A stretch of DNA of 64,000 bases from the NCBI GenBank assembly GCA_024275365.1, contig JAJRZG010000157.1, forward strand, positions 18 through 64,017, read 5' to 3'. Numbering within the stretch: the first letter of the stretch is position 1; every line of letters starts with the position of its first letter. Of the stretch, positions 1-64,000 are shown one piece after another. The notes under the pieces were generated by a model. It was not told where the DNA came from and ran no database searches. It saw nothing but the letters and a program-made list of their open reading frames with translations. The translations under genes and the position numbers were made by a program. Source of the stretch: Planctomycetota bacterium. Lineage in GTDB: Bacteria > Planctomycetota > Phycisphaerae > Phycisphaerales > UBA1924.

Positions 1-633
1 CTGGGAGTGGAACTCTTTGAGGATGTCGTTCTGGAGTGTGCCGCCAAGGGTGTCCCAGGGGATGTCGCGCTGGTAGGCCATGGCGAGGTACATCGCCCAG
101 ATGACCGCGGCGGGGCCGTTGATGGTCTGGCTGACGGTGACCTTGTCGATAGGGATGTCGGCGTAGAGGCGGTGCATGTCCTCGATGGTGTCGATGGCGA
201 CGCCGCACTTGCCGACCTCGCCCATACAGAGGGGGTCGTCGGAGTCGCGGCCCATGAGGGTGGGCAGGTCGAAGGCGGTGGAGAGCCCGGTGTTGGCTTT
301 GGTGCTGGTCTTGGCCGCTTCGAGGAGATACTTGAATCGCTGGTTGGTGTCGTCAGCGGAGCCGAAGCCGGCGAACTGTCGCATGGTCCAGAGGCGGGAG
401 CGGTAGCCCTGCGGGTAGAGGCCTCGGGTGTAAGGAAAGGTGCCGGGAGCGGGAATCTCGGTGTCTATGTGCTCGAGGGCGTGGGTCGGGGTCCATGGGT
501 TGCCGTCGGACATGACGACACCGGGGCCGTAGCAGGGATCGAGGACGAGGCCGGAGATGGTGACGGCGTGGGGGTCGAGGGTAGAGAGGTCGGGGGTCGA
601 GATTGTGGCGGGGTTTGCTGGTGTTGTGGTCAT
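1..633 (-). CDS. B12-dependent acyl-CoA mutase large subunit, N-terminal part (methylmalonyl-/isobutyryl-CoA mutase family); gene runs off the left edge
   Basis: Not in the ORF track because it has no stop in the window. Reverse translation from ATG 633-631 gives MTTTPANP...[80 protein letters not shown], the substrate-barrel signature of acyl-CoA mutases. The + strand ORF 7..732 is its antisense shadow. Confidence 0.85.
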
Positions 634-775
634 GGTGTGCTCTCTCGTCGAAAGGGTGCGCGGAGAATGATATGGGAAGCCGAGCGGTGTGGCACGGTCT
701 GGGTGTTGGCGATCTGGTGGCGTGATGTGTAAAAACAAAAACGCCCCTGGCGATATGCCAGGGGGTGTTTTGAAG

Positions 776-849
776 CGAGGCGGACGGGAATCGAACCCGC
801 AACCTCCGGATCGACAGTCCGGTGCTCTAACCAATTGAGCTACCGCCCC
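776..849 (-). tRNA. tRNA-Asp (anticodon GTC)
   Basis: The reverse complement folds as a 74-nt cloverleaf: GGGGCGG/CCGCCTC acceptor, GCTC..GAGC D arm, CCGGA-CTGTCGA-TCCGG anticodon arm, GCGGG-TTCGATT-CCCGT T arm. No CCA is encoded. Confidence 0.8.
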
Positions 850-977
850 GGTGCTCTGTTGCCATCGGCTGTCCGATGGGGTGTGTGAAAAATACGCTCT
901 CCGATGCTGGGGTCAAGGGGCGGGGCGGTACGAATGCACCGATTCCGCCACTTGTTGGTGCAAAGGCAGTGTTGCCT

Positions 978-1178
978 TTAGTTCTTCAGTGAGATTCGGT
1001 CTTGGTCCTGGAGCCCGATCGCGCTGCCATCGACACCGACCTTGGCACCCTGCATGTACATCATTGCGCAGGCTGCGAGGAGAGCGACGACTGCCAGTGC
1101 CATCAGGCCTGTGTAGACATCTGGAGTTGCGCCGCGTTTCATGCGGCCACCGGGCATCTGCATTCCAAACTGACTCAT
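978..1178 (-). CDS. small single-pass membrane protein (hypothetical)
   Basis: 66-aa ORF with one hydrophobic helix (LMALAVVALLAACAMMY). It lies 34 nt downstream of the 285-aa gene on the same strand. Confidence 0.45.
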   Translation of the reverse strand: MSQFGMQMPGGRMKRGATPDVYTGLMALAVVALLAACAMMYMQGAKVGVDGSAIGLQDQDRISLKN

Positions 1179-1212
1179 GATTCAGCCTCCACTATCGTGT
1201 GTGCCAAGCCGC

Positions 1213-2070
1213 TCAGCGGCCGAATCGACTCGCGACCAGGTCACCCAGTTGGACTGCGGCCCCCTCGTTGGTCAGTGAAACCCTGGCCACAGCCGACTGG
1301 AGGTCGGTGCGGACCACGACAAGTGTCGCGACAAAGCTCTGCCCACGGCCGACATGGAGCTGCATGTTCTCGGAGACGCGGTCGTTGCTCCCGATATCGA
1401 TCTCGATGAGGGGCTGGCCTGATGCGGGATCGGTCGAGACCTGGGTGACTCTGCCTCGGATGACCGGGCCTGCGGCTTCGTAGGGTGCGCCTTCTGCGCC
1501 GGAGCAGACACCTGCCATGGCGAGTTCGGCGGCCCTTTGGGCGGAGGCGAGTTGCTCGCGGAGAGCCCTGATTGTGGCGTTAAAGACATCGTTCTGGCTT
1601 GCGAGGTCGTTGACACGGTCTTCGAGTTCGAGGGAGCCTCGGCGGAGCCCCAGCTCGCTCTCACGGAGCGAGGAGAGTTCCTTGCGTTGGCTGTCGATAA
1701 CCTCGGCCTGTGCCTTGGTGGTTTCGAGCGAGTCACCGATCTGGTTTTCGATGGCATCGGCTCGGTTTCGCTCAGCTTGGACCGAGGCGGTGAGGCTGGC
1801 GTTTTCTGTGACCAGCAACGCATAGCGAGCCGCGATATCGGAGAGCATGATCTGCAAGCCGTGAATCTGCTGCGTTGCGACAGCAGCCGCATCGGCATAT
1901 TCGGCGGTCGCGGCCTGCTGCTTTGCCTTGGCCGTCGCGGTTTCTTGCTGTGCATCGTTGTACTTGGACACGATGGCATCGGCGTTGACGCTGTATGCCA
2001 TGGTCAGGGCAGCGAGCACGAGGCTGAGCACTGCTGCGAACACGATGAACACCTTGGTCAGGATGTGCAC
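1213..2070 (-). CDS. membrane-anchored coiled-coil protein (hypothetical)
   Basis: N-terminal TM helix (ILTKVFIVFAAVLSLVLAALTMAY), then a long heptad-like A/Q/E/L-rich region and a C-terminal beta-rich domain. No family recognised. Confidence 0.6.
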   Translation of the reverse strand: MHILTKVFIVFAAVLSLVLAALTMAYSVNADAIVSKYNDAQQETATAKAKQQAATAEYADAAAVATQQIHGLQIMLSDIAARYALLVTENASLTASVQAERNRADAIENQIGDSLETTKAQAEVIDSQRKELSSLRESELGLRRGSLELEDRVNDLASQNDVFNATIRALREQLASAQRAAELAMAGVCSGAEGAPYEAAGPVIRGRVTQVSTDPASGQPLIEIDIGSNDRVSENMQLHVGRGQSFVATLVVVRTDLQSAVARVSLTNEGAAVQLGDLVASRFGR

Positions 2071-2337
2071 TGTCGTCTCCTCGTCTTTCCGAGTTGCCCG
2101 TGCCGATTCATTGGCTCGGGTGCGGCTGTTTTGCCGCCTGTCTGTCCGATCGGGCCTGACATCCTGCCAGACTCTGCGTCGGTGTGTGGGTCCGGGTCGC
2201 CATCATAGGGTTTCTCAGCCGAGCGTGTCGGGAGAATCTGTTTGGAGCGATTGATACCGAACTTATGCCCGGGTGTCAAGACCAATCTGCCTCTGGATGA
2301 CCCTATCCGAGAGATCTTTGGTATCGGATCCGGGTAA

Positions 2338-3420
2338 TCAGCGTGATCGGTCGTCCTCGAGGATGTTGAGGAGGGCTGAGCCCACGGCTACCCGGAGGCG
2401 TTCGCTCGGGTCTCCCAGTGTTTTTTCCAGTGCGTGCATGGCTGAAGCACCCCCGATCTGACCGAGTGCCCAGGCACCTTGTATTCGGGCTGACTCCCTG
2501 CCTGAGGCGAGGGCAGCCTCTGGCTCGGTGGTGGTAATTTGCTTGCCCATGGCTCCGAGAGCCCCGGCGACTGCGAGCCGGACCTCGATGGGCATAGAGG
2601 AGCCTGTGGTATCTCGCATCGCGGCGAGGCTTCGGAGTTGCCCCTCAGAGCCCCAATCTTTCAGGTTGCCGAGGATTTGGGCAGCGAGGACTGTGGCATC
2701 GAGTTCTTCTGGTGTGGATGGGTAGAGGGCTGCCCTGAGGGTGTGGAGTTGTGCATCATCCCCGAGTTTGACGAGTGCTTCAGCGATCTGGACGCTGAGG
2801 ACTTTGATTTCGGCGGGGTTTGCCCGTGGGACATCGAGTTGGACCGCTTCGCGGAGGAGGGAGGATGTGCCATTGTCAACGAGTTCGCCGAGGAGGTAGG
2901 CGGCGTGTGCGCGGACGCGGGGTGAGGGATCGCCCGTGACCATTGCGCCGAGCGGGGTGGGGTCGATTTCGTTGCCACAGGCGCGCATGGCGTAGATGGC
3001 TGCGGCTTTGACGAATGGGGAGTCGTCTTCGGTGAGTGGGCGGACGACCTCGATCAGGTCTGTCATTTTTGCTTTGCCCACAGCCATTGCGGCGACTGTG
3101 CGGACGCCGGCGTTTGGGTCTGCGAGGGCAGCAGGGAGGAGGGCCTTGAGCCTTGCGGGTGCTACGAGGAGCCCCTCGATGGCGTTTGCGCGGACTTGGG
3201 GGTCTTGGGATTGGGTGAGTTCGAGAAGGGTGGCGATGGCGGACTCACGAATCCTTGAGCGTTTGACCGGGTCGCGGGCGGTGTTGGGTTTGGTGGTGGC
3301 TTGGGAGGTCTGTGTGCCGAGAGCCGCGGGTGCCGCCCCGTCGCCCTGACAACCGGTTGGCAACCCGAGTATCCCTCCTGCGGCGATCACGATGAGAAAC
3401 TTGTGCATTGGGCACTCCAT
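2338..3420 (-). CDS. HEAT-repeat lipoprotein
   Basis: Repeated D/SPxVRxxAxxAL units (DPQVRANAIEGL, DPNAGVRTVAAMAV, SPFVKAAAIYAM, DPSPRVRAHAAYLL, DPSERLRVAVGSAL). Start trimmed to MECPMHKFLIVIAAGGILGLPTGC (lipobox LPTGC), because the longer track ORF to 3783 overlaps lnt. Confidence 0.7.
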   Translation of the reverse strand: MECPMHKFLIVIAAGGILGLPTGCQGDGAAPAALGTQTSQATTKPNTARDPVKRSRIRESAIATLLELTQSQDPQVRANAIEGLLVAPARLKALLPAALADPNAGVRTVAAMAVGKAKMTDLIEVVRPLTEDDSPFVKAAAIYAMRACGNEIDPTPLGAMVTGDPSPRVRAHAAYLLGELVDNGTSSLLREAVQLDVPRANPAEIKVLSVQIAEALVKLGDDAQLHTLRAALYPSTPEELDATVLAAQILGNLKDWGSEGQLRSLAAMRDTTGSSMPIEVRLAVAGALGAMGKQITTTEPEAALASGRESARIQGAWALGQIGGASAMHALEKTLGDPSERLRVAVGSALLNILEDDRSR

Positions 3421-3510
3421 GGGTCGTTCTCCGTACAAGCTGAATCTTCTTCGACTCTCTGTGAACCGGGTGTCATGGGCTCGATCATGCGTGACCATGC
3501 GGGTATGCCG

Positions 3511-3544
3511 ATCATGCTCACGCTTGCGCGAGAGCATGGCACCC
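3511..3544. repeat. palindromic repeat family E (CATGCTCACGCwTGCGCGAGAGCATGGCACCC)
   Basis: Near-identical copy at 31725..31756. CATGCTC/GAGCATG stem. Confidence 0.7.
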
Positions 3545-5404
3545 TCACCGGTTCTCTTCTTCGGTCTCATCGGTGTCGGGGCTTTGAGGACGGCCTCGGT
3601 GTGTGAACCCGACGATGACTCCTGCGAGGAGTAAGGCCCCAAGGCCCGCAAGGTTCGCCCAGCCGACGATGTCGCCCATTCGACCGAAGGGGGTGGTGCC
3701 GGTGGGCAGGGGGGCATCTGCCCAGAGGACGCCGTCTGCGCGGGTGTCCCCTGCCTCGACGCCCCTTGCGATAACCCTGCCATCGGGGCTGATGACGGCT
3801 GAGATGCCGGTGTTTGCTGCCCGGACGACGGAGATGCCCAGTTCTACCGCCCGCCAGCGGATGATCTGGAGGTGCTGCTCTCGGCCTGTATCGAATGAGG
3901 AGAACCAGCCCTCGTTGGTGAGTTGGATGAGCACATCGGCCTGGCGTTCGTTGCCTGCATAGGCGAGACGGCGACAGATGCCGGGCATGATGCCCTCAAA
4001 GCAGATCGGTGTCGCGACCCGCACGAGGCCCGACTCGGTGCGGACGATGTGTGTGAGGGGGTCGGTGCCTGCGTCGAAGTTGAAGCTGAGGTCGGTGGCT
4101 CCGATGCCGACGCGGAGGACGAGGCGTTCGAGCCAGGGCCAGGCGGAGATATAGGGCATGACCTCGCCGAAGGGTGTGAGGTGGATTTTGTCGTATCGGT
4201 TTCCCTCGACACGGCCCTGGTTGATGAGGTAGGAGCTGTTGTACCTCGCTTTGGAGCTTTCTGTGATGGAGCCGGTGCCTTCTTCGACCTCGAAGCGGAG
4301 TTCGTCGATTCCTGCTGCCCCGATGAGGAAGGGGATGCCGAGGCGTTCCTGCCAGGCGAGGAGGGAATCAGACGCGACGGTCGTGGGCATCATCAGGCGG
4401 TTGTTTTGCTCGAAGGGGCCTGAGACGGGGACGGGTGGGTCGATGCCGTCGGCACCACGGGTGATGACGAAGCGGAGGACGGGCCAGGCGACATCGGTCT
4501 CGGTGACCCAGGCGAGGGCTGCGGCTCGTTCTTCGGCGAGGGAGTTTGCATCGAGGGCATCGCCGGGGAACATGGTTTCGGGCCAGATGACGAGATCGGG
4601 GGGGGTATCGGTTTCGCACGCACGGACGGTGAGTTCGAGCATGCGGTCGAGGTCGCGCATTCGGGTTGCGGGTGGCCAGCCGAGTTTGACGCTCTGGGGG
4701 ATGTTGGTCTGGACGACCGCGACGCGGAGGACGCCGTCGGTGACGACGCGGGGTGTTGCTGAGAGCGCTGCCCAGGTGATTGCGATCCCGAAGAACGAGG
4801 CGGCTGCGAGAATGCGGAGTCGGTTTTTGGAGGTGACGATGCCGAGGGCTGACATGCCGAGGGCGACGGTGAGGAATGAGATGCCGTAGATGCCGACGAC
4901 GGCCCCGGCGCGTGAGAGGTATGGCGATTCGATGAGTGGGTACCCGGTGAGGAGCCATGGGTAGCCTTGCCAGACGACCTCGCCGCGCAGGACTTCGAGC
5001 CCGACCCAGACGACCGGGCCGAGGAGCCAGACGGAGGTACGGAGGCGGCTTGAGAGCCAGGAGAGGAGCCAGACGAAGGCACCGGCATAGAGGGAGAGGT
5101 AGATGATCATGAGCACCGCGCCGGGGGCGGAGACACCGAAGACCCATTGGTGCTGCCACGCCCAGACGGGGGCTGCGCCGAGGCTGGCGGCGATGGCGGC
5201 ACCGAGGCGATTTTTGTGGGTGAGCCCGGCAGCCCAGAGGAGCGGGAGGGGGGCGAGGAATGTGAGTATCCACAGGCCAAAGGGGGGGAAGGCAAGGAGC
5301 GTGAGGATAGAGGTGAGGGCTGAGGCTGCACAGACCGAGGATCGTGTTGACCAGGCGAGCAGGGTGTTTTTGTGTGTTGTGCCTTGCACTCGACGGCTCG
5401 TCAT
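3545..5404 (-). CDS. lnt: apolipoprotein N-acyltransferase
   Basis: Multi-TM N-terminal half plus a CN-hydrolase domain with LVIWPETMFPG, PICFEG and LIQLTNEGWF motifs. Confidence 0.85.
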   Translation of the reverse strand: MTSRRVQGTTHKNTLLAWSTRSSVCAASALTSILTLLAFPPFGLWILTFLAPLPLLWAAGLTHKNRLGAAIAASLGAAPVWAWQHQWVFGVSAPGAVLMIIYLSLYAGAFVWLLSWLSSRLRTSVWLLGPVVWVGLEVLRGEVVWQGYPWLLTGYPLIESPYLSRAGAVVGIYGISFLTVALGMSALGIVTSKNRLRILAAASFFGIAITWAALSATPRVVTDGVLRVAVVQTNIPQSVKLGWPPATRMRDLDRMLELTVRACETDTPPDLVIWPETMFPGDALDANSLAEERAAALAWVTETDVAWPVLRFVITRGADGIDPPVPVSGPFEQNNRLMMPTTVASDSLLAWQERLGIPFLIGAAGIDELRFEVEEGTGSITESSKARYNSSYLINQGRVEGNRYDKIHLTPFGEVMPYISAWPWLERLVLRVGIGATDLSFNFDAGTDPLTHIVRTESGLVRVATPICFEGIMPGICRRLAYAGNERQADVLIQLTNEGWFSSFDTGREQHLQIIRWRAVELGISVVRAANTGISAVISPDGRVIARGVEAGDTRADGVLWADAPLPTGTTPFGRMGDIVGWANLAGLGALLLAGVIVGFTHRGRPQSPDTDETEEENR

Positions 5405-5513
5405 GAATCAGCCCTCTCTCCCCTCGAATACCCGAAGGCAGTTCACTACAGAATACAGAGTTGTGCTTAGGCCGCCTTTCGGGTCACAGAGGGAAGGGGG
5501 AGTCGAGCGGTTC

Positions 5514-5633
5514 GCACCTCCCCCGACCATCGCTTCGCTTGGCCACCCCCTCCGCAGGGCGGAGGGGGATCAAGACGCACCTCCCCCGGCCATCGCTTCG
5601 CTCGGCCACCCCCTCCGCAGGGCGGAGGGGGAT
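5514..5633 (+). repeat. tandem pair (63-nt period) of palindromic repeat family A
   Basis: GCACCTCCCCCGrCCATCGCTTCGCTyGGCCACCCCCTCCGCAGGGCGGAGGGGGAT occurs twice (5514-5570, 5577-5633) with a CCCCCTCCGC/GCGGAGGGGG hairpin. Third copy at 18668..18724. Confidence 0.85.
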
Positions 5634-5641
5634 GGATCACC

Positions 5642-6484
5642 CTACATGCCGGCGTAGTCGATGAGTCTGGCGATCTCGCTTCGGAGGTCGTGTCGGGTGA
5701 CGACGCGGTCGAGCATGCCGCTGTTAAGGAGGAACTCGGAGCGTTGGAAGCCGTCGGGGAGTTCCTGGCGGATGGTCTGCTGGATGACACGGGGGCCTGC
5801 GAAGCCGATGAGGGCTTTGGGCTCGGCGATGATGACATCACCGAGCATGGCGAAGCTGGCGGTGACACCTCCGGTTGTGGGGTCTGTCAGGATACTGATG
5901 AAGAGGCCACCGGCGCGGTCGTAACGGGCGAGCGCTGCGCTGGACTTTGCCATCTGCATGAGGGAGAGGCCGGCTTCCTGCATCCGGGCACCGCCTGAGC
6001 AGCTGACCACGATGAGTGGGAGCCCGTGCTGGGTGGCGTGCTCGATGGAGCGGGTGACGATCTCGCCGACAACGCTGCCCATCGAGCCCATCATGAAGGT
6101 GAGGTCGAGGCAGCAGAGCATGGCCTGGCGACCCTTGATAAAGACCATCCCGGCTTGGACAGCGTCGGTCTGCCCGGTCTTGAGCTGCTCGACACGGAGG
6201 CGGTCGGGGTACTTTTTCAGGTCCTTGAAGCCAAGCGGGTCGCGGGACTCGATATTGGTGAACATCGGGGCAAAGGAGCCGGTGTCTGCGAGCTGCTTGA
6301 CCCGCTCGACTGCGCCGATGCGGTAGTGGTGGCCGCACTCGGGGCAAACATGGAGGTTTGCCTCCATCTGGCGGCGGTAGACCATCTGGCCACAGCCGGG
6401 GCAGCGGAGCCAGAGCCCCTCGGGGATGGAACTCTTCCGTTCGGCAACGGGCTTGTTCAATGTCCTTGTTGATGTTCGGGTCAT
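5642..6484 (-). CDS. accD: acetyl-CoA carboxylase carboxyltransferase beta subunit
   Basis: Zinc ribbon CPGCGQMVYRRQMEANLHVCPECGHHYRI followed by a crotonase-like CT domain (GGARMQEG-like GGARMQEAGLSLMQMAK). Start set at MTRTST (6484). The track ORF extends to 6562 but would then overlap the upstream gene. Confidence 0.9.
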   Translation of the reverse strand: MTRTSTRTLNKPVAERKSSIPEGLWLRCPGCGQMVYRRQMEANLHVCPECGHHYRIGAVERVKQLADTGSFAPMFTNIESRDPLGFKDLKKYPDRLRVEQLKTGQTDAVQAGMVFIKGRQAMLCCLDLTFMMGSMGSVVGEIVTRSIEHATQHGLPLIVVSCSGGARMQEAGLSLMQMAKSSAALARYDRAGGLFISILTDPTTGGVTASFAMLGDVIIAEPKALIGFAGPRVIQQTIRQELPDGFQRSEFLLNSGMLDRVVTRHDLRSEIARLIDYAGM

Positions 6485-6551
6485 GTGGAGTTCGTTCCTT
6501 TGTTGGCCTTGAGAGGGTCTTCCTTGCGGGGCACGAACGAAAGGCATCTTA

Positions 6552-7190
6552 TTAGCTGGCACACCGGACCGCTCGGGGGTCCTGGGTTGTGCTTGTGCGG
6601 ACTGATTCTCGGTCTACCAGCACCCACTGGGGCTTGTCAGGGTGTTCGGCCTCTGCCCACATCTGGGAGATTGACTCGCCTTTGAGCCAGCAGCGGACTA
6701 TGCCAAAGACCATCGGTCGAAGGACCACGCAGACACCGCAGTTTTCGTCTCCTCGTGCTTTGGTGAGGAGGGAGCGGACCTGCTCGATGACCCTGTCGGC
6801 GGCCTCTGCGATGGGTTCGCCACCCGGGGGGATGACTGAGGTCGGGTCTTCATGCCATTGTCGAAAGGCCTTGCCGACCCGTTCTTCCGCGTCGGTGCAG
6901 TTGAGCCCTTCCCAGAGGCCAACACCGACTTCGTGGAGGGCCGCGATGACCTTGAGCTTGGCACCGGTTGCTGCAGCGATGGCACTTGCGGTTGCTTGGG
7001 CAGAGTCTTCGGGGCCGGTCCAGACCTGGCAGATCGATCCTTCCGGCATATCGGCGGCGGCTGATTGTACCGCGGCAAGGCCCTCTGCTGAGAGGGGCAG
7101 GTCTGCGCTGCCGCTGAGCCGGTCGGCGAGGTCCCATTCGCTCGTGCCTGCGCGGAGAAGAAGGAGCTTGATGTGTGTTGATTTCGCCAT
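6552..7190 (-). CDS. histidine-phosphatase-superfamily protein with both catalytic His positions substituted
   Basis: MAKSTHIKLLLLRAGTSEWDLADRLSGSADLPLSAEGL aligns to the RHGxTxWN start of cofactor-dependent PGM/SixA-like phosphatases, but reads RAG. The usual SHGG region reads VLRPMV. Start at ATG 7190. Confidence 0.6.
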   Translation of the reverse strand: MAKSTHIKLLLLRAGTSEWDLADRLSGSADLPLSAEGLAAVQSAAADMPEGSICQVWTGPEDSAQATASAIAAATGAKLKVIAALHEVGVGLWEGLNCTDAEERVGKAFRQWHEDPTSVIPPGGEPIAEAADRVIEQVRSLLTKARGDENCGVCVVLRPMVFGIVRCWLKGESISQMWAEAEHPDKPQWVLVDRESVRTSTTQDPRAVRCAS

Positions 7191-7340
7191 GGCGAGACAG
7201 CCAAACTCCGCGACTCCGTCGTCGTGACCCTCTTCACAAGGTCGGTTTGAGCCCTGTGGAAGTGATGGCAAGTCTAGCAAGTGGAGGAGAGTGTGGCCTA
7301 GAGATCAGTGAGAACCCGCACATTCCCCGTTTATCCGGAC

Positions 7341-8021
7341 TTAAGAGCCTCGTAATGTATGGATCGCGGCTGCCCGGTCTGCCTGGGGGAGTCCGAAGAT
7401 TGCCGACCCTGCAACGAGGACATCGCACCCGGCATCACGGGCGGCCTGTGCGGTTGCTGGGGCGATGCCGCCATCCATCTCGAGGCGTTGGCCTGGGCAG
7501 AGCAGGGGTGCGATTGTTCGGACTTTGTCGAGGACTTGGGGGATGAACGCCTGCCCACCGAAGCCCGGGTTGACGCTCATGACGAGTGCCAGGTCGAACG
7601 CTTCGAGTGCTGGGAGGATCGCTTCTGCGGGTGTCGGGGGGTTGATGGTGATGCCGGCGGTTGCGCCAAGAGCGCGGATTCGCTCGGCGAGGGCGATGCA
7701 GGCATCGAGCCCGATGGGTTCGACATGGAAGCTCACATGGTCTGCACCGGCTTCGATAAATGGGCCTGCAAACGAGGCGGGGTCCTGGACCATGAGATGG
7801 ACATCGAGGAAGGCATCGGGGAGTGCTGCACGGAGTGACTTGACGAGCGCGGGTCCGAGTGTGAGGTTTGGGACGAAGTGGCCGTCCATGACATCGATGT
7901 GGAGGAGGTCGCCTCCGGCTTTGAGCGATTCTTCGGTGTCTTCTGCGAGGTGGGCGAAGTCTGCAGCGAGGATCGAGGGGGCGACCAGCACGCCTTCATT
8001 GGGCCATTTATGCATGTTCAT
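7341..8021 (-). CDS. rpe: ribulose-phosphate 3-epimerase
   Basis: PSILAADFAHLAED...LLHIDVMDGHFVPNLTLGP...MSVNPGFGGQAFIP...MDGGI, the full-length Rpe signature. Confidence 0.92.
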   Translation of the reverse strand: MNMHKWPNEGVLVAPSILAADFAHLAEDTEESLKAGGDLLHIDVMDGHFVPNLTLGPALVKSLRAALPDAFLDVHLMVQDPASFAGPFIEAGADHVSFHVEPIGLDACIALAERIRALGATAGITINPPTPAEAILPALEAFDLALVMSVNPGFGGQAFIPQVLDKVRTIAPLLCPGQRLEMDGGIAPATAQAARDAGCDVLVAGSAIFGLPQADRAAAIHTLRGS

Positions 8022-8446
8022 GTGCTCGACTCTTTGTGCGAAATTTGCGATAAATATCGTTGTTTTTCGTGTTTTTGGGTTGACATCAGTGCCGAACTAT
8101 AGGAGACTGCTTTCTCCTCTTTGCGGAGCGCCCGAACTGCCCGGTGTGTGGCTTCGCTGGCGGGAACTGCGTCAAGTTGGAGGAACTCGTGGAGGCCCTC
8201 ACCAAGAGAACATTCTGGGACGATGGGAACCCCGGTCTGCTGTGTGCCGAGTGTAGCTTGAATGGAGGTCATTGCACACTCATCGTGCTGTGTGTACTGC
8301 ACGCTCCGTAGTGAGTGCCGATTCTCGGTACACGGGTGACCGAACGCGCCATGCCTTGAAACTGATCGGGGGGAAATGGGAGAGAGAGCCACGGAGAGGG
8401 AGAGTATGGGAGAGTAGAGAGCCGATCAGGCTGGGAGGCATGGATG

Positions 8447-8472
8447 GAACCCGCCCGAACACGGGCGGGTTC
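8447..8472 (+). terminator. GC-rich hairpin with partly T-rich tail (intrinsic-terminator-like)
   Basis: GAACCCGCCCG-aaca-CGGGCGGGTTC (11-bp perfect stem) followed by TGCGTGTTTGTGGG. It lies 57 nt upstream of the 8529 start. Confidence 0.4.
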
Positions 8473-8528
8473 TGCGTGTTTGTGGGTACTCGCATCTATC
8501 ATGGGGCTCTGTACAGGAGCCGTTCCCC

Positions 8529-9983
8529 ATGCCCGATCTTTCCCAACTCCGCGACACGCTTGATGCCATCGGGCAGAGCCACATACTCGCGTCCTTTGAC
8601 GGGCTCAGGCCCGATCAGCAGCGGTCTCTCCTTGAGCAGTTGAGGGGGCTTGATCTGTGTGCCCTGCCCGGGCTTATCGCGGCTTATGTCACGAGTCCTC
8701 CCTGTGTTGCTATGCCAGATGACATCCAGCCTGCGCCGTACTACCCCAATGACCCGGCATCAGCTTTCAGGAGTTGGGACAGGGATCACTTTCGCGCTGC
8801 GGGGGAGGCGTTGCTGCGGGCGGGAAAGGTCGCGTGCTTTACGGTAGCGGGTGGGCAGGGGACACGGCTTGGGTATGAGGGACCCAAGGGGTGCTACCCG
8901 GCGGGTGCTGTCACGGGAAGGCCGCTCTTTCAGTTCTTTGCTGAGGCAATCGCCAAGACGGGTAAGAAGTATGGGAAGATGCCGCCCTGGTACATCATGA
9001 CGAGCCCGCTCAACCACGAGTCGACGGTGGCGTATTTCGAGGCGCATGAGTATTTCGGGCTCTCGCGTGACGGGGTCTCGTTCTTTCCGCAGGGGGTGAT
9101 GCCGAGCTTTGATATCGCGACCGGCAGGGTGCTCATGGCGAGTTGTGAGAGGATCGCGACCAACCCGGACGGGCACGGCGGGTCGCTCAAGGCGCTCAGT
9201 GTTTCAGGAGCACTTGCAGACATGAAGGCGCGGGGGGTTGAGCATATCAGTTACTTCCAGGTGGACAACCCGATTGTGCGGGTAGCAGATCCGGTGTTTC
9301 TGGGGTTGCACGCGGCGGCGCCGGATTCATCGGGTGAGATGTCTTCCAAGATGCTCGCCAAGGCGTACGCGGAAGAGAAACTGGGGATGTTCTGCCTTGG
9401 GGATGGGAAGCTGCAGATCATTGAGTATTCAGACCTGCCTATGGAGCGGCAGCGGGAGCGGCTTGAGGATGGTCGGCTGCGGTTTCTTGCGGGGAGCCCG
9501 GCGATCCACATCCTGAGTGTGGCGTTTGTCGAGAAGGTCAACGCCGATCCGAAGTATGCGTTGCCGTACCACCGGGCGGAGAAGAAGGTGCCCTGCATCG
9601 ACCCCGCGACCGGCGAGGCGATCGAGCCGGAGTCTCCCAATGGTGTCAAGCTCGAGCGGTTTGTGTTTGATGCGATAGTGCTTGCCGAGCGGTCGATCGT
9701 GTATGAGGCTGACCGTGTTGAGGAGTTTGCCCCGATCAAGAACGCTGAGGGGACTGACAGCCCGCAGACCAGCCGGGAGATACAGACGCTGCGGGCAGCG
9801 CGGTGGCTTGGGAGTGTGGGGGTTGAGGTGCCCTGGCTTGAGGGGACTGATGCTGAGGGCAACGGGTGCAAGAGGCCTGATTGCACGATCGAGTTGAGCC
9901 CGCTGACCGGGGTCGAGGCTGCGGACCTGTGCGGGGCGTGTGCTGGGCTTGAGATTGCGCGGGGTTCACGGTGTGTGATCTGA
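8529..9983 (+). CDS. UDP-N-acetylglucosamine (UDP-sugar) pyrophosphorylase, eukaryote-type UDPGP family
   Basis: VAGGQGTRLGYEGPKGCYP nucleotide-binding loop, MTSPLNHESTVAYFEAHEYFGL, FFPQGVMP, DGHGG. UAP1/UDPGP family architecture. Confidence 0.8.
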   Translation: MPDLSQLRDTLDAIGQSHILASFDGLRPDQQRSLLEQLRGLDLCALPGLIAAYVTSPPCVAMPDDIQPAPYYPNDPASAFRSWDRDHFRAAGEALLRAGKVACFTVAGGQGTRLGYEGPKGCYPAGAVTGRPLFQFFAEAIAKTGKKYGKMPPWYIMTSPLNHESTVAYFEAHEYFGLSRDGVSFFPQGVMPSFDIATGRVLMASCERIATNPDGHGGSLKALSVSGALADMKARGVEHISYFQVDNPIVRVADPVFLGLHAAAPDSSGEMSSKMLAKAYAEEKLGMFCLGDGKLQIIEYSDLPMERQRERLEDGRLRFLAGSPAIHILSVAFVEKVNADPKYALPYHRAEKKVPCIDPATGEAIEPESPNGVKLERFVFDAIVLAERSIVYEADRVEEFAPIKNAEGTDSPQTSREIQTLRAARWLGSVGVEVPWLEGTDAEGNGCKRPDCTIELSPLTGVEAADLCGACAGLEIARGSRCVI

Positions 9984-10063
9984 AAGCCTTGGGAGCGGGA
10001 GCATCTGGACGGCCAGGATGGCCGTGGCACACAGTGTATGTAGGTGCTTGGAGGGAGTTCAGG

Positions 10064-10123
10064 AAGGCGGGCGGGGATGCCCACCCCACTGAGAAAGGCG
10101 GGCAGGGATGTCCACCCTACAGG
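10064..10123. repeat. two tandem degenerate copies of repeat family D (AGGCGGGCrrGAyGyCCACCCyAC)
   Basis: 10064-10093 and 10095-10123. Related copies at 20698..20726, 25519..25550 (inside ispA) and 31780..31810. Confidence 0.7.
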
Positions 10124-10605
10124 ATATCTCGGAAGCGGCCGGTGTGGAGGCCCCAGGTGGTGTGGACGATGCGGGTGATGACCAAGGCGCAGGCAAAGGC
10201 GGTGAAGAACGCCCAGCCATGAGACCAGCCGAGGTGCTGGAGGGCGTACATCGAGCCCATGGCGATGAGGTAGTAGAGCGGTGAGAGGATGGCCCGCTCA
10301 AACTGGATGAGCGAGGCATCGCGGAAAAAGGAGCGATCGGGAGAAGGCATGGGTGCCTTTTTCCAGGGGGGGTTCCAGTGGTTGGCGACCCAGTGCAAGG
10401 CGTAATAGAGGATGACATCGATGACCATGTCGATGCCCCCCGCTGCGAGGGTGATGAGGAACTTGTTCTCTTCACCGATGAGGCGGCCGATGAGGACGAC
10501 CGGGTATTTGGCGATGATGACAGCGAGGAATCCGGCTGTGAGGATATTGGTATTGATGTTGATGATGCGCTTGCGTTGGTAGAGCTCGAAGAGCCGGGTG
10601 GGCAT
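10117..10605 (-). CDS. polytopic membrane protein (hypothetical)
   Basis: About four hydrophobic helices and protein-like composition. Start chosen at MPTRLFELY; the track ORF begins at 10638. Confidence 0.5.
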   Translation of the reverse strand: MPTRLFELYQRKRIININTNILTAGFLAVIIAKYPVVLIGRLIGEENKFLITLAAGGIDMVIDVILYYALHWVANHWNPPWKKAPMPSPDRSFFRDASLIQFERAILSPLYYLIAMGSMYALQHLGWSHGWAFFTAFACALVITRIVHTTWGLHTGRFRDIL

Positions 10606-10717
10606 GAGGCAGTCTCCTGCGGGCTGGAAGGCCTGCACTCCTGTCAGCTGGGGGTGGTCGTCTCGTCATGGCCACCCAGAGCTGTGGCCATGGGCACCCA
10701 TGCAAGGCACATCGCAG

Positions 10718-12073
10718 TCAGCCGTTGGTTGATCCCTCGACTGGACCACGACCGACGGAGATATAGTCAAAGCCAAGGGTTGCCATATCGGGTCGCCGGT
10801 AAAGGTTTCGGCCATCGAAGATTGCGGGGCCTCGCATGACCGATGCCAGGCGGGGGAAGTCGGGGCTCTTAAACTCGTCCCAGTCGGTGCAGATGACGAT
10901 GCCGTCGGCACCCTCGGCAGCGGCGTAGATCGAGTCGGCGATGGTGAGTTTGTCGCCAAACTCTGCTTTGGCGTTGCTGGCGGCGACGGGGTCGAAGCCC
11001 ACACACTCGATGCCGTGCTCGAGGGCTTTGCGGACGAGGGTGAGCGCGGGGACTTGGCGGATATCGTCTGTGCGGGGCTTGAAGGCGAGGCCCCAGAAGG
11101 CGAGTCGTTTGCCTGAGAGGCCGCCCTTGTCTGCGAAGTATTCGAGGACTTTGTCAAAGAAGCGGTCGCGTTGCTTCTGGTTGACCTCGTGGACGGCTCT
11201 TGAGAGCATCATGTCGAGGCCGGCGTTCTCGCCCATCATGATGCAGGCGGTGGTGTCTTTGGGGAAGCAGGAGCCGCCGTAGCCGAGGCCCGGGTAGAGG
11301 AACTGGTGCCCGATGCGGGCGTCTGCGCACATGCCCTCGCGGACGCGGTTGATGTTGGCACCGTAGCGTTCGCAGAGGTTTGCCATCTCGTTGATGAAGG
11401 AGATTTTGGTGGCAAGGAAGTTGTTTGAGGCGTACTTGACCATCTCGGAGCTGAGGATGTCCATGATGAAGATGGGGTGGCCGTTGCGGACGAAGGGGTC
11501 GTAGATATCGCGGAAGACTTCGCCGACCCAGTCCTCATCGACACCGACGACGACACGGTAGGGCTTGTTGAAGTCGCTGATGGCATCGCCCTCTTTGAGG
11601 AACTCGGGGTTGTCAGCGACGGCAAAGGGGATTTCGGGGCCGACGCGGTCGCGGATGCGCTGTTTGACGGCGAGTGTTGTGCCCACGGGGACGGTGGACT
11701 TCATGACGATGACCTTGGGCTTCTGGTCTGGGCCGAGGGCTTTGATAGCGTCGGCAAAGTCGTCGGCTGCGCCGTTGATGTAGGAGAGGTTGGTCTGGCC
11801 GTCGGGGCCTGTTGGTGTGCCGACACAGACGAAGACCATATCGGCATCGCGGTAGGCCTCTGTCTTGTCTGTTGAGTATCGGAGGCGGCCTGCGGCGTGG
11901 TTGCGTTCCATCAACTCGGTGAGCCCGGGTTCGTAGATAGGGCAGATACCCTCGCGGAGCTTGGCGATCTTGGACTCATCGATATCGAGGCATGTGACCT
12001 CGACGCCGGTGTTTGAGAAACAGACGCCGGTGACAAGCCCGACATACCCAGTACCAACCATGGTCATACGCAT
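10718..12073 (-). CDS. ugd: UDP-glucose 6-dehydrogenase
   Basis: MRMTMVGTGYVGLVTGVCFSNTGVEVTCLDID Rossmann start, GGSCFPKD catalytic Cys motif, C-terminal UDP-binding domain. The track ORF 10718..13144 is chimeric: its first ~350 aa are antisense to the methyltransferase. Confidence 0.9.
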   Translation of the reverse strand: MRMTMVGTGYVGLVTGVCFSNTGVEVTCLDIDESKIAKLREGICPIYEPGLTELMERNHAAGRLRYSTDKTEAYRDADMVFVCVGTPTGPDGQTNLSYINGAADDFADAIKALGPDQKPKVIVMKSTVPVGTTLAVKQRIRDRVGPEIPFAVADNPEFLKEGDAISDFNKPYRVVVGVDEDWVGEVFRDIYDPFVRNGHPIFIMDILSSEMVKYASNNFLATKISFINEMANLCERYGANINRVREGMCADARIGHQFLYPGLGYGGSCFPKDTTACIMMGENAGLDMMLSRAVHEVNQKQRDRFFDKVLEYFADKGGLSGKRLAFWGLAFKPRTDDIRQVPALTLVRKALEHGIECVGFDPVAASNAKAEFGDKLTIADSIYAAAEGADGIVICTDWDEFKSPDFPRLASVMRGPAIFDGRNLYRRPDMATLGFDYISVGRGPVEGSTNG

Positions 12074-12184
12074 CGTGCGGTTCCTTCTACTCTGAGGTGG
12101 AGGCGAGTATACGCCCGTGGTGGGAGAGACGGGGTACCTGCTGGGTGTGCGTTGGGTGGGTTCGCCCGCTACACTCTCCGCCCT

Positions 12185-13021
12185 ATGGCAAGACCAACCA
12201 AGAAGAAGCGGAAGAAGAAGGCCAAGCTGACCGCAGCGACGGCCGATCGGCACATCCTCTATGGGCTGAGCGTGCAGAATGTCGAGGCGGAGATTGACTT
12301 TGTCGATGCGACCTATGAGGAGCTGCGAGGGCGGAAGGCTGTCACAGTCCGCGAAGATTTTTGCGGCACCGCCAGCTCGGCGTGCGAGTGGGTGAAGCGG
12401 CGCGAGGGGAACCGGGCGGTCGCGGTTGACCTGTGTGAAGAGACCCTCGCGTGGGGCCGTGAGCACAATCTCTCGAAGCTGACTGATGAACAGCGGGATT
12501 CGATCACGCTGCTCAAGCGGAATGTGCTCGACCCCGGCCCCGAGGGCATGGGGGTTGATGTCGTGCTGGCGATGAACTTCAGCTACTGGATCTTTGTGAA
12601 GCGGACGGAGATCGTCGAATACTTTAAGACGGTGCGGGCGTCGCTGCCAGAGGACGGGATGTTCATCCTCGACCATTACGGCGGGTCGGACGCGCTGACC
12701 GAGTGCGAAGAAGACCGGGAGATGGACGACTTTACCTATGTCTGGGATCAGCACAGCTACAACCCGATCAACGGCGAGATGACTTGTTACATCCACTTCA
12801 AGTTTAACGACGGGACGAAGATGAAGCGGGCGTTTGAGTATCACTGGCGGCACTACACGCTGCCGGAGATTCAGGACTGTTTGCGGGATGCCGGGTTTGG
12901 GAAGGTGACGGTCTATTGGGAGGGCGAGGACGACGAGGGCGAGGGGAATGGGGAGTTTTTCCCTTGCGAGACGGGGGATGCCGACATGGCGTTTATCACC
13001 TACATCGTGGCCGAGCCCTGA
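12185..13021 (+). CDS. class I SAM-dependent methyltransferase with K/R-rich N-terminus
   Basis: VREDFCGTASSACEW (motif I-like), VDVVLAMNFSYWIF, LPEDGMFILD. Start at MARPTKKKRKKK. Confidence 0.7.
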   Translation: MARPTKKKRKKKAKLTAATADRHILYGLSVQNVEAEIDFVDATYEELRGRKAVTVREDFCGTASSACEWVKRREGNRAVAVDLCEETLAWGREHNLSKLTDEQRDSITLLKRNVLDPGPEGMGVDVVLAMNFSYWIFVKRTEIVEYFKTVRASLPEDGMFILDHYGGSDALTECEEDREMDDFTYVWDQHSYNPINGEMTCYIHFKFNDGTKMKRAFEYHWRHYTLPEIQDCLRDAGFGKVTVYWEGEDDEGEGNGEFFPCETGDADMAFITYIVAEP

Positions 13022-13200
13022 AGCCTTGCCGGGTGCCATGGCCATGGCTCGGCATGGCCATGACCAGAGCGAAGGTATAAAGACAGTTTCACCGCAGAGA
13101 ACGCGGAGAACGCGGAGCAAAGGCAGAAAGAGACATGGTGGCACAGCCCTTGTGGTGCGGGCTTCCAGCCTGCACAGCCGCTCCGAGCCGTGCGTGAAGA

Positions 13201-13224
13201 TCGTCCCGGAGGGACGAACTACCC
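13201..13224. repeat. repeat family B (TCGTCCCGGAGGGACGAAsTACCC)
   Basis: GTCCC-GGA-GGGAC hairpin. Copies at 13201, 15338, 18603 and a variant at 29264. Confidence 0.75.
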
Positions 13225-13343
13225 GAGGGCACGAGTTTCAAGCGGGATCCGCATCACTGCGCGGCAGGAGGGGATGGAGAAGGAGAGAAGCAAGAGGCCG
13301 CGAGTGATGGCACCGGGTGCAGAGGTTTGCACCGGCTTCCCGC

Positions 13344-13417
13344 AACTCTCCAAGGCCGTCTCTGAACTCCTCAAGGCCGTCCCTGAACTCTCCAGGGCCG
13401 TGCCTGAACTCTCCATC
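13344..13417 (+). repeat. 3.5 copies of a 21-bp tandem repeat (AACTCyyCArGGCCGTsyCTG)
   Basis: Units at 13344, 13365 and 13386 plus a partial unit, in the 735-bp intergenic region upstream of the FG-GAP gene. Confidence 0.85.
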
Positions 13418-13756
13418 GACGGCGATAGATTTCCTATTTTCACACTCCGGCCTCCAAAGAGGGGTCTCCAACGGCCCGGCCCCACGCACGATTGGCTCAT
13501 GATCGACGCAGATGCCGTCACAATCGACGCAGAACGCCGCACGATCGCCTAGGAGACCGAGGAAGACATGGCTTTCAATACCCCGGGGGAAAGAGGCTCA
13601 AGGCGCAAGCCTGAGCTATCGTCCGACCATCAGCCCCATGGGTTCACCTTGGCCAGTCACAAATTCGGGCTACTCGCTTGCACGAGCCCCGATTTCGTTT
13701 ACAATGAGCCAGCGACCCTCGATCGGTCAGAGATCCCCAAAGCACGAAGCAGACCC

Positions 13757-15175
13757 ATGCACGCCCACGCCCCCCGCCACCCCGGCACACGCCGTTTCAT
13801 GCTCGCCGCCTTTGCAGCCGGAATCGTCGCCGTCATCGCCCCGGCCTGGGGGCAGGTGATCAATGAAGATTTCAAGATCCTGGCAAGCGACGGGACGGTG
13901 TACGACTACTTCGGCTACTCCGTCTCCGTGAGCGGCGAGACCGCCGTGGTCGGGGCGTACCTCGACGACGACCTCGGCGACCGCTCCGGCTCGGCGTATG
14001 TCTTCGAGAAAGTGGGGGGCGTCTGGACGCAGCAGGCCAAGCTGCTCGCCTCCGACGGGGCGATGCACGACTACTTCGGCCTCTCCGTCTCCGTGAGCGG
14101 CGAGACCGCCGTGGTCGGGGCGTACCTCGACGACGACCTCGGCGACCGCTCCGGCTCGGCGTATGTCTTCGAGAGGGTGGGGGGCGTCTGGACGCAGCAG
14201 GCCAAGCTGCTCGCCTCCGACGGGGCGACGCACGACAGGTTCGGTTGGTCCGTTTCCGTGAGCGGCGAGACCGCCGTGGTCGGAGCGTGGCGCGACGACG
14301 ACAACGGCTTCAACTCCGGCTCGGCGTATGTCTTCGAGAAGGTGGGGGGCGTCTGGACGCAGCAGGCCAAGCTGCTCCCCTCCGACGGGGAGGTGTACGA
14401 CAGGTTCGGCTGGTCCGTCTCCGTGAGCGGCGAGACCGCCGTGGTCGGGGCGTATGACGACGATAACAACGGCACCAGATCCGGCTCGGCGTATGTCTTC
14501 GAGAAGGTGGGGGGCGTCTGGACGCAGCAGGCCAAACTGCTCCCCTCCGACGGGGCGGGGGGCGACCATTTCGGCCTCTCCGTCTCCGTGAGCGGCGAGA
14601 CCGCCGTGGTCGGGGCGTACCTCGACGACGACAACGGCCTCGGTTCCGGCTCGGCGTATGTCTTCGAGAAAGTGGGGGGCGTCTGGACGCAGCAGGCCAA
14701 GCTGCTCGCCTCCGACGGGGTGCAGCGGGATTACTTCGGCTTCTCCGTCTCCGTGAGCGGCGACACCGCCGTGGTCGGGGCGTATGGCGACGACGACAAC
14801 GGCACCAGCTCCGGCTCGGCGTATGTCTTCGAGAAGGTGGGGGGCGTCTGGACGCAGCAGGTCAAGATGCTTCCCTCCTACATGTTGGGGAACGACGAGT
14901 TCGGCGACTCCGTCTCCGTGAGCGGCGAGACCGCCGTGGTCGGGGCGCACCTCGACGACGACAACGGCAACAACTCCGGCTCGGCGTATGTGTTTGATCT
15001 CGGTGGCTGCCCTGCGGACCTGACCGGCGATGGCGTCGTCAACACCCAGGACTTCATCGCCTTCCTCGGCGCGTGGTCGGCTGGTGAGCCGATCGCAGAT
15101 TGGAACAACGACGGAGTGATCAACACGCAGGACTTCGTCGCCTTCCTCGGTGACTGGGCAGCGGGGTGCCCCTGA
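13757..15175 (+). CDS. secreted FG-GAP-type seven-repeat (beta-propeller) protein with C-terminal double dockerin/EF-hand-like module
   Basis: Signal-like MHAHAPRHPGTRRFMLAAFAAGIVAVIAPAWGQ. Seven units of DxFGxSVSVSGETAVVGAyxDDDxGxxSGSAYVFEKVGGVWTQQAKLLxSDG. The tail is CPADLTGDGVVNTQDFIAFLGAW...WNNDGVINTQDFVAFLGDWAAGCP. Confidence 0.8.
   Translation: MHAHAPRHPGTRRFMLAAFAAGIVAVIAPAWGQVINEDFKILASDGTVYDYFGYSVSVSGETAVVGAYLDDDLGDRSGSAYVFEKVGGVWTQQAKLLASDGAMHDYFGLSVSVSGETAVVGAYLDDDLGDRSGSAYVFERVGGVWTQQAKLLASDGATHDRFGWSVSVSGETAVVGAWRDDDNGFNSGSAYVFEKVGGVWTQQAKLLPSDGEVYDRFGWSVSVSGETAVVGAYDDDNNGTRSGSAYVFEKVGGVWTQQAKLLPSDGAGGDHFGLSVSVSGETAVVGAYLDDDNGLGSGSAYVFEKVGGVWTQQAKLLASDGVQRDYFGFSVSVSGDTAVVGAYGDDDNGTSSGSAYVFEKVGGVWTQQVKMLPSYMLGNDEFGDSVSVSGETAVVGAHLDDDNGNNSGSAYVFDLGGCPADLTGDGVVNTQDFIAFLGAWSAGEPIADWNNDGVINTQDFVAFLGDWAAGCP
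13889..14995 (+). repeat. about 6.7 tandem copies of a 165-bp (55-codon) coding repeat
   Basis: Long stretches are nucleotide-identical between units, e.g. TCCGGCTCGGCGTATGTCTTCGAGAA(r)GTGGGGGGCGTCTGGACGCAGCAGGCCAAGCTGCTC. Confidence 0.9.
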
Positions 15176-15195
15176 CCAAAGCCTCGTACCCGTGC

Positions 15196-15231
15196 CACCA
15201 GTCGGACTCGGCTTTGAGAGTCCGACTGGTG
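15196..15231 (+). terminator. 13-bp perfect hairpin just after the FG-GAP gene (terminator candidate, no U-tract)
   Basis: CACCAGTCGGACT-cggctttgag-AGTCCGACTGGTG. A second CACCAGTCGG...CCGACTGGTG pair follows at about 15271-15310. Confidence 0.4.
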
Positions 15232-15337
15232 TCGGCATGTCGATGAAGGTACGCGCATCGTGCCGGGGATGCACCAGTCGGTTCCGCAGAGCCTCCACCG
15301 ACTGGTGGCACACCCCCTCACCCACTCACCACTCACC

Positions 15338-15361
15338 TCGTCCCGGAGGGACGAACTACCC
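15338..15361. repeat. repeat family B copy
   Basis: TCGTCCCGGAGGGACGAACTACCC, identical to 13201..13224. Followed by CACGGCTC-GGAGA-GCCGTG palindromes (15368-15413). Confidence 0.75.
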
Positions 15362-15429
15362 CCTCACCGCCGCACGGCTCGGAGAGCCGTGCCACCGGGA
15401 GAGCCGTGCCACCCTCCCTACCCTCCACC

Positions 15430-16461
15430 ATGTCTCAACCCTTCCTCGATATCCCCGCTGAGCTCACCCCCCAACTCGCCCCGGTGCAGGCCATGCTTGA
15501 AGAGGGCCTCACCCGGGTCGAGCAACGCTTTGATGAGCACTTGGCGTCGGACCTGCTGCCGGTGGAGCGGTTGTGTGGGCATATTGAGCGGTATCGGGGC
15601 AAAATGCTGCGGCCATCGCTCGTCATGCTCTGCGGCCTTGCATGCGGCGACACGGTGATCTACGACGAGCATGTCACGCTCGCAGCGGTCTGCGAGATGG
15701 TGCATATGGCGACGCTCGTCCACGATGATGTGCTCGATGAGGCTGAGAACCGAAGGCGGGGGCGGACGGTCAACCACCTCTATGGCAACGAGGCGGCGGT
15801 GATCCTGGGCGACTATCTCATCGCGGCGGCGTATCACCTGTGTACGACGGTTGATTCGCTCGATGCGGCAAGGCTGATCGGTGAGGTGAGCATGACGCTC
15901 TGCGGCGGGGAGCTGCTGCAACTGCACTATCGCGATGATTTTTCGCTCGATGAGCCGACCTACTTTGCGATCCTTGAACGGAAGACGGCGGCGCTGATCG
16001 GGGTCTCGTGCAGGCTTGGGGCGCAGCTTGCGGGGGCAGAGGAAGGGACACAGGCGGCGCTCGAAACCTTTGGGCGGCGGCTGGGGGTTGCGTTCCAGAT
16101 TCAGGACGACCTGATCGACCTGACCGGGAGCGAGGCGGCTGCGGGCAAGAGTGTGGGGAAGGATCTGGAGAAGGGGAAGCTGACGCTGCCGGTGCTGCTG
16201 CACCTTGGGGCGATCGAACCCGAGGAGCGGGGCGGCTTTCTTGATCGGCTTGGCAAAGCGGGGCGGGGGGAGGCTGGGGCGCGAGAGGTGGCTGCGGGGC
16301 TGCGGGATGATCTGGTCGAGTCGGGGGCGGTCGAGGCGGCCCGGGCCAAGGCGAACGGCTTGGTGGGCGAGGCTCGGGGGTGGCTTGCGGGGCTGGCGGA
16401 GACACCAGCCAGGGAGATGCTGGACCTGATGGCGGCTGCGGTTGTGGGACGGGAGTTTTGA
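15430..16461 (+). CDS. long-chain polyprenyl diphosphate synthase (IspB/HepT-like)
   Basis: First DDxxD region LVHDDVLDEAENRRRG and second FQIQDDLIDL. Start moved to ATG 15430 (MSQPFLDI), because GTG 15406 lies inside a repeat element. Confidence 0.85.
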   Translation: MSQPFLDIPAELTPQLAPVQAMLEEGLTRVEQRFDEHLASDLLPVERLCGHIERYRGKMLRPSLVMLCGLACGDTVIYDEHVTLAAVCEMVHMATLVHDDVLDEAENRRRGRTVNHLYGNEAAVILGDYLIAAAYHLCTTVDSLDAARLIGEVSMTLCGGELLQLHYRDDFSLDEPTYFAILERKTAALIGVSCRLGAQLAGAEEGTQAALETFGRRLGVAFQIQDDLIDLTGSEAAAGKSVGKDLEKGKLTLPVLLHLGAIEPEERGGFLDRLGKAGRGEAGAREVAAGLRDDLVESGAVEAARAKANGLVGEARGWLAGLAETPAREMLDLMAAAVVGREF

Positions 16462-16469
16462 GGGGGATC

Positions 16470-16607
16470 GTGGGACCGCCTTCCAGGCGGTGCGCCAAGG
16501 GCATGGAGTCCCTTTTCAACGGGGCAGTTGTGCTCACGCAGGTAAGGAGACGCTGAGGGGGACAGCAGGAGGCGGATTGGGAGGCACCGGCTGGAAGCCG
16601 GTCCCAC
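16470..16607. repeat. 24-nt inverted repeat pair flanking about 90 nt, immediately upstream of tyrS
   Basis: GTGGGACCGCCTTCCAGGCGGTGC (16470-16493) versus the reverse complement of GCACCGGCTGGAAGCCGGTCCCAC (16584-16607): 22/24 match. Each arm is itself a small hairpin. Confidence 0.75.
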
Positions 16608-16631
16608 GGGTGGCTGCTATGGTCTGGCCCC

Positions 16632-18023
16632 ATGAGCATCAACTTTCTTGAAGAACTGCGGTGGCGGGGCTTGCTCCACCAAGTGACCGACGAAGAGGGG
16701 ATCGCTGCACACCTGGGCGATCCTGCGGCGAGTGGGCGGCGGGCGTATGCAGGGTTTGACCCGACGGCTGACAGCCTGACGATCGGGAACCTGGTGCCGA
16801 TCATGGTGCTGGTGCATTTTGCCCGGGCGGGGCATGAGCCGATCGTGCTGATGGGGGGCGGGACGGGGCTCATCGGCGACCCCTCGGGCAAGAGCGACGA
16901 GCGGACGCTGATGACGACCGAAACCGTCGAGACGAATGTGGCAAGCCAACGGCGGATCTTTGAGGCGGTCTTTGCGGGGGCGGGGCTGGGGTCGCCGACG
17001 ATCGTGAACAACGCGGACTGGCTCTGCGGGCTGAGCTACATCGAGGCACTCCGCGATATCGGTAAGCACTTCAGCATCAACATGATGATCCAGAAGGAAT
17101 CGGTCAAGGAGCGGCTGCACAACCGCGAGCAGGGGATCAGCTATACCGAGTTCAGCTACATGATCTTGCAGGCGTATGACTTTGCGCACCTGTATCGGGA
17201 GCAAGGAGTGACGGTGCAACTGGGGGGGAGTGACCAGTGGGGCAACATCGTCGCGGGATTGGAATTGATTCGAAGGTCAACAGAGAAACGCAGTGCAGAT
17301 AAGTCCGCACATCGAGCTGGTTTTGCCTCAAAAGACGATCGCCTCGAAAAGACCGGTATGGCATCTGGTGGAGTGTGGCGGGTCGAGTACGAGGCTTACG
17401 GCCTCACATGCCCGCTGGTGACCAAGGCCGACGGCGGCAAGTTTGGCAAAACCGAAACCGGCGCGATCTGGCTGACGCGGGAGCGGACGAGCCCGTATGC
17501 GATGTACCAGTTCTGGTTGAATGTGGCGGATGAGGATGTGGTGAAGTTTTTGAAGCTCTTCACGCTGCTGGGGCGGGAGGAGATCGAGGCCCTGGCTACG
17601 ACCCACGCCGAGAAGCCGGGGGCGCGGGAGGCACACCGGGCGCTGGCCCACCACGCGACCGCCCTGCTGCACGGCGAGGATGAAGCGGTCGCTGCGGCCA
17701 ATGCGGCAAAAGCCCTGTTTTCGGGGGCGGTCGCGGAGTTGCCGAAGGAACTGCTCGAAGAGGTACTGGCGGAGGTGCCTTCGAGCGAGCACGCCAGAAG
17801 CGGGCTCGAAGGCGAAGGGGCGGCGGTACTCGACCTCTTGCTCGACACCAAGCTCGCCAAGAGCAAACGCGAGGCCCGCGAGTTCCTCACCAACGGCAGC
17901 GTGAGTGTCAACGGGCGAAAGGTCGGTCTTGACGATCGGCTCACGACGACTGACCTGCTGCACGGCGAGATGATCGCGCTGCGGCGGGGGAAGAAGGCGT
18001 GGCATGTGACGCGGTGGAGTTAG
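16632..18023 (+). CDS. tyrS: tyrosine--tRNA ligase (type 1, S4-like C-terminal domain)
   Basis: GFDPTADSLTIGNL (HIGH region), GGSDQWGN, KFGKTE (KMSKS), C-terminal S4-like domain. Confidence 0.92.
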   Translation: MSINFLEELRWRGLLHQVTDEEGIAAHLGDPAASGRRAYAGFDPTADSLTIGNLVPIMVLVHFARAGHEPIVLMGGGTGLIGDPSGKSDERTLMTTETVETNVASQRRIFEAVFAGAGLGSPTIVNNADWLCGLSYIEALRDIGKHFSINMMIQKESVKERLHNREQGISYTEFSYMILQAYDFAHLYREQGVTVQLGGSDQWGNIVAGLELIRRSTEKRSADKSAHRAGFASKDDRLEKTGMASGGVWRVEYEAYGLTCPLVTKADGGKFGKTETGAIWLTRERTSPYAMYQFWLNVADEDVVKFLKLFTLLGREEIEALATTHAEKPGAREAHRALAHHATALLHGEDEAVAAANAAKALFSGAVAELPKELLEEVLAEVPSSEHARSGLEGEGAAVLDLLLDTKLAKSKREAREFLTNGSVSVNGRKVGLDDRLTTTDLLHGEMIALRRGKKAWHVTRWS

Positions 18024-18028
18024 GAAAC

Positions 18029-18415
18029 TCAGTCCTGCAGTTGGTGAGGCTGTCGCCGCCATTCTGTTATGGCGAAAGCACATAGCCCTCCAGCGACACC
18101 GATGCAAAGCCCTAACACCACGCCCATAACCAGATCCCCCGCCAGATTCCGGGCGGCGCCGCTGCCCTCTAACGCGGCGATCGTGGCAAACAACCCCATG
18201 AGCAACGGCCCGATGATCACTCCGCCGAGAACACACTTTCTCGCCCGCTTCCACTGAACAGGTGTGATGTCGTCAGTGAGCTTCATATCAATGCTCCAAT
18301 GCGCTGCATCGTATCCGAAGATTGCCATTGCATACCAATCCTGCTGATACTCTACCACACAATACGGGGAACACAAAATCCTGCGGGATGACTCTTTCTT
18401 CTCCTTCTCTTCCAT
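18029..18415 (-). CDS. small membrane protein (hypothetical)
   Basis: Start chosen at MEEKEKKESS. Two C-terminal TM helices (VLGGVIIGPLLMGLFATIAAL, LVMGVVLGLCIGVAGGLCAFAI). Confidence 0.45.
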   Translation of the reverse strand: MEEKEKKESSRRILCSPYCVVEYQQDWYAMAIFGYDAAHWSIDMKLTDDITPVQWKRARKCVLGGVIIGPLLMGLFATIAALEGSGAARNLAGDLVMGVVLGLCIGVAGGLCAFAITEWRRQPHQLQD

Positions 18416-18602
18416 GCCTCGGATTGTCGATCGTCCTTCGCCCCTGCTGGAGTGCAAGAGGGAAAACACCGCACGAGCGAGAACCCCGTACGCCAAGACG
18501 AAAGAGGATAACTCGCAGATCCTTTGGAGAATCCGTATTCGGGGACGATGCAGTACTTGGTCCAACGGGTGTATTGAGCATTGGAGGGGTAGAGAGACGG
18601 AG

Positions 18603-18626
18603 TCGTCCCGGAGGGACGAAGTACCC
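18603..18626. repeat. repeat family B copy
   Basis: TCGTCCCGGAGGGACGAAGTACCC. Confidence 0.75.
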
Positions 18627-18667
18627 GGGAACCGCCCCGGGGGGGGCCGGGTAGGTTGCGGGGTGGC

Positions 18668-18724
18668 GCACCTCCCCCGGCCATCGCTTCACTTGGCCAC
18701 CCCCTCCGCGAGGCTGAGGGGGAT
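18668..18724 (+). repeat. repeat family A, third copy
   Basis: GCACCTCCCCCGGCCATCGCTTCACTTGGCCACCCCCTCCGCGAGGCTGAGGGGGAT. Same orientation as 5514..5633. Confidence 0.8.
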
Positions 18725-18750
18725 CGAAACCCTCGCTTGCGCGAGGGGCT

Positions 18751-20619
18751 CTACTGGTTGTGGGGACGCCCAAAATGTGAAACTTGTGTGATCCAGAAGC
18801 GGTCGTTGTGCCAGAGGACTTTGCCCAGGCCGAGGTCGGCTTCGGTGACGAGATACACCGCCTCGGGCTCGGGGCTTGTGCCAAACTCAGCAAAGATCGC
18901 GTCGAGATTGGCCCGCAGGGCAGCGTGATAGTTGTCGCGGGCGGTGGTGTATTCCGCAAAGAGCGAGGCGGTGAGGGGGTGATTGCTCTGCGTGGGGTTC
19001 GCCTGGGTGTTGGCGATGGTGGCAGCCTCCCAGAGCTCCCAGTTGCACGGGCGGCTGAGGGCGACGAGGTCCATACGGCGGTCCCAGTCGAGTACGCGGT
19101 CGTCAGCGTAGAACGCCAAGCCCCCGTCTTTGCCCTCGCCGAAGGTTGTGCGGAGCGACTCGAGCCGCCAGCCGGTGAGGTAGGGGGGGGTGATGAAGAG
19201 GGTGTCGGCGGAGGTGTTGTGGCGGGCCCAGGTCTGGGCCTCTCGCCAGGCGGGGTCGGCGTGGGTGTCGAGCCAACGGGCGGGAGGAATGCCCAGAAGG
19301 GCGAGGATGGTCAGCGGGAGAATCGCTGCCAGGACGGGAAGGGGGCTCGGGGTGGGCTGCGAGGCGGGGGGCTCGGTTTTTTTGGGGCTGGGGCGGGCGA
19401 GGATGGCGAGGGCGACAAAGCCGAGCCCGACAGCAGCAAGGGGAACGGGCATCTCGGCAAAGGGCCACCAGGCGAGGGCGAGTAGGACAAAAGCCGTGAT
19501 GGCGGTGCTCAGGCTGCCTGTGTGGTGGCGGGCCCAGATGGCGATGAGGAGGATCGCTCCGACCTGAGGCAAGAGGAAGCCGCGACCGACCATGAGCCGC
19601 CAGAGGAGGGGTTCGTCGAGGCCGAGGGCGTGGAGGGCGGTGCCGCCGAGGGGAAAGGCGAGGGAGGCGAGGGTCCAGATCAGAGCCCGAAGCGCAAGCG
19701 AGGAGCCCGCGTGACAAAAACCGGAAGGCACCCCCTCCCCAGCCCTCCCCCGCGGGGCGCGGGGGAGGGAGCCGGAACGAAGGCAAGAGAGGAAAGAGGA
19801 GGAAAGAGGACAAGAGGAGAAGGAACGGAGCGCTGCGAGGAGTCCGAGGAGGAGGAGGACACCGACAGCTGCCCAGGACTTTGGGGCGGCAGCGAGCGGG
19901 TCGATGAGGGCTGCGAAGAGATCATCGCCCGCAGCCCGGCAGAGATCGCGGGTCTCTGGTGGAAGGCGGAGGGCGAAGAGGGCCAGCAGCACCGAACCCA
20001 GCCCGATGGCCCCCACTATCACCGAGACCGGCCGCCAGCGGGGGGTGTGGATCGCAAGCAGCGTCACGGCTGTCCACCATGTGACGAGAAGGGCAGCCCC
20101 CGTCTGGGCGTGGATGGGAACAGCAAGGGTTGCGAGCAGCAAGGCCCAAAAGGGACGGCCCCGGACCCAGGCAAGCAGCGAACCGAAGACAAGGGGGAGG
20201 ACGCCCATCGTGGCGGTGAGCTCGTAGTCACAGAAGCCGACGAGACCGAACCAGTTGCGCTCTTTGGGGACAACCAGGAGGAGGGCGGGGAGGAAGGACC
20301 AGAGGCCGCTGCCGAGAAGGACCTTCCCGAGGCGGCGGAGGAGCTCGACATTGAGGAGGGTGATAGCGAGGGTGATGGTGAGGATGATGGCGGGGCGGTT
20401 TGCTTCTGTAGAGAGCCAGGTGATTGGGTACCAGAAGAGGCTGCCGAGGGAGGTGAAAACGGGGGGGTAGAGGTCGCGGGGAAAGGCATCGGGGTTTTCG
20501 ATGGCGAGCACCTGGACGAGGTATTGGGCCTGGTCGTCTGTGCCAAAGGAGTAGGAGCCGATGAGGATCGCGCCGAGAGCGATCAATGGGACCAGCAGGA
20601 TGGTGCACGCTCTCTCCAT
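18751..20619 (-). CDS. large polytopic membrane protein with C-terminal soluble domain (possible GT-C-like glycosyltransferase; unassigned)
   Basis: 622-aa ORF with more than 10 hydrophobic helices and a ~170-aa hydrophilic C-terminal domain. It carries an in-frame repeat-derived segment at 19681-19830. Confidence 0.6.
   Translation of the reverse strand: MERACTILLVPLIALGAILIGSYSFGTDDQAQYLVQVLAIENPDAFPRDLYPPVFTSLGSLFWYPITWLSTEANRPAIILTITLAITLLNVELLRRLGKVLLGSGLWSFLPALLLVVPKERNWFGLVGFCDYELTATMGVLPLVFGSLLAWVRGRPFWALLLATLAVPIHAQTGAALLVTWWTAVTLLAIHTPRWRPVSVIVGAIGLGSVLLALFALRLPPETRDLCRAAGDDLFAALIDPLAAAPKSWAAVGVLLLLGLLAALRSFSSCPLSSSFLSCLRSGSLPRAPRGRAGEGVPSGFCHAGSSLALRALIWTLASLAFPLGGTALHALGLDEPLLWRLMVGRGFLLPQVGAILLIAIWARHHTGSLSTAITAFVLLALAWWPFAEMPVPLAAVGLGFVALAILARPSPKKTEPPASQPTPSPLPVLAAILPLTILALLGIPPARWLDTHADPAWREAQTWARHNTSADTLFITPPYLTGWRLESLRTTFGEGKDGGLAFYADDRVLDWDRRMDLVALSRPCNWELWEAATIANTQANPTQSNHPLTASLFAEYTTARDNYHAALRANLDAIFAEFGTSPEPEAVYLVTEADLGLGKVLWHNDRFWITQVSHFGRPHNQ
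19681..19830. repeat. composite palindromic-repeat segment embedded in frame in the 18751..20619 CDS
   Basis: GAGCCCGAAGCGCAAGCGAGGAGCCC (family C-like) plus CCCTCCCCCGCGGGGCGCGGGGGAGGG (family A-like hairpin) plus purine-rich GAGAGGAAAGAGGAGGAAAGAGGACAAGAGGAGAAGGA. Encodes ...SCPLSSSFLSCLRSGSLPRAPRGRAGEGVPSGFCHAGSSLALRAL... Confidence 0.6.
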
Positions 20620-20697
20620 GAGGGGCGAGGATAGGAGGGAGTTGGAGTCTGGATTGCCCTGAGCGACAGCAAGTGAAATGTCCGCCTACTGACAAAG

Positions 20698-20726
20698 ACA
20701 GGCGGGCGAGATACCCACCCCACTGG
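20698..20726. repeat. repeat family D copy
   Basis: ACAGGCGGGCGAGATACCCACCCCACTGG, intergenic. Confidence 0.7.
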
Positions 20727-20742
20727 TCTCGTCAGTCGTTTT

Positions 20743-22254
20743 TCAGGCTGCGGTAGACTTTGGTTGGAAGACTCGCATATTCCCGCTGCCGGCATCTTGG
20801 GCTGCCTTGATTGCTTTAGAACTTGCGATGACGAGCTTTGCGGGTTGTGTGAAGATGTGCCTGGTGTCGCTTTCGAGTGCTGCGATGCCGATGCTGGCGA
20901 AGATCCGCAGCGGTTTGTCGGTGGCTGGAGCGGTCCAGACTTTGGCAGCGAGGGCAAGGTCTTTGGCGAACTGCTCTGCGAGGTTTGTTGCAAAGAGGCG
21001 ACCCATGCCCGAGAGAACGATGGCGAAGGTGTTTGGGGCTGCCCGGCAGATGACACCGCCGTGGCCCTCGAAGACTTGCTTGAGGAGTCCTGCCACACCC
21101 ATTGCCGCCTCGACATCGGCAGCGTCGCCGTGCTCGGTATTGAGGGAATCAAAGTTGTCGATGACGACCTGGACGATCGCGAGCTTTTCATCGTTTTCTG
21201 TGGCGAGTCGGAAGCCTTCACGGATTGCGATATCCAAACCTCGGGGTCCGAGTGTCCCGGTGAGGGAGTCGGAGTCGCTGCCTTGGAGGACGGAACCCTC
21301 CTGGGTGTGCGACATGACGCTGGTATCGCTTGGAGATTCTTTGATGATTGCAAGTGATCGCTTGGCAGCTTCGGCGAGGATTGCGTTGGCATCGGTGTAG
21401 GGCCCGATGTCAAGATTGAAGAGCGAACCCATTTCTCGGGCGGCTTCGGATGCTTTCTCGACGATTTCATCTACGGCTGAGGGGGTAATGTCGTACCAGG
21501 ACTTGGCTTTTTCATAGAGGCTTTGGAGCGGTGCCGAGGGTTCTTCATCTGTGAGGATATCGTGTACGAAGTTTCCAAGCCCGACGCACCGGACATGGTC
21601 GGCGCAGGATGATGGGGTCGCGGTCGGGCGTTCGTGGTATTTGACCTGCATGGAGAGCTCTTCGGGGAGCTTCCACCTCTGGACGAGCATCGCACCGACA
21701 TCTGGGTGCTGAAGGTCGAGGAGTTGGAGTTCCTGCTTGACGAGCCCCCGGTGGTTGTTGTCTGTGTTCTTGAGTACCTCGAGGTATTGCTCGCCGAGAG
21801 CACGGTACATGGCGATCATGCCGATGTCCTGGAGCAGGCCACCGAGGAAGACCTCGTCTCCGAACTCAAAGCCCACATGCTCGGCGGTGATCTTTCCTGC
21901 GATGCCCGAGTAGAGCCCTCGTCGCCAATAGGCCATGTAGTCGAACTGCCCGGCTTCTGCTGGATCATCAATACTTGAGACAAGCGAGAAGCCCAGGGCA
22001 AGGCTTTTGACGGGTGAGAGACCGAGCATGACGAGTGCTTTGTCGATGGTACCACAGCGTTTGCGGAGGCCGTAGAAGCTGGAGTTGACGGTTTTGAGGA
22101 TTTTGACTGAGAGCCCCTGGTCGTTCTCGATGGTGCGAGAGAGCTCTTTGAGTGAGACATCGACATCGGATGTGAGTTCGATAACCCTGAGAGCTACCGC
22201 AGGCAATGAGGGCAGGTCGGAGCAAGCCAGAATCTTGTTGAGTATCGGGTTCAT
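20743..22254 (-). CDS. HDOD-domain signalling protein with degenerate GGDEF-like C-terminal domain
   Basis: N-terminal LPSLPAVALRVIELTSDVDVSLKELSRTIENDQGLSVKILKTVNSSFYGL (HDOD). The C-terminal domain has the GGDEF fold pattern (VVIDNFDSLNTEHGDAA...RIFASIGIAAL) but reads AAPNTF where GGDEF is expected. Confidence 0.75.
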   Translation of the reverse strand: MNPILNKILACSDLPSLPAVALRVIELTSDVDVSLKELSRTIENDQGLSVKILKTVNSSFYGLRKRCGTIDKALVMLGLSPVKSLALGFSLVSSIDDPAEAGQFDYMAYWRRGLYSGIAGKITAEHVGFEFGDEVFLGGLLQDIGMIAMYRALGEQYLEVLKNTDNNHRGLVKQELQLLDLQHPDVGAMLVQRWKLPEELSMQVKYHERPTATPSSCADHVRCVGLGNFVHDILTDEEPSAPLQSLYEKAKSWYDITPSAVDEIVEKASEAAREMGSLFNLDIGPYTDANAILAEAAKRSLAIIKESPSDTSVMSHTQEGSVLQGSDSDSLTGTLGPRGLDIAIREGFRLATENDEKLAIVQVVIDNFDSLNTEHGDAADVEAAMGVAGLLKQVFEGHGGVICRAAPNTFAIVLSGMGRLFATNLAEQFAKDLALAAKVWTAPATDKPLRIFASIGIAALESDTRHIFTQPAKLVIASSKAIKAAQDAGSGNMRVFQPKSTAA

Positions 22255-22435
22255 CCGTGACCCTGTGTGCGATTGTGTTCACGGTGCAACTCTGTGTAGC
22301 ACGCAGGACTTCTATCGACAGACTGCAAACACAAGCCAAGTCATGCCTTGGAGAAAGCGGTTGAACCTGGCAGGAAATGGGGGAATGTGGTTGACCCCCT
22401 CATCCGATAACCAATCTTTTTCCTGCGTTGTCTGG

Positions 22436-23224
22436 TTATGTCACCAGTCCACTGGGGCCGAAGACGGGGTTGGCGCTTGGGAGGTCTCGATCCAGGACAT
22501 GCCGGATGTAGGAGCCGAGGAGGCGGGAGGCACGCTCGATTGTGACGCGCTGGGCATCGGGGGGTATGGCTCCTGTCTGGGCGATGTGTCTGAGAAGATC
22601 AACGGTTTCTAGTCGGACACGCCAGCCGTCATGGTTGCCCGTGGTGTCGCGCTGGACAAAGAGCCCTCTTTGAGGAAGGAAGCTGACCGTGGTATTTTGA
22701 GCGGTTGGGGTTGCTGTGGATTCGAGTGCGGGGGTGTACCCGGTTTCGGAAAGGACCCCCCACTGTCCGAGGAGGAGGGCGTGCTCGGGGTGGTCGCTGA
22801 GGCTGTCGAGAACGCTGGCCATGCAGTTGAACAAGCCTGGGTGGGGATCGGCATCGGTGATGGCGTGGTGGACGAGGTCCATCAGGTAGGAGCCGACATA
22901 AAACGCCCGGAGTGATCGGCGGAGACCGGTGTATGGGTGGGTGAGGTTCCAGGCAGTGATGGTGGCCAGTGCGCCTGAGGAGCGGACGATGACGACGAGT
23001 TCGCCTTGTGTGATGAGTTCGATCCCGCCGGAGAAAGGGGCTTTTTCTCGCTTTGATCCTTTGGCGAGGCCTCGGATGATGCCGTGGGTGTGGGTGAAGA
23101 GGGAGACCGTCTGGCTGGTCTCTGACCAGTCCCAATGGCGGATGCAGATGGCTTGGTCGCGGATGGTTGTGGGCACAGCCTGTGAGGGTATCGTCTCTGG
23201 GTTGGCTATTGTCTTGTCATGCAC
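22436..23224 (-). CDS. recO: DNA repair protein RecO
   Basis: ICIRHWDWSETSQTVSLFTHTHGIIRGLAKGSKREKAPFSGGIELITQGELVV (OB-fold N-domain). The GTG start at 23224 overlaps the divergent ATG 23219. An internal GTG at about 23176 is an alternative. Confidence 0.85.
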   Translation of the reverse strand: MHDKTIANPETIPSQAVPTTIRDQAICIRHWDWSETSQTVSLFTHTHGIIRGLAKGSKREKAPFSGGIELITQGELVVIVRSSGALATITAWNLTHPYTGLRRSLRAFYVGSYLMDLVHHAITDADPHPGLFNCMASVLDSLSDHPEHALLLGQWGVLSETGYTPALESTATPTAQNTTVSFLPQRGLFVQRDTTGNHDGWRVRLETVDLLRHIAQTGAIPPDAQRVTIERASRLLGSYIRHVLDRDLPSANPVFGPSGLVT

Positions 23225-23662
23225 TTTGACCTTGTGGATCGGGTTGTGAAGGCCTCGGCTGAGGGGGCGGTGACGCTCAAGGCGGTGTCATTGGCAGAAG
23301 AATATCTGCAGGACCACTTTCCGACTTATCCAGTGCTTCCCGGTGTGCTGATGCTCGAGGCGATGGTGCAGGCTGGGCGCGTGGTTGCTGCGCAGCGTGG
23401 GGAGCAGATGCCGGTGGTTCTTGGGGAGGTTCGGGCGCTGAAATACAACCGCTTTGTGCCGCCGGGGAGCTTGATTCGGGCGATTGTGACGCTCGGCAAG
23501 GCTGGTGAGGATGGTGTGCTGGACTTTCGGGGGCGGGTCGAGTTGGTCGATCCGACCCGTCCTGATGATGTTGAGACCGCGGCTTCTGGTCGGTTTACGC
23601 TGAGGCCGATCAGGCTTGAGAGCCGATCGGCTGGGGTGGGCATCGCGGCTCCGGTGGCGTAG
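23219..23662 (+). CDS. FabZ/FabA-like hotdog-fold dehydratase
   Basis: LQDHFPTYPVLPGVLMLEAMVQ retains the FabZ catalytic His (HFP) and Glu (LEAM). Confidence 0.7.
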   Translation: MHFDLVDRVVKASAEGAVTLKAVSLAEEYLQDHFPTYPVLPGVLMLEAMVQAGRVVAAQRGEQMPVVLGEVRALKYNRFVPPGSLIRAIVTLGKAGEDGVLDFRGRVELVDPTRPDDVETAASGRFTLRPIRLESRSAGVGIAAPVA

Positions 23663-23722
23663 CATGGCGGCCTAGGCCGGGGCGTTGCCCTTGCGGTTCC
23701 AGTTCTGACAGGGGTGCGATCT

Positions 23723-24106
23723 ATGAACAGAGACGAAATCTTTGCAAAAATCCAGGGCGTGCTTGTTGAGGCTTTGGGTGTCGATGACGACGAGGTGACG
23801 CTCGAGGCTTCACTTGCTGGCGACCTTGGGGCCGAGTCGATCGACTTCCTTGATATTGTGTTCCAGCTTGAGCAGGCGTTTGGGTTTCAGATCGGGCAGG
23901 GGGAGCTGTTCCCCGAAAATGTCACGCAGGACCCCGACTTTGTGCAGGACGGGCTGGTGACTGCCAAGGGGTTGGTGATGCTCAAGGAGAGGCTGCCACA
24001 CATTGATTTTTCGGCTCTTGAGGCTGACCCGCAGATCACGAGGGTCGCGCAGGTCTTTACGGTTGATGCGTTAGTGAACTTCTGCGAGCGGAAGCTGGCG
24101 GGGTGA
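23723..24106 (+). CDS. acyl carrier protein with about 50-aa C-terminal extension
   Basis: LAGDLGAESIDFLDIVFQLEQAFGFQI, an ACP helix II motif with the phosphopantetheine Ser. 127 aa from ATG 23723. Confidence 0.75.
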   Translation: MNRDEIFAKIQGVLVEALGVDDDEVTLEASLAGDLGAESIDFLDIVFQLEQAFGFQIGQGELFPENVTQDPDFVQDGLVTAKGLVMLKERLPHIDFSALEADPQITRVAQVFTVDALVNFCERKLAG

Positions 24107-24134
24107 GGCGTTTAGGGGGTCGGGGGTTTGCACC

Positions 24135-24671
24135 ATGCGGTGGATGTGGATCGATCGGGTGGTGGAGCTGGTCGCGGGTGAGCGGCTTGTTGCTGTGAAG
24201 AATGTCTCTCTTGCTGAGGACTACCTGCACGAGCACTTTGCTGAGGTGCGGGATGAGGCGGGCGTTGTGGTGCGGACTGCATTGCCGGTGATGCCGGGGG
24301 CTTTGATTCTTGAGGGGATGGCGCAGGCTGCGGGCATTCTTGTCGGGCACGCTGAGGGATTTGCTGAGAAGGTGATTCTTGCCAAGGTCACGCGGGCCCG
24401 GCTCGACCGTGAGGCTTTGCCGGGGATGACGCTTCGGTATACGGCTGAGCTTGTGCAGCAGAGCCCGCAGGGAGCTTCAACCAAGGGGCGTGTTGAGCTC
24501 TTTGACCACGGGGATGCTGATGCGGGGTGGGTTGAGATCGGGCAGATCGATCTGATCTTTAGCCACCTGGACCAGAATATGGCGGGGGCTGAGTTTCCGG
24601 AGCACAACTTTGTGTTTAGTGAGTCGTTTCGGACTCTGCTTCGGACGAGTGGGATTGCGTGTGATTTTTAG
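24135..24671 (+). CDS. FabZ/FabA-like hotdog-fold dehydratase, second copy with insertion
   Basis: LHEHFAEVRDEAGVVVRTALPVMPGALILEGMAQAAGILVG. The His and Glu are retained, and there is a ~10-aa insertion between the HF and PG motifs. Confidence 0.65.
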   Translation: MRWMWIDRVVELVAGERLVAVKNVSLAEDYLHEHFAEVRDEAGVVVRTALPVMPGALILEGMAQAAGILVGHAEGFAEKVILAKVTRARLDREALPGMTLRYTAELVQQSPQGASTKGRVELFDHGDADAGWVEIGQIDLIFSHLDQNMAGAEFPEHNFVFSESFRTLLRTSGIACDF

Positions 24672-24778
24672 GGTTTTACAGTTAGTACAAGATACGGATT
24701 GTGGAGGCAGAGTGTGTGTCTTTTCGGATTCTGTGCGTGGGCGCAGGGGATGGGCTTTGCGACGGTGATGCGTGTTGT

Positions 24779-24848
24779 GACCCGAGCTTGCGCTCGGGGC
24801 TCTTAGAGGATAAAAGACACCCGAGCTTGCGCTCGGGGCTCGTAGAGG
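24779..24848 (+). repeat. two tandem copies of palindromic repeat family C (ACCCGAGCTTGCGCTCGGGGCTC)
   Basis: Copies at 24779-24809 and 24818-24848, with a CCCGAGC-ttgc-GCTCGGG hairpin. Further copies at 29161..29190 and 28985..29075. Confidence 0.8.
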
Positions 24849-24895
24849 CAACTTTGCGGGTCCGCCTTGGTGTCCGATAAACTGGTGTTGACGCG

Positions 24896-25843
24896 ATGAC
24901 CGATGATACGAATCCATCCCGGTTTGGTGAACTGCCCGAGGCGGTTGTTTCGCCGTTGGCGACGATTGAGGCGGAGCTTGCACGGTCGCTTGAGAAACTT
25001 GAGATACCGGCTTCACTGCGCGAGGCGATGGAGTATGCCACGCTTGACGGTGGGAAGCGGTTGCGGCCTTTGCTTGTGTGGCATGGGTGTGTTGCGGCTG
25101 GGGGTAAGGGGCCGGAGAGTTTGCCAGCGTGTATTGCGGTGGAACTTGTGCATTGCTTTAGCCTGGTGCATGACGACCTGCCGGCACTCGATGATGATGA
25201 CCTGAGACGGGGGCGGGCGACACTGCACAAAGAGGCTGGGGAGGCGATGGCGATTCTTGCGGGTGATGCGCTGCTGGCACACTCGTTTGGCGTGCTGGCA
25301 GGTGGGCTCGAGGCAGGGGTCTTTTTGCGGGTTGCGGGGGAACTGGCGGGGGCGTGTGCGCAGATGATTGCGGGGCAGGTGCTTGATACGCTGGGACTTG
25401 ACGGGAAGGGAGTGGATGGGGGTTCGCAGTCCGATGAGCAGAAGTTGGAGACGATTCATCGGGGGAAGACGGGGGCGATGCTGGTGGGGGCGCTGCGGAT
25501 GGGTGTGATGTGTGCGAAGACGGGCGGGCGAGACGCCCACCCCACTGAGGACGACACTGCTGTGCTCGAACGGTTGACCGCGTATGGGCGAGCGATCGGG
25601 CTGATGTTTCAGGTTGTCGATGACCTGCTGGATGTGACGCAGACCGCTGAGCACCTGGGCAAGCGGTCGTGCAAGGATGCCGAGGCGGGGAAACTGACCT
25701 ATCCGGGGGTGCTGGGGGTGGAGCGGTCGCGGGCGTTGGTCGGGGAGTTGCGTGCTAAGGCTTTGGCAGAGCTTTCGGCCCTCGGGCGGGGGGCTGAGCC
25801 GTTGCGGGTGTTGGCGGAGTATTTTTCGGTGAGGACTCGGTAA
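24896..25843 (+). CDS. ispA: farnesyl/geranylgeranyl diphosphate synthase
   Basis: LVHDDLPALDDDDLRRG and FQVVDDLLDV motifs; short-chain prenyl synthase length. Confidence 0.9.
   Translation: MTDDTNPSRFGELPEAVVSPLATIEAELARSLEKLEIPASLREAMEYATLDGGKRLRPLLVWHGCVAAGGKGPESLPACIAVELVHCFSLVHDDLPALDDDDLRRGRATLHKEAGEAMAILAGDALLAHSFGVLAGGLEAGVFLRVAGELAGACAQMIAGQVLDTLGLDGKGVDGGSQSDEQKLETIHRGKTGAMLVGALRMGVMCAKTGGRDAHPTEDDTAVLERLTAYGRAIGLMFQVVDDLLDVTQTAEHLGKRSCKDAEAGKLTYPGVLGVERSRALVGELRAKALAELSALGRGAEPLRVLAEYFSVRTR
25519..25550. repeat. repeat family D copy inside the ispA reading frame
   Basis: GACGGGCGGGCGAGACGCCCACCCCACTGAGG encodes ..KTGGRDAHPTED.. in a loop upstream of the second DDxxD motif. Confidence 0.65.
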
Positions 25844-25953
25844 GGGCCGAGGCGGGGGGGAGGCCGAAGCAGAGAGACTGGGCAAACCCCGCAGGCTACA
25901 ATCTTTTCAGAAGATGTTGAAAGTTTGCCGAAGAGGAATTGGTAAGGAGAGCC

Positions 25954-27966
25954 ATGCGTATTTTACCGACGATTTCGAGCCCGGCACAGCTCAGGGGGAT
26001 GGAGATTGCGGAGCTCGAGGTGCTGGCGGGGGAGATCCGCGAGGCGATCTGCGAGCAGGTCTCCAAGAGTGGTGGGCACCTGGCACCCAACCTTGGTGTT
26101 GTCGAGTTGACGATCGCGCTGCATTATGTGTTTGATTTTGGGCACGATCGGCTGCTCTTTGATGTTGGTCACCAGTGCTACCCGCACAAGTTGCTTACGG
26201 GGCGGTATCCGCTCCTCTCGGGTCTTCGGACGAGTGCCGGTATGTCTGGTTTTCCTGCCCCGAGCGAATCGGCGTATGACCTGTTCAGCGTGGGTCACGC
26301 GGGGACAGGGATTTCGAGTGCGGTTGGGATGGCCCGGGGCGACACGCTCGCAGGAGAGGCGTTTGTGCCTCAGAGTTGCCCGGATGGTCGGCGTGTAGTG
26401 AGCCTGATCGGGGATGCCTCGATCGTGAATGGTGTCGCGATGGAAGGGCTCAACAATGCAGGTACGCTTGATCGGCAGTTCCTTATTGTGCTCAATGACA
26501 ACGGTATGGGAATCTCGAAGCCTCAGGGTGCGGTGGCGCAGTACTTTGATCGGCTGCGGATGAGTGCGCTCTATACTGACCTCAAGCGGGGGGCCAAGGG
26601 CATCCTCAAGCATGTGCCGGGTGGGGCGCTCGTGCATGAAGCCTCGCACAAGATGGGCGAGGCGACCAAGGCGATGATCAATGAGGGGGCGTGGTTTGAG
26701 CACTTTGGGCTTGTGACGGTCGGGCCGATTGATGGGCACTCGCTGCCGACCTTGATTGAGTTTCTCAGTGAGGCGAGGGAGTTTGATCGGCCGATGGTGC
26801 TGCATGTGCAGACAACCAAGGGGAAGGGGTTTGCGTTCAGCGAGAACGACTGCTCGACCTTTCACTCGCCGCCAGCGTTTGCGCGGTATGAAGAGCAGGG
26901 CACGAGCAACTGCATGGTTGAGCTTGCGAGCAACGGGCGGACATTCACCGCTGCCTTTGCCGATGCGATGGCGGACCTGATGGAACGCGATGCACAGGTT
27001 GTCGCGGCGACTGCTGCGATGCCCGACGGAACGGGGATCTCGAAGGTGCTCGAACAGTTTCCTGATCGGGTGTGGGACACGGGTATTTGCGAGAGCCACG
27101 CGTTGGACATGCTCGCGGGGATGGCCAAGTGCGGGTTCAAGCCGTTTTTTGCGGTATATTCGACATTTTTGCAGCGGGCGTTTGACCAGGCCTTTCAGGA
27201 ATCGGCGTTGCAAGGGTTGCCTGTAAGGTTGTGTCTTGATCGGGCGGGGCTTGTCGGGGGGGACGGGGCGGTGCATCACGGGTTCTGCGATGTAGCGCTC
27301 TTGCGGACACTGCCCGGGGCGTGCCTGATGGCGGCAATGGATGAACCGAGCCTGCGCGTGGCGCTTGCGTTTATGGCTGACTTTGAGGAGGGGTTGAGTG
27401 CAGTTCGCTATCCTCGTGATGTTGTGAGTGCGCGGTTTGTGGGGGCGGGGACACCTCCATTTGAGCTTGGTAAGGCTCGATGTCTGACACCGGAGTTTGA
27501 TGTATGCCGCACGGATGGAGTGAGCCCGGATGTTGCGGTGCTTGCGTATGGGACGCTTGCGATCAGCGCGATCGCGACGGCAGAAGCAATCGGGGATGAC
27601 CTCCGGGTTGGCGTGTGGGATGCCCGGTTTGCCAAGCCGGTGGACCGGGTGTTGATCGGTGCGCTGCTTGAGGTGGGTGTCCCGATTTTGACGATCGAGG
27701 ACCACAGCGTGATCGGGGGCTTTGGTGCTGCGGTGCTTGAGGCTGCACAGGGACTGGGGCTTGATACCTCGGGCGTGGTTCGGCTTGGGATTCCGGATAT
27801 CTGGGTGCATCAGGACCCTCGGAGCACACAGCTTTCGGGGGTTGGGCTTGATCTCGCAGGGATCGAGCGATCGATCCGTGAGGCTGCCGCCATGCAGGCT
27901 CGCGGGGGGGCGGGTTCACTTGATCGGGCTGGTGTCGGACGGAAGGCCTCTGAGAGGGTACATTGA
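25954..27966 (+). CDS. dxs: 1-deoxy-D-xylulose-5-phosphate synthase
   Basis: GGHLAPNLGVVELTIALHYVFD, GDASIVNGVAMEGLNNAG (TPP motif), transketolase-like C-terminal domains. ATG 25954 is preceded by AAGGAG. Confidence 0.95.
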   Translation: MRILPTISSPAQLRGMEIAELEVLAGEIREAICEQVSKSGGHLAPNLGVVELTIALHYVFDFGHDRLLFDVGHQCYPHKLLTGRYPLLSGLRTSAGMSGFPAPSESAYDLFSVGHAGTGISSAVGMARGDTLAGEAFVPQSCPDGRRVVSLIGDASIVNGVAMEGLNNAGTLDRQFLIVLNDNGMGISKPQGAVAQYFDRLRMSALYTDLKRGAKGILKHVPGGALVHEASHKMGEATKAMINEGAWFEHFGLVTVGPIDGHSLPTLIEFLSEAREFDRPMVLHVQTTKGKGFAFSENDCSTFHSPPAFARYEEQGTSNCMVELASNGRTFTAAFADAMADLMERDAQVVAATAAMPDGTGISKVLEQFPDRVWDTGICESHALDMLAGMAKCGFKPFFAVYSTFLQRAFDQAFQESALQGLPVRLCLDRAGLVGGDGAVHHGFCDVALLRTLPGACLMAAMDEPSLRVALAFMADFEEGLSAVRYPRDVVSARFVGAGTPPFELGKARCLTPEFDVCRTDGVSPDVAVLAYGTLAISAIATAEAIGDDLRVGVWDARFAKPVDRVLIGALLEVGVPILTIEDHSVIGGFGAAVLEAAQGLGLDTSGVVRLGIPDIWVHQDPRSTQLSGVGLDLAGIERSIREAAAMQARGGAGSLDRAGVGRKASERVH

Positions 27967-27970
27967 TGCC

Positions 27971-28846
27971 ATGACTCGCCGCGTGCTTTTTGCCTACAAC
28001 CCCGAGAGTGATGAGGCCCGCAGTGCGGCTGTGCGGGTGCGGTCACTGGTTGAAGAACATGGGCATCTTGCGGGCGAGGTACACAGCCTCGAGACGGACG
28101 ATGCTCCGGAGCTCGATGGGACCGATCTGATTGTCGTGCTCGGTGGGGATGGGACTCTGTTGAGCCAGGCTCGACGGTTTGCCGATCGTGATGTGCCGTT
28201 GCTGGGGGTGAACCTTGGGCGGCTTGGCTTTATGGCTGAGTTTGATCTGGAGACCGTCGAGCAACTCGCGCCGGAGTTGTTTGGTGATGGCCCGATCGAG
28301 ACGCACTCGCTCGGGATGCTCCGGGCTGAGGTATTTACAGCAGGGAACGACTCGGCGCGGTTCTCGGGATTGGCGCTCAATGAAGCGGCGATCAATGCGG
28401 GATTTCCGTTCCGGATGATCGAGCTTGGGATGCGCATTGACAGCACGCCGGGGCCGATCATTGCGGGGGACGGGCTGCTTGTTTCTACGCCGACGGGGTC
28501 TACGGCTTACAATGTTTCTGCGGGAGGGCCGATTGTCGCGCCGGGGGTTGAGGCGTTGACGATCACACCGATCGCGGTTCATACGCTTTCGTTTCGACCG
28601 ATTGTTGTGCCGGGGGCTTCGGTGATTGAGATCGAGGCACGGCGGGTGAATACCGATGCGCCGGTCGGGGGAACGACACTTGTTCTGGACGGTCAGGTGC
28701 AGACGCCGTTGCGGCTTGGGGATCGGATTCGGATTTCTGGAAATGCACGGCGGGCGCGGTTCGTGCGGAACCCGGAGGTTGGGTTCTGGGAAACGGTGAT
28801 CCAGAAACTGCACTGGGCGGCACAGCCTCGGATGCGTGGTGGGTGA
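27971..28846 (+). CDS. nadK: NAD+ kinase
   Basis: DLIVVLGGDGTLL, TPTGSTAYNVSAGGPIV. ATG lies 5 nt after the dxs stop. The longer track ORF from 27722 overlaps dxs. Confidence 0.9.
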   Translation: MTRRVLFAYNPESDEARSAAVRVRSLVEEHGHLAGEVHSLETDDAPELDGTDLIVVLGGDGTLLSQARRFADRDVPLLGVNLGRLGFMAEFDLETVEQLAPELFGDGPIETHSLGMLRAEVFTAGNDSARFSGLALNEAAINAGFPFRMIELGMRIDSTPGPIIAGDGLLVSTPTGSTAYNVSAGGPIVAPGVEALTITPIAVHTLSFRPIVVPGASVIEIEARRVNTDAPVGGTTLVLDGQVQTPLRLGDRIRISGNARRARFVRNPEVGFWETVIQKLHWAAQPRMRGG

Positions 28847-28984
28847 TACGGATCCCGTAAAGAACTCGTGCATTTCTACAAGCCCTGGGCGCACTCATAC
28901 GCATCCTGCTTGAAACTCGTGCATCAACGGGGGGTGAAAGGGAGAGCCGTGCCTCCAGTCATCTTCGCGTTCGGTCATGCGTCG

Positions 28985-29075
28985 AACAGAGCCGCGAGCG
29001 CAAGCGACCGGTTTCGGTGGATTGGCATGTGCCAGCACACACCAACCCGTCGCTTGCGCTCGGGGCTCTGTTGAT
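28985..29075. repeat. inverted pair of family C-like elements (long hairpin)
   Basis: AACAGAGCCGCGAGCGCAAGCGACCGGT (28985-29012) is the reverse complement, with 2 mismatches, of ACCCGTCGCTTGCGCTCGGGGCTCTGTT (29045-29072). Confidence 0.75.
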
Positions 29076-29160
29076 CCGGCCTTCCCGCTGCGACGCACGA
29101 GTATTTTCCGGGATGCGTATCACAGGTTCTGGTATGCCTGCGATAGTCGTTCATCCATAA

Positions 29161-29190
29161 ACCCGAGCTTGCGCTCGGGGCTCGTAAAGA
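29161..29190 (+). repeat. repeat family C copy
   Basis: ACCCGAGCTTGCGCTCGGGGCTCGTAAAGA. Confidence 0.8.
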
Positions 29191-29263
29191 CGCACATGTT
29201 ATTCGTGCAATACATATTACAAGTTGAGTAGCCCCAGAGAAGGAGAAAGAGAAAGGCAGGGAG

Positions 29264-29287
29264 CCGCTCCGGAGGGGCGGAGTACCC
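29264..29287. repeat. repeat family B variant
   Basis: CCGCTCCGGAGGGGCGGAGTACCC. Confidence 0.6.
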
Positions 29288-29299
29288 TGGAAGGAATTG

Positions 29300-31168
29300 C
29301 TACGACATCATGAGGAGTTCGTCTGGGTTGACGATGGCGACGACGCTCTGTCCGGGTTGGGGCTCAATCGGTTTTTCATCGGTGATGACGGTGATTGTGT
29401 CGTCTTGAGCAATGATGAAAAGAAGAATGGTGTGGGGGCCGTAGAGCGTGCGGAAGTCTTCGTAGTTGAACTCTTCGGAGAGGGTGGTGACTTTGACGAC
29501 CCAGCCGCTGCCGAGGCATGAGGCGAGCGTGGCGTAGGTTGCATCGCTTGCGAAGAGCCTTCGACCGGGCATGTCGCATGGGGCGGCATTGTCTGCGCGA
29601 GCCTCGCTTGCAGAGGCAAGCCGATAGACATTGGCCCTGTCGAAAAGGCGGAGGAACCGCTGCGAGCCCAGCGTGTTGACTTCATCGTTTGGGGTGAGCG
29701 CAAGGACTCGGCCGATGCCTGCGAGTTCGAGCATTTCGACGGTTTCTTCGAGGAGGACATTGCCGTAGACCGCATCGAGCCCTGCGAGCCTCGCCGCCCG
29801 GATGTGTTCGTAGTTTGTGTCGGCAAGGAGAACCTTGAAGCCTCGTTTGTGGAGTGCTGCCGCGATATCTCTTGTCCATGCTGGCGCACCAATAAAGAGC
29901 ATGCCCTGGGGGTTGGTGGTCGAAAGGTTGAGCTTTCGGGCGATGGGCCCGACTGCGAGGCCATAGAAGGCGACGGTGCCGAGAATGACCACGAAGGTGT
30001 AGGGCACGAGTGTGGTGGCGTGTTCGATGCCTGCTTCTTCGAGACTGATTGCAAAGACCGAAGCCACCGCAGCAGCGACGATCCCCCGTGGGGCGACGCA
30101 GCAGAGGAAGACCCGTTCCTGGCGAGAGAGACCTGAGCCGATGGTGGCGACCCAGACGCTTGCGGGACGGACGATCGCGATAAGAAAGGCGACAAAGAGG
30201 AGGCTGTGCCAGTTGAGGTAGGCAAAGTCGGTTGTGCTGATTCTCGCGCCGAGGACGATAAAGAGTGCGGAGATAAGGAGGACGCGGAGGTTTTCTTTAA
30301 ACTCGATGATGTGCCGGACATCTGCGCCTCGCTGGTTGGCAAGGACGATGCCCATGACGGTGGTCGCAAGGAGGCCGGACTCGTGTTGCAACTCGCCGGA
30401 GATGACGAAGACGAGCACGACAAGAAGAACAGAGACGGGATTCTGGAGTGAGTCCGGGATGAGGTAGTGCCTGAGAAGCCACGCGAGGAGCATGGCAGCA
30501 GCGGTGCCCAGGCCGCCCCCGACGATGATGGTCATGAGGAGTGCCTGTGCTGTCGCGCCTGCGGCATCCTGAACACCCCCGACGAGAAGGGCCTCGTAGA
30601 TGAGGACTGCAAGGAGTGCGCCGATGGGGTCGATGACGATGCCCTCCCAGCGGAGGACGGGGCCGACCTTGCCCTGAGGCCTGATGTGCGAGAGGAGCGG
30701 GCCGATGACCGTCGGGCCGGTGACGACGAGGATGGCACCGAGGAGGGCAGCGAGCTTCCACTCCATGCCGAGGAGGAAGTGGGCAGCGAAGCCTGCGAGG
30801 ATCCATGTGACCAGTGCGCCAAGTGTGACCAGGCGGCGAATGACAGATCGAACTTCACGGATTTCTCGGAGGTTGAGCGTGAGGCCGCCCTCATAGAGGA
30901 TGAGGCCGACTGAGAGGGATACGAGGGGGAGAAGGAGGTCGCCGAGGAGGTTGTCCGGGTTGAGGATGGGTTGACCAGCTGGGAGGAGTGCGGCTGAGAG
31001 TGGGCCGATGGCCATGCCCGCGAGGAGAAGGAGGAGGATGGAGGGAATACGGAGACGCCACGCGAGCCACTGGGCCCCGACGCCCAGGACAACAATGATG
31101 GCAAGTGAAACAATCGGTTCGTGAAGCACGCAGTTCTCCCCGGCAGTCTGTGGTAGAGGCGAGAGCAT
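29300..31168 (-). CDS. monovalent cation:proton antiporter (CPA1/NhaP-type) fused to RCK/TrkA regulatory domains
   Basis: About 12-TM Na+/H+ exchanger domain, then a Rossmann-like RCK_N (MLFIGAPAWTRDIAAALHKRGFKVLLADTN) and a TrkA_C-like tail. Confidence 0.8.
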   Translation of the reverse strand: MLSPLPQTAGENCVLHEPIVSLAIIVVLGVGAQWLAWRLRIPSILLLLLAGMAIGPLSAALLPAGQPILNPDNLLGDLLLPLVSLSVGLILYEGGLTLNLREIREVRSVIRRLVTLGALVTWILAGFAAHFLLGMEWKLAALLGAILVVTGPTVIGPLLSHIRPQGKVGPVLRWEGIVIDPIGALLAVLIYEALLVGGVQDAAGATAQALLMTIIVGGGLGTAAAMLLAWLLRHYLIPDSLQNPVSVLLVVLVFVISGELQHESGLLATTVMGIVLANQRGADVRHIIEFKENLRVLLISALFIVLGARISTTDFAYLNWHSLLFVAFLIAIVRPASVWVATIGSGLSRQERVFLCCVAPRGIVAAAVASVFAISLEEAGIEHATTLVPYTFVVILGTVAFYGLAVGPIARKLNLSTTNPQGMLFIGAPAWTRDIAAALHKRGFKVLLADTNYEHIRAARLAGLDAVYGNVLLEETVEMLELAGIGRVLALTPNDEVNTLGSQRFLRLFDRANVYRLASASEARADNAAPCDMPGRRLFASDATYATLASCLGSGWVVKVTTLSEEFNYEDFRTLYGPHTILLFIIAQDDTITVITDEKPIEPQPGQSVVAIVNPDELLMMS

Positions 31169-31197
31169 AAACTGCCCACAGCATAAAGGAGCACGGG

Positions 31198-31680
31198 ATG
31201 CGAGTGTATCTCATTCGGCATGGAAAGGCCCAGAGGCAGAGTCTGACGGGACTTGACGCGGACCGGTGTCTGGCTGCGCGGGGGCGGGAGCAGGCCGCGT
31301 GGCTGGGGGCAGAACTTCGGGAGGGGGACTTCCCGCCTGAGCGAGTGCTGTGCAGCCCGGCGGCAAGGGCGTTGGAGACGGCGGAGCTTCTTGGTGAGGG
31401 GCTGGGAGTTGAGGTCGAGGTGGATGAGCGGCTGGGGCTTGGGACGACGGCTTCGACGGTGGTTGAGTTAATCGGGTCACTTGAGGGAGCCGGGTCGGTG
31501 GCTCTGGTTGGACACAACCCGACGCTGAGTGTTGTGGCGGATGTGTTGTGCGATGGGGTGGCGGGGGGCAGGGGGATCGGGCTGCGGACTGGAGAAGCTG
31601 CGGTGATCGAGGTGCTGGAGATGGGGGATGTTGTGGGGAAGGCGGAGTTGGTGGGGTTGCTGCGGGCAGAAACTCTGTAG
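31198..31680 (+). CDS. sixA: phosphohistidine phosphatase SixA
   Basis: MRVYLIRHGKA...ARGREQA..., LVGHNP. About 160 aa. AAGGAG RBS 9 nt upstream. Confidence 0.8.
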   Translation: MRVYLIRHGKAQRQSLTGLDADRCLAARGREQAAWLGAELREGDFPPERVLCSPAARALETAELLGEGLGVEVEVDERLGLGTTASTVVELIGSLEGAGSVALVGHNPTLSVVADVLCDGVAGGRGIGLRTGEAAVIEVLEMGDVVGKAELVGLLRAETL

Positions 31681-31724
31681 TCGAGTGCCATGGTGTCGCG
31701 TCCGCGTCACCATGCTGGTGGCTC

Positions 31725-31756
31725 GTCATGCTCACGCATGCGCGAGAGCATGGCAC
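31725..31756. repeat. repeat family E copy
   Basis: GTCATGCTCACGCATGCGCGAGAGCATGGCACCC. Confidence 0.7.
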
Positions 31757-31779
31757 CCATGGTCCACACCTCCGTGCAA

Positions 31780-31810
31780 GACAGGCGGGCGAGACGCCCG
31801 CCCCACTGGG
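31780..31810. repeat. repeat family D copy
   Basis: ACAGGCGGGCGAGACGCCCGCCCCACTGGGG. Confidence 0.7.
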
Positions 31811-31869
31811 GTTTGGCGGTGGCGCACAAAAAACGCCCCGGGGTGAGCCGGGGCATCTTTGGTGTGAAG

Positions 31870-31960
31870 CGGAGAGAGGGGGATTCGAACCCCCGAGGCA
31901 GGCGTTCACCCACCTAACGGTTTAGCAAACCGTCGCCTTCAGCCGCTCGGCCATCTCTCC
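31870..31960 (-). tRNA. tRNA-Ser (anticodon GCT)
   Basis: Reverse complement GGAGAGATGGCCGAGCGGCTGAAGGCGACGGTTTGCTAAACCGT..long variable arm..GGGGGTTCGAATCCCCCTCTCTCCG. 91 nt, class II tRNA. Confidence 0.9.
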
Positions 31961-32034
31961 GACAGGCCCCAGTTGGGCTGGGGGTGTGAAGGATACCCGC
32001 CAGAGTGGTGCAGAGCAAAGGCAGGAGGGAGCGA

Positions 32035-32319
32035 TCACCCGGCCTGGGCATCGTCGCCATAGCCGCCGTGAGCCTCGATGAGGCGGCGGAGGTACTGGTT
32101 TTCGCGGCGGGTTGCTTCGAGATCGAAGACGAGGTACTTGACACTGAGGCGGAGGTGGTCGAGAGATTCCTGGAGTTCTGAGAGGGTGTTGCGCACTTTC
32201 TCGTGTCTTGCGCTGGTCTGACGGGCAAAGTGTTCGATCCTGGCGCGATTTTCGGGGTCGAGCCCCTCCACATTGTCAAGAACCTCAGCAAGCTTGGCGT
32301 CAAAGTTACGGTCTTCCAT
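32035..32319 (-). CDS. small coiled-coil protein (hypothetical)
   Basis: 94 aa from MEDRNFDAKLAEVLDNVEGLD. Charged heptad-like sequence; no family recognised. Confidence 0.45.
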   Translation of the reverse strand: MEDRNFDAKLAEVLDNVEGLDPENRARIEHFARQTSARHEKVRNTLSELQESLDHLRLSVKYLVFDLEATRRENQYLRRLIEAHGGYGDDAQAG

Positions 32320-32524
32320 GTGTACCCTCTCCGTGTATGCAGGCGGTGTCGCCGATGTGTGTGGAGGGTGAGAGAACAACCACTGGGCCAGGCTTTGGGG
32401 TGGATTCTGGAAATAAGGAGGTCCGGAAAAAGTCTCTCTCAGAGCGAGGAAATGGCGTATGGACGGGGCAGTCTTGCCCGGATTGCCCAGTCAGATTCCC
32501 GGCTGTGCGGGGTGTTGCGTGGGG

Positions 32525-33139
32525 TCAACGGCCTGTGAGCATTCGGGTCAACATGATGCGAACTTCGGGCGTTGCTTTGGGGCCGAGCCCTGAGAGGGCT
32601 GTGGGCTCGTCGTGCTTGGCCTTGGTGACGAGTTTGGCGAGGTACTCGGTCAGGGCGCGGCGGAACCTGTCAAAGCCCTCTTCGAGGTCATGGCGGCTGA
32701 AGGTCGAGAGCGGGTCTTTAAGTCCGGTTTGCGCGGCGGCCCAGTCGAGGAGCGATCGGCCGTGAGACTCGAAGCGGTAGAGGGCGATCGCGGCTTCGAG
32801 GCGTGTGGCGAGGGGACGGAATGGGTCGGTGATGGCGTCGGGCAGGTCGGCGAGCTTGGCTGCGATGGCAGCACGGTCGAGGGTTTCTACGGGGTCCGGG
32901 TCTTTGTACTCGGTCGTTGCAGCTGTGAAGACTTCGACTGGGACCGTATCGGCGTGTGCGAGTTGGGCAATAAAGGTCGAGAGTGTCTTGGTGCCCGCCC
33001 GCTCGAAGCGGATGGTGAGGCGTTGGGCGTCTTTGCCATCCTGTCGGATGCTGGTTGCGGTGAGCACGCGGCCGAGCCCCCATTCGGGGCGTGCGGTGTG
33101 GAAGATTCGATCGCCGGATTTCCAGAGTGGGTTGGACAT
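32525..33139 (-). CDS. hypothetical protein with DUF3553-like N-terminal domain
   Basis: SGDRIFHTARPEWGLGRVLTATSIRQDGKDAQRLTIRFERAGTKTL resembles the G-x-V-x-H-x3-WG-x-G-x-V core of DUF3553. This assignment is from memory. Confidence 0.5.
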   Translation of the reverse strand: MSNPLWKSGDRIFHTARPEWGLGRVLTATSIRQDGKDAQRLTIRFERAGTKTLSTFIAQLAHADTVPVEVFTAATTEYKDPDPVETLDRAAIAAKLADLPDAITDPFRPLATRLEAAIALYRFESHGRSLLDWAAAQTGLKDPLSTFSRHDLEEGFDRFRRALTEYLAKLVTKAKHDEPTALSGLGPKATPEVRIMLTRMLTGR

Positions 33140-33337
33140 ATACAGATTTCTCCGGGTTACTTTGCGGAGCCCTTTTGGTGTGTTTGTAGGTTGCGACTTT
33201 GGAGTTGCCTTGCTGGCGATAGCCCGGGTGAGGATGGTCCTCCGGGCTTGCTCCTGCTGGCCTAGTATATGTGCTGAAGTCCGGCGACGGGTAGGAAATC
33301 CCGGGGGACTTCGTTCGCATCAAGTTAGGATACCAAT

Positions 33338-33598
33338 ATGCTCGAAGCGCTCAAGAGCGATGAACTCCATACCAAGACTGGGGGCAAGTTTAAGCTGTGT
33401 ACGCTCATTAAGAGGCGGTTGGGGCAGTTGATGGACGGTGCCCGGCCTCTGATCGAACGCGATGGTCGGTCAGACCTTGAGCTGGTCATGGAGGAGATCC
33501 TCCAGGACAAGATCACGCTGAGTTGGGTTGGTGATGATGTTGAAGCCGAGACCACGGCCAAGACGGAGATGGTCGGGTCTGACGAGCCGTTGCTATAG
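33338..33598 (+). CDS. rpoZ: DNA-directed RNA polymerase subunit omega (probable)
   Basis: GGKFKLCTLIKRRLGQLMDGARPLI parallels the NRFxLVxxAAKRARQLxxGAxPLV core of omega. Sits directly upstream of coaC, as in many bacteria. Confidence 0.6.
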   Translation: MLEALKSDELHTKTGGKFKLCTLIKRRLGQLMDGARPLIERDGRSDLELVMEEILQDKITLSWVGDDVEAETTAKTEMVGSDEPLL

Positions 33599-33656
33599 GG
33601 GCGGCTGTCTGGGTCTTTGGCGGAGGTAGTTTTTTGTTGTCCTTTGGAGCGTTCCC

Positions 33657-34214
33657 GTGCTTGAGGGCAAACGGGTGCTTGTTGGCGTGACTGGCGGCAT
33701 CGCTGCGTACAAGACGGCGATGCTTGTGAGTCGGCTTGCGCAATCCGGGGCTGAGGTCACGGTGGTGATGACACCCGCTGCGACGCGGTTTATCACGCCT
33801 CTGACATTTCAGGCTTTGGCTGGGCGGGCTGTGTATACGACGCCCTGGGAGCACATTGAATCGCAGGATCCGCAGCATGTTTCGCTTGCTGAGTCGATCG
33901 ATGTCGCGGCAGTTGCTCCGTGCTCGATGGATTGTCTTGCGAGGCTTGCGCTGGGGCGGGCGAGCGATGTGGTGTCTCTGATATTGAGCGCGGTCGATCG
34001 GTCAAAGACGCCGGTGCTTCTTGCACCGGCGATGAACGCGACGATGTGGGCTCAGCCATCGACACAGCGGAATGTCGCGGTGCTCCGTGAGGATGGGTAT
34101 GGGTTTGTTGGGCCTGGGGACGGCTGGCAGGCGTGCCGACGGGTGGGGCCTGGTCGGATGAGCGAGCCGGAGGAGATTTTTGAGGCTCTGGTCGGGCTGA
34201 TCTCGGGGGCGTAG
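33657..34214 (+). CDS. coaC: phosphopantothenoylcysteine decarboxylase-type flavoprotein (CoaC domain only)
   Basis: GKRVLVGVTGGIAAYKTAMLVSRLAQSGAEVTVVMTPAATRFITPLTFQAL, PAMNATMW. 185 aa with no CoaB domain. GTG start preceded by GGAG. Confidence 0.85.
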   Translation: MLEGKRVLVGVTGGIAAYKTAMLVSRLAQSGAEVTVVMTPAATRFITPLTFQALAGRAVYTTPWEHIESQDPQHVSLAESIDVAAVAPCSMDCLARLALGRASDVVSLILSAVDRSKTPVLLAPAMNATMWAQPSTQRNVAVLREDGYGFVGPGDGWQACRRVGPGRMSEPEEIFEALVGLISGA

Positions 34215-34298
34215 CGAGTTGGGTCGTGTTGGGTCGTGTTGGGGCATTGGCTTGGCTCGCCGGTGTGCGGTTTTGCGGTTACACTACAGCCCGATGTT

Positions 34299-34385
34299 GG
34301 AGAGGTGCCAGAGCGGCTGAATGGGCCGGTTTCGAAAACCGGTGTGGCGTTCGCGTCACCGCGGGTTCGAATCCCGCCCTCTCCG
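34299..34385 (+). tRNA. tRNA-Ser (anticodon CGA)
   Basis: GGAGAGGTGCCAGAGCGGCTGAATGGGCCGGTTTCGAAAACCGG..variable arm..GCGGGTTCGAATCCCGCCCTCTCCG. 87 nt. Confidence 0.9.
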
Positions 34386-34545
34386 TTTCTCTTGATGGGT
34401 GGTTGCGTGCTGCTTGCATCCTCCAGCTCCCCCACTGCACCGGCGGGCAGGCCGATCGTGGCAGACGCTGGAGGCCCCCGCGTGCGCATGTCGGTGGGGA
34501 TGCCATTGGCCCGCATCCCGATCATGGCTGCGACTTGGAGGATGG

Positions 34546-36753
34546 ATGAGCACGCCGCTTCGACGAGAGGGTTTGGACAAGCTCACCGGGCGGGAGCGGT
34601 ATGTCGATGATCTCGATCTTGCGGGTTGCTTGTGGGGGATGACCGTGCGGAGCCCGGCTGCACGGGGGCGGATCCGTGAGGTTCGGTTTGGTGATGGAGT
34701 CGATTGGTCAGAGTTTGTCGTAGTCGACTTTCGTGATATCCCGGGGCCCAATGAGATCAGGCTGATCGAGCTTGACCAGCCGGTGCTTGCTGCTGATCGG
34801 GTGCGGCATATCCACGAGCCGGTTGTGCTTGTTGCGCATTCGTCGCGGACGATGTGTCGGCGGGCGATCGAGCAGATCGAGATCGTTGTTGATCCTGAGC
34901 CTGCGGTCTTTGACTTTCGGGTTGAGCCGCGGGCTGAGCAGGTGCAGCATGACAGCGACAATGTGCTGAGCCGAATCAGCATCAACAAGGGGGATATCGA
35001 GGCGGCGCTTGCTCGTGCGGATCATGTTGTTGAGGGTGTTTATGAGACGGGTGCTCAGGAGCATGTCTACCTCGAGACCCAGGGCATGGCAGCGTGGCTT
35101 GATGGCGATGTGGTTGTCATCCAGGGGTCCATGCAGTGCCCGTTTTATGTGCTCAATGCGCTGATGCACGCGCTGGGTCGTGATGCGTCTGGGGTCCGTG
35201 TGGTGCAGTCGTCCACTGGTGGTGGGTTTGGCGGCAAGGAAGACTTTCCGTCGAATCTGGCGATCCACACGGCGCTGCTTGCACTCAAGGCTGGGCGTGC
35301 TGTCAAGATGATCTATGACCGGGCTGAGGATATGGCGGCGACGACCAAGCGACACCCCTCGCGCGTGCGGCACCGGACGGGTGTGATGTCTGATGGGCGG
35401 CTTGTCGCGCAGGATATCGAGGTGCTTCTTGATGCGGGTGCGTACGCCACGCTCTCGAGTGTTGTGCTCAGCCGGGGGATCATCCACGCAGGCGGGCCTT
35501 ATGCCTGTGATAATGTGCGTATTTGCGTGCGTGCGGTGCTGACCAACAGCGTGCCCTTTGGAGCATTTCGCGGGTTTGGCGCACCCCAGACGCAGTTTGC
35601 CCTCGAACGGCACATGGATGTTATTGCTCAACGGCTCGGTCTCGATCCGGTCGAAATCCGCAGGCGGAACCTCATCTGCGACGGGCAATCGACAGCGACG
35701 GGGCAGGTTATCAACGATGGGACCGACCGGGTCGCGTTGCTTGATCTTGCGGTGGCGGAGTCGAAGTTTGTTGAGAAAAAGGCTGCGCATGTTTCGTTTC
35801 ATGCGGGGAGTGCGTACTGCCGCCGTGGGTTGGGGCTTGCGACCTTCATGCATGGCGGTGGGTTTACCGGGAGCGGTGAGGACACCCTCAAGGCGAAGCT
35901 GCATGTTGGTGGGTGTCGGGATGGGTCGATCGAGGTCTTGAGCGCGATCACCGAGATAGGACAGGGCACAAAGACGATCTTTGCCTCGATCGTGGCAGAG
36001 AGGCTGGGTGTCGATGCCTCGGTTGTCACGATCGCCACGCCGGACACTGCACGAGTTCCAAACAGCTGCCCGACTGTCGCGTCACGGTCGGCGATGGTTG
36101 TCGGTCGGTTGCTCGAACGGGCGTGCGATGATCTGCGCGCCAGGCTCGGTCTGACACCCGAAGATCGGGGGGAGAGGGTGCAGGAGGCGATCCGCGAGTG
36201 GCATGTGCTGCACCCGGGCGAGGCGTTGCTTGGGAAGGCGGAGTATGAGAGGCCACCGAACATCGCGTGGGATGAAAAGACTTATCGTGGTGATGCGTAT
36301 GGGGCGTTTGCGTGGGGGACCTATGTCGCAGAGGTTGAGGTTGATCTCCGGACATGTGCGTGCCGAGTGCTGAGCTTTCATGCGGTTCAGGAGGTTGGCA
36401 GGGTGCTCAACAGAACGCTCGCGACCGGGCAGATTCAAGGGGGTGTTGTGCAGGCGATCGGGTGGGCACTGATGGAGGACTGCGTGTGGGAGCAGGGGGC
36501 GATGAAGAATACGCAGTTCACCAACTACATTATCCCGACGACTCTCGATGTCCCGCCGATCAGTGTGACATTCCTCGAAACCCCGTATGCGTTTGGTGGC
36601 GGGGGTGCGAAGGGGCTTGGTGAGCTGCCGATGGATGGGCCTGCGCCTGCTATTCTCAACGCGGTTGCGGATGCTGTTGGTATTGAGCCGGTATCAATCC
36701 CGCTCACGCCCGAACAACTTCTGGAGTTGCTTTCGCATGACGATGCCACTTGA
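34546..36753 (+). CDS. xanthine dehydrogenase/aldehyde oxidase-family molybdopterin-binding large subunit
   Basis: MSTPLRREGLDKLTGRERYVDD, TGGGFGGKED, AFRGFGAPQ, ITEIGQG, GGGAKGLGELP (catalytic Glu loop). ATG 34546 is preceded by GGAGGA. Confidence 0.85.
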   Translation: MSTPLRREGLDKLTGRERYVDDLDLAGCLWGMTVRSPAARGRIREVRFGDGVDWSEFVVVDFRDIPGPNEIRLIELDQPVLAADRVRHIHEPVVLVAHSSRTMCRRAIEQIEIVVDPEPAVFDFRVEPRAEQVQHDSDNVLSRISINKGDIEAALARADHVVEGVYETGAQEHVYLETQGMAAWLDGDVVVIQGSMQCPFYVLNALMHALGRDASGVRVVQSSTGGGFGGKEDFPSNLAIHTALLALKAGRAVKMIYDRAEDMAATTKRHPSRVRHRTGVMSDGRLVAQDIEVLLDAGAYATLSSVVLSRGIIHAGGPYACDNVRICVRAVLTNSVPFGAFRGFGAPQTQFALERHMDVIAQRLGLDPVEIRRRNLICDGQSTATGQVINDGTDRVALLDLAVAESKFVEKKAAHVSFHAGSAYCRRGLGLATFMHGGGFTGSGEDTLKAKLHVGGCRDGSIEVLSAITEIGQGTKTIFASIVAERLGVDASVVTIATPDTARVPNSCPTVASRSAMVVGRLLERACDDLRARLGLTPEDRGERVQEAIREWHVLHPGEALLGKAEYERPPNIAWDEKTYRGDAYGAFAWGTYVAEVEVDLRTCACRVLSFHAVQEVGRVLNRTLATGQIQGGVVQAIGWALMEDCVWEQGAMKNTQFTNYIIPTTLDVPPISVTFLETPYAFGGGGAKGLGELPMDGPAPAILNAVADAVGIEPVSIPLTPEQLLELLSHDDAT

Positions 36754-37216
36754 GCCGGGACAGATTGAGGTTGCCTTTACGCTCAACGGACGGGAGGTCG
36801 TTGTGGTTGTCGATGCTGCTGCACGGCTGCTTGACACGCTGCGGTACCAGCTTGGGTTGACGGGCACCAAGGAGGGCTGCGGCGAGGGTGAGTGCGGGGC
36901 GTGTACGGTCTGTATGAATGGCAATCCTGTCAACTCGTGCCTTGTGCCGATTTTTCAGGCTCGTGGTTGCAAGGTTGAGACTGTGGAATCTGTCGAGAAT
37001 GAGGCAGTTTTTGCGTTGCTTGGCTCTGGTGGCACACAGTGTGGTGCGTGTACGCCGGGGGTTGTGATGACGGTGTTGTGGATTGTCAAGAACCGTGATG
37101 TGCTCGAGACGCACAGCGTTCGTGAGTTGATGGCGGGGAATCTTTGTCGGTGTACGGACTACGACGGGATCATCAATGGGGTCGATCGTGCGGCTGCCAC
37201 TGGGGGTGCTGGGTGA
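36737..37216 (+). CDS. [2Fe-2S]-binding small subunit of the Mo hydroxylase
   Basis: GTKEGCGEGECGACTV (plant-type cluster) and QCGACTPG...CRCTDY (second cluster). ATG overlaps the end of the large-subunit gene. Confidence 0.85.
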   Translation: MTMPLEPGQIEVAFTLNGREVVVVVDAAARLLDTLRYQLGLTGTKEGCGEGECGACTVCMNGNPVNSCLVPIFQARGCKVETVESVENEAVFALLGSGGTQCGACTPGVVMTVLWIVKNRDVLETHSVRELMAGNLCRCTDYDGIINGVDRAAATGGAG

Positions 37217-37224
37217 GGGTGGTC

Positions 37225-38064
37225 ATGCCGACAACTCTTGGTGAAGCTCTCTCTGTGTTAGAAGAGTTGAAGGGTGATGCGGTCCCGATTGCGGGTGGGA
37301 CCGACCTCATGGTGAGTTGGCCGGAGCGGTTTATCGAGCATGAACGGACATACCTTGATCTCTCCGGTCTCGATGAGCTGCGAGCACACCGGTGGACGGA
37401 GGATGCACTTGAGATCGGGGCTTTGACGACATTTTGGGATATTGTGCGAGATCCACAGGCTGCTCGCGAAATGCCGATTCTGGTCGATGCGGCGCGGACG
37501 GTTGGTGCTGTGCAGATTCAATCCCGGGGTACTTGGGCTGGGAATATCGCCAATGCCTCGCCCGCAGCCGACGGTGTGCTTTCGATGATGGCTCTGGATG
37601 CGGTCGTCGAGCTTGCGGGGGCTGAGGGGGTTGAGGAAGTCCACCTTGATGAGCTTTATCTTGGGTACAAGCAGATGAGGAAGCGGGCGGATCAGCTGAT
37701 TACTCGGGTTCGGATCCCTCGGCGAACACTTGAGTTTCAGTCGTTTGTGAAGGTTGGTTCTCGGCGAGCGCAGGCGATCACCAAGATCGGGCTTGCCATC
37801 ACACGGTCGGATGCGGGTTGGCGTGTTGTTGCCAGCAGCATGGCACCGACGGTCAAGCGCTGCTGTGCGATCGAACGGATGCTCGATGACCGGGTGCCTG
37901 TTGATGGTCCGGGCGGGTTTGCGGCTGCTATTGGGTCGGATGTATCGCCGATCGATGACATCCGGACCACGGCTGTGTACCGCGAATCGGTCATGGCACG
38001 GGTGCTCTTTCATGAGCTTGCCCGGGTGTGCCCCTGGATATGCGCGGGGGGTGACTCGGTATGA
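37225..38064 (+). CDS. FAD-binding (CoxM/XdhB/YgfM-like) medium subunit
   Basis: AVPIAGGTDLMV, RTVGAVQIQSRGTWAGNIANASPAAD, C-terminal CO-dehydrogenase-flavoprotein-like domain (DDIRTTAVYR). Confidence 0.8.
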   Translation: MPTTLGEALSVLEELKGDAVPIAGGTDLMVSWPERFIEHERTYLDLSGLDELRAHRWTEDALEIGALTTFWDIVRDPQAAREMPILVDAARTVGAVQIQSRGTWAGNIANASPAADGVLSMMALDAVVELAGAEGVEEVHLDELYLGYKQMRKRADQLITRVRIPRRTLEFQSFVKVGSRRAQAITKIGLAITRSDAGWRVVASSMAPTVKRCCAIERMLDDRVPVDGPGGFAAAIGSDVSPIDDIRTTAVYRESVMARVLFHELARVCPWICAGGDSV

Positions 38065-38082
38065 CGAACTTCGTGACTGATT

Positions 38083-39270
38083 GTGTGTGTGGTGTACGGG
38101 CGTGTGTCGGAGCTGCCGAGCTCTGCTGGCACTTGTGAGCTTTGTCGAGATCCGTTCGCGGTGCTGGATATTCGGTATGACATGGACGCAGTTGGCTCGA
38201 GCATGACGCGGAGTGCTCTTGCGGGGAGGGCGTTGCATCATTGGCGGTTTCATGAGTTGCTGCCGATTGAACCGGACAGTGCGGCGTTTGCGTGGCCTGT
38301 CGGGTGTACGCCGATCATCGAGGCGGCACGGTTGGCTTCGTGGGCTGGTGTCTCGCGGCTTCGGCTCAAGGATGACTCGCGGAACCCGACAGCGAGCTTT
38401 AAGGACCGCGCATCGAGCGTAGGGGTGCTCCATGCGTTGCAGCAAGGCGCGGGCACGATCGCCTGCGCTTCGACGGGGAATGCGGCATCAAGTCTTGCCG
38501 GGTTTGGCGCGATGGGGGGGTTGCCTGCTGTGATCTTTGTGCCAGAGCGTGCGCCGGAGCCGAAGGTTGCCCAACTCCTGATGTTTGGTGCCGATGTTCG
38601 GCGTGTGCGGGGCAACTATGCGCAGGCGTATGACCTCTGCACCGCCGAGTGCGATCGGTACGGGTGGTACAACCGCAACTGTGCGATCAACCCCTTCTTG
38701 ATCGAGGGCAAGAAGACCTGTGGGCTTGAGATTGCAGAGCAGACCGGGTGTGACCTGCCTGAGTGGGTGGTTGTTTCTGTGGGGGATGGCTGCACGATTG
38801 CGGGCATTGTCAAGGGGCTTGTGCAGATGCAGGAACTCGGTTTTGTTGACCGCGTGCCTCGGGTGCTTGGCGTGCAGGCATCGGGGATGGCCCCGATCGC
38901 AGAAGCCTTTAAGACGGGTGATTTGCCGCGAGAGTATGAGGGAAAGACCTTTGCAGATAGCATCGATGTCCCGGTCCCACGGAACTGGCGGAAGGCGGTT
39001 GCTGCGGTTGGTGAGACTGACGGGGCGTATGTCTGTGTCAGCGATGCGCAGATCATGGAGGCGATGAAGAGTGCGGGGGCTCTTGCGGGTGTTTTTGCTG
39101 AGCCGGCTGCGGCTGCGGCTGTCGCGGGTGTCAAGCAGGCGGTCGCTGAGGGGATATTTGATGAGCGGAGTGATGCGCTTGCGGTGATCACGGGTAGCGG
39201 GCTCAAAGATATTGCCTCGGTGATACGGATCGTAGACGAGCCTGCTGAAGTGGACCCGTTGGAATCCTGA
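38083..39270 (+). CDS. threonine-synthase-like fold-type-II PLP enzyme with N-terminal Cys-rich segment
   Basis: RLKDDSRNPTASFKDRASSVGV (PLP-lysine motif of the ThrC family), glycine-rich PLP phosphate loop region. Only GTG 38083, inside a (TG)5 tract, is available as a start. Confidence 0.75.
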   Translation: MCVVYGRVSELPSSAGTCELCRDPFAVLDIRYDMDAVGSSMTRSALAGRALHHWRFHELLPIEPDSAAFAWPVGCTPIIEAARLASWAGVSRLRLKDDSRNPTASFKDRASSVGVLHALQQGAGTIACASTGNAASSLAGFGAMGGLPAVIFVPERAPEPKVAQLLMFGADVRRVRGNYAQAYDLCTAECDRYGWYNRNCAINPFLIEGKKTCGLEIAEQTGCDLPEWVVVSVGDGCTIAGIVKGLVQMQELGFVDRVPRVLGVQASGMAPIAEAFKTGDLPREYEGKTFADSIDVPVPRNWRKAVAAVGETDGAYVCVSDAQIMEAMKSAGALAGVFAEPAAAAAVAGVKQAVAEGIFDERSDALAVITGSGLKDIASVIRIVDEPAEVDPLES

Positions 39271-39344
39271 TGGCCTTCTGCGATCATGGCTGCAACCGGA
39301 AGACGCGGTTCTTGCTATGATGAGGGGTTGCTGCTGCTCATGGA

Positions 39345-40841
39345 GTGGCGCAGCGCATGGAGCGTAGAATCAATATGACACAATCGGCGGGTACAACTGG
39401 AAGAGATGAGGTGCTTGAGCGGGCTGTGCAGCGTTGCCGAGAGCGGGGTGTAGTTATCCCGACATTTGCGCAGATGCGGGACCCGTCGCGTGTGCCGGGG
39501 GCGGTCCGAGAGCGCCTCAAAGGTGTTGGGCTTTGGGATATTGACCCAGTCAACCTGTTCCGGATCAGCTGGAAGAACGAGCCTGTCGAGAGCGGGGGGC
39601 TGTATAACAGCGGAAACTGGGTTGAGTTTCCTTCATCGCTCACTGGTGTCTCTGCAAGGATTGTCGGGCTCGCTGGTAAGTGGTTTCCTACGGGGACGCA
39701 TAAGGTTGGCGCGGGGTTTGGGTGCCTGGTGCCCCGTCTTGTGCGGGGCGAGTTTGACCCGACAGCACACAAGGCGGTGTGGCCATCGACCGGGAACTTT
39801 TGTCGTGGCGGAGCGTTTGATTGTGCGCTGCTTGGATGTGAGGCGGTTGCGATTCTGCCCGAGGGCATGAGCCGCGAGCGGTTTGATTGGCTTGGAGACA
39901 TCGGGGCCGAGATCATTGCGACCCCTGGGTGTGAGTCGAATGTGAAAGAGATTTATGACAAGTGCTGGGAGATTCGGCGGACCCGGCCGGACTGCATCAT
40001 CTTCAACCAGTTTGAGGAGTTTGGGAACTCGGTCTGGCACTATCATGTGACGGGGTCTGCGATCCAAGATGTCTTTATGCAGATCGCTGGCCCGGGTGAT
40101 CGGCTTGCTGCGTGGGTCTCTGCGACGGGATCTGCTGGGACAATCGCGGCTGGTGACTTTCTTAAGACGGTCCATCCCGGCGTTCGTGTCGCTGCTGTCG
40201 AGGCGCTCCAGTGCCCGACGCTACTTAATAACGGTTTCGGAGACCACCGGATCGAGGGCATCGGCGATAAGCATGTGCCGTGGATCCACAATGTCCGTAA
40301 CACTGATATCGTCTGTGCGATCGACGACGCGCAGTGCCTCGCGCTGATGCGGCTGTTTCATGAGCCTGAAGGTGTGATGCTTCTTTGTGAACTGGGTGTT
40401 GGCACGGAAACTCTCGATCAACTCTCTCTGCTTTGGATATCTTCAATCTGCAATCTTGTTGCGGCTATTAAGGTTTCGCGTCTCGAAGAGTTGAGTGCAA
40501 GGGATATTGTCTTTGTGCCTCTGACCGACTCGATGGATTTGTACTCGAGCCGTCTCGTGGAAGAACGCGAGCGAGAAGGTGCGTATGACCGGACGACCGC
40601 AGCCCGGCACGCGGGGCGGTATCTTGAGGCGATTGTAACTGACAACATGCGTGTGCTTGATCTTGCTGCCCGCAAGGCTCTGCACAACCTCAAATACTTT
40701 ACATGGGTCGAGCAGCAGGGTCGGTCGGTTGATGATCTTCGTCGCCTCTGGGACCCTGATTTCTGGTCCGAGGTGTATACGCAGGCCGACACTTGGGATA
40801 TGGAAATCGAGGAGTTTAATAGGCGTGTCGCGTGCACATAG
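39345..40841 (+). CDS. fold-type-II (TrpB/CysK-like) PLP-dependent enzyme; possibly of the 'PLP-dependent lyase/thiolase' (OrtB-like) type
   Basis: GKWFPTGTHKVGAGFG carries the PLP-lysine context (TGxHK as in TrpB). About 490 aa, longer than CysK/TrpB. The OrtB-like assignment is from memory and untested. Start uncertain (GTG 39345, ATG 39357 or ATG 39375). Confidence 0.65.
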   Translation: MAQRMERRINMTQSAGTTGRDEVLERAVQRCRERGVVIPTFAQMRDPSRVPGAVRERLKGVGLWDIDPVNLFRISWKNEPVESGGLYNSGNWVEFPSSLTGVSARIVGLAGKWFPTGTHKVGAGFGCLVPRLVRGEFDPTAHKAVWPSTGNFCRGGAFDCALLGCEAVAILPEGMSRERFDWLGDIGAEIIATPGCESNVKEIYDKCWEIRRTRPDCIIFNQFEEFGNSVWHYHVTGSAIQDVFMQIAGPGDRLAAWVSATGSAGTIAAGDFLKTVHPGVRVAAVEALQCPTLLNNGFGDHRIEGIGDKHVPWIHNVRNTDIVCAIDDAQCLALMRLFHEPEGVMLLCELGVGTETLDQLSLLWISSICNLVAAIKVSRLEELSARDIVFVPLTDSMDLYSSRLVEEREREGAYDRTTAARHAGRYLEAIVTDNMRVLDLAARKALHNLKYFTWVEQQGRSVDDLRRLWDPDFWSEVYTQADTWDMEIEEFNRRVACT

Positions 40842-40874
40842 GCAAGGCGATAGCATTTGGTAGTGAAAGAGCGA

Positions 40875-43445
40875 ATGATCAAACTCACACTCAACGGCGA
40901 TCAGAAACAGTTTCACGGCGACCCGGACTCGTCTCTCCTGAAGTATCTGCGTGTCGAGCAGCGGGTGGTCTCGGTCAAGGACGGTTGCTCGCCGCAGGGG
41001 GCGTGCGGGTGCTGCGCTGTTGAACTCAACGGCAAGGTCGTGCTCTCGTGCGTCATCCCGATGAAGAAGGCAGCTGATGGCAAGGTCAGGACGCTCGACG
41101 GGCTCGATGACTGGACGCGAACGGTGCTTGCGGATGCCTTTGCACAGTGTGGGGGAGCCCAGTGTGCGTTTTGTATTCCGGGCATTGCAATGCGGGCTCA
41201 GAATCTGCTTTCGTCAAACCCTGAGCCAAGTGATGATGAGATTCGGAAGTCTCTCAATCAGCACCTCTGCCGATGTACCGGGTATCAGAAGATTATCGAG
41301 TCTATTAGGGTTGCTGGTGATTCGCTACGAACGGGCGAGCCGGTCCCCCATCACGCGAGAGCATCTGGGGTTGGGACCCGGCGGCGGAAATACAAGATCG
41401 AGGATGCGGTGCTTGGGGATCGTCCTTATGTTGCTGACCTTGAAGTTGAGCGTATGCTGCATGGTGCGTTGCGTCTGAGTGATCATCCTCGGGCTCGGTT
41501 GGCGTCGATTGATACGAGCAAAGCGCTGGCGATCAAGGGTGTGCACCGGGTATTTCTTGCTGATGATGTCCCAGGGCAGCGATCGGTGGGGCTGATTGTC
41601 CCGGACTGGCCGCTCCTGGTTGCTGCGGGAGAGGTGACCAGGTATGTGGGCGATGTGATCGCCTGCGTTGCTGCCGACTCTCGGCATATCGCGGTATTGG
41701 CGGCTCAAGCAATAGAGGTCGAGTATGAGGTGCTTGAGCCGGTGACAGATATGTTTGAGGCGATCAAGCCGGGCTGTGCGAAGGTCCATAACAGTGGGAA
41801 TATCCTTGGTGTCTCACGGGCTAAGCGGGGCGATGTTGATGAGGCATTTGCGAAGTGCGCCTTTATTTCCGAACACACCTATGAAACCCAACGCATCGAG
41901 CATGGGTATCTTGAGCCCGAGGCCTGCTTGGTAGAGCCCCGCGAGGGCGGCATTAAGGCTTACTCCCAGAGTCAGGGGGTCTATGAAGACCGTCGGCAGC
42001 TTGCCCTGCTGCTCGGGCTCGATCAGACGCAGGTTGATGTCGAGCTTGTGCCCAACGGTGGCGGATTTGGGGGCAAGGAAGACCTGTGTACGCAGGGGCA
42101 CGCTGCGCTGATGGCGTATTTGCTGCAACGCCCGGTCATGCTTGAGATCTCGCGGGATGAATCGATCCGGATGCACCCCAAACGCCATCCGATCCATATG
42201 GAATATAAGCTCGGGTGCTCGTCTGACGGCAAACTGCTTGCGCTTCGCGCACGCATGCATGGCGACACCGGCGCGTACGCCTCGGTTGGCATGAAGGTGC
42301 TCGAGCGGGCGTGCGGGCACGCGACGGGTGCATATTATGTTCCTCATGTCGATATCGAAGCGACTGCTGTGTATACCAACAATGTCCCGTGCGGTGCGAT
42401 GCGGGGCTTTGGTGCCAATCAGGCGAACTTCGCTCTGGAGTGCGCGGTTGATGAGCTCTGCGAGACTGGGGGGTTTGACCGCTGGCAGTTCCGCTATGAC
42501 AATGCACTGACCGAGGGACGCAGCACTGCGACCGGGCAGGTGCTCGCGTCAGGAGTGGGTGTTCGCGCGACGCTTGAGGCAGTGAAGGAGCAGTTCGAGT
42601 GCGCACGGTATGCGGGGATTGCCTGTGGCCTGAAGAATACCGGGATCGGCAATGGCATGCCCGACTCGGGAACTGTCCGGCTTCTCATAAAGGCACCAGA
42701 CCACATAGAGCTGCACCACGGCTGGACCGAAATGGGCCAGGGTGTACACACTGTTGCTGTTCAGTCGTTTTGTGAAGAAACCGGACTTCCAGCGGATATT
42801 GTGACGGTGCATGTTGAGACATCTCACGAGACACCCTGCGGGATGACGACCGCCTCGCGCGCGACCAGCCTTGTTGGGAATGCCATTATCGAGGGGTGTA
42901 AGCAGCTCTGCGAAGACCTCAAGACACACGCGCTTTCCGATCTTGTCGGGCGAGAGTACTTTGGCGAATGGGTGTGCGCCTGGACGAACAAGCCCGGCAA
43001 GACTGACGGTGGACCGGTGTGTACGCACTATTCGTACAGCTATGCGACGCAGGTTGTTGTGCTCAATGATGATGGATCGATCGACCGGGTAGTTGCGGCA
43101 CACGACGCAGGACGGGTCATCAACCCAACACTATTTGAGGGACAGATCGAGGGATCGGTGCATATGGGGCTCGGCTATGCCCTGACTGAATCGCTGGTCA
43201 TGGAGGGTGGCCGGTTTCAGTCAACCCGTCTCCGGAAGTGTGGGATCCTCCGTGCCCGGGACATGCCTGCAGTTGAAGTTATAGCTGTCGAAGTGCCCGA
43301 TGAGTTTGGGCCGTATGGCGCAAAGGGTGTTGGTGAGATCGGCCTAGTGCCGACAGCCCCTGCGGTTTCCAATGCGTTGTATATGTACGATAAGATCCGT
43401 CGTCGAACCCTGCCAATGAAGCCCGTCACTACCCCAACGCCCTGA
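40875..43445 (+). CDS. fused [2Fe-2S] + molybdopterin-binding hydroxylase (XdhD / 'selenium-dependent molybdenum hydroxylase'-like architecture)
   Basis: N-terminus KDGCSPQGACGCCAV and QCAFCIPG...CRCTGYQKI (two 2Fe-2S sites) fused to an XDH-family Mo domain (GGGFGGKED, AMRGFGANQ, TEMGQGV, GAKGVGEIG). ATG 40875 (MIKLTLNG) is preferred over TTG 40857. Confidence 0.8.
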   Translation: MIKLTLNGDQKQFHGDPDSSLLKYLRVEQRVVSVKDGCSPQGACGCCAVELNGKVVLSCVIPMKKAADGKVRTLDGLDDWTRTVLADAFAQCGGAQCAFCIPGIAMRAQNLLSSNPEPSDDEIRKSLNQHLCRCTGYQKIIESIRVAGDSLRTGEPVPHHARASGVGTRRRKYKIEDAVLGDRPYVADLEVERMLHGALRLSDHPRARLASIDTSKALAIKGVHRVFLADDVPGQRSVGLIVPDWPLLVAAGEVTRYVGDVIACVAADSRHIAVLAAQAIEVEYEVLEPVTDMFEAIKPGCAKVHNSGNILGVSRAKRGDVDEAFAKCAFISEHTYETQRIEHGYLEPEACLVEPREGGIKAYSQSQGVYEDRRQLALLLGLDQTQVDVELVPNGGGFGGKEDLCTQGHAALMAYLLQRPVMLEISRDESIRMHPKRHPIHMEYKLGCSSDGKLLALRARMHGDTGAYASVGMKVLERACGHATGAYYVPHVDIEATAVYTNNVPCGAMRGFGANQANFALECAVDELCETGGFDRWQFRYDNALTEGRSTATGQVLASGVGVRATLEAVKEQFECARYAGIACGLKNTGIGNGMPDSGTVRLLIKAPDHIELHHGWTEMGQGVHTVAVQSFCEETGLPADIVTVHVETSHETPCGMTTASRATSLVGNAIIEGCKQLCEDLKTHALSDLVGREYFGEWVCAWTNKPGKTDGGPVCTHYSYSYATQVVVLNDDGSIDRVVAAHDAGRVINPTLFEGQIEGSVHMGLGYALTESLVMEGGRFQSTRLRKCGILRARDMPAVEVIAVEVPDEFGPYGAKGVGEIGLVPTAPAVSNALYMYDKIRRRTLPMKPVTTPTP

Positions 43446-43460
43446 TCGGAGCACAACCGA

Positions 43461-44717
43461 GTGGCACTCTATCTTTCGAACGCCGAGTTCCTTGATTGGA
43501 AGACTCATGAGATCACGCGTACTGCGATACGCGTTCATGAGGGGGTCGATGCTGGCATTGATCTACTTGATAAGGTTCCGGATGGGGAGCCCTCACTCGA
43601 CTGCTCGGGCCGGATTGTCACCAAGAGCTTTGTGGTCGGGCATCACCATATCTACTCGGCCCTTGCGCGAGGCATGCCACAGCCTGCTGTCGGCCCGACG
43701 AGCTTTGTCGAGATTCTTGAGAATATATGGTGGCGGCTTGACAAGGCTCTTGATGCTGACATGATCCGCGCATCCGCTCTTGTTGCCGGGATCGATGCAG
43801 CCCTCGCTGGCACGACCTTTATTATCGACCACCATGCGTCCCCAAATGCTGCATGTAACTCGTTGCACATTATCGCTGAGGCTCTCGATTCGGTCGGCCT
43901 GTCGCACTTGCTCTGCTATGAACTCTCCGATCGCGACGGCTCTGAACGCCTTGAGCAGGGCATCGCTGAGACTGATGCGTATCTTCGATCGCATCAGGGC
44001 CTCGTTGGGCTTCATGCTTCGTTCACCGTGAGTGATGATCTCCTGTCACGCGCAATGGAGATGGCACGCCTGCACGAGACCGGTTTTCATGTGCATGTTG
44101 CAGAAGCTGCGTCGGATCAGGAGGATTGCCTTGCAAAGCACTCGAAGCGGTGCGTGCAGAGGTTTGCTGATGTTGGCGCACTCGAGCTGCCTCAGACTAT
44201 TCTTGCACATTGCATACACTTGGACAATGAGGAACGCCGTCTGATAGGTGAGTCGGAGGCGTGGGTTGCGCAGCAGTCTGAGAGTAACCAGAACAACGCT
44301 GTGGGGACACTTGATGCCCGCGCCTTTGCTGATCGTGTCTTCATTGGCACAGATGGGATGCACGGCGATGCGCTCGCAGCTACTCGGGCGACCTACCTTG
44401 CAAGCCAGAGCGTCGAAGGGTTGTCTCCACACGATGCGTGCGAGCGTTTGCGTTGTGTTCATAGATACCTTGACCAGAATAACTTTCGCGGAGATGGTGA
44501 AAACAACCTTGTGCTCTTGGACTATCACCCACCGACACCAGTTACGCCAGCAAACTGGGCTTCGCATGTTATGTATGGACTCAACCGGAGTCATATTGAA
44601 ACAGTTATCAGTGACGGGAGGGTCATCGTGCAGAATCGACGATGCACGCTGCTTGATGAGGATTCGGTTCTTGCTGAGGCGCAACACCAGGCGAAACGGC
44701 TATGGGACAAACTCTGA
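43461..44717 (+). CDS. ssnA: SsnA-like amidohydrolase (metal-dependent hydrolase superfamily)
   Basis: FVVGHHHIYSALARGMP (HxH metal motif in the SsnA-typical ...YSALARGM context), HVHVAE, IGTDGMHGD. About 418 aa, as for E. coli SsnA. Confidence 0.75.
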   Translation: MALYLSNAEFLDWKTHEITRTAIRVHEGVDAGIDLLDKVPDGEPSLDCSGRIVTKSFVVGHHHIYSALARGMPQPAVGPTSFVEILENIWWRLDKALDADMIRASALVAGIDAALAGTTFIIDHHASPNAACNSLHIIAEALDSVGLSHLLCYELSDRDGSERLEQGIAETDAYLRSHQGLVGLHASFTVSDDLLSRAMEMARLHETGFHVHVAEAASDQEDCLAKHSKRCVQRFADVGALELPQTILAHCIHLDNEERRLIGESEAWVAQQSESNQNNAVGTLDARAFADRVFIGTDGMHGDALAATRATYLASQSVEGLSPHDACERLRCVHRYLDQNNFRGDGENNLVLLDYHPPTPVTPANWASHVMYGLNRSHIETVISDGRVIVQNRRCTLLDEDSVLAEAQHQAKRLWDKL

Positions 44718-45976
44718 TGGAACTGCGGATCAATAGCGAGCGACTCCAGGAGTCATTGGCTGAACTTGGACAGATCGGGACTATTCAATCAGAATACCCG
44801 GGCATATCTGGTGTCTGCCGCCTGGCTCTTTCTGAGGAGGACGCCGACGCCCGTCGTTTGGTCATCGGCTGGATGAAGCGTGAGAACCTCGAAGTCAGTA
44901 TTGATCAGATCGGGAATATCTATGCTACCGGGCCGGGGCGTGACAATACTCTCGCGCCCATAATGTCTGGCTCTCACCTCGACTCTGTTCCCACTGGTGG
45001 CCGATTTGATGGTGCTCTTGGTGTTCTTGGGGCGATTGAAGTTGTGCGTACTCTTAATGACCATAATATTGTCACCCGCCGTCCGCTGACGATCGCTGTG
45101 TTTACTGATGAGGAGGGGTGCCGTTTTGCAACAGATATGCTTGGAAGTGCTGTCGCGACCGGACGGATCCAACTTGCAGATGCGTGGCGTTTGTGCGATA
45201 CCGATGACATCTCTGTCAAGAGTGAGCTTGAGCGGACGGGTTTTCTCGGCGATGAGCAGGTCGGGCAACGCAGGCCTCATGCATTCATCGAGTGTCATGT
45301 CGAGCAGGGGCCGGTGTTGAGGCACGAGGGTTACGATCTTGGTGTTGTAACTGGTGTGCAGGGCATTTCCTGGCAACGACTGACCATCATCGGGAGCCCG
45401 GCGCACGCGGGGACGACACCGACTGGGTTTCGCCGTGATGCGGGGCTCACTGCAGCGAAGATCAACATTCGCATACGCGAGATGTGTCTCTCTGGGAACT
45501 ACGGGAGTGACATGCGTGCGACGATGGGTGTTGTCCGCCCTGAGCCCGGGTCTATCAATGTCATCCCTGGCCGGGTTGTTGCAACTGTCGATCTCCGCAA
45601 CCCGGTCGATGATGCGATGCTGGCTGCCGAAGCCGATCTGCGTGAGTTTCTGAAAGAGATTGCCGATATCGATGGTGTTACGATCGAATCAGAGCAGACT
45701 GCTCGCACACCGGCGGTTTCTTTCAACACAGCAACGCAAGCGACAATCGCCAGCGTTGCTGATACTCTTTCGCTCAGGCATCGTCCGATCCTTGCAGGTG
45801 CTGGTCACGATGCTCAGGAGTGGTCGCGTGTGTGCCCAACTGCCATGATCTTTGTGCCGGGTGAGAATGACGGGATAAGCCACAACGCTATGGAGTTCTC
45901 CACGCCCGAGCAGTGCGCAAACGGGATCAATGTCTTGCTTAATACTATCTTTACTCTCGCGGAAGAGTCGTCATGA
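44717..45976 (+). CDS. M20-family N-carbamoyl-amino-acid / allantoate-type amidohydrolase
   Basis: MSGSHLDSVPTGGRFDGALGVLGAIEV, FTDEEG, IECHVEQGPVL, GAGHDAQ. ATG 44717 overlaps the ssnA stop (TGATG). Alternative ATG at 44702. Confidence 0.8.
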   Translation: MELRINSERLQESLAELGQIGTIQSEYPGISGVCRLALSEEDADARRLVIGWMKRENLEVSIDQIGNIYATGPGRDNTLAPIMSGSHLDSVPTGGRFDGALGVLGAIEVVRTLNDHNIVTRRPLTIAVFTDEEGCRFATDMLGSAVATGRIQLADAWRLCDTDDISVKSELERTGFLGDEQVGQRRPHAFIECHVEQGPVLRHEGYDLGVVTGVQGISWQRLTIIGSPAHAGTTPTGFRRDAGLTAAKINIRIREMCLSGNYGSDMRATMGVVRPEPGSINVIPGRVVATVDLRNPVDDAMLAAEADLREFLKEIADIDGVTIESEQTARTPAVSFNTATQATIASVADTLSLRHRPILAGAGHDAQEWSRVCPTAMIFVPGENDGISHNAMEFSTPEQCANGINVLLNTIFTLAEESS

Positions 45977-46905
45977 ACACAGTGCGCGTCGCCATGACGC
46001 AGACTCTCAATGCATTCCGTGATATGCCTGATTCGCTCGATGGCATTGCATCACTTGCGGACAGGCTCGATGACATCCGCAGTGCAAATGTGCGACACAA
46101 TCTTGATCTTCTCATGCGGGCAGGAAGTTCGGGCATCCAGGCTGTGTGTCTGGGCGAGCTCTTTACCGCACCGTACTTTGCGTTGACGCGGGATGACCTT
46201 TGGTTTTCGCTTGCTGAAGATGCTGCCACTGGCCCGACTATTTCGGAGATATCGGAAGCCGCCGCTCGATTGGGCATCGTTGTCGTCGCGCCGATCTATG
46301 AATGCGAGATGGAGACCGGAAGGCGGTTCAACACTGCGGTTGTTATCGACGCTGACGGCACGGTGTTGGGCAAGTACCGCAAGGTTCATATCCCTGTGGG
46401 CGGGAATGAGCAGGCGTGTTTCGATGAGCGGTACTATTATGAGCCGTCACGAGTTCCGCAGAATGAACCTTCACCGAGTATCCTCGGTGACAATCCGTAC
46501 TTCCCGGTTTTCAAGACTGCTGTTGGGAATATTGGTGTTTCGATTTGTTATGATCGACACTTTGAGGGTGTGACTCGTTCTCTGCACCACGCGGGCGCAC
46601 AGATTATCTTCTCTCCAGCGGTTACATTTGGCGCAAAGTCGAAGCGGATGTGGGAGATAGAGTTTGAGGTTGATGCTGCCCGGCATGGGTTGTATCTCGG
46701 CGGCTCGAACCGCCTCGGGGCCGAGAAGCCCTGGAATCAACCGTACTTTGGCCGGAGTTCTTTCTTCGGGCCTGATGGGCGGGTTGCAAATATCAGTGAA
46801 GACCCGTGCCTTGCGATTGCGGAGTGTGATCTCGATGTATTGGAGAAGCCGGATGATTCTGGCTGGGACCTTTCACGCGATGCTCGCCCATCGGTCTACA
46901 GTTGA
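45973..46905 (+). CDS. carbon-nitrogen hydrolase (beta-ureidopropionase / N-carbamoyl amidase-like)
   Basis: Catalytic triad contexts CLGELF (Glu), YRKVHIP (Lys), VSICYDRHF (Cys). ATGA overlap with the upstream stop. Confidence 0.8.
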   Translation: MNTVRVAMTQTLNAFRDMPDSLDGIASLADRLDDIRSANVRHNLDLLMRAGSSGIQAVCLGELFTAPYFALTRDDLWFSLAEDAATGPTISEISEAAARLGIVVVAPIYECEMETGRRFNTAVVIDADGTVLGKYRKVHIPVGGNEQACFDERYYYEPSRVPQNEPSPSILGDNPYFPVFKTAVGNIGVSICYDRHFEGVTRSLHHAGAQIIFSPAVTFGAKSKRMWEIEFEVDAARHGLYLGGSNRLGAEKPWNQPYFGRSSFFGPDGRVANISEDPCLAIAECDLDVLEKPDDSGWDLSRDARPSVYS

Positions 46906-46919
46906 CCACTCGTCAGTGG

Positions 46920-48953
46920 CTATGCATTGATGTAGTTCAGGGGGGCATCAGCCCCGAAGATCGCTTTGCACAGTTCATTCATAATAAAGAAATATGTGAG
47001 ATCGACCTGTGTATTTGCTTCACCCATGATCGTACTCGCAGGATCATCGCGTGCAAAGCGGACCTCAAAGTCATCGCCTGAATACAGGGCTTTGTCTCCG
47101 TCTATCTTAGTTCGATACTCTTGAGAATCGAACCTCCCGTAGACCGCCTGCTTATCCTGGCTCTGTTCCAGATAGAAGCCATCGAGTGATGTGGCGGCAG
47201 CCCAGTCGTCGAGTGAACCGAAGAACCGGGGCTTGATGACATATGGCCCACCGTCCTCGGGGCAGAAGACATCACAGTTTCCGCAGTCGTTACAGAAGTC
47301 ATGGAAGTTTGCGATCTGGTGTTTTTGGTTGAGTGTGAATGAGCCAGTATCGTCTACGGCCCACACGCCGTCACGCTTTGACATTTTGCACACCGGGATA
47401 TCGACAGGGGGTATCGTGAGGGCAAAGTTTGCATCATTGGGACATACGGGGATGCACTTGTCGCAGGTGATGCAGTTGAAGAGTTTGAGTGTGCTCCCGA
47501 TTTTTATTGGGAGCTTGTTGTTGTCCTGCTGATAGCGGTCGGTTGTGGTTGCGGAATCGGCGTAGTGCTCGGTGTTGAGGAGCTTTGCAGCACTAAGCCA
47601 CTGAGCAGCGAGATCACGATCCACCAGGTGCAAAAGCGGATCACCACTCGCTTCAGCAGCCGTGAACGCTTCTGTCCACTGGGCACCGGCTTGTTCGAGG
47701 GCTGCCCTTGCGAGGCCATATGCTCTCAATGTGAACTCGTCTATATTTGAGGCGTGTACAGCATCCATGCGTTTGATGAGCGTCTGGAAATAGCCGAGTT
47801 GCCTGGCGTAGCCGCCGGGTCGCAGGAGGTCGGTACAGACCGTCACCGGCACCAGGCCGAGCGCAACAGCGTCGGCAAAGTTTCGCCTATCAATCCCAGC
47901 AGAAAAGGATATGGGGTATCGGTCGCCACACACCCGTCGGAACTCACGGACGAGGTTGATCGCAAGCACATGCAGCGGCTGTCCCGAGAGGTACATCAGC
48001 CTTTCCGCACTCGGGAAGAACTCACGGTTGTTCTCAACGATGAGCGTGTTGGTGAACTTTACCCCGAGCCCAAGGCCCAACCCGTCGGCTGTTGTGCCGA
48101 GCCGATCGACAAACCCGAGCATCTGTTCCCACTTTGTATCTTTCTCGAACGACTCGTCCGGGGTCAGGGCATTGGTATACCCAAGCGTGTCGCGCATCAA
48201 CTCACGAAGGCGTTCTGCCCCGAGCAGCGTCGGGTTGAGCTTGATCGTGCAGTGGAGCCCCAACTCCCGCAGCAAGAATTCGATGATCTTCTCGATCTCA
48301 TCGGGCGGGCACCCATGAAAGGTGCTCAGGGTGAGCGTGTTTGAGAGCTTTGTACGGAAGTCCAGGTCGCGGTACTCTGCGAACTCCGGTGGGATTTCAT
48401 TTCGCAGGCGATCCACGATCGGCGTTGCGTCCATCATCCCGTCCAGAAACGCCCGCACACGGTCGGACTGAATCCCGGCGAGGTCATACCCGACACTCAA
48501 GTCAAAGATCATGCGCTCGAACCCGGGGACAATGTCGATTTGGCCGCTGGCGGTGAGGATGTCGATCAGCATCGAAGCTTTGACATACTCCTCGAGTGAC
48601 TGCTCGATCTTGAGTTCCTGAGACCACTCGATGTTGTAGCAGACTGTCTGGGCGTCGATGCAAGGCCTGCCGATCTCCAGCTCATCGAGAATCTGGACGG
48701 TCTTGAGCTCGATGATTCTTGACCCACCAAGCCACGAGAGCACGATATTTTGCGCAAGCTGGGAGTGAGGACCAGCCGATGGGCCGAGCGGTGTTGCGGC
48801 GAGGATGCCGTGGAAGCGTACCGACAGATCGTGATCGGGATCACCCGGAAAGAACTTGGTTCTTGGGAGATCGAAGATGGTGTGTTGGCGGTCGAGTTCG
48901 CGGAGCATTCTCGAGAGCATGCGTGCGAATGGGTATGGTGTGAGTGCTGTCAT
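46920..48953 (-). CDS. YgfK-like protein: DHOD/DPD-like barrel plus C-terminal 2x[4Fe-4S], lacking the GltD-like FAD/NAD(P)H module
   Basis: ATPLGPSAGPHSQLAQNIVLSWLGGSRIIELKTVQILDELEIGRPCIDA...NIEWSQE...LSTFHGCPPDEIEKI...KLNPTLLG...TDLLRPGGY tracks the E. coli YgfK N-terminal region as I recall it. C-terminus CITCDKCIPVCPNDAN ... CNDCGNCDVFCPEDGGPY. Start set at MTALTPYPF (48953; alternative 48968). The track ORF to 49256 overlaps the divergent gcdH. Confidence 0.7.
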   Translation of the reverse strand: MTALTPYPFARMLSRMLRELDRQHTIFDLPRTKFFPGDPDHDLSVRFHGILAATPLGPSAGPHSQLAQNIVLSWLGGSRIIELKTVQILDELEIGRPCIDAQTVCYNIEWSQELKIEQSLEEYVKASMLIDILTASGQIDIVPGFERMIFDLSVGYDLAGIQSDRVRAFLDGMMDATPIVDRLRNEIPPEFAEYRDLDFRTKLSNTLTLSTFHGCPPDEIEKIIEFLLRELGLHCTIKLNPTLLGAERLRELMRDTLGYTNALTPDESFEKDTKWEQMLGFVDRLGTTADGLGLGLGVKFTNTLIVENNREFFPSAERLMYLSGQPLHVLAINLVREFRRVCGDRYPISFSAGIDRRNFADAVALGLVPVTVCTDLLRPGGYARQLGYFQTLIKRMDAVHASNIDEFTLRAYGLARAALEQAGAQWTEAFTAAEASGDPLLHLVDRDLAAQWLSAAKLLNTEHYADSATTTDRYQQDNNKLPIKIGSTLKLFNCITCDKCIPVCPNDANFALTIPPVDIPVCKMSKRDGVWAVDDTGSFTLNQKHQIANFHDFCNDCGNCDVFCPEDGGPYVIKPRFFGSLDDWAAATSLDGFYLEQSQDKQAVYGRFDSQEYRTKIDGDKALYSGDDFEVRFARDDPASTIMGEANTQVDLTYFFIMNELCKAIFGADAPLNYINA

Positions 48954-49213
48954 GGCTATGGGAAGCATAGCCGTACATGGAGTGGTACGACTCTTCGGCA
49001 GTTGCTTCTCTGTAAACTCAATAATGCACCCTTTCAACCCCCGGATTGCCAGTATTCTTGGGGTAACTTCCGTTATGGGTGACAGCATTCGGTGGCCGCT
49101 GGAGGTAGCCAAGTTGCCGGGAATCCGATATAATCCGCTGAGGTCTTGTATGTCACGCTGGCGGGCTTTATGCAGCCCAGTCAGCCACTGGTCTCTTTTG
49201 ATGAGGTGGCGCG

Positions 49214-50401
49214 ATGGGTAACGCAACGAGAACCGAGGTTGAATCTCCGCTTGCAACGGACTTTCTCAATATTCGAAGTCTGTTGTCTGAAGATGAGATT
49301 ACAATCCAGGAGGCTGTCGCACGGTTTGTGGATGAGCGGGTCATCCCGCTTATGGGTGATGCGTTTGATGAGCACCGGTTTCCTCAAGAACTCATCCCAG
49401 AGATTGCGGAGATGGGCTTGCTTGGGTGCAGCATCGATGGGTACGGCTGTGCCGGGCTCAACAGCGCGTGCAGCGGGCTGGTGTGCCAGGAGCTTGAGCG
49501 GGGGGACTCGGGGATTCGCAGCTTTACATCGGTGCAGAGCAGTCTGTGCATGTACCCGATCTTTACCTATGGGAGTGATGAGCAAAAGGAACGGTGGCTG
49601 CCTCAGATGGCTTCGGGTGAAGTGATCGGGTGCTTTGGGCTGACCGAGCCCGACGGGGGGTCGGACCCGGGAAACATGAAGACCAACGCCAAGCGAGATG
49701 GGAGCGACTGGGTGCTCAACGGGTCAAAGGCGTGGATCACCAACGGAATCATGGCGGATATCGCGATTGTCTGGGCATCGACCAGCGAGGGAGTGCGTGG
49801 GTTTATCGTTGAGAAGGACATGCCCGGCTACACAACTCGGGAAATCACACGCAAGTTTTCGCTTCGGGCCTCGGACACCGCTGAGTTATTCTTTGACAAT
49901 GTGAGGCTTCCCGAGGCGAGTATGCTGCCGGGGGTTCGTGGGCTGCGTGGGCCTCTGAGTTGCCTGACACAGGCAAGGTTCGGTATCGCCTGGGGCGTGA
50001 TCGGAGCTGCGCAGGCGTGTTTCAGTGAGGTGCTCGAATATACCAAGGTTCGAGAACTCTTCGGACGGCCACTCTCGCACACGCAGACGGTGCAGCTTCG
50101 TCTTGCCGACATGAGCAGGCGGATCTCGACGGCTCAACTACTTGCATTACAGCTTGCCCGGCTTAAGGACAACGGGCAGTTGCACCACAGCCAAGTGTCA
50201 ATGAGCAAGTGGAACAACACGCGGATGGCTCTAGATATTGCGAGGGATGCGAGGGACCTGCTGGGCGCGAGTGGGATCAGCGTGGAGTTCTGCGCGATCC
50301 GGCACATGCTGAACCTGGAGAGTGTTGTGACTTATGAGGGGACCGAGACTATCCACGAGCTTATCGTTGGGCGCGAACTCACGGGGCATAATGCGTTCTA
50401 A
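49214..50401 (+). CDS. gcdH: glutaryl-CoA dehydrogenase-type acyl-CoA dehydrogenase
   Basis: FPQELIPEIAEMGLLG, ERGDSGIRS, GCFGLTEPDGGSDPG, WITNG, YEGTETIHELIVGRELTG. The overall pattern matches GcdH rather than short/medium-chain ACADs. Confidence 0.85.
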   Translation: MGNATRTEVESPLATDFLNIRSLLSEDEITIQEAVARFVDERVIPLMGDAFDEHRFPQELIPEIAEMGLLGCSIDGYGCAGLNSACSGLVCQELERGDSGIRSFTSVQSSLCMYPIFTYGSDEQKERWLPQMASGEVIGCFGLTEPDGGSDPGNMKTNAKRDGSDWVLNGSKAWITNGIMADIAIVWASTSEGVRGFIVEKDMPGYTTREITRKFSLRASDTAELFFDNVRLPEASMLPGVRGLRGPLSCLTQARFGIAWGVIGAAQACFSEVLEYTKVRELFGRPLSHTQTVQLRLADMSRRISTAQLLALQLARLKDNGQLHHSQVSMSKWNNTRMALDIARDARDLLGASGISVEFCAIRHMLNLESVVTYEGTETIHELIVGRELTGHNAF

Positions 50402-50421
50402 CTCGGCATGTATATTCCGGT

Positions 50422-50985
50422 TTAGGCCTTGGGAGGCAGATACATTTTGATCAGGCGATCGGCAAGAGCACTGCACCGGCTGTAGATATCTGCGTATACG
50501 GGCTCGGATTCGACTTCGGAATAGCCGCGAGTCAACTGCGTCAGGTCGGCCCCCTGCACAATCTGGTCCGCCATCTCGAAAAGCACACCGTCTTCTTTGG
50601 CGATGTGGTTGCGCAATAACTCTATAAAGGCCTCGCCTTCATAGAGGATTCGGAGCATCGCGTTCTCGTCACCACTGTCAGCGGCTTCGATGGCATCACT
50701 GATCTTCTGCACATGGACCCGCCCCATCTCGTGCTCGCGGAGCATGCACCCGATCGGGCCACCCTCGCGTGATATGCCTTGGGATTCGAGTTGGGGGAAC
50801 AACCTCTGCTCTTCTTTGCAGTGGTGGCACTTGTCGGCAAAGCCCCGGAAAAACTCAACAAACGGCTCGAGCAACTCGGCGGATGCCCGGCCTGACTCTC
50901 GGGAGTTCGCAAGTGCAATCTCGAAACAATCAAGCACACGGAGGATGACCTGGTGCTCTTGGCGGAGGCGGTTGGTGGTTTCCAA
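50422..50985 (-). CDS. hemerythrin-like (HHE cation-binding) domain protein
   Basis: LRQEHQVILRVL..., HHCKEEQRLFP, MLREHEMGR, NHIAKEDGVLF are His/Glu ligand contexts of hemerythrin-like domains. Start uncertain: TTG 50985 with AAGGA 7 nt upstream is chosen; the track ATG 51192 overlaps the upstream gene. Confidence 0.6.
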   Translation of the reverse strand: METTNRLRQEHQVILRVLDCFEIALANSRESGRASAELLEPFVEFFRGFADKCHHCKEEQRLFPQLESQGISREGGPIGCMLREHEMGRVHVQKISDAIEAADSGDENAMLRILYEGEAFIELLRNHIAKEDGVLFEMADQIVQGADLTQLTRGYSEVESEPVYADIYSRCSALADRLIKMYLPPKA

Positions 50986-51112
50986 TGGATTGTCCTTTCG
51001 AGGTGAGATGCGCGATCGGGTGGATGTATTGGAAGCACCCTCAGGTCTGACATGGGTCACAGAGTTGTGGTACACAGAGTTGCTTTGCGCTCGATATGGT
51101 GTTGTTTCCGTC

Positions 51113-52339
51113 CTAAACTTTGGCCTTTTTGAGTGATTCAATAAACTCTGAAAGCTGGTTGGAGATATTATCTTCATCGAACTGTCGCGCATCGACCATA
51201 TCGGCTTCGATCATAATGTGCGGCACTCCCGCTTCGGTATAGCCGGGGAGGCGACGCTTGACATAACTGTTCCAAATACCGCAGCTTGCATTCCAGTGGC
51301 AGACGATGCCATCAGCACTGTAGTCGCGGACCATATCGAGGGTCCAGTCGAGTATCCACTGTGTCGAGCGGTTCATGGTGTTCCAGATGTAGCGGTCCAC
51401 GAGGCTGTCCATGGCGTTGTCGGCATCAAACTTGAACCACCAGCTGTGCGTGTAGGTGCTGGCGACAAAGACACAGTTGCGTTCAGCGGCAAACTGGGCG
51501 AGCCAGTTTTTGCGGGGCCAGATGGGGATAGCGTCCCAGATGAGGCGGACCTCTTCCTCCTGGATGAACGACTGGTTCTGCTCGACGCGGTCGGTGAGTT
51601 CGTCAAAGAGGGACTGGTAGTAGACGGTGCATTCGGGCAGGCCGCGGGCGATGACAATCGGTGCCATGGCGGCGAAAGCATCGGTGTTTGACCACGGGGT
51701 TGGCACCTTTCTGGCAAGTTCGAGGCACTCTTGCCACAGGTGGTTGGACCTGTCAGACTCGGCGACGATCTCACGGAGCTTCGTTTCACTGAAGGTCGTG
51801 CCGAATCGCTTGCAGATGTCTGCGAGGTGTTCTTCCATCTGGTTCTTGAAGTCGGCCTTTTCCTCGGCATTGTGTTCTTCGCGCTTGGCTAGCCTTTGCG
51901 TACGGAGAACATAATGCGGGACATCCTGCCCCCGCTCTTTGCAGATAGACTGCACTTGGTCGCCCCAACGCTCCACGACATTGCACTGAGAGTTGCACGC
52001 ATAAAAGAGGTCGGGCTTGGGCAGGCCGTGAATCGGCGACTCGACATCACCGAGCAACACGCCGATATCGGAGAGGGCGTAGGAGCAGACCTTGGGCGCG
52101 TGGAGGCCCCAGGCGTTGGTGCGGTCGATCGCGGCGAGCGAGTAGGGCTTGGTTGCATCGCGGACTGGGGAGAGTGCCCCGAGCATGGCGGCGTGGTTTT
52201 CTGGATAGACCGGCATGATGCCCGCAGCGAGGAGGGCCTCGGCTGGCGCAAACGCCGAGCACCATGCGATCGGCATCCCGTCGGCCTTGATCTTGTCATA
52301 GAAAGAGAAAATATCAAAATGCGTCTTGAGCTTCATCAT
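51113..52339 (-). CDS. stand-alone 2-hydroxyacyl-CoA dehydratase / benzoyl-CoA reductase (BcrB/C, HgdA/B) family subunit
   Basis: MMKLKTHFDIFSFYDKIKADGMPIAWCSAFAPAEALLAAGIMPVYPENHAA is the typical family N-terminus. Conserved-looking Cys at WCS, VCSY, YACNSQC, CHWNASC. No paired second subunit is adjacent. Confidence 0.7.
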   Translation of the reverse strand: MMKLKTHFDIFSFYDKIKADGMPIAWCSAFAPAEALLAAGIMPVYPENHAAMLGALSPVRDATKPYSLAAIDRTNAWGLHAPKVCSYALSDIGVLLGDVESPIHGLPKPDLFYACNSQCNVVERWGDQVQSICKERGQDVPHYVLRTQRLAKREEHNAEEKADFKNQMEEHLADICKRFGTTFSETKLREIVAESDRSNHLWQECLELARKVPTPWSNTDAFAAMAPIVIARGLPECTVYYQSLFDELTDRVEQNQSFIQEEEVRLIWDAIPIWPRKNWLAQFAAERNCVFVASTYTHSWWFKFDADNAMDSLVDRYIWNTMNRSTQWILDWTLDMVRDYSADGIVCHWNASCGIWNSYVKRRLPGYTEAGVPHIMIEADMVDARQFDEDNISNQLSEFIESLKKAKV

Positions 52340-52658
52340 TGTTATATTCGCCCTGTGTTGGTCGAAGCCCGCCCTGGTTATCCCGGGACTTGCGTCGAGT
52401 GTAGATAAGCACGAACGCCCGGCACGCGGCCACTGAGCATTCTTTGCAGTTGGATCCAAAGTCGTCTGGAGTTGGTGATCGGCTCATCACCTCAAACCCG
52501 AGCGACTCATACAGTTCGATTGTTTCTTCTGCTCGTGATGGTTCAACCAGATGCCGGCGCTTCCACCCAGCCGCTGCGAGCACCGGATCGGCGCGGAGCG
52601 AGAACTCAAGCGGCGTGTCGTCTTCATCTTTGGGCATCAGGTGAATATCTGCGTGCAT
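52314..52658 (-). CDS. small Cys-containing protein (hypothetical), coupled to the reductase operon
   Basis: ATG lies 15 nt after the upstream ATPase stop. AEETIELYESLGFEVMSRSPTPDDFGSNCKEC. The 3' end overlaps the next gene by 26 nt. Confidence 0.45.
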   Translation of the reverse strand: MHADIHLMPKDEDDTPLEFSLRADPVLAAAGWKRRHLVEPSRAEETIELYESLGFEVMSRSPTPDDFGSNCKECSVAACRAFVLIYTRRKSRDNQGGLRPTQGEYNNDEAQDAF

Positions 52659-52673
52659 TGAGACCTCTTGCGA

Positions 52674-53507
52674 CTATCGTGTCTCACTATGGGTCGTGCA
52701 TGTAGCGTCACTCTCGGCAAGTATCTTCAGACGGCGTTGTGCAAGGATGGCTGCGCCCATAGCGGCGACATACTGCACCATTTCTGGAGGTGGGACATTG
52801 ACCTTTGCGTTAAGGCTTGTGCTCACACCAGTCCCCATGGTCTCAAACCGCAGTATACCACCGATGAGTGTGTACTCGGGCTCAGCGCGGACCCGCTTCA
52901 TAAGCTGAACAGAGCGATCGACGAGCGATGTGATCGCGCCCTGCATGATGTCGGCGGGAGCAGTGCCCAGCGACAGATGGTTGATGACCTCGGACTCGGC
53001 GAACACCGCGCAGACACCGGAGATCGGGACCGCCTCCTTGGATGTAGCGGTGAGCGCGCAGATTTCTTCGGTCTTGAAGTTCATGTAGCGGGCGGTTTTT
53101 TCGAGGAACGCCCCTGTGCCCGCAGCACACTTATCGTTAAGTCGGAACGAGATGACTTTGGCTTCCTCGTCCAGTCGGCTTGCCTTCATAGTTTGGCCAC
53201 CAACATCGAGGAGTGTCCGCGTGCCTGGGAAGAGGAATGATGCGCCGCGGGCACTGGCGGTCAGGTCGGTAACATGGAGGTCTTTAAAGTCGGCCTGGTG
53301 GCGACCAAAGCCGGTTGCAATAACATAGTCAATGTCACTCGTTCGCAAACCCGATTTCTCAAGGCATCTCTCATAGACCTCGTGTGCAACCTCAGTGAGC
53401 TTGAACCCGGTGGGTCTCATCTCTCGAGCGAGGATCGTGCTGTCTTCGTCGATAATAATGGCCTTGGTGTAGGTCGATCCGATATCGATGCCGGTAGTGA
53501 TATTCAT
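52674..53507 (-). CDS. BcrA/BcrD/BzdQ/HgdC-type ATPase subunit (ASKHA fold, [4Fe-4S]-bridging)
   Basis: [46 protein letters not shown]. Confidence 0.85.
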
Positions 53508-54328
53508 TCGGAGGCCCCCACTGCGTCTCGAGGTTGTCGACTGAGCTTGATCTGGTCGAGTGCGTAGAGGGCAGCTCCCAGCGCACCCATATAATGTGAG
53601 TCTTTACTGACATTGAGCGTGACTTCGAGTTTGTCTTCCATCGCCTGAATCATGGCGATGTTGCGGGCGACGCCGCCGCTGAAAGTGATCTCTTCATCGA
53701 GCCCGACTCGGCGCATCAGTGAGAAGGATCGCACAGCGATAGACTGATGCACACCCCAGAGGATGTCCTCGACCTTTTTGCCCTTGCCAAGCCACGAGAG
53801 CACCTCGGACTCTGCAAAGACCGTGCAAGTCGTGCTGATTCGCACGGGCTTTGTGTACCTGAGGGCTGTTGCGCCCAACTCATTGAGCGGGATATCGAGT
53901 GCGCTGGAGGCAGCGCCGAGGAACCGCCCCGTGCCTGCAGCACACTTGTCGTTCATACAAAAATCCTCGATCTCACCGGCTGCGCTAACGCGGATGGCTT
54001 TGGTGTCCTGCCCACCCATGTCCAGCACGGTGCGCGTTTTGGGGAACATGTGGACAGCACCCCGCCCGTGGCAACTGATCTCGGTGACCTGGGCATTGCC
54101 AAAGGTCACACGGTAGCGTCCATACCCGGTCCCGATGATGAACTCGACCTCGGTCTCACGGATTTCCTGCTCTTCGAGCGCTTTGCTATATGCGTTTTCA
54201 GCTGCCTGCACAACATTGGCACCCGTGTCGATGAGCGACCGACCGACGATGTGGCCTTGCTCATCTATGATGACTGCCTTGGTTTGTGTTGAGCCGACAT
54301 CGACTCCTGCTGCATATGCCATGGGCAC
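53504..54328 (-). CDS. second, distinct BcrA/BcrD/BzdP-type ATPase subunit
   Basis: [46 protein letters not shown]. 4-nt overlap with the downstream ATPase gene. Confidence 0.85.
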
Positions 54329-54336
54329 ACCTCGTT

Positions 54337-55632
54337 CTATTTGACCAAAGACTGGTTCCGCCTGGCAGCCAGCCCCTCAAAGAATGCGTCGATACGGTTT
54401 TTCATCTGCGCCTCGGAAACGACTCGGCGGTCCATCATGTCCGATTCAATAAACAGCGTGGCGATGTCCCGGTGCTCGGTCAGGTAACGCCTGCCGTCGG
54501 CGAGCCCGGTGGAGACGGTTCGGCAGCTCTTGATCGGGTGATAAACGACCGCGTCAACATTGAACTCATCAATCATGCCCTCGAGCATCTGATCCTGGTG
54601 AAACATGCTGTCCATCGCGTCGCGGACGCTGAGCAGGGTTCCCTCTGCAAGGCTTGCGACGGGGTCTTCGAGTGAGTACTCGAACCCGCGGTTCGCGCCG
54701 CCGGATGCGAACCACAGGTAGGTCGAGTTGATAAAGGTGCCACCCCACTCGGTGAAGAGCTCGTTAAAGCGTCGGAAGATGGGGTAGCAGGGCACGCCGA
54801 CAAAGACGAGGCGGTAGACCTCTTCGGAGAGTGTGCCGATGCCGTGGGCAGCCTTGTACTCCATCTCTTCGACAAGCTCCTGGAAGAACTTGGCACCCTC
54901 GGGCGAGCCACGGAAGCCGTTGGCAACACCGAGATAGATAGTACCGTCGGTGAGGGCATTGAAGAGTGAGGGGCGACTCTTGTTGAGTTCGATGACATTC
55001 TTCCAGCCGACGCTTACCTCGTTGGCGTGGGCGAGGGTCTCCCGGAGCTTGTCGATATCAAACTTTTTGCCTGTGACCTCTTCTAAGGTTGCGATCAACT
55101 CCCAGAGCTGTGCCTCGACATAGCGCCGATCGTTCTCAAAGTCGTGTTTGTCGATAGTGCCGTAGTCGTTGCGGTCACGGGTGCCGGGAACATCGATCGT
55201 GACGACCGGGATATTGTGCATGCGTTCCCATATCTCGGCCCACTTGATATAAGTATTGCAGGCGTTGGTGAGGACGGCGATGCTTGGCTTTGGGATCCTC
55301 CCCATGGGGTGCTTGCCGGCGTTGAGCTGCACCGCGACATCGGCCTTGACATAGCCGCAGATATCGGGCGAATAGCCGTAATCTTCTGCTTTGTCGAGAT
55401 ACTCGTGCGAGACACGCCGGACGGCTGTCTGCAATGAGTTGATCTCGGGGAAGACGACCGGGAGGTCGAATGTCTTGAGCATCTCGTTGAGGCTGCCCAT
55501 CACGAACACATAGGCACTCTGCCCGCCCTGCTCGGCACACTGATTGAGCGATTCAAACCAGTCACGGAAGAGCTGAGCGCCGTCGCGGTTGCCACGGCCG
55601 ACAAGGGTGTCTGTTGAAGCCTGTTCTGCCAT
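54337..55632 (-). CDS. benzoyl-CoA reductase subunit B / BzdO-like (BCR/HAD family)
   Basis: 431 aa. [28 protein letters not shown]..., [17 protein letters not shown]. Family-typical layout and size for the beta subunit. Confidence 0.75.
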
Positions 55633-55649
55633 CGCTTTGTCCTCCGCCC

Positions 55650-56816
55650 TCAGGCAAACAGGAGGTTTTCCAGGAATGTTTCAACTTGCAGCTCGAGCTG
55701 CTCAAACGAGGTCATGTTTTCCTCGAACTCACTGACGAAGTAGGGGATGCCGCGATCATCGAGCGCGTGGGTGTATGCCACCTGCTCTTCGAGGCCGGGC
55801 TCGCACATTTTGGCTGCTGCCACGATGACAGCGTCGGCGTGCGCATGGTCAACCCTCTTGAGGAGCATCTCCTCCTTGAGCTTGCGGAGGTCGTGCTGGA
55901 CAGGGCTGTAGGACGATCGTTCGATGTATGCTTCGGCCAGTGCGAGCAGAGGGTCGCTCCCCGCGGGGATGTCTTCAGTGATCCAACGCAGCCCGATGAG
56001 AAAATCGTCAGCAACGACATAGCATGTCCTCCCGAGCATCCGCACAAGATCGAGCGGCGGCTGCTCGCAGAAGGCTCCCTCAAACACGATGCGAACACGG
56101 TCCTCTCGCTTCGTGGTTCCGGTGATGATCTGTGGAAGAATGTGCGAGAGTAGTGCGTTGTGCTCTTCGCGGGGAATGAGGCCCCCGATCGAAACGAGGC
56201 AGTACGCATCCTCGGCGGCGATCAGCCAGGGCGTGTTGCGTTTTATATCGTAGAGTTCACGCAGGAGTCGTCTGTTCTCGTTGAAGATCGCGATAGAGTT
56301 GTCGAGTGCTTCATCGTTAACTTTGGCACCAGCGACTTTCTCAATGACTCGCTTTATCCGGTCGTACTCATCGCGCAGATACGCTTGGCTGTGCGCCGAG
56401 TTGGGGTTCTGTGGTAGATAGAGAATCTGGCAGGGATAGTCGAAGTGGCGACCCCAGATAGCTGCCAAGTTGCGGGCTGCGTCGCAGATCGGGTGCGAGA
56501 CAAACAGGTCGAGCATGAGGTCGCCCTTGAGCGCGACTTGCAGCCCTGTCTTGAGAATCGAACACAAATAAGAGCCAAAGTGAGAGTCTGAGAGCGTCGG
56601 CTCAACAGGCGCGCCTCGTATCTTGACTGGCAACATGCCCGCTGCGTGAGCGATTTCTTCGGGGAAGTAGACCTGGAAGTGCCCGAGAACCTTCCCGCCT
56701 TGTTCACGCCATCGCTCAACGGTCGGGAATGTTGCGTCTTCGACCGTTTCTCGACAGGCATAGAGCACTTCATCGAGCGGTTTGCCTTGCCATTCTGTAA
56801 AGACAGGTGTGTGCAT
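55650..56816 (-). CDS. benzoyl-CoA reductase subunit C / BzdN-like (BCR/HAD family)
   Basis: 388 aa from ATG 56816 (GAGGA 9 nt upstream). KVLGHFQVYFPEEIAHAAGMLPVKI, YLCSILK, HPICDA, KMCEPG. Confidence 0.75.
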   Translation of the reverse strand: MHTPVFTEWQGKPLDEVLYACRETVEDATFPTVERWREQGGKVLGHFQVYFPEEIAHAAGMLPVKIRGAPVEPTLSDSHFGSYLCSILKTGLQVALKGDLMLDLFVSHPICDAARNLAAIWGRHFDYPCQILYLPQNPNSAHSQAYLRDEYDRIKRVIEKVAGAKVNDEALDNSIAIFNENRRLLRELYDIKRNTPWLIAAEDAYCLVSIGGLIPREEHNALLSHILPQIITGTTKREDRVRIVFEGAFCEQPPLDLVRMLGRTCYVVADDFLIGLRWITEDIPAGSDPLLALAEAYIERSSYSPVQHDLRKLKEEMLLKRVDHAHADAVIVAAAKMCEPGLEEQVAYTHALDDRGIPYFVSEFEENMTSFEQLELQVETFLENLLFA

Positions 56817-56855
56817 CTTGGGATTCCTCTGCAATAGCGCCCGTGGCGCTCATAC

Positions 56856-59321
56856 TCATCTGTGGTCAGCCATTCCGCTCTTTCTCGGATATTCCCAGCC
56901 GGGCAGGTCGATGTCCTTGCAGGCGTAGTTCATCTTGGGAGGCCTCGCACCTCGATCGAGTAGCCTGACCAAACCGCTGTTGATATAGGGGTTCTTGCGT
57001 GGATCGAACACCTCACCGGTTTCTTGCGCGAGCGATGCGTCGTCCTGTTCTCGTGAGAGCTGTGCCTTGAAGAGTGCCCGTGAATATGGCGCATCCTTGG
57101 CCATCTGGCGGGCTTGCTCATAGCCTCGGCGAAGAGCTTCGAGTTCGTCATCAAACAGGCCGTTGGAGAGGCCAATCTGGTAGGCCCTGGTGGCGGTGAG
57201 GCCCTGATCAAAGAGCTCATACGCCCCGGAATGCCCGACACCGATTCGCTTGAGCTCGCTTGCGCCTGCAAAACCGGGGAGGATGGCGTAGTCGAGCTCG
57301 GGCTGGTTGTAGATGGGCTTTTCACACCACACCGAAGTGCGTTCGAGCGTGTCGTAAACATAGCCAAAGGCACGGACATCGTACCGCAGATCGAGGAAGT
57401 AGGTAAACTCGGCCCCGCCGCCCCACTTCTCACCAAAGACACCGACAGATGCCACCGGGCTGCGTTGGATGGTGCGGAAGAGCTCGACCGCATTTCGGCT
57501 CGAGGCTGCGGCATCCTCCTCACTCAGCGGGGTGTACCCCTTGTCACGCTCGAACCAGCCTCGGTTAAACTCCTTCGCATCGGCACCGAGCATCCTCATG
57601 CCGGTGCCCGCGGCTGTGAAGAGCACCGCCCCGCAGCGCCCGTTCTCGTGGAGGTTCAGCACTCTGTGATAGGCGTGGGCTAGCTGGTCGATAACAGCGT
57701 GATTGAAGACATTGCCTCGCAGTGGGCAGTTAAAGACAATGCTCGCGACACGGTCTCGGGCGGAAGGCTCGTAGAGTTTCAGGTCGCCGTAGCAGCCGCG
57801 GTATGTGCCCGAGGCAAGATCAAGCTCGGCAACGGGGGTGTGGTAGTAGATGCCATAGCCGAGCAGGTGTGTAAGGTTTCGTTTCTTAAGTTCGTGCAGC
57901 AGGCAGGGCTTGCCGGTGCGCGGCCCTCGGAGCCCGTCGGCATCGAGCATGTCGAGCATGTGGGGGTCGGTGGCGTTCTCATCTCGGGCGCGGTGGATGA
58001 GCGTGAGCACGCCGTGAATCGTGAGTTCGTCGATCATCGCATCGACAAGCTCAACCAACCCAACCTTGAACCGCAGCCCAGCACGGCAGCAGGTGTTGAT
58101 CTGCCCGGGGGTCGCGTAGCCGTCTTGGATAAGATCGAGCACATAGAGGCAGAGCGGCAGGACATATCGCCGGAACGCACGCCCGGCGGTGTCATCAGCA
58201 AGGACGACAGCAAGCAACGCATCGCAACTCTTGATCTTGCCCTCGGCACGATCACGCTCGGCAGCCTCGAACATCGACCAGTACGCCTCTCGGGAGGTCT
58301 GGCCCTTGGCGATATACTTACGAGACTCGGGGTCGAAGACCTCAGCAGGCTTAGCGCGAGCGTCTGTTGTCCACTTAAAGAAGCCACACCGGTCCGGGGA
58401 GTTGATGCCGGAATGCCCTGATTTTTCGAGGTGGGCGATCCAGTCGGTGTAGTACACGCCATCGCGTGTGTAGATGCTCTTGAGCCTGTCGTGATCGGGG
58501 AGTGCCTGCCCCAAGTGACGAGACGACTCGGTGTAGGGCATGTGCCCAGTCTGGTCGAGGACGGTGAAAGGGTTTGCGGTGAACATCGACCAGAGCCCAC
58601 CAAGATCAATGATGTCTTGGCCGGTCTTGATGTCCCACGACATGATGGCAGCCATGCCTTGGAAGATGGGGTCAGCGATGTAGCCGTGATGGTCAACCGG
58701 GAGCGCCATCACGACCTTTTCGAGGACCTGATCAGCGAAGACCACGCCGAGTGCGTATGTCTCCGCGGAGGCATACTTGCCCTTCATTACATCAATGAGG
58801 CGGTTGAAGTCGAAGGGGAAGTAGCCGTGAACGGTCAGGAACTTGCTGCGGAGTACCTCCGTCTTGAAGAGGATCGCAAGCTCTTCGGTGGTATGCGAGG
58901 AGGTATTGGAGAAGATCGCCGCAAGATGATCGGCATCCAGAGATTCTTCAAGTGCTCTAAATATCTTCTTCTTAATGTCGATCGCTTCGGTTGCCGCCTC
59001 CCAGACGATGTCGGCAGTAGCAAGATCGCTGTACGACTGCGTGAAGAAGGTGCGTGATTCAAGGGCCTTTGCGTCTTCTGGCCTGATGCGGGTTGCGCTA
59101 ACCTCGCCTGCCCACTTGGCGTTGAGCACCTCTCTGGCCCGATCGAGGGCTTCGCTGTTGACATCGAGGAGGACGACCTCGCAGTCGGTCTTGAGGAGCA
59201 GGTCGGCAGCGATGCCCTGGCCCATGGTACCAGCACCGATCACCGCGACACGACGCATCTCAATGATGCGTTTGACTGCCGACTCGATTGTCTTGTCTCC
59301 AAAGGAGAATACTCGCTTCAT
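56856..59321 (-). CDS. bifunctional 3-hydroxyacyl-CoA dehydrogenase (N-terminal) / enoyl-CoA hydratase-isomerase (C-terminal) fusion, 821 aa
   Basis: VAVIGAGTMGQGIAADL Rossmann start, then HAD C-terminal helical domains. C-terminal crotonase fold (FNCPLRGNVFNHAVIDQL...AVLFTAAGTGMRMLGADAKEF). Confidence 0.8.
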   Translation of the reverse strand: MKRVFSFGDKTIESAVKRIIEMRRVAVIGAGTMGQGIAADLLLKTDCEVVLLDVNSEALDRAREVLNAKWAGEVSATRIRPEDAKALESRTFFTQSYSDLATADIVWEAATEAIDIKKKIFRALEESLDADHLAAIFSNTSSHTTEELAILFKTEVLRSKFLTVHGYFPFDFNRLIDVMKGKYASAETYALGVVFADQVLEKVVMALPVDHHGYIADPIFQGMAAIMSWDIKTGQDIIDLGGLWSMFTANPFTVLDQTGHMPYTESSRHLGQALPDHDRLKSIYTRDGVYYTDWIAHLEKSGHSGINSPDRCGFFKWTTDARAKPAEVFDPESRKYIAKGQTSREAYWSMFEAAERDRAEGKIKSCDALLAVVLADDTAGRAFRRYVLPLCLYVLDLIQDGYATPGQINTCCRAGLRFKVGLVELVDAMIDELTIHGVLTLIHRARDENATDPHMLDMLDADGLRGPRTGKPCLLHELKKRNLTHLLGYGIYYHTPVAELDLASGTYRGCYGDLKLYEPSARDRVASIVFNCPLRGNVFNHAVIDQLAHAYHRVLNLHENGRCGAVLFTAAGTGMRMLGADAKEFNRGWFERDKGYTPLSEEDAAASSRNAVELFRTIQRSPVASVGVFGEKWGGGAEFTYFLDLRYDVRAFGYVYDTLERTSVWCEKPIYNQPELDYAILPGFAGASELKRIGVGHSGAYELFDQGLTATRAYQIGLSNGLFDDELEALRRGYEQARQMAKDAPYSRALFKAQLSREQDDASLAQETGEVFDPRKNPYINSGLVRLLDRGARPPKMNYACKDIDLPGWEYPRKSGMADHR

Positions 59322-59346
59322 AGGTTTCGTACCTTGTGCTGAATCG

Positions 59347-60597
59347 TTAGCGTTGTGTTGTATCCTCGATGATTAACGCCGCGCCTTGGCCGCCCCCGAT
59401 ACACGCCGAGACGCAGCCATAACGCTCGCCTCGGTGGTCCATCTCATAGACCAGATCGGCGATCAGCCGCAGACCCGTTGCGGCAAGCGGGTGACCGATG
59501 GCGATCGCGCCGCCGTTGACATTGACGATCTCACGGGGGAGCTTGAGTTCTTTCTCCACGCCGAGGTATTGGGCGGCAAACGCCTCGTTGATCTCCCAAA
59601 GCCCAATATCGGATTGCTTGAGCCCCGCCCGCTGGAGCGCGACACCGATCGAAGGCACCGGCCCGCGACCCATGACCCGGGGCTCGACGCCACTAACACC
59701 AAACCCTGCGATTCTCCAGCGGGTCGAGAGGCCGAGTTCCTCCGCTCTCTCGCGCGAAGCGAGAACCGCAGCAGCACCACCATCGGCAATCTCACTGGCA
59801 TTCCCCGGTGAGACCAGCTTGTTGGGCGTAAAGCCGGGGAGTTTCTCAAGAATCTCCAGCGAGGTATTGCGGACACACTCATCGTGCGAGAGATGGACAG
59901 CCTGCCCATCCTGATCGACAGCATCGAGTGCGAACATGCCCCTCAGCAGCTCGCCACCATTGAGGTGGCTCTTGCGATTGGCAACCCGGGCGCGATCCTG
60001 CGAGATAACGGTAAACTCATCGCACTCGGCCCGCGTGATACCCATCCTCTTGCCATATTCGTCAGCAGTGAGCATCATCGCTGTGCCACCGAGGGTGTGA
60101 TTGAGTGAGGCGAGGATTGAATCCTCGACAGTTCCACCCTCTGCAAACTCCCAGAAGCTCGCCCCCGAGATGCGGCGCGATCTTATGATCTGCGGTGCCT
60201 GCGACATCGTCTCGGCTGCGGCACACAGCACCACCTGTGTATCATCGACGCAATCTGGCACAGCAATCTGCTGAAAGCCTGTGATAAGTGTCTGGATGCC
60301 CGAGCCACAGATGCGCTGCACCATGAACGAAGGGGTATCGACATCAAGCTCGCAGCGGAGGGCAATGTTGCGCGGGAAGTAGATATCCTGAGCACCGGGA
60401 GCAGTGAACTGATACACATTGGCACCAACCACCGCGTCGATATTCTGCCGGATGATCCCGGAACGGCTGATGGCTTCACACGATGCCAATGCTCCGAGTT
60501 GCTCGGCTGAAAATCCGCTCAACGCGCTACACTTGAGGCCGACAGGTGTCCGGGCGACGCCGGCGATGACGATATGTGGGAACTCACTCGATGCCAC
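59347..60597 (-). CDS. thiolase (acetyl-CoA C-acyltransferase)
   Basis: QRICGSGIQ (nucleophilic Cys), NVNGGAIAIGHPLAATG, SACIGGGQGAALIIE. Confidence 0.9.
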   Translation of the reverse strand: MASSEFPHIVIAGVARTPVGLKCSALSGFSAEQLGALASCEAISRSGIIRQNIDAVVGANVYQFTAPGAQDIYFPRNIALRCELDVDTPSFMVQRICGSGIQTLITGFQQIAVPDCVDDTQVVLCAAAETMSQAPQIIRSRRISGASFWEFAEGGTVEDSILASLNHTLGGTAMMLTADEYGKRMGITRAECDEFTVISQDRARVANRKSHLNGGELLRGMFALDAVDQDGQAVHLSHDECVRNTSLEILEKLPGFTPNKLVSPGNASEIADGGAAAVLASRERAEELGLSTRWRIAGFGVSGVEPRVMGRGPVPSIGVALQRAGLKQSDIGLWEINEAFAAQYLGVEKELKLPREIVNVNGGAIAIGHPLAATGLRLIADLVYEMDHRGERYGCVSACIGGGQGAALIIEDTTQR

Positions 60598-63500
60598 GGC
60601 TCATCCTTTGCGGTTTCTCTGTTCGAACCTCGATAACACTCTCACCGGGGTTCGTCTCGAACATCTCTTCCAGCTCTGACCGGAACACATCGAGCACTTT
60701 TTTGCGAACAATCTTTGCTGACGGCGTCAGCTCGCCCTTCTCAAGCGAGGGCTCGCGATTGGCAAGGATGAGACGACGGATCCGGGTGTAGGACTGCTCC
60801 AGCATCGGATTGATGCGCTCGAGTTCGGAGGCGAACAACTCCTTGATCGCCTTGCCCTCTTGGGCCGAGCTTGCAGTGATACCGCGAGAGGCAATCCACT
60901 CCTTCAGGCGACTTCGGTCCGGGTAAATGATCGCGCCGACATAGTCTTTGCCGCTACCGACGACGACCGCCTGTCGCACGAATGGGGACTCGTTGGTGAT
61001 TGTGTTCTCGATTCTCTGCGTAAGCACCTTCTCGCCCGTTGTCAGTTTGAAAGTGCCGTCCTTGCGTCCCAATATTTTGAGGCCATCGGGCGTGAACTCC
61101 CCGAGATCACCCGTGCGGAACCACCCGTCAGCATCGATGACATGGGCGGTCGCCTCTTCGTCTTCATAATACCCGAGCATGACATTCGGGCCCTTGATGA
61201 GTATTTCCTGGCTTGCGTCGATGCGGATGGAGACGCCGGGGATGGGGAACCCGACAAAGCCGCTGCGCCATGCTTCCGTGCCGGAGGTTATCGCAGCACA
61301 CGGCGAGGTCTCGGTCAACCCCCACCCCTCACGGACACCGATCCTATGCTCGCGGTATGCCGACTCGACATGAGCAGGAAGCGATGCAGCTGCGGTAAAG
61401 ACAAACCGAAGGCGACCACCAAAGACGACCCGCTCGACCTTAGTATCCTCGCGGCAACGGGTGATGAGCATGTCATGCACGCGAGGAACACTAAAGAATA
61501 TGGTGGGATCAAACAGTTTCCAGTTCTCAATGAGCCGATCTGTATCGCTGCCCTGTGAATCGCTCAGGCAGATCTGAGCACCGGTATAGAGCGACATAAA
61601 CCGTTCAAAGAGCGCACCAAAGCTGTGGTGCCAAGGCAGGTAGGTCAGGAAGATATCATGCTCCCCGACATCCCAGATCAACGAGAGTGCCTTCTGCTGT
61701 GATATAAGGTTTTTGTGACACAGTCGGACGCCCTTGGGTGGGCCGGTGGTTCCTGAGGTGTACATCAGCACGCACTGATCATCGGGACGAACAGCGTGGA
61801 TACGCTCAAGGACCGCCTGTTCGCTTGCGCCGCCGGGGCCGCCGAGTTCTGCGATAGGCGTGGCTCCCCATTGCACACACTTCTTGCACCCCTCGATGCT
61901 GAAGAACTCGTTGACACTGCCGCACGCCCCGCGATCAATCTTGTCGAGTTGGTGCTTGCCCGAGACAATGACCAGTCTGGGACGGGAATGCTGAATCACA
62001 TAAGCAACCTGAGCCGGGCGATGCCCCGCAAAGACCGGGACTGTAATCGCCCCGATGATCATGGTCGCGAGTTCAAGGATGTACATCCATGCGGAGTTTT
62101 CACAGACGAAACAAATCCTGTCACCCGGCCGGATACCTCGCGCAATGAGGTGAGCCGCGACACGGAAAATGCGGTCTCTGAACTCGGTCCAGCTCATGAC
62201 GACCTCGGTCTCCCCGTCGAGGTACCGCAAGTACGGCTTCTCACCCCATCGCTCGGCGCGATCAACAAGCACGATGCCGAGTGAGTCTTCATACTCACCA
62301 AGTGCGATCGTGTTGGTGTGCTCCTCACCGACTCGCTGGATGCCGATACTCTCATCGAGCCCGTGCGGCGTCGATTGGCAATAGGCCAGGCATGAATCCC
62401 GAAGTAAAGTCCGTGTGCGTTGGAACTGGAGATCGGTGGGAACAAACTGCTCGGTGGCCAAGTTAACTAGGCCCGAGCGGTGCTGTAACAGGTGAGAGGC
62501 TGCCAGGTAGACAATGTTGTTTGCGAGCTCCTTGATATGCGAGCCCCCGACACGCCCACCGACGCGAGCCGCGATCTCATGCACAACCCCACGCTCTATG
62601 CGTAAGCCGATGAGCCGATGAGCCGCGGCCTCGACCTCTTTGCACACCGGGAAGGGGGAGCGGATCATCTCGAGCTTGCTTCGGACGATCTGCTCGTCCT
62701 CGACATTGATGCATATCTCGAGTTTGATGAGGTGGTGACTGTCGAGCATCGTACCGATGCACACCAGTTCCTCCTTGCCCAGCTCGTAGAGCTCGATATT
62801 GATGTTGCGTTGCGACATGAGCTTCATGGATGCATACCCTCCGTTGGCTTTTTCTGCATCTCGGTGCCTTAAACGGATGGCGCGGGCCATGGACTCCTGC
62901 ACCCGATGCTCGAGCAACTCAAAGAGAGATTCCTCCCTCTTCAAGCCTGCCTGCCGGGCATAACGGCGAAGCGGGGTAAGGAGCCACTCCTCGGTGGGCA
63001 TCAGACGGACACTCTTGAGGTCATGATCGAGCGCGTCCCGGAATGTCTTGAGAGAGCTGGTGATGTGGCCAGCCGATTTGCGGATGATCGCCTGCCCACC
63101 TGCCCACACGCTGTCATAGGCATCTTCAGCCGTGTATGCGCCGCACCAGCGCCCCACCTCGAAGACCGCACGCGTGATCTCATCAACAAACTCTCGCTTG
63201 GACGGGTCTGCGCAGAGATCACCCATGCGCAGGTCGTTGAGCGAACCGTCGGGATTCACCACATGGATCAGCCCGCCTACATTGAGCACAATCGAGATCA
63301 TCGCCTTGTCAAACTCGATCCGTGCACCTGTCGCATCCGCGATATTCTCGCATGGATAGTCTCGCTCCGAGAGGATCGAGATGATCCGATCGCGCTCGGC
63401 ATCCCCCCCGCCCGCACAGATGATCCGGCCCTTGCCCTCGATGACATAGACTGCCTCGGTGCCAGTACCTCGCCTTGTCCCCGCTTGCAAAGCCACGCCT

Positions 63501-64000
63501 CGTACAACGCGATCGCACACTGCACGGATCATGTCGTCAGCCAACTGAGGAAGCCGACCTGGCAGAACAGATTCACGAATCTGATTTCTGAATGTCTGCA
63601 TCATCTCCTCAAAGATGATGCCGTTTGGAAGCATGAGCAAGATCGGCAGATTTTCCCGCACATCCTGAGGAGTGCGTAACCTCTCCTGCTCTGCAAGGTG
63701 CTCAAGAAACTTCGTAACATGCAGTGTGGCCGATGAAAGCTGCGCAGGATTGCAGCAGACCATCTGCAACTCCGGCACACCGTTGAGCGTCTCGGCTTCG
63801 AGCAGATTTGAGAAGATCCTGCCCTTGAGACCGAGCGTGTGGACCTCGCCGTTATCCTCGATGAGCAGCGATCGTTTCGCCTTGAGTTGCCGCGTGATGC
63901 CCCCGCCGCCGCGCCCGATAAAGCACTCGGCCTTGGTGTGCCAGAGGAATGCCACACCCAGTGACCCGGGGGGATGAACGCCGATCTCACCTCTGTTCAG
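60584..64000 (-). CDS. three-domain fusion: ketopantoate-reductase-like oxidoreductase + DUF2889-like domain + AMP-forming acyl-CoA synthetase (FAA1/COG1022-like); 5' end outside window
   Basis: The frame stays open upstream of the GTG at 63955 to the window edge. N-terminal LMLPNGIIFEE...IEFDKAMISIVLNVGGL (ApbA/PanE-like). Middle VGGRVGGSHIKELANN (DUF2889-like; from memory). C-terminal YTSGTTGPPKGV, GWGLTETS, WFRTGDLG, GRKDGTFKLTTGEKV. Confidence 0.75.
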   Translation of the reverse strand: MNRGEIGVHPPGSLGVAFLWHTKAECFIGRGGGGITRQLKAKRSLLIEDNGEVHTLGLKGRIFSNLLEAETLNGVPELQMVCCNPAQLSSATLHVTKFLEHLAEQERLRTPQDVRENLPILLMLPNGIIFEEMMQTFRNQIRESVLPGRLPQLADDMIRAVCDRVVRGVALQAGTRRGTGTEAVYVIEGKGRIICAGGGDAERDRIISILSERDYPCENIADATGARIEFDKAMISIVLNVGGLIHVVNPDGSLNDLRMGDLCADPSKREFVDEITRAVFEVGRWCGAYTAEDAYDSVWAGGQAIIRKSAGHITSSLKTFRDALDHDLKSVRLMPTEEWLLTPLRRYARQAGLKREESLFELLEHRVQESMARAIRLRHRDAEKANGGYASMKLMSQRNINIELYELGKEELVCIGTMLDSHHLIKLEICINVEDEQIVRSKLEMIRSPFPVCKEVEAAAHRLIGLRIERGVVHEIAARVGGRVGGSHIKELANNIVYLAASHLLQHRSGLVNLATEQFVPTDLQFQRTRTLLRDSCLAYCQSTPHGLDESIGIQRVGEEHTNTIALGEYEDSLGIVLVDRAERWGEKPYLRYLDGETEVVMSWTEFRDRIFRVAAHLIARGIRPGDRICFVCENSAWMYILELATMIIGAITVPVFAGHRPAQVAYVIQHSRPRLVIVSGKHQLDKIDRGACGSVNEFFSIEGCKKCVQWGATPIAELGGPGGASEQAVLERIHAVRPDDQCVLMYTSGTTGPPKGVRLCHKNLISQQKALSLIWDVGEHDIFLTYLPWHHSFGALFERFMSLYTGAQICLSDSQGSDTDRLIENWKLFDPTIFFSVPRVHDMLITRCREDTKVERVVFGGRLRFVFTAAASLPAHVESAYREHRIGVREGWGLTETSPCAAITSGTEAWRSGFVGFPIPGVSIRIDASQEILIKGPNVMLGYYEDEEATAHVIDADGWFRTGDLGEFTPDGLKILGRKDGTFKLTTGEKVLTQRIENTITNESPFVRQAVVVGSGKDYVGAIIYPDRSRLKEWIASRGITASSAQEGKAIKELFASELERINPMLEQSYTRIRRLILANREPSLEKGELTPSAKIVRKKVLDVFRSELEEMFETNPGESVIEVRTEKPQRMSRGIE

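What the first reader, a model, noticed from the sequence alone, without database searches (positions are those of the whole stretch)
40875..48953. Variant of the xdhD-ssnA-ygfK ('selenium-dependent Mo hydroxylase') locus with a different downstream enzyme set
A fused FeS+Mo hydroxylase (XdhD-like), an SsnA-like amidohydrolase and a YgfK homologue co-occur, as in the E. coli ygfK-ssnA-ygfM-xdhD region and in clostridial anaerobic purine/urate gene clusters. However, the usual companions are not in this window: hydantoinase HyuA, carbamoyltransferase YgeW, carbamate kinase YqeA, diaminopropionate ammonia-lyase YgeX, and the YqeB/YqeC/SelD maturation genes. In their place are two decarbamoylating amidases (an M20 allantoate-amidohydrolase type and a CN-hydrolase beta-ureidopropionase type), translationally coupled to ssnA by TGATG and ATGA overlaps. 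That predicts ring opening to N-carbamoyl/ureido intermediates and hydrolytic, not phosphorolytic, decarbamoylation. This would be a different route from the described ones.
Basis: partly seen in the sequence, partly recalled or inferred. Interest (0 to 1): 0.65.

Follow-up and report, generated by a model that had tools for sequence, protein, structure and literature searches.

The report
Hydantoinase-less variant of anaerobic urate-degradation cluster
This is a purine/uric-acid breakdown operon of an uncultured Planctomycetota-like bacterium that keeps the core enzymes of the recently solved anaerobic "2,8-dioxopurine" pathway but replaces most other steps with different enzymes, a variant conserved in many environmental bacteria and apparently not yet described.

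Summary
At 40875-48953 there is a fused 2Fe-2S/Mo hydroxylase, an SsnA-like amidohydrolase, an M20 carbamoylase and a CN-hydrolase joined by TGATG/ATGA overlaps, and a convergent YgfK homologue. The window has no hyuA, ygeW, yqeA, ygeY, ygeX, yqeB or yqeC.

- The unit starts at about 34546. It includes a three-subunit XDH and two PLP enzymes (ThrC-like, CysK-like) that take YgeX's place in related loci.
- The hydroxylase belongs to the TIGR03311 family, not the XdhD family.
- The YgfK homologue lacks the whole NAD(P)H/FAD module. It keeps a DHODH/DPD-like barrel and two 4Fe-4S motifs.

The canonical pathway was solved in 2025: urate, 2,8-dioxopurine, dihydro form, ring openings, two decarbamoylations, diaminopropionate, pyruvate. 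A hydrolytic variant (C. difficile UacY) is already known, so this is the same route with other enzymes rather than a new route.

The M20 + CN-hydrolase + short-YgfK set recurs in 19 of 80 genome loci and about 25 metagenome contigs. It never occurs with YgeW, YgeY or full-length YgfK, and occurs with HyuA only once. No gene for the hydantoin-ring opening is visible, which is the real open question.

Verdict: new variant of a known kind, moderate interest.

The parts
34546..36753 (+). Molybdopterin subunit of a three-subunit xanthine-dehydrogenase-type enzyme. The longest ORF starts at 34399, but the likely start is the ATG at 34546, preceded by GGAGG.
   Evidence: Ald_Xan_dh_C, MoCoBD_1 and MoCoBD_2. 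Best NCBIfam hits are PucD and XdhA, 440 and 397 bits, both below cut-off. 30% identical to E. coli XdhA. Start codon. A tRNA-Ser ends at 34386.
36737..37216 (+). 2Fe-2S subunit of the XDH-type enzyme. The start overlaps the end of the Mo subunit gene.
   Evidence: Fer2 and Fer2_2. XdhC/PucE models about 127 bits. 39% identical to E. coli XdhC. Start codons.
37225..38064 (+). FAD subunit of the XDH-type enzyme. The start is uncertain: 37213 or 37225.
   Evidence: FAD_binding_5 and CO_deh_flav_C. 30% identical to E. coli XdhB.
38083..39270 (+). Threonine-synthase-like PLP enzyme (fold type II), linked to the pathway. Proposed stand-in for diaminopropionate ammonia-lyase YgeX.
   Evidence: PALP 232 bits. 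TIGR00260 189 bits against a cut-off of 167. PDB threonine synthases at 1e-53. Present next to SeXDH-SsnA in 9 of 19 type A and 20 of 36 type B loci. Absent where YgeX is present (L037, L046, L049, L069, L072).
39357..40841 (+). CysK/CBS-like PLP enzyme of about 495 aa with N- and C-terminal extensions, linked to the pathway. The start is uncertain: 39345, 39357 or 39375.
   Evidence: PALP. CysK models about 95 bits, far below cut-off. PDB cysteine synthases at 2e-22. Found in 15 of 19 type A loci, 18 of 36 type B loci and 16 of 25 long metagenome loci. It occupies YgeX's operon position in L026 and L080.
40875..43445 (+). Fused 2Fe-2S + molybdopterin hydroxylase of the TIGR03311 family. Proposed urate to 2,8-dioxopurine reductase (DOPDH-like).
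   Evidence: TIGR03311 892.6 bits against a cut-off of 830.45. All six domains present. The Cys motifs of both 2Fe-2S clusters are intact. Adjacent to SsnA in 18 of 19 type A and 30 of 36 type B loci.
43461..44717 (+). SsnA-like amidohydrolase. Proposed to open the first ring of dihydro-2,8-dioxopurine.
   Evidence: NF005540 338 bits and TIGR03314 310 bits; these are the best families but both are below cut-off. 29% identical to E. coli SsnA. HHH and other metal-ligand columns are invariant in 21 homologues. The clade's relatives sit in canonical clusters.
44717..45976 (+). M20 hydantoinase/carbamoylase-family amidase, a decarbamoylase. Its start overlaps the ssnA stop (TGATG).
   Evidence: TIGR01879 375 bits against a cut-off of 204; NF006769 438 bits against 452. 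PDB N-carbamoyl-beta-alanine amidohydrolase 8c46 at 4e-92, also L-carbamoylases and yeast beta-alanine synthase. Overlap.
45973..46905 (+). CN-hydrolase of the beta-ureidopropionase branch, a decarbamoylase. Its start overlaps the M20 stop (ATGA).
   Evidence: CN_hydrolase 134 bits. PDB beta-ureidopropionases 2vhh at 2e-28 and 6ftq, then D-carbamoylases. E62, K137 and C192 are invariant in 16 orthologues. Orthologues at 48% identity or more sit almost only in this cluster type; more distant homologues sit next to dihydropyrimidinases.
46920..48953 (-). Short YgfK (DOPOR-like): a DHODH/DPD-type barrel plus two 4Fe-4S motifs, without the Fer4_20/Pyr_redox_2 NAD(P)H module. Convergent with the operon, 14 bp between the two stop codons.
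   Evidence: TIGR03315 matches only model positions 4-404 of 1012. 41% identical to E. coli YgfK 5-397 and 28% to 904-997. E. coli YgfK carries Fer4_20 at 453-532 and Pyr_redox_2 at 552-839; this protein does not. AF2 model pLDDT 84. Foldseek top hits are DHODH and pig DPD, probability 1.0. The CxxCxxCxxxC motifs at 494-504 and 554-564 are invariant.

Best explanation
The stretch 34546-48953 is one catabolic unit. It consists of a tightly packed ten-gene operon on the + strand and one convergent gene. It encodes an environmental variant of the anaerobic reductive uric-acid (2,8-dioxopurine) pathway.

Proposed flow:
1. The three-subunit XDH oxidises hypoxanthine or xanthine to urate.
2. The fused TIGR03311 hydroxylase removes the 6-oxo group, giving 2,8-dioxopurine.
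3. The short YgfK reduces 2,8-dioxopurine at its predicted FMN barrel. Electrons arrive through its two 4Fe-4S clusters from ferredoxin or another partner, not from NAD(P)H.
4. SsnA hydrolyses the dearomatised ring.
5. The second ring is opened by an enzyme not identifiable here.
6. The two ureido groups are removed hydrolytically, so no carbamoyl phosphate and no ATP are made. By family, the CN-hydrolase probably acts on the beta (3-) ureido group and the M20 carbamoylase on the alpha (2-) ureido group.
7. The resulting diaminopropionate is converted to pyruvate and ammonia by the ThrC-like and/or CysK-like PLP enzymes, in place of YgeX.

Shown here: gene content, family assignments, domain loss in YgfK, conserved synteny and mutual exclusivity of the gene modules. 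Inferred: every substrate assignment, the electron donor and the order of decarbamoylation.
For: Orthology by context. The SeXDH-SsnA pair of this window (46-68% identity) sits, in 36 of the 80 best genome loci, next to recognisable HyuA, YgeW, YqeA, YgeY, YgeX and full-length YgfK. The order resembles E. coli and clostridial clusters. Those enzymes have been characterised biochemically.

The alternative set is a coherent module.
- 19 of 80 genome loci carry M20 and/or the CN-hydrolase, and none of them carries HyuA, YgeW or YgeY. Short YgfK occurs only with this set (7 of 19) and full-length YgfK only with the canonical set (18 of 36).
- An independent metagenome scan seeded with the CN-hydrolase gave 25 loci of 5 kb or more. 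Among them: M20 18, short YgfK 18, SsnA 16, SeXDH 14, CysK-like 16, HyuA 1, YgeW/YgeY/full YgfK 0.
- In a neighbour-joining tree, SsnA proteins of type A loci form one clade of 29 leaves with one exception.

Other support:
- More distant CN-hydrolase homologues (30-41% identity) sit beside dihydropyrimidinases, as in pyrimidine-type beta-ureidopropionase clusters.
- YgeX and the ThrC-like gene replace each other in related loci, and the CysK-like gene occupies YgeX's slot in L026 and L080.
- The upstream XDH fits a purine substrate and recurs in L006, L007, L090, L123 and L083.
Against: - No biochemical data exist for any protein of this clade, and all relatives are uncultured MAGs.
- SsnA and the XDH subunits score below their curated NCBIfam cut-offs.
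- The regiospecificity of the fused hydroxylase (urate to 2,8-dioxopurine, or to xanthine) cannot be read from sequence. The XdhD residue E606 proposed as a determinant falls in an unalignable loop.
- Four C-N cleavages are needed to reach diaminopropionate, but only three hydrolases are encoded. No recurrent unassigned ORF exists in type A loci.
- The short YgfK is not always clustered. In Phycisphaeraceae CP060234 it lies about 700 kb from the cluster, beside a nucleoside transporter.
- No selenium-cofactor maturation genes are in the window.
- Composition shifts at about 40 kb, so part of the unit may be recently acquired, or the contig may be chimeric.
- The loci are phylogenetically related, so the counts are not independent events.
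Confidence: 0.7

Rival explanations
1. Chemically different lower pathway without a hydantoinase. The M20/CN-hydrolase pair replaces HyuA + YgeW/UacY + YgeY by other chemistry. Three versions are possible. One: an M20 'ureide' hydrolase cleaves the N-C(=O) bond inside the hydantoin ring, giving an amino-acid amide that the CN-hydrolase deamidates. Two: one hydrolase acts twice. Three: a PLP enzyme eliminates urea from 2-amino-3-ureidopropionate.
For: HyuA is present in 32 of 36 canonical loci, in 0 of 19 type A genome loci and in 1 of 25 long metagenome loci. The same holds for a second, deeper SsnA lineage ('A2' loci, SsnA 35-42% identical), so the pattern follows the M20/CN-hydrolase pair rather than one SsnA clade. 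No other recurrent ORF is present. These loci carry two PLP enzymes instead of one. M20 directly follows SsnA with a 1-nt overlap, in HyuA's usual position.
Against: By homology both enzymes are ordinary linear-ureido decarbamoylases, and no ring-opening member of either family is known to me. Type B loci that have HyuA, YgeW and YgeY also carry the same two PLP enzymes (L023, L036, L052, L070), so the PLP pair does not need a special role. Clusters in these lineages are sometimes fragmented, so hyuA may simply lie elsewhere.
Confidence: 0.25
2. Same enzyme logic but another substrate. The cluster degrades a different N-heterocycle (another oxopurine, a pyrimidine-like compound or a nicotinate-type compound), and the fused enzyme is a true selenium-dependent xanthine or purine hydroxylase rather than a urate 6-dehydroxylase.
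For: TIGR03311 is named 'selenium-dependent xanthine dehydrogenase'. A reductase with a DPD fold, an amidohydrolase and a beta-ureidopropionase-like enzyme together mirror the reductive pyrimidine pathway. Regiospecificity is untestable here.
Against: Orthologous SeXDH-SsnA pairs sit in otherwise canonical urate clusters with YgeW, YqeA, YgeY, HyuA, YgfK and YgeX. A separate conventional XDH lies in the same operon. C. sporogenes DOPDH has its Mo domains at residues 307-839, the same size and layout as this protein's 314-804.
Confidence: 0.1
3. There is no functional unit. Either the genes are adjacent by chance, or an assembly chimera joined two genomes near 40 kb.
For: GC content and GC skew drop abruptly near 40.0-40.5 kb. 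GC3 and third-position skew of ssnA, M20 and the CN-hydrolase differ strongly from the upstream genes.
Against: The same order, ThrC-like, CysK-like, SeXDH, SsnA, M20, CN-hydrolase, (short YgfK), is found on independent contigs and on a closed chromosome (L003, L006, L008, L010, L015, L089, L090, L100). The genes overlap or lie 15-74 bp apart.
Confidence: 0.04

Closest known systems
E. coli ygeW-ygeX-ygeY-hyuA-yqeA ... ygfK-ssnA-ygfM-xdhD cluster and the C. sporogenes cluster: the reductive urate / 2,8-dioxopurine pathway (bioRxiv 10.1101/2025.05.19.654654; 10.1101/2025.04.24.650524)
   Same: A fused FeS/Mo hydroxylase, an SsnA-type amidohydrolase and a YgfK-type catalytic domain occur together. 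An XDH lies nearby. The end point is probably diaminopropionate and then pyruvate through a fold-type-II PLP enzyme. Relatives of this window's SeXDH-SsnA pair sit in clusters with all the canonical genes.
   Different: There is no HyuA, YgeW, YqeA, YgeY, YgeX or YgfM. The hydroxylase is TIGR03311-type, 26% identical to XdhD. YgfK lacks Fer4_20 and Pyr_redox_2. Decarbamoylation uses a CN-hydrolase and a carbamoylase-type M20 enzyme. There are two PLP enzymes of the ThrC and CysK lineages.
C. difficile variant of the same pathway (UacX reductase without the FAD domain; UacY hydrolytic D-aminoacylase-like enzyme), described in 10.1101/2025.05.19.654654
   Same: The reductase lacks the NAD(P)H module, and a ureido group is removed hydrolytically rather than phosphorolytically.
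   Different: UacX is a PydA (PF01180) homologue, whereas this reductase is a truncated YgfK. UacY is an amidohydrolase-superfamily enzyme (PF07969), whereas this one is a CN-hydrolase. The paper assays C. difficile HyuA and uses YgeY and YgeX for the last steps; this locus has none of them.
Reductive pyrimidine pathway (PydA dihydropyrimidine dehydrogenase, PydB dihydropyrimidinase, PydC beta-ureidopropionase)
   Same: The logic is reduce, open the ring, decarbamoylate. The short YgfK model matches DHODH and DPD. The CN-hydrolase's nearest solved relatives are beta-ureidopropionases, and its more distant homologues sit beside dihydropyrimidinases.
   Different: The substrate is bicyclic and is first processed by Mo hydroxylases. 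No dihydropyrimidinase is present. The CN-hydrolase clade at 48% identity or more is confined to the purine-type clusters.
Clostridial 'xanthinase' (Rabinowitz) pathway of anaerobic purine fermentation
   Same: It is an anaerobic purine degradation pathway that begins with hydrolytic cleavage of the pyrimidine ring. From my own knowledge, it also includes hydrolytic removal of a ureido group.
   Different: From my own knowledge, that pathway needs no dearomatising reductase and no PLP lyase; it ends in glycine. The window has a YgfK-type reductase and PLP enzymes, and its relatives sit in 2,8-dioxopurine clusters. I rejected it as an explanation.
Hydantoinase/carbamoylase (Hyu) systems and allantoate amidohydrolase AllC
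   Same: The M20 enzyme passes the TIGR01879 cut-off and almost reaches an allantoate amidohydrolase subfamily model, 438 against 452 bits. 2,3-Diureidopropionate is the one-carbon homologue of allantoate (PMC12990295).
   Different: It is not accompanied by a hydantoinase or a racemase. Its context is purine-reductive rather than oxidative ureide catabolism.

Membership tests
TIGR03311 selenium-dependent xanthine dehydrogenase family (fused FeS + Mo hydroxylase) | Whole-protein score above the curated cut-off, with end-to-end coverage of the model | tested here: met
   892.6 bits against a cut-off of 830.45. Residues 10-855 match model positions 3-842 of 848.
TIGR03311 selenium-dependent xanthine dehydrogenase family (fused FeS + Mo hydroxylase) | Two 2Fe-2S domains, an a/b hammerhead domain and two MoCo-binding domains in one chain, with the cluster cysteines present | tested here: met
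   Pfam domains. The Cys motifs GCxxxxxCGxC, CxxC and CRC are present, unlike in E. coli XdhD.
TIGR03311 selenium-dependent xanthine dehydrogenase family (fused FeS + Mo hydroxylase) | Selenium-cofactor trait in the genome (SelD, YqeB, YqeC) | not testable with these tools
   YqeB and YqeC are absent from the 64-kb window. YqeB-like genes occur near some type B relatives (L052, L070). The rest of the genome is not available.
   241.8 bits against a cut-off of 1101.9. 26% identical to E. coli XdhD. No YgfM-type FAD partner lies next to it.
SsnA (TIGR03314 / NF005540) | Score above the curated cut-off | tested here: not met
   309.9 against 455.5 and 338.4 against 444 bits. These are still by far the best families; the next scores 116 bits. 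29% identical to E. coli SsnA.
SsnA (TIGR03314 / NF005540) | Genomic association with the Mo hydroxylase, YgfK and the ureide-processing genes | tested here: met
   It is adjacent to SeXDH in 48 of the 55 classified genome loci. Canonical partners are present in 36 loci.
YgfK / DOPOR (TIGR03315) | Full architecture: N-terminal catalytic domain, Fer4_20, NAD(P)H/FAD Pyr_redox_2 and C-terminal ferredoxin | tested here: not met
   Only model positions 4-404 of 1012 match; 420.6 bits against a cut-off of 835.3. E. coli residues 398-903 have no counterpart.
YgfK / DOPOR (TIGR03315) | Homologous catalytic domain with a flavin-barrel fold, plus 4Fe-4S clusters | tested here: met
   41% identity over YgfK 5-397. 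Foldseek hits DHODH and DPD at probability 1.0. Two invariant CxxCxxCxxxC motifs. FMN binding itself was not tested.
Canonical 2,8-dioxopurine pathway gene cluster | HyuA hydantoinase/dihydropyrimidinase | tested here: not met
   No tblastn hit in the window. Present in 0 of 19 type A genome loci and 1 of 25 long metagenome loci.
Canonical 2,8-dioxopurine pathway gene cluster | YgeW carbamoyltransferase with YqeA carbamate kinase (or UacY), and YgeY | tested here: not met
   No hits in the window. They never co-occur with the M20/CN-hydrolase pair. UacY was not searched, because I had no reference sequence.
Canonical 2,8-dioxopurine pathway gene cluster | YgeX diaminopropionate ammonia-lyase | tested here: not met
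   There are only weak local similarities to other PLP genes, 23-41% over short stretches. ThrC-like and CysK-like genes occupy its place.
Nitrilase-superfamily decarbamoylase (beta-ureidopropionase / carbamoylase branch) | Glu-Lys-Cys catalytic triad, with decarbamoylases as the closest relatives | tested here: met
   E62, K137 and C192 are invariant in 16 orthologues. Top PDB matches are beta-ureidopropionases, N-carbamoylputrescine amidase and D-carbamoylases. Substrate not tested.
M20 hydantoinase/carbamoylase-family amidase (TIGR01879) | Score above the curated cut-off | tested here: met
   375 bits against a cut-off of 204. PDB N-carbamoyl-beta-alanine amidohydrolase and L-carbamoylases at 1e-83 to 1e-95.

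The most novel reading that the evidence does not exclude
Environmental anaerobes (Phycisphaerae/Planctomycetota, Elusimicrobiota, Myxococcota) run a lower urate pathway that differs chemically from the gut-bacterial one. It has no cyclic amidohydrolase. The second ring is destroyed by decarbamoylase-family enzymes, for example through an amino-acid amide intermediate, and/or a ThrC/CysK-type PLP enzyme removes the last ureido group by beta-elimination. The two reductive steps are fed through FeS clusters directly from purine oxidation by the co-encoded XDH. That would make hypoxanthine to dihydro-2,8-dioxopurine redox-neutral and independent of NAD(P)H.
Probability: 0.25. Interest if true: 0.7.

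Novelty: new variant of a known kind. Interest (0 to 1): 0.5.

Why it matters
The anaerobic urate pathway was solved only in 2025, and only for gut Enterobacteria and Clostridia. This locus shows that a large, uncultured, non-gut set of bacteria keeps only the hydroxylase/SsnA/YgfK-domain core. The rest is rebuilt from other families: a truncated reductase, a CN-hydrolase, a carbamoylase-type M20 enzyme and two unrelated PLP enzymes.

Three testable questions follow:
- How is the hydantoin (or dihydrouracil) ring opened without HyuA?
- What donates electrons to a YgfK that has lost its NAD(P)H module?
- What do the ThrC-like and CysK-like enzymes do?

There are also practical consequences.
- The enzymes are currently annotated as 'threonine synthase', 'glutamate synthase', 'putative selenate reductase' or 'acyltransferase'.
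- Pfam-based neighbourhood surveys would count the M20 and PLP genes as YgeY and YgeX (Figure 3 legend), so they would not distinguish this variant.
- A compact, fully hydrolytic, NAD(P)H-independent enzyme set could interest groups engineering urate-degrading probiotics.

Tried and rejected
- Exact-sequence look-ups of the window's own YgfK-like protein found no record, so the sample of origin is unknown.
- A PDB sequence search with the short YgfK found nothing. I used structure prediction and Foldseek instead.
- I tried to read regiospecificity from the XdhD E606 position. It falls in a gapped, unalignable loop, so the result is uninformative.
- An Rfam scan found no riboswitch (purine, xanthine or Moco), only three tRNAs.
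- Promoter and terminator scans gave no more hits than shuffled sequence.
- I looked for a hidden hydantoinase among recurrent unassigned ORFs in the 19 type A loci and found none. The conserved gap gene in 'A2' metagenome loci is another PALP enzyme, not a hydrolase.
- I considered the Rabinowitz xanthinase pathway and rejected it, because the window has a reductase and PLP enzymes and its relatives sit in 2,8-dioxopurine clusters.
- The UbiX-like flavoprotein (33657-34214) is probably not part of the unit. It is separated from it by a tRNA gene and is absent from all related loci.
- The downstream benzoyl-CoA-reductase/2-hydroxyacyl-CoA-dehydratase-like cluster is also not part of the unit. 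It is not conserved next to any related locus.
- The third protein search (CN-hydrolase) was meant to find a cultured carrier for experiments. All named hits were MAGs.

Full report
**What is there**

ORF listing and profile searches show a run of + strand genes from about 34546 to 46905 and one convergent gene:
- XDH Mo subunit, 2Fe-2S subunit and FAD subunit (34546-38064)
- a threonine-synthase-like PLP enzyme (38083-39270)
- a CysK/CBS-like PLP enzyme of about 495 aa (39357-40841)
- a fused 2Fe-2S/Mo hydroxylase (40875-43445)
- an SsnA-like amidohydrolase (43461-44717)
- an M20 carbamoylase-family amidase (44717-45976)
- a CN-hydrolase (45973-46905)
- a YgfK homologue on the - strand (46920-48953)

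Gaps between genes are 15-74 bp, or the genes overlap. A tRNA-Ser gene (34298-34386) bounds the unit on the left. On the right lies an unrelated cluster of acyl-CoA dehydrogenase, hemerythrin, benzoyl-CoA-reductase/2-hydroxyacyl-CoA-dehydratase-like subunits and beta-oxidation genes. The rest of the window is housekeeping. tblastn with the E. coli proteins finds no HyuA, YgeW, YqeA, YgeY, YqeB, YqeC or MocA in the window.

**Corrections to the description**

The fused hydroxylase passes the curated cut-off of TIGR03311, 'selenium-dependent xanthine dehydrogenase' (892.6 against 830.45). It fails the XdhD-type model (242 against 1102) and is 26% identical to E. coli XdhD. C. sporogenes DOPDH, the characterised urate 6-dehydroxylase, has its Mo domains at residues 307-839. 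That matches the size and layout of this protein, whose Mo domains span 314-804.

The YgfK homologue aligns only to E. coli YgfK 5-397 (41%) and 904-997 (28%). In E. coli the missing 400-900 stretch holds Fer4_20 and Pyr_redox_2, the NAD(P)H/FAD module. An AlphaFold2 model built from 40 homologues has mean pLDDT 84. It matches dihydroorotate dehydrogenases and pig dihydropyrimidine dehydrogenase at probability 1.0. Two CxxCxxCxxxC motifs are invariant. The protein is thus the YgfK catalytic barrel plus a ferredoxin domain, without the pyridine-nucleotide entry point. This roughly 680-aa form is a large family. About 8000 proteins scored E <= 1e-10, and the top 120 are at least 56% identical. 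Sources name them 'glutamate synthase' or 'putative selenate reductase'.

**What is now known about the canonical system**

Two 2025 studies established the reductive urate / 2,8-dioxopurine pathway:
1. XdhD-YgfM or XdhAC (DOPDH) reduces urate to 2,8-dioxopurine.
2. YgfK (DOPOR) dearomatises it.
3. SsnA opens one ring, giving mainly ureidomethyl-hydantoin.
4. HyuA opens the second ring, giving 2,3-diureidopropionate.
5. YgeW (with YqeA, yielding ATP) or the hydrolytic UacY removes one ureido group, and YgeY removes the other.
6. YgeX converts diaminopropionate to pyruvate and ammonia.

Variants with an NAD(P)H-independent reductase (UacX) and with an F420-type reductase are mentioned. Neither paper's main text contains 'nitrilase', 'carbamoylase', 'Planctomyc' or 'threonine synthase'. 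Their Pfam-based neighbourhood analysis uses PF01546 for YgeY and PF00291 for YgeX, so it would lump this M20 enzyme with YgeY and these PLP enzymes with YgeX (Figure 3 legend).

**Comparative genomics**

An alignment of SsnA-like homologues was used to scan one genome per GTDB species. Of 585 confirmed matches, the best 80 loci were kept. I scored each locus by tblastn with the window's proteins and the E. coli reference set from NC_000913. Two exclusive architectures emerged.
- Type A, 19 loci (Phycisphaerales/Planctomycetota and Elusimicrobiota). The order is ThrC-like, CysK-like, SeXDH, SsnA, M20, CN-hydrolase, and in 7 of them a short YgfK on the opposite strand, exactly as in the window. 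None has HyuA, YgeW, YqeA, YgeY or full-length YgfK.
- Type B, 36 loci (Bacteroidales, Desulfobacterota, Ignavibacteria, Krumholzibacteriia and others). The same SeXDH-SsnA pair sits with HyuA (32), YgeW (24), YgeY (22), YqeA (7) and full-length YgfK (18). None has M20, the CN-hydrolase or a short YgfK.
- The remaining 25 loci carried neither module within reach.

In a neighbour-joining tree, 28 type A SsnA sequences form one clade. The single intruder is L002 (Gemmatimonadetes), which carries YgeY and YgeW. All type B sequences form the sister group.

A second, independent scan of metagenome contigs was seeded with the CN-hydrolase.
- Orthologues at 48% identity or more (52 loci, 25 of them at least 5 kb) lie with M20 (18), short YgfK (18), SsnA (16), SeXDH (14) and the CysK-like gene (16). 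HyuA appears once. YgeW, YgeY and full-length YgfK never appear.
- Homologues at 30-41% identity lie beside dihydropyrimidinase-like genes and never with purine genes. They look like pyrimidine-pathway beta-ureidopropionases.

The window's CN-hydrolase therefore belongs to a clade dedicated to this cluster, branching from beta-ureidopropionases. This agrees with its nearest solved relatives and with its invariant Glu-Lys-Cys triad. The M20 enzyme is closest to N-carbamoyl-beta-alanine amidohydrolase, L-carbamoylases and yeast beta-alanine synthase.

Other arrangements exist. An 'A2' order runs SeXDH, a more E. coli-like SsnA, CysK-like, another PALP enzyme with a Cys-rich N-terminus, CN-hydrolase, then M20 and short YgfK on the - strand. 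A Myxococcales order has XDH, short YgfK, a glyoxalase-like gene, SsnA-like, SeXDH and a 464-aa PALP gene in the CysK-like position, with no decarbamoylase nearby.

**The PLP enzymes**

YgeX and the ThrC-like gene replace each other just upstream of SeXDH (YgeX in L037, L046, L069 and L098). In L026 and L080 the CysK-like gene occupies YgeX's slot in an otherwise canonical operon: X, YgeY, YqeA, YgeW, SeXDH, SsnA, HyuA, YgfK. I infer that one or both process diaminopropionate or a beta-substituted alanine. Which one, and why two are needed, is unknown.

**Mechanism proposed**

The flow is XDH, TIGR03311 hydroxylase, short YgfK, SsnA, an unidentified second ring opening, CN-hydrolase and M20 decarbamoylation, then PLP-dependent deamination to pyruvate. 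No carbamoyl phosphate is made, so no ATP is gained at this stage. Electrons for the two reductive steps must come from something other than NAD(P)H. Hypoxanthine oxidation to urate releases four electrons, and urate to dihydro-2,8-dioxopurine consumes four. A closed electron loop through FeS proteins is therefore possible, but it is pure inference.

**The gap**

Reaching diaminopropionate requires four C-N cleavages. The cluster encodes three hydrolases, and type A loci contain no recurrent unassigned gene. HyuA is present in 32 of 36 type B loci but almost always missing from the alternative module, and this holds across two SsnA lineages. That suggests the M20/CN-hydrolase pair together covers the work of HyuA, YgeW/UacY and YgeY. 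The alternative, that hyuA is always encoded elsewhere, cannot be excluded. Clusters in these lineages do fragment: in CP060234 the short YgfK lies about 700 kb away, beside a NupC transporter.

**Caveats**
- All relatives are MAGs, and nothing has been tested biochemically.
- The locus counts are not phylogenetically independent.
- SsnA and the XDH subunits are below their curated cut-offs.
- Hydroxylase regiospecificity is unreadable from sequence.
- GC content (about 0.60 falling to 0.55) and GC skew (about +0.22 falling to +0.08) change near 40 kb. The ssnA, M20 and CN-hydrolase genes have the lowest GC3 and almost no third-position skew. This fits recent acquisition of the 40.8-49 kb module. 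In the closest relative (L085), SeXDH, SsnA, M20, CN-hydrolase and short YgfK occur without the PLP genes. A chimeric join is the other explanation, although the gene order across the break is conserved on independent contigs.

**Verdict**

It is a new variant of a pathway that is now known, not a new route as far as the evidence goes. Its most interesting aspect is the consistent lack of a hydantoinase, together with a truncated reductase and an unexplained pair of PLP enzymes.

Noticed in passing
window 49214-63955: This is a separate cluster, mostly on the - strand. It holds an acyl-CoA dehydrogenase, a hemerythrin-domain protein, three HGD-D/BcrB/C-like subunits and two BcrA/D-type activator ATPases. 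It also holds a FadB-like 821-aa fusion, a thiolase and a 1123-aa protein joining DUF2889 to an AMP-ligase. It looks like an ATP-dependent ring-reducing or dehydrating CoA-ester pathway. All benzoyl-CoA reductase scores are below cut-off.
   Followed up: partly
window ~39900-40500 (and the whole window): Composition breaks abruptly here: GC falls from about 0.60 to 0.55 and GC skew from about +0.22 to +0.08. Left of the break, third codon positions are strongly G-rich on the + strand whatever the gene's orientation (GC3 skew 0.2-0.6 in magnitude). The ssnA, M20 and CN-hydrolase genes show almost none (0.02-0.08). This suggests recent acquisition of the module, or an assembly chimera.
   Followed up: partly
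window 34298-34386 (+); also 31869-31960 (-) and 775-849 (-): A tRNA-Ser (CGA) lies immediately upstream of the XDH gene. The longest XDH ORF (start 34399) would begin 13 nt after it, but the homology-supported start is 34546. A tRNA at the edge of a catabolic cluster could mark an integration site. The other two tRNAs are Ser (GCT) and Asp (GTC).
   Followed up: no
window 38083-39270: The pathway-linked ThrC-like gene scores above the TIGR00260 threonine synthase cut-off (189 against 167 bits), so pipelines will name it threonine synthase. Its conserved position in purine clusters argues for another role.
   Followed up: partly
L082 (E. coli xdhD) versus window 40875-43445, alignment A3: In the alignment, E. 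coli XdhD lacks the cysteines of both 2Fe-2S motifs. For example it reads SVRNSDDGFGFAGSD where the window reads VKDGCSPQGACGCC, and SRDAGW where the window reads CRCTGY. The window protein keeps them all. The 'Fe-S binding' part of XdhD therefore looks degenerate.
   Followed up: no
L097, L101, L107, L109, L113, L121, L123, L142, L149 (gene between CysK-like and CN-hydrolase): A second cluster arrangement carries a different 430-490-aa PALP enzyme with an N-terminal Cys-rich segment (CxxC...C) and SHK(A/S)RH / ASCGNAALAAA motifs. tblastn with the window's ThrC-like protein does not detect it.
   Followed up: partly
L083 / L084 (Myxococcales MAGs): Here the short YgfK sits between an XDH (Mo subunit plus a fused FeS-FAD subunit) and a group of four genes: a 201-aa glyoxalase/bleomycin-resistance-fold protein, an SsnA-like gene, SeXDH and a PALP gene (464 aa, in the CysK-like position). 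No decarbamoylase lies within 10 kb.
   Followed up: no
L001 (Phycisphaeraceae CP060234.1, 2996660-3018699): In this closed genome the short YgfK lies alone next to a NupC-type nucleoside transporter, about 700 kb from the SeXDH-SsnA-M20-CN-hydrolase cluster (L006). This hints at a dispersed purine regulon.
   Followed up: no
window 33657-34214: A UbiX-like flavoprotein (PF02441) lies just upstream of the tRNA and the purine operon. It is not conserved in any related locus. It may serve a prenyl-FMN-dependent decarboxylase encoded elsewhere.
   Followed up: no
L002 (Gemmatimonadetes MAG JABDJQ010000012.1): This is the closest SsnA among GTDB representatives (68% identity). It has the window's upstream order (ThrC-like, CysK-like, SeXDH, SsnA) but is followed by YgeY-like and YgeW-like genes instead of M20 and the CN-hydrolase. 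It nests inside the type A SsnA clade, which is evidence for module swapping.
   Followed up: partly

Follow-up and report, generated by a model that had tools for sequence, protein, structure and literature searches.

We found that the 64,000-nt window analysed here, positions 18-64017 of the 64,514-nt contig C54, probably carries the right-hand two thirds of a complete cluster for the anaerobic degradation of aromatic acids via benzoyl-CoA. Judged from its genes, the most probable reading as a whole is an oxygen-free aromatic-ring degradation operon in a Phycisphaerae-like Planctomycetota MAG. The assembly splits this cluster over three contigs, with C346 followed by C280, a gap of about 2.3 kb and the end of C54, which stops 514 nt past the window. 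The ring-opening genes look missing only through a break in the assembly shortly beyond the window's edge, and we regard the pathway as a variant of the known one, not as a new kind.

A minus-strand run from 63955 to 50422 encodes the ligase fusion, the thiolase, the HAD-ECH protein, the BcrC-like and BcrB-like proteins and two ATPases (Table 1). The genes listed in the initial annotation were all borne out here. The same run also holds three genes that had not been listed: a 114-aa ORF, a third gene of the HGD-D family (HGD-D3) and a gene for a hemerythrin-domain protein. On the other strand, the acyl-CoA dehydrogenase gene is convergent with the reductase operon and, as had been described, is transcribed divergently from the YgfK-like gene with which it lies back-to-back. 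The latter gene belongs to the neighbouring purine module, a separate cluster of the Se-dependent XDH/YgfK type.

Table 1. Features of the operon and the adjoining dehydrogenase gene, in window coordinates
Feature	Length	Position	Strand	Domains, matches and remarks
Three-part fusion (ligase fusion)	1123 aa	60584..63955	-	KPR/D-mandelate-dehydrogenase-like ~1-370; DUF2889 407-482; FadD-type AMP-forming acyl-CoA synthetase 565-1101
Thiolase	416 aa	59347..60597	-	Pfam Thiolase_N and Thiolase_C; TIGR01930 312 bits (above cut-off 240)
Bifunctional 3-hydroxyacyl-CoA dehydrogenase (N-terminal)/enoyl-CoA hydratase (C-terminal), HAD-ECH	821 aa	56856..59321	-	Pfam 3HCDH_N, 3HCDH, ECH_1
BcrC/MbdN-like catalytic subunit	394 aa	55650..56834	-	PDB 9g87_B (MbdN) 534 bits
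BcrB/MbdO-like catalytic subunit	431 aa	54337..55632	-	PDB 9g87_A (MbdO) 531 bits
BcrA/MbdQ-like ATPase subunit	274 aa	53504..54328	-	Pfam BcrAD_BadFG 215 bits; TIGR02259 223 bits
BcrD/MbdP-like ATPase subunit	277 aa	52674..53507	-	Pfam BcrAD_BadFG 172 bits; TIGR02261 145 bits
Small conserved CxxC protein	114 aa, core ~70 aa	52314..52658	-	Directly after the second ATPase gene
HGD-D3, lone third HGD-D family subunit, HadB-like	408 aa from ATG at 52339	51113..52339	-	Pfam HGD-D 170 bits
Hemerythrin-domain protein	ORF 256 aa	50422..51192	-	Pfam Hemerythrin 67.7 bits; true start probably further downstream
Glutaryl-CoA dehydrogenase (predicted)	395 aa	49214..50401	+	Three Pfam Acyl-CoA_dh domains

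The reductase is encoded by four adjacent genes (52674-56834) with two HGD-D and two BcrAD_BadFG Pfam domains, a unit that is kept in at least 66 of 80 related loci. In a PDB search, residues 9-428 of the BcrB-like protein align to 9g87_A, the 3-methylbenzoyl-CoA reductase MbdO. The scores of the BcrB-like and BcrC-like proteins to MbdO and MbdN (Table 1) compare with only 118 and 141 bits to HadB and HadC, and 96 and 99 bits to BzdO and BzdN. Against the Thauera-type models, the BcrB-like protein scores 202 bits (TIGR02260, cut-off 487) and the BcrC-like protein 230 bits (TIGR02263, cut-off 421). Genuine MbdO and MbdN, at 223 and 224 bits, are likewise below these cut-offs and share the same NCBIfam score profile. 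The four subunits are 53-71% identical to products of the Aromatoleum buckelii mbd genes, with 71% for the BcrA-like and 55% for the BcrD-like ATPase. From these comparisons, we assign the four genes to the MBR/Mbd type of class I (ATP-dependent) benzoyl-CoA reductase, one of the three class I types, BCR, MBR and BZD (PMC11971306). Such an enzyme is predicted to reduce (methyl)benzoyl-CoA by two electrons to a cyclic dienoyl-CoA, at the expense of ATP and reduced ferredoxin.

The mbd cluster of Aromatoleum/Azoarcus sp. CIB and relatives encodes the MBR-type reductase MbdONQP (PDB 9g87), MbdW/X/Y and the TetR repressor MbdR (PMC4424350; PMC11971306). It shares with the window's cluster the four-subunit ATP-dependent reductase type and the presence of ring hydratase, dehydrogenase, hydrolase and beta-oxidation genes in one cluster. 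While the mbd genes are ordered O-N-Q-P (B-C-A-D), the order in the window is C-B-A-D, as in Thauera aromatica (bcrCBAD, dch, had, oah, fdx, korAB; HcrCAB, PDB 1rm6).

The BcrB-like protein matches at least 3848 environmental protein clusters at E ≤ 1e-50, many of them auto-named 'benzoyl-CoA reductase subunit B'. The BcrC-like gene is the sole such gene in this genome and has 517 relatives in species genomes, the best 80 of which are 68-84% identical and come from many phyla. MBR-type reductases, 68-92% identical among environmental sequences, were found with full sets of ring-opening and lower-pathway genes in Phycisphaerae and many uncultured phyla, including Gemmatimonadota, Acidobacteriota, Zixibacteria, Acidimicrobiia and Elusimicrobiota. 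To our knowledge, work on MBR-type ATP-dependent benzoyl-CoA reductases has so far been limited to denitrifying Betaproteobacteria. Their spread points to a wide, little-noticed capacity for anoxic aromatic degradation.

The initial annotation had concluded that the reductase sits in a pathway with no recognisable Dch/Had/Oah trio. Within the 64-kb window this stands, as we found no matches to Dch, Had or Oah there, but it does not extend beyond the window's edge. Past that edge, the final 414 nt of the contig (C54:64101-64514, minus strand) code for the 138 C-terminal residues of a Zn-dehydrogenase. This tail shares 88% identity with the Had-like gene of L011, the closest relative; the best NCBIfam match of that gene is TIGR03201. 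An Oah-like ring hydrolase lies at the end of C280, a second contig of the same MAG. Its best NCBIfam match is TIGR03200 (211 bits, covering positions 39-346 of the 360-position profile), and the protein clusters with canonical Oah and MbdY, at 141-174 bits, rather than with Dch.

Synteny of C280 with five related Planctomycetota genomes is complete and carries on into C346. In G001, G003 and G005, the region upstream of the operon has the gene order and orientation of C280, at 46-88% protein identity. The order in the five relatives is Oah-like, SDR, Dch-like, Had-like, ligase fusion, thiolase, HAD-ECH, reductase and GCDH, and its first four genes were found in this order in loci L011/L101, L040, L103 and L104. 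The Dch-like and SDR genes are absent from this MAG's assembly; from the synteny with the five relatives, we infer that they fall in the assembly gap. The trio's apparent absence is an edge artefact of the contig and window ends, and a gene set that seems absent at the edge of a window needs to be checked against the contig end and syntenic relatives.

As in T. aromatica, the ring-processing enzymes come from the Dch, Had and Oah families. The initial annotation had named canonical trio genes just outside the window as the finding that would count against it. This is essentially what we found, and the claim of a missing trio does not hold: a Had-like gene lies just past the window and an Oah-like gene on the syntenic C280. 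The Dch-like gene was seen only in relatives, and scores are below the curated cut-offs of the equivalog models for Dch (TIGR03189), Had (TIGR03201) and Oah (TIGR03200). The Oah-like protein of C280 reaches 211 of 464 bits, the Had-like proteins of L011 and L040 reach 250-262 of 339, and the Dch-like proteins 145-153 of 292.5. TIGR03189 is the best match for the Dch-like protein of L040 and only the fifth for that of L011. By the curated rule, the predicted trio proteins are relatives of the three families rather than members, and represent a divergent subfamily. It is possible that they act on a somewhat different ring intermediate. In other phyla, reductases 68-72% identical to the window's adjoin canonical Had and Oah: loci from Gemmatimonadota and Acidimicrobiia have Had proteins of 482 and 469 bits (cut-off 339) and Oah proteins of 566 and 559 bits (cut-off 464) beside the same reductase clade.

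C280 also carries a TetR regulator and a Mo enzyme resembling 4-hydroxybenzoyl-CoA reductase (Hcr-like). Its alpha subunit is best matched by 4-HBCR alpha (TIGR03194, 878 bits, below the cut-off of 995; PDB 1rm6_A, 549 bits). Unlike in T. aromatica, the gamma and alpha subunits are fused and the FAD subunit (293-300 aa) looks generic. It matches the HcrB model with only 109 bits in two pieces, is closest in the PDB to CoxM/CutM-type flavoproteins, and gave no signal of the HcrB [4Fe-4S] loop in profile or PDB matches. The window had been described as lacking a regulator and any ferredoxin or ferredoxin-regenerating genes. Neither regulator nor ferredoxin genes occur among the ORFs annotated at 39-64 kb, but the TetR regulator gene lies on syntenic C280. 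The statement on ferredoxin stands: in contrast to mbd (ferredoxin and KGOR genes) and T. aromatica (fdx, korAB), the cluster has none of these, and a 2-oxoacid:acceptor oxidoreductase lies elsewhere in the genome, with an alpha subunit above cut-off on C333.

The lower pathway is represented by the HAD-ECH protein, thiolase and acyl-CoA dehydrogenase. The HAD-ECH protein is kept in 19 loci at 64-81% identity. Whether its crotonase domain groups with the Oah/BamA ring hydrolases had been posed as a check; it does not group with Oah, and we take it not to be a ring hydrolase. It scores 17-38 bits (BLASTP) against every Oah, MbdY, Oah-like and Dch protein tested, whereas these score 141-481 bits among themselves, and TIGR03200 is not among the 25 NCBIfam families listed for the 821-aa protein. 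Nine of the top ten PDB sequence matches of the acyl-CoA dehydrogenase are glutaryl-CoA dehydrogenases (352-453 bits; 2eba 453, human 1sir 390), while the next enzyme class reaches at most 253 bits and short-chain ACAD 224 bits. Orthologues at 71-83% identity lie beside the operon in 12 related loci. On this similarity we regard the protein as a genuine relative of glutaryl-CoA dehydrogenase (GCDH). It would close the lower pathway as in T. aromatica, and takes the place of the methyl-branched lower pathway of mbd.

In the proposed pathway, the aromatic acid would be activated by the ligase, and a 4-hydroxy group, where present, would be removed by the Hcr-like enzyme. The reductase would then convert benzoyl-CoA to a cyclic dienoyl-CoA with electrons from a ferredoxin encoded elsewhere in the genome. 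The Dch-like protein would hydrate this product, the Had-like protein oxidise it and the Oah-like protein open the ring hydrolytically. The HAD-ECH protein and thiolase would shorten 3-hydroxypimelyl-CoA to glutaryl-CoA, GCDH would convert this to crotonyl-CoA, and the HAD-ECH protein and thiolase would complete the route. The inferred reaction sequence is that of T. aromatica. The suggestion of a differently organised benzoyl-CoA-type pathway holds, with beta-oxidation and ligase genes between Had and the reductase, a divergent trio and no ferredoxin gene in the cluster.

Compared to mbd, the cluster adds the KPR-like/DUF2889/ligase fusion, the lone HGD-D subunit and the hemerythrin-domain protein. 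A tentative and rather doubtful reading is that the fusion, HGD-D3, HAD-ECH and thiolase are mainly a feeder (peripheral) module and not only a lower pathway. By reducing phenylpyruvate or 4-hydroxyphenylpyruvate, both aromatic 2-oxo acids, the KPR-like domain might produce a D-2-hydroxy acid, and the ligase might form its CoA ester. HGD-D3, with the reductase ATPases or elsewhere its own activase as activator, might perform a radical dehydration to cinnamoyl- or coumaroyl-CoA, from which beta-oxidation might yield (4-hydroxy)benzoyl-CoA for the reductase and the Hcr-like enzyme encoded nearby.

The fusion matches Pfam AMP-binding (240 bits), AMP-binding_C_3 and DUF2889. No protein of the genome scores above 108 bits on the benzoate-CoA ligase model TIGR02262 (cut-off 375), and by sequence we class the fusion's ligase as FadD-like, not as a benzoate-CoA ligase. 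A feeder role is favoured by the fold predicted for the fusion's N-terminus: in a Foldseek search, D-mandelate dehydrogenase and ketopantoate reductases came up as matches (E 4e-9, TM on target 0.59-0.66) to an AF2 model covering residues 1-540 (pLDDT 71). The invariant residues of this domain (N111-G112, K217, N225, T299-S300-S301 and E322) resemble what we take to be the KPR catalytic motifs, which is a lead only. Conversely, its glycine motif is atypical (G14-x-x-G17-x-G19) and poorly modelled. In the Acidobacteriota locus L033 the parts are separate genes, with a stand-alone ApbA/ApbA_C protein adjoining a 603-aa ligase, an activase and an HGD-D gene, but BLASTP found no similarity between this ApbA-family protein and the fused domain.

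HGD-D3 is closest to the 2-hydroxyisocaproyl-CoA dehydratase alpha subunit (PDB 3o3m_A, 131 bits versus 62 for MbdO; NCBIfam HadB alpha 164 bits versus 63 for BcrB). It has three cysteines that are invariant in 16 homologues and align with cysteines of BcrB and BcrC. An extra HGD-D gene accompanies this ligase type in every locus that reaches far enough, and a homologue (27-32% identical) has its own activase ATPase in other Planctomycetota and in L033. The 2-hydroxyacyl-CoA dehydratases known so far pair two HGD-D subunits in a heterodimer, whereas we found no second extra HGD-D gene to form an alpha/beta pair, neither here nor in the own-activase variant. HGD-D3 was accordingly not filed as an (R)-2-hydroxyacyl-CoA dehydratase, although it may act in a dehydratase-like manner. 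Like the clostridial enzymes (HadBC/HadI, FldBC/FldI), this putative module combines an HGD-D subunit with cluster cysteines, adjacent BcrAD-type ATPases, a 2-oxoacid-reductase-like domain and a CoA-activating enzyme. Unlike them, it has a ligase instead of a CoA transferase and is embedded in the benzoyl-CoA operon of a non-clostridial bacterium. A feeder role is further weakened by the lack of an aminotransferase or other substrate-naming gene in the cluster, and an ordinary lower pathway fully accounts for HAD-ECH, thiolase and GCDH.

Together, the fusion, the lone HadB-like subunit, the CxxC protein and the hemerythrin-domain protein hint at a feeder for aromatic 2-oxo or 2-hydroxy acids. 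It is conceivable, if unlikely, that the Planctomycetota-type operon contains an undescribed module in which the fusion and a single-subunit HadB-like enzyme, borrowing the reductase's ATPase pair, act with HAD-ECH and thiolase to convert aromatic 2-oxo or 2-hydroxy acids derived from amino acids to (4-hydroxy)benzoyl-CoA. The divergent Had/Oah and the CxxC protein would then be further uncharacterised parts of the MBR system. Concrete targets for biochemical work are the divergent Had/Oah pair, the ligase fusion, HGD-D3, the CxxC protein and the hemerythrin-domain protein.

We consider it improbable that the cluster is a true mbd analogue for methyl- or otherwise substituted benzoyl-CoA, in which the ring substituent would explain the divergent trio. 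The closest characterised reductase acts on 3-methylbenzoyl-CoA and a TetR-family regulator adjoins each cluster, but the TetR protein was not specifically MbdR-like in the PDB search. MbdY itself scores as a canonical Oah (570 bits, above cut-off), and the trio of the window's lineage, at 30-35% identity to MbdW/X/Y, resembles other versions at least as closely. Variant-trio and canonical-trio loci are interspersed on the reductase tree. In addition, the GCDH conserved in the operon fits an unsubstituted C7 product. The benzoyl-CoA pathway remains the preferred reading.

An alicyclic or heterocyclic CoA-ester substrate, with a pathway truly without Dch/Had/Oah, had been offered on the trio's absence from the window and could draw on the adjacent N-heterocycle (purine) module, but is very improbable and largely refuted by synteny: the operon is flanked by Had-like and Oah-like genes and, in relatives, by Dch-like ones, orthologues of this MBR-type reductase in other phyla adjoin canonical Had and Oah, and none of the 80 related loci has the separate purine module, with only one of them showing a match to any of its genes (an M20 homologue).

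The CxxC protein and the hemerythrin-domain protein recur beside related reductases. In tblastn searches, the former has matches at the equivalent position in 55 related loci spread over many phyla, and weakly matches an ORF that follows mbdP in A. buckelii. Its invariant residues are G31, W32, R35, E45, Y50, G54, C71, C74 and T87. Searches of NCBIfam and PDB sequences gave no match for it and Pfam none above the curated cut-off, and the AF2 core is confident (pLDDT 85-98) yet gave no significant fold match. The hemerythrin-domain protein has weak matches to the YtfE/RIC Fe-S repair proteins, and its homologues adjoin the reductase in 12 loci from several phyla.

Pfam and NCBIfam scans of the 49-64 kb region placed the genes listed in the initial annotation on the minus strand, and the same gene run includes additional ORFs encoding a 114-aa protein, a third HGD-D protein (HGD-D3) and a hemerythrin-domain protein. 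The plus-strand acyl-CoA dehydrogenase next to this run obtained only generic NCBIfam scores. Since nine of its top ten PDB matches, scoring 453 to 352 bits, are entries for glutaryl-CoA dehydrogenase and the following enzyme class reaches 253 bits, it had been correctly named as a glutaryl-CoA dehydrogenase.

Features of the aromatic cluster and the neighbouring module (positions in the window)
Feature	Position	Strand	Basis or remark
Ligase fusion, 1123 aa	60584-63955	-	DUF2889 and AMP-binding ligase (Pfam/NCBIfam)
Thiolase	within 49-64 kb	-	Pfam/NCBIfam
3-Hydroxyacyl-CoA dehydrogenase and crotonase protein, 821 aa	within 49-64 kb	-	Pfam/NCBIfam
BcrC-like and BcrB-like HGD-D subunits	within 49-64 kb	-	Pfam/NCBIfam
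BcrAD-type ATPases, two	within 49-64 kb	-	Pfam/NCBIfam
114-aa ORF	52314-52658	-	same gene run
Third HGD-D protein (HGD-D3)	51113-52339	-	same gene run
Hemerythrin-domain protein	50422-51192	-	same gene run
Acyl-CoA dehydrogenase	49214-50401	+	generic NCBIfam scores
Se-dependent XDH/YgfK module	39345-49256		TIGR03311, 893 bits (cut-off 830)

The cluster had been read as a pathway without a recognizable ring-processing trio, i.e. dienoyl-CoA hydratase (Dch), 6-hydroxycyclohexenoyl-CoA dehydrogenase (Had) and ring-opening hydrolase (Oah). Profile searches found no match to the three within the window, so the observation is literally correct. However, the window spans positions 18-64017 of a 64514-nt contig (C54), leaving 497 nt past its end, and a Zn-dependent dehydrogenase is encoded in the final 414 nt, on the same strand as the operon, by its last 138 residues (C-terminus). 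We compared 80 related loci retrieved with the BcrC-like protein (the best 80 of 517 relatives), many of which are short contigs. The nearest belong to MAGs of uncultured Phycisphaerales and Planctomycetota, and the organism is accordingly treated as Phycisphaerae-like. Among complete examples, L011 (84% identity) and L040 are the two closest; in both, the ligase is preceded upstream by genes for an SDR, a Dch-like and a Had-like protein, in this order. The enoyl-CoA hydratase of these loci has dienoyl-CoA hydratase TIGR03189 as its best or near-best match (145-153 bits), while the 340-aa Zn-dehydrogenase best matches Had TIGR03201 (250-262 bits). The fragment at our contig end is 88% identical to residues 203-340 of this Had-like protein.

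An Oah-like gene lies directly upstream of the SDR gene in all five related genomes examined. Its product best matches TIGR03200 (204-215 bits), and the alignment spans the long C-terminal part typical of Oah. Loci L103 and L104 also show the order Oah-like, SDR, Dch-like and Had-like. The Oah-like orthologue of our MAG was found at the extreme end of another contig, the 5.1-kb C280, where it runs off the contig. Every gene of C280 has a collinear counterpart upstream of the operon in three related genomes (G001, G003 and G005), at 46-88% protein identity: one strand carries the truncated large subunit of a Mo enzyme, an FAD subunit and a TetR regulator, and the Oah-like gene follows on the other. 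A further contig, C346, extends this synteny. No contig of the MAG (3.2 Mb in 350 contigs, approximately 85% complete) was found to carry the SDR gene, the Dch-like gene or the remaining two thirds of the Had-like gene at its 5' side, and we therefore infer that they fall in an assembly gap of approximately 2.3 kb between C280 and C54. The missing trio is thus a boundary artefact. What stands of the earlier reading is the differently organised benzoyl-CoA-type pathway: the locus is probably a complete, differently arranged pathway of this type around an MBR-type class I reductase. Its novelty lies in a divergent Had/Oah subfamily and in accessory genes, not in a missing trio.

The 821-aa protein had been proposed for comparison with the ring hydrolases. 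Its crotonase domain scored only 17-38 bits against any of the Oah, Oah-like, MbdY and Dch sequences compared, which score 141-481 bits among themselves. These low scores rule out an Oah/BamA-type ring hydrolase, and by sequence the domain is a hydratase domain of ordinary beta-oxidation. The 821-aa protein, the thiolase and the glutaryl-CoA dehydrogenase jointly cover the standard lower pathway, in which 3-hydroxypimelyl-CoA would be converted to glutaryl-CoA and acetyl-CoA, glutaryl-CoA to crotonyl-CoA, and crotonyl-CoA to acetyl-CoA.

We next determined the type of the reductase. Class I enzymes comprise three recognised types, BCR, MBR and BZD (PMC11971306). The catalytic subunits score far under the Thauera-type and Bzd-type equivalog cut-offs of NCBIfam and match the solved 3-methylbenzoyl-CoA reductase MbdO/MbdN (PDB 9g87) over nearly their full length, with 531 and 534 bits. 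Genuine MbdO and MbdN likewise remain below the NCBIfam cut-offs; their 223 and 224 bits are equivalent to the scores of the window proteins. With a peptide specific to MbdO as the basis of a DNA pattern, we located the mbd locus of Aromatoleum buckelii, and the four subunits of the window are 53, 59, 71 and 55% identical to it. Taken together, the match to MbdO/MbdN, the identity to the mbd locus and the similar NCBIfam scores identify the enzyme as a predicted MBR/Mbd-type class I benzoyl-CoA reductase. It is the sole system of this type in the genome. The reductase clade is very abundant in metagenomes, with at least 3848 protein clusters at E-value ≤1e-50, often already auto-annotated as benzoyl-CoA reductase. 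In the literature we found nothing specific on this operon type in Planctomycetota. Two Gemmatimonadota loci additionally contain a second, distant set of two HGD-D and two ATPase genes (L064:2816-6900 and L067:2842-7000, 24-39% identity), a few kb upstream of their MBR-type reductase.

Among the 80 loci, a Had-like gene accompanied the four-gene reductase core in 36, a Dch-like gene in 28 and an Oah-like gene in 21, while the large subunit of an Hcr-like Mo enzyme was present in eight. Not all of these neighbours belong to the divergent type. The reductases of L086 (Gemmatimonadota) and L044 (Acidimicrobiia) are 68-72% identical to that of the window, and their neighbours are canonical under the curated cut-offs: the two Had proteins score 482 and 469 bits (cut-off 339), the two Oah proteins 566 and 559 bits (cut-off 464). 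The divergent Had/Oah pair was found in Planctomycetota and in single Acidobacteriota, Zixibacteria, Chloroflexota-like and Gemmatimonadota loci. The reductase clade pairs with two Had/Oah subfamilies, one that passes the curated equivalog cut-offs (L086 and L044) and one that scores well below them (L011, L033, L045, L049, L056 and L060). On a tree of concatenated BcrC and BcrB sequences, rooted with the Aromatoleum enzyme, variant-trio and canonical-trio loci are intermixed, an argument that one and the same reductase product would be processed by either type of trio. The pattern also suggests that the ring-opening genes were swapped as a module. We also considered whether the variant trio is orthologous to MbdW/X/Y. 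Since MbdY of A. buckelii is canonical (570 bits) and the trio of the window lineage is only 30-35% identical to MbdW/X/Y, the variant is not orthologous and not simply the mbd version.

Several accessory parts of the operon were less easily assigned. The N-terminal ~370 residues of the ligase fusion gave only faint sequence signals. Foldseek matched an AF2 model of residues 1-540, built with 14 orthologues (pLDDT 71), to D-mandelate dehydrogenase and ketopantoate reductases (E-values 4e-9 to 1e-7, TM-score on target up to 0.66). The glycine motif of this KPR-like domain, G14-x-x-G17-x-G19, is atypical. In the Acidobacteriota locus L033, separate adjoining genes (3279-6079) encode a ligase of 603 aa and a protein that is clearly ApbA/ApbA_C, adjacent to separate HGD-D and activase genes. 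BLASTP detected no similarity between the fused domain and this stand-alone reductase.

HGD-D3 is nearest to HadB, and its three conserved cluster cysteines align with those of BcrB and BcrC. Most of the other Planctomycetota loci have a homologue with 27-30% identity, accompanied by its own activase, between the Had and ligase genes; homologues with their own activase ATPase also adjoin the ligase in L016:714-2773 and L033:6073-8240 (27-32% identity). No partner subunit of HGD-D3 was seen in any locus.

The 114-aa protein is encoded directly after the second ATPase gene. Its position is conserved in 55 related loci from many phyla, and a weak match follows mbdP in A. buckelii. Its conserved core of ~70 aa includes the invariant residues G31, W32, R35, E45, Y50, G54, C71, C74 and T87 (GW..R ... 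E ... Y...G ... C..C ... T). We found no family match above cut-off, no PDB match and no fold match. With only two invariant cysteines and no Fe-S family above cut-off, it is neither the missing ferredoxin nor a ferredoxin of the classical kind; MBR-type reductases may have it as a fifth component or as an assembly factor. In several phyla, hemerythrin-domain proteins are again encoded next to the oxygen-sensitive reductase (L032, L037, L054, L073, L077, L083, L088 and L090). They are weakly similar to the YtfE/RIC Fe-S repair proteins, and may protect against oxygen or repair clusters.

The TetR-family regulator on C280 is divergent from the Oah-like gene, a position that parallels MbdR in the mbd cluster (PMC4424350), although a PDB search gave no sign that it is MbdR-like. 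It adjoins the Mo enzyme (L113:3-3043, minus strand; relative L101:2086-5843), in which the 2Fe-2S and Mo subunits are fused (gamma-alpha). The best match of this enzyme is the alpha subunit of 4-hydroxybenzoyl-CoA reductase (TIGR03194, 878 bits, cut-off 995; PDB 1rm6_A, 549 bits, next match 334). Its FAD subunit is generic, with no signal for the HcrB [4Fe-4S] loop, so the electron partner and the direction of catalysis may differ from those of the Thauera enzyme. Neither this cluster nor those of the inspected relatives contain a ferredoxin gene. The MAG encodes one 2-oxoacid:acceptor oxidoreductase alpha subunit above cut-off, on contig C333, and no PFOR above cut-off. It also contains no canonical benzoate-CoA ligase, leaving the FadD-like ligase of the fusion as the only candidate activating enzyme in the cluster.

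The aromatic cluster is bordered at 39-49 kb by an anaerobic module of the purine type, to which it is unrelated. This module encodes a Se-dependent xanthine dehydrogenase, a short YgfK-like Fe-S protein, an amidohydrolase, an M20 peptidase, a C-N hydrolase and a PLP enzyme. At 40-49 kb, a Mo enzyme and an Fe-S protein of 778 aa were considered as parts of the aromatic cluster and dismissed, as they belong to this module. Only one of the 80 related loci contained a match to its genes, an M20 homologue. Across the purine and aromatic modules (~40000-64000), G+C drops from ~0.60-0.65 to 0.55-0.59, and the reductase core is 68-88% identical between distant phyla; horizontal spread of the two modules would be consistent with either finding.

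Follow-up and report, generated by a model that had tools for sequence, protein, structure and literature searches.

A Phycisphaerales gene cluster for a predicted MBR-type ATP-dependent aryl-CoA reductase within a proposed benzoyl-CoA-type pathway

Introduction

Several described enzymes are related to the one encoded at the locus reported here. Closest among these is 3-methylbenzoyl-CoA reductase (MBR; MbdONQP), which is represented by PDB entries 9g87, 9gai, 9gal and 9gba. The BCR-type enzymes comprise BcrCBAD and BadDEFG (Thauera/Rhodopseudomonas; NCBIfam models TIGR02259-02263), and the BZD type is BzdNOPQ of Aromatoleum/Azoarcus (PDB 8s02), in which six cysteines of BzdN hold an [8Fe-9S] cluster (PMC11971306). 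The 2-hydroxyacyl-CoA dehydratases (HadBC with HadI, HgdAB with HgdC; PDB 3o3m, 4eht, 1hux) belong to the same superfamily and likewise combine HGD-D large subunits with an ASKHA ATPase and its bridging [4Fe-4S] cluster. According to a 2026 survey, BcrB and BcrC derive mainly from Pseudomonadota and Planctomycetota metagenome-assembled genomes (MAGs; PMC13101482). Here we describe an operon in a 64,000-nucleotide stretch of DNA (the window), for which an original prediction had proposed a class I reductase with the bzdNOPQ gene order in a planctomycete-like genome.

Results

The operon encodes two HGD-D subunits and two different ATPases

The ORF listing with translations revealed a minus-strand operon of four intact genes at positions 52674-56816, and its coordinates and spacing from gamma to delta (17 nt, 8 nt and a 4-nt overlap) were as originally predicted. 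The gamma gene (55650..56816, minus strand) encodes an MbdN/BcrC-like protein of the HGD-D family; its ORF extends over 55650-56834, with a TTG start giving 394 aa and the ATG at 56816 giving 388 aa. It is followed on the same strand by the genes for an MbdO/BcrB-like beta subunit of the HGD-D family (54337..55632, 431 aa), an MbdQ/BcrA-like alpha ATPase (53504..54328) and an MbdP/BcrD-like delta ATPase (52674..53507, 277 aa, overlapping the alpha gene by 4 nt), the latter two with the ASKHA fold. For alpha, a GTG start would give 274 aa, and translation beginning with the ATG at 54322 would give 272 aa. Since the exact 274-aa product was absent from the protein collection and homologues have 272 aa, the ATG is probably the true start, in which case the second gap would become 14 nt. 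The expected pairing of two HGD-D-type subunits with two differing ATPases was confirmed by Pfam (HGD-D 218 and 207 bits for genes 1 and 2; BcrAD_BadFG 215 and 173 bits for genes 3 and 4). The order gamma-beta-alpha-delta, or N-O-Q-P in Mbd/Bzd letters, was kept in 83 of 83 related loci.

In phmmer searches of the PDB, all four proteins matched 3-methylbenzoyl-CoA reductase best, with E-values reaching 1e-159, which excludes a chance match. Gamma scored 534 bits against MbdN (9g87_B, 58.9% identity), compared with 141 bits for HadC and 99 bits for BzdN, and beta scored 531 bits against MbdO (9g87_A, 53.3% identity), compared with 118 bits for HadB and 96 bits for BzdO. The alpha ATPase scored 409 bits against MbdQ (9gai_D) and 179 bits against MbdP, while delta showed the reverse preference, with 297 bits for MbdP (9gai_C, 56.5% identity) and 185 bits for MbdQ. 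Sequence identity between the two ATPases is only 37.8%, and they are orthologous to different Mbd ATPases, which rules out that they are recent duplicates. Both contain the N-terminal D-x-GST-x-TK ASKHA motif, and the predicted cluster-bridging cysteines can be read from both translations (NDKCAAGTG in each, with CTVFAESE in alpha and CAVFAESE in delta; C-x-VFAESE in general form).

Ligand conservation and phylogeny place the enzyme with MBR

The gamma subunit is predicted to transfer electrons through a [4Fe-4S] site of three cysteines, and its cysteines in YLCS, PICD and KMCEP are shared with MbdN and HadC. The three extra cysteines of BzdN were not found in gamma when the two were aligned; with three rather than six cluster cysteines, an [8Fe-9S] double cubane is not expected. 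The beta subunit is predicted to be catalytic, binding the aryl-CoA and the active-site [4Fe-4S] cluster. With BzdO as alignment reference (PMC11971306), beta Cys92, Cys125 and Cys370 correspond to BzdO Cys95, Cys128 and Cys380, and Glu63, Tyr94 and Tyr305 to Glu65, Tyr97 and Tyr298. In all 18 clade members checked, the residues that ligate the cluster, the catalytic Glu and the Tyr residues that bind the thioester were invariant. Beta residues Ala309, Arg371, Thr372, Val373, Tyr94, Tyr305 and Glu63 are identical to those of MbdO. The position of BzdO His131 is occupied by Tyr128 in the window clade and by Phe in MbdO and BcrB, a possible active-site difference judging from the alignment.

A neighbour-joining tree of beta subunits (200 bootstraps) recovered the window clade at 100% and joined it to MbdO and P0251, also at 100%. 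The BCR/MBR-type sequences, with two BcrB equivalogs carrying the TIGR02260 label (814 and 630 bits) among them, were all split from HadB-like and BzdO sequences at 86%. Together with the Mbd matches, the tree upholds the original assignment to class I ATP-dependent aryl-CoA reductases rather than to 2-hydroxyacyl-CoA dehydratases, and nesting inside dehydratase clades was not seen for the catalytic subunit. All four subunits fall below NCBIfam equivalog cut-offs (for gamma, 230 bits against 421 for benz_CoA_red_C), as do the Dch/Had/Oah-like neighbours of the relatives described below, so annotation here is by family and not by equivalog.

Neighbouring genes outline a proposed benzoyl-CoA-type pathway

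Directly upstream of gamma, as in 15 related loci, lies a gene for an 821-aa 3-hydroxyacyl-CoA dehydrogenase/enoyl-CoA hydratase fusion (56856..59321, minus strand; Pfam 3HCDH_N at 112 bits, 3HCDH and ECH_1). Next to it are a thiolase (acetyl-CoA C-acyltransferase) gene (59347..60597, minus strand; 416 aa; TIGR01930 312 bits, above the cut-off of 240.55), which is found in 18 related loci and in about 12 of these at 61-85% identity, and a gene for a 1123-aa acyl-CoA ligase (60584..63955, minus strand; AMP-binding at 240 bits, AMP-binding_C_3 and DUF2889), which is kept in 12 planctomycete-type loci. The ligase has an N-terminal extension of ~550 aa containing DUF2889 and is of the long-chain/FadD11-like type. 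No benzoate-CoA ligase model was among its 25 best NCBIfam matches, and its true substrate may therefore not be benzoate.

On the other side of the operon, a gene for a small conserved protein (52314..52658, minus strand; 114 aa, core ~70 aa, C-x2-C-x4-C motif) is the usual fifth operon gene: 63 of 77 related loci, and also locus L002, have a homologue behind delta. Its conserved core reads GWxRR..DP.RA.E..ELY.SLGFEV...DFG..C..C....C..YV.IYTR. The protein had no sequence match in Pfam, NCBIfam or the PDB, and a Foldseek search of the PDB with its AF2 core (pLDDT 80-92) returned nothing better than E = 0.6. The adjacent gene (51113..52342, minus strand; ~409 aa; Pfam HGD-D 170 bits) encodes an orphan third HGD-D protein with no partner subunit. 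Its best matches were HadB in both NCBIfam (164 bits) and the PDB (131 bits), it joined the dehydratase set of the beta tree at 61% bootstrap, and it is 31% identical to an HGD-D gene product of locus L003 that is paired with a third ATPase; orthologues occupy the same position in L001, L021 and L023. A hemerythrin HHE-domain protein follows (50422..51192, minus strand; Pfam Hemerythrin 68 bits), whose true start is probably internal because homologues have 174-194 aa. Hemerythrin homologues were present in the examined flank of 15 loci, and in L001, L002 and L003 they immediately follow the operon. On the plus strand, 49214..50401 encodes a 395-aa glutaryl-CoA dehydrogenase of the decarboxylating GcdH type, the top PDB matches of which are glutaryl-CoA dehydrogenases (453, 440, 434 and 390 bits). 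The gene adjoins the operon, at 73-84% identity, in most of the 14 related loci with an acyl-CoA dehydrogenase. All eleven ORFs of the locus are intact, and their lengths agree with those of homologues.

Dch/Had/Oah-like genes lie within 10 kb of the operon in 22-25 of 83 related loci. Best NCBIfam matches were dearomat_had (257 bits) for the Zn-ADH and dearomat_oah (203 bits) for a 378-aa crotonase, and dienoyl_CoA_hyt (159 bits) was second best for a 256-aa crotonase, all three below the equivalog cut-off. Locus L001 encodes four subunits with 82-88% identity to those of the window, and there these genes are immediately upstream of the ligase; none lies inside the window, which ends at the corresponding position. 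No gene for a ferredoxin or a 2-oxoglutarate:ferredoxin oxidoreductase was found near the operon, and within the window C-x2-C-x2-C-x3-CP motifs occur only in a YgfK-like protein of the neighbouring purine cluster.

The clade is widespread across phyla

The named homologues of the Dxs encoded in the window (25939-27966), which are 70-82% identical to it, all come from Phycisphaerales, Phycisphaerae or Planctomycetota, in line with the planctomycete-like background that had been proposed; on this basis the host is assigned to Phycisphaerales. Identity within the reductase clade is 72-80%, and its members occur in hundreds of species-level genomes and at least 13 phylum-level lineages. For beta, a Zixibacteria MAG encodes a subunit of 80% identity, and MAGs of Acidobacteriota, Chloroflexota and Actinomycetota encode subunits of 72-78% identity; this cross-phylum identity equals that of Dxs within the order and therefore indicates horizontal transfer. 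Databases already label clade relatives as benzoyl-CoA reductase subunits. The anticipated extension to a new lineage is thus not new at the sequence level, with relatives in many phyla and bcrB/C in Planctomycetota MAGs already published; the same lineage-extension point was made for Krumholzibacteriota in a 2024 paper (PMC10936416). No member of the window clade was found among named or solved-structure matches, and by that evidence the clade has not been studied biochemically.

Discussion

Homology, conserved ligands, the position in the tree and the genes nearby all support the reading of this locus as encoding an MBR-type class I ATP-dependent benzoyl-CoA/aryl-CoA reductase, acting by the mechanism of its relatives within a complete benzoyl-CoA-type pathway, and we consider this reading highly probable. 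The activity itself, its physiological substrate, whether benzoyl-CoA or an analogue with a substituted ring, and the source of electrons are inferred.

On the model of characterised relatives, the alpha and delta ATPases would form a heterodimer with one [4Fe-4S] cluster between them, held by two conserved cysteines per subunit. A low-potential donor, whose gene is not identifiable in the window, would reduce this cluster, and ATP hydrolysis would lower the potential of the electron for its transfer to the gamma-subunit [4Fe-4S] cluster and on to the three-cysteine [4Fe-4S] cluster of beta, the fourth iron of which would carry water. The aryl-CoA thioester, bound by the conserved Tyr94 and Tyr305, would receive a hydrogen atom from the cluster-bound water, followed by an electron and a proton through Glu63, giving a cyclohexa-1,5-diene-1-carbonyl-CoA. 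In the proposed pathway, the CoA ligase would make the aryl-CoA and the reductase would open the aromatic system, with hydration, oxidation and ring hydrolysis by the Dch-, Had- and Oah-like enzymes whose genes are seen in the closest relatives, past the end of the window. The 821-aa fusion and the thiolase would convert the C7 dicarboxyl-CoA to glutaryl-CoA, and glutaryl-CoA dehydrogenase would yield crotonyl-CoA.

It is conceivable, if somewhat doubtful, that the enzyme is a BCR/MBR-type ATP-dependent reductase with a physiological substrate other than benzoyl-CoA. Candidates would be a ring-substituted benzoyl-CoA (methyl, hydroxy, halo or amino), a bicyclic or partially reduced aryl-CoA of the kind used by tetrahydronaphthoyl-CoA reductases, or benzoyl-CoA arising only via beta-oxidation of a phenylalkanoate activated by the unusual ligase of this locus. 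The nearest relative to have been characterised takes its name from 3-methylbenzoyl-CoA; Thauera chlorobenzoica MBR, however, reduces benzoyl-CoA too. Divergence points towards another substrate, with Mbd identity of only 53-59%, a separate branch for the window clade and Tyr128 in place of Phe, but the remaining mapped active-site positions match MbdO. Likewise, the FadD11/long-chain-like ligase with its DUF2889 extension and the sub-cut-off scores of the Dch/Had/Oah-like neighbours would suit an unusual substrate, whereas the ordinary glutaryl-CoA dehydrogenase at the end of the lower pathway fits an unsubstituted C7 ring-cleavage product.

It is quite unlikely, in our view, that recent transfer or mis-binning has left the cluster as an island without function in its Phycisphaerales host. 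GC content is 0.60-0.65 over 1-40 kb and only 0.54-0.59 over 40-64 kb, and the cross-phylum beta identities resemble those of Dxs within the order; against this, the eleven ORFs are intact and of homologue length, and the Phycisphaerales-type Dxs is on the same contig. Moreover, many independent Planctomycetota/Phycisphaerae MAGs (L003, L012, L013, L017, L035, L041 and L045) show the same planctomycete-type arrangement, so that the phylum can be taken to have the cluster as an established feature. A 2-hydroxyacyl-CoA dehydratase (HgdAB/HadBC/FldBC-like) with two activator genes is very improbable, since the general HGD-D family assignment in Pfam, the NCBI name '2-hydroxyacyl-CoA dehydratase' of several homologues and the HadB-like orphan gene 230 nt downstream are opposed by HadB/HadC equivalog scores of 151/172 bits against cut-offs of 750/700, PDB scores a quarter of those for Mbd, the 86% split in the tree, two non-identical co-translated ATPases in a fixed order in 83/83 loci, and a neighbourhood of ring-pathway and glutaryl-CoA genes in place of genes for amino-acid fermentation.

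We conclude that the locus, most probably encoding an MBR-type reductase, is an intact Phycisphaerales example of a very widespread clade that metagenome surveys have already brought to light. Compared with the dehydratases, the window enzyme has the same three-cysteine active-site cluster; those enzymes use one homodimeric activator catalytically in place of the two ATPases, beta is 28% identical to HadB and falls in another clade, and only the orphan gene (51113-52342) is dehydratase-like. With BzdNOPQ it shares enzyme class, overall architecture and the BzdO Cys, Glu and Tyr equivalents in beta. The enzyme is not of the Bzd type, in view of scores of 94 and 105 bits against bzdN and bzdO cut-offs of 454 and 449, ~27% identity to BzdO, the lack of the three BzdN cysteines and Tyr in place of His131. 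Nor does the originally proposed bzdNOPQ gene order, in which P (delta) precedes Q (alpha), hold, since here alpha precedes delta, as in the order written bcrCBAD. The BCR-type systems share that gene order, the family and the cluster ligands, and their NCBIfam models are the top-scoring ones (230, 202, 223 and 145 bits), far under the equivalog cut-offs of 421, 487, 578 and 313 bits; beta is 32-33% identical over aligned columns to two sequences passing the BcrB cut-off, and alpha, aligning to model positions 227-432 only, is without the N-terminal extension of BcrA. MbdONQP has the same subunit number and sizes, including the short ~270-aa alpha ATPase, 53-59% identity where measured (gamma, beta and delta), three cluster cysteines in gamma, and the Cys/Glu/Tyr set with Ala309, Arg371, Thr372 and Val373 in beta, and it is monophyletic with the window clade at 100% bootstrap. 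Unlike MbdONQP, the window sequence falls in a clade of its own, supported at 100% and spanning many phyla, with Tyr128 rather than Phe beside the active-site cluster and with loci that, as scored in this clade only, add the small C-x2-C-x4-C protein, hemerythrin and DUF2889-ligase.

Evidence for an MBR-type class I aryl-CoA reductase

The operon at 52674-56816 comprises four intact, consecutive genes on the minus strand. These encode a gamma subunit (55650-56816; 388 aa from an ATG at 56816), a beta subunit (54337-55632; 431 aa), an alpha ATPase (53504-54328; 274 aa from a GTG) and a delta ATPase (52674-53507; 277 aa). The four open reading frames span 52674-56834. For the alpha ATPase, an ATG start at 54322, giving 272 aa, agrees with the lengths of its homologues. 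The genes are spaced by 17 nt and 8 nt (14 nt if the alpha ATG is used), followed by a 4-nt overlap. Pfam assigned an HGD-D domain to both gamma and beta, and a BcrAD_BadFG domain to both alpha and delta. Four different subunits, two of the HGD-D type and two non-identical ASKHA ATPases, are thus encoded in one operon, as in class I reductases. Each ATPase carries the motifs NDKCAAGTG and C(T/A)VFAESE, which align with the same motifs of MbdP and supply the two cysteines per subunit that would bind a subunit-bridging [4Fe-4S] cluster. Since open reading frames, spacing, Pfam domains and cysteine motifs were all found, the original prediction had described the operon accurately, including its 17-nt and 8-nt gaps, its 4-nt overlap and the NDKCAAGTG and C-x-VFAESE motifs in both ATPases.

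A sequence search of the PDB was decisive for the probable identity of the four proteins, each of which matched a different subunit of 3-methylbenzoyl-CoA reductase best. Gamma scored 534 bits to MbdN (vs 141 to HadC and 99 to BzdN) and beta 531 bits to MbdO (vs 118 to HadB and 96 to BzdO). The third gene product scored 409 bits to the alpha ATPase MbdQ and 179 to MbdP, and the fourth 297 bits to the delta ATPase MbdP and 185 to MbdQ. BLASTP identities to the Mbd subunits were 58.9% (gamma), 53.3% (beta) and 56.5% (delta). Among NCBIfam models, the Thauera-type benz_CoA_red_C, B, A and D ranked first with 230, 202, 223 and 145 bits, vs equivalog cut-offs of 421, 487, 578 and 313 (TIGR02263, 02260, 02259 and 02261) that were not reached. 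The bzd-type and HadB/HadC models ranked below these, and their cut-offs were not reached either (94, 105 and 182 bits vs 454, 449 and 380 for TIGR03190, 03191 and 03192; 151 and 172 bits vs 750 and 700 for HadB and HadC).

Two possibilities had been raised against a class I enzyme. Recent duplication of the ATPases was ruled out, as the two are 37.8% identical to one another (BLASTP) and each is orthologous to a different Mbd subunit. The other possibility, that the catalytic subunit nests inside dehydratase clades, was addressed with a neighbor-joining tree of 42 beta-type sequences (412 columns, 200 bootstraps, bipartitions counted). Outgroups came from an exhaustive HMMER search of a library of representatives at 50% identity. 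A tblastn search of the beta subunit against plasmids, seeking annotated Bcr, Bzd or Mbd references, returned only matches below 30% identity; BcrB references were library representatives labelled by the TIGR02260 equivalog cut-off in an NCBIfam scan. Two genuine BcrB equivalogs were found among these representatives (P0288, 814 bits; P0289, 630 bits), to each of which the window's beta subunit is ~32-33% identical over aligned columns. In the tree, the beta subunit and 18 relatives from many phyla formed one clade with 100% bootstrap support, which was joined by MbdO and the representative P0251, again at 100%. All BCR- and MBR-type sequences were split from the HadB-like sequences and BzdO at 86%. 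The beta subunit is therefore placed with a characterised reductase and apart from the dehydratases, and the suggested nesting was not seen. The tree covers the beta subunit; gamma was placed by its score ratio (534 vs 141 bits). Being closest to and monophyletic with MbdO/N/Q/P, and having a short alpha ATPase and a three-cysteine gamma subunit, the operon is well supported as encoding an MBR-type class I aryl-CoA reductase in a Phycisphaerales genome.

Cluster ligands, active site and proposed mechanism

The features described for the catalytic subunit are three cysteines binding an aqua-[4Fe-4S] cluster, a conserved glutamate, and tyrosine residues that bind the thioester oxygen (PMC11971306). 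In our alignment, beta Cys92, Cys125, Cys370, Glu63, Tyr94 and Tyr305 correspond to BzdO Cys95, Cys128, Cys380, Glu65, Tyr97 and Tyr298, so that the beta subunit has the full set and all three cysteine ligands are kept. None of these six residues varies among the 18 clade members, and all are shared with MbdO, BcrB and BzdO. Since HadB also has this set, it is necessary for the assignment and does not discriminate. BzdO has His131 next to the active-site cluster; at that site MbdO and BcrB have Phe, and all 18 clade members and P0251 have Tyr (Tyr128; codon at ~55249-55251, minus strand). Otherwise the active site is nearly identical to that of MbdO. As a literature search on the 9g87/9gai structures, 3-methylbenzoyl-CoA reductase and MbdONQP found no paper, the active-site roles in MbdO were taken from the BzdNO work. 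The gamma subunit has just three of the six BzdN cluster cysteines, as do MbdN and HadC, and is accordingly expected to bind a [4Fe-4S] cluster rather than an [8Fe-9S] double cubane.

In class I enzymes, ATP is hydrolysed stoichiometrically as the aromatic ring is reduced by two electrons. By analogy, alpha and delta would form an ATP-dependent electron activator around the bridging [4Fe-4S] cluster. ATP hydrolysis would then drive electron transfer to the [4Fe-4S] cluster of gamma and further to the aqua-[4Fe-4S] cluster of beta, where the ring would first receive a hydrogen atom and then an electron and a proton via Glu63. These ring-reduction steps are modelled on the BzdNO proposal (PMC11971306), and the whole mechanism, including the ATP-coupled two-electron ring reduction, is inferred from such analogy. 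As to the electron donor, no ferredoxin gene was found near the operon within the window. A YgfK-like Fe-S protein (46920-49256) was considered and rejected, as none of the 83 related loci has it and it is part of the adjacent purine cluster.

A benzoyl-CoA-type pathway around the operon

A search for contigs encoding the window's own gamma subunit gave no record; gene context beyond the window was taken from 83 fetched homologous loci, in all of which the order gamma-beta-alpha-delta is constant. Upstream of the operon and on the same strand lie genes for an acyl-CoA ligase, a thiolase and an 821-aa 3-hydroxyacyl-CoA dehydrogenase/enoyl-CoA hydratase fusion. The ligase (60584-63955, minus strand, 1123 aa) has an N-terminal extension of ~550 aa with DUF2889, and its AMP-binding part resembles FadD11 and long-chain ligases; no benzoate-CoA ligase model was among its 25 best NCBIfam matches. 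It is kept at 54-78% identity in 12 planctomycete-type loci. Because of this non-benzoate-type ligase and the Tyr128 substitution, the sequences leave room for a substrate that may be a substituted or side-chain-bearing aromatic acid. Downstream, on the opposite strand and inside the window, is a gene for a glutaryl-CoA dehydrogenase of the canonical kind, which scored 453 bits against PDB 2eba.

Genes for Dch, Had and Oah were not found within the window, which extends 45 nt beyond the ligase gene on its upstream side. In the closely related locus L001, whose four subunits are 82-88% identical to those of the window, the ligase gene is directly preceded by genes for an SDR, a 256-aa crotonase and a Zn-ADH, and another crotonase-family gene (380 aa) starts before the fetched locus begins; in a further relative, L003, the corresponding 378-aa crotonase is complete. 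In these relatives, the best NCBIfam match of the Zn-ADH is dearomat_had (257 bits) and that of the 378-aa crotonase is dearomat_oah (203 bits), while dienoyl_CoA_hyt is the second-best match of the 256-aa crotonase (159 bits), all under cut-off. In 22-25 of the 83 loci, Had-, Dch- and Oah-like genes occur no more than 10 kb from the operon. Judged by these matches, the window and the homologous loci together appear to encode a whole benzoyl-CoA-type pathway that starts with the ligase and ends with the glutaryl-CoA dehydrogenase.

L002 lies on a 995-kb contig (sample 3300032138), and its gamma subunit matches ones named for Gammaproteobacteria/Arenicellales MAGs. Here a TetR regulator precedes the operon, which is followed by hydantoinase/acetone-carboxylase-like genes (Hydantoinase_A/B, Acetone_carb_G; 15053-21164). 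The arrangement hints at some connection with the carboxylation of an aromatic ketone or a phenol-type substrate.

Conserved accessory genes

Only three genes of the locus are truly unexplained; they lie downstream of the operon and encode a small protein, an orphan HGD-D protein and a hemerythrin. The small protein (52314-52658, minus strand, 114 aa) comes after the delta gene in 63 of 77 related loci, with homologues at 14194-14517 in L001, 14175-14429 in L003 and 14144-14422 in L002; a word-indexed search found six homologues. Its conserved core of ~70 residues, GWxRR..DP.RA.E..ELY.SLGFEV...DFG..C..C....C..YV.IYTR, contains a C-x2-C-x4-C motif in which the C-x2-C pair is invariant and the third cysteine is present in ~70% of sequences. 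It had no match in Pfam, NCBIfam or PDB sequences. The core was modelled confidently by AF2 (pLDDT 80-92), and a Foldseek comparison of it with the PDB gave nothing better than E = 0.6, and thus no fold relative. A standard ferredoxin was dropped as an explanation, since just two or three cysteines are conserved. The protein may serve this type of reductase as a fifth subunit or as an electron carrier.

Next follows an orphan HadB-like HGD-D gene (51113-52342, minus strand) with no partner large subunit, the product of which falls with the dehydratases in the neighbor-joining tree. A second kind of orphan HGD-D, found upstream of the ligase in other planctomycete loci (L003 4543-6599), has a third BcrAD-type ATPase as its partner and is 31% identical to that of the window. 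Both kinds could be homodimeric dehydratase- or DCCP-like enzymes tied to the pathway. The hemerythrin HHE-domain protein (50422-51192, minus strand) also follows the operon in L001, L002 and L003, and a homologue is present in the fetched flank of 15 loci overall, which suggests oxygen or NO sensing, or protection of an oxygen-labile reductase.

Host, distribution and horizontal spread

The planctomycete background proposed in the original prediction is confirmed, because every named homologue of the window's Dxs is from Phycisphaerales, Phycisphaerae or Planctomycetota. The proposed extension of the enzyme class to a new lineage was not borne out as new. Class I bcr genes have been reported in Planctomycetota MAGs (PMC13101482), in Krumholzibacteriota (PMC10936416) and in marine Acidimicrobiia (PMC12008989), so that the extension is known at the annotation level, and relatives occur in many phyla. 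A protein database listed more than 120 clusters at ≥73% identity, many already named benzoyl-CoA reductase subunit C or 2-hydroxyacyl-CoA dehydratase. In a collection of species-representative genomes, at least 586 stretches matched, and the best 80 of them (72-80% identity) came from Planctomycetota, Acidobacteriota, Chloroflexota, Actinomycetota, Gemmatimonadota, Zixibacteria, Ignavibacteriales, Elusimicrobia, Eisenbacteria, Myxococcota and several proteobacterial orders. According to database records, the MAGs derive from soil, marine sediment, vents and oxygen-minimum zones. No member of the clade was among the named or solved-structure matches.

GC content drops from 0.60-0.65 (window 1-40000) to 0.54-0.59 (40001-64000), with the step at ~40 kb, where two catabolic clusters start. 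Together with the cross-phylum identity of 72-80%, this drop points to horizontal spread of the operon clade, and the step is consistent with acquisition of the two clusters by horizontal transfer.

We also observed an anaerobic purine/uric-acid-type cluster at 34399-49256. It encodes a selenium-dependent xanthine dehydrogenase (TIGR03311, 893 bits, over cut-off), an SsnA-like aminohydrolase, a hydantoinase/carbamoylase-family amidase, a CN-hydrolase, a PLP enzyme, a second Mo-hydroxylase and the YgfK-like Fe-S protein, which is truncated. This content is unusual for a planctomycete and supports an anaerobic or facultative lifestyle.

Broader reading and comparison with known systems

It is conceivable, and in our view rather unlikely, that the clade makes up a fourth subtype of class I aryl-CoA reductase, distinct and dominant in the environment, which horizontal transfer has carried into at least 13 phylum-level lineages. 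Were this so, the 70-residue C-x2-C-x4-C protein could be a dedicated fifth component (a new electron carrier or extra subunit) and the hemerythrin an oxygen sensor or scavenger, and the two would enable ring reduction in mostly aerobic or microaerobic lineages. The substrate range could also differ from that of MBR, given Tyr for Phe at position 128 and the unusual DUF2889 ligase.

The window itself is of confirmatory value, with a complete, clean operon and three conserved accessory genes. Studies of class I benzoyl-CoA reductases have dealt with a few denitrifying and phototrophic Proteobacteria. The window's clade is much more widespread in metagenomes; it is tightly conserved between phyla (72-80% identity) and appears to be accompanied by a full lower pathway. 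If active, it would make ATP-driven dearomatisation common among uncultured heterotrophs, Phycisphaerales included, and would bear on aromatic-carbon turnover at low oxygen.

Whereas 2-hydroxyacyl-CoA dehydratases use a single homodimeric activator, the window's operon has two distinct ATPases and its beta subunit lies on a separate branch of the tree. Among the aryl-CoA reductases, BCR-, MBR- and BZD-types have been distinguished and the BzdNO clusters described (PMC11971306). In Mbd/Bzd letters the window's order is N-O-Q-P, which corresponds to bcrCBAD; the bzdNOPQ order originally proposed does not hold, as there the ATPases run P-Q and here a Q-like gene precedes a P-like one. BzdN has a six-cysteine [8Fe-9S] site, whereas the window's gamma subunit misses three of those six cysteines. 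Thus the prediction of a class I aryl-CoA reductase and not a dehydratase stands, on PDB scores and tree, while its Bzd subtype falls on equivalog scores, gamma cysteines and ATPase order. Relative to MbdONQP, the window's clade is a sister at 53-59% identity rather than an orthologue inside the proteobacterial group.
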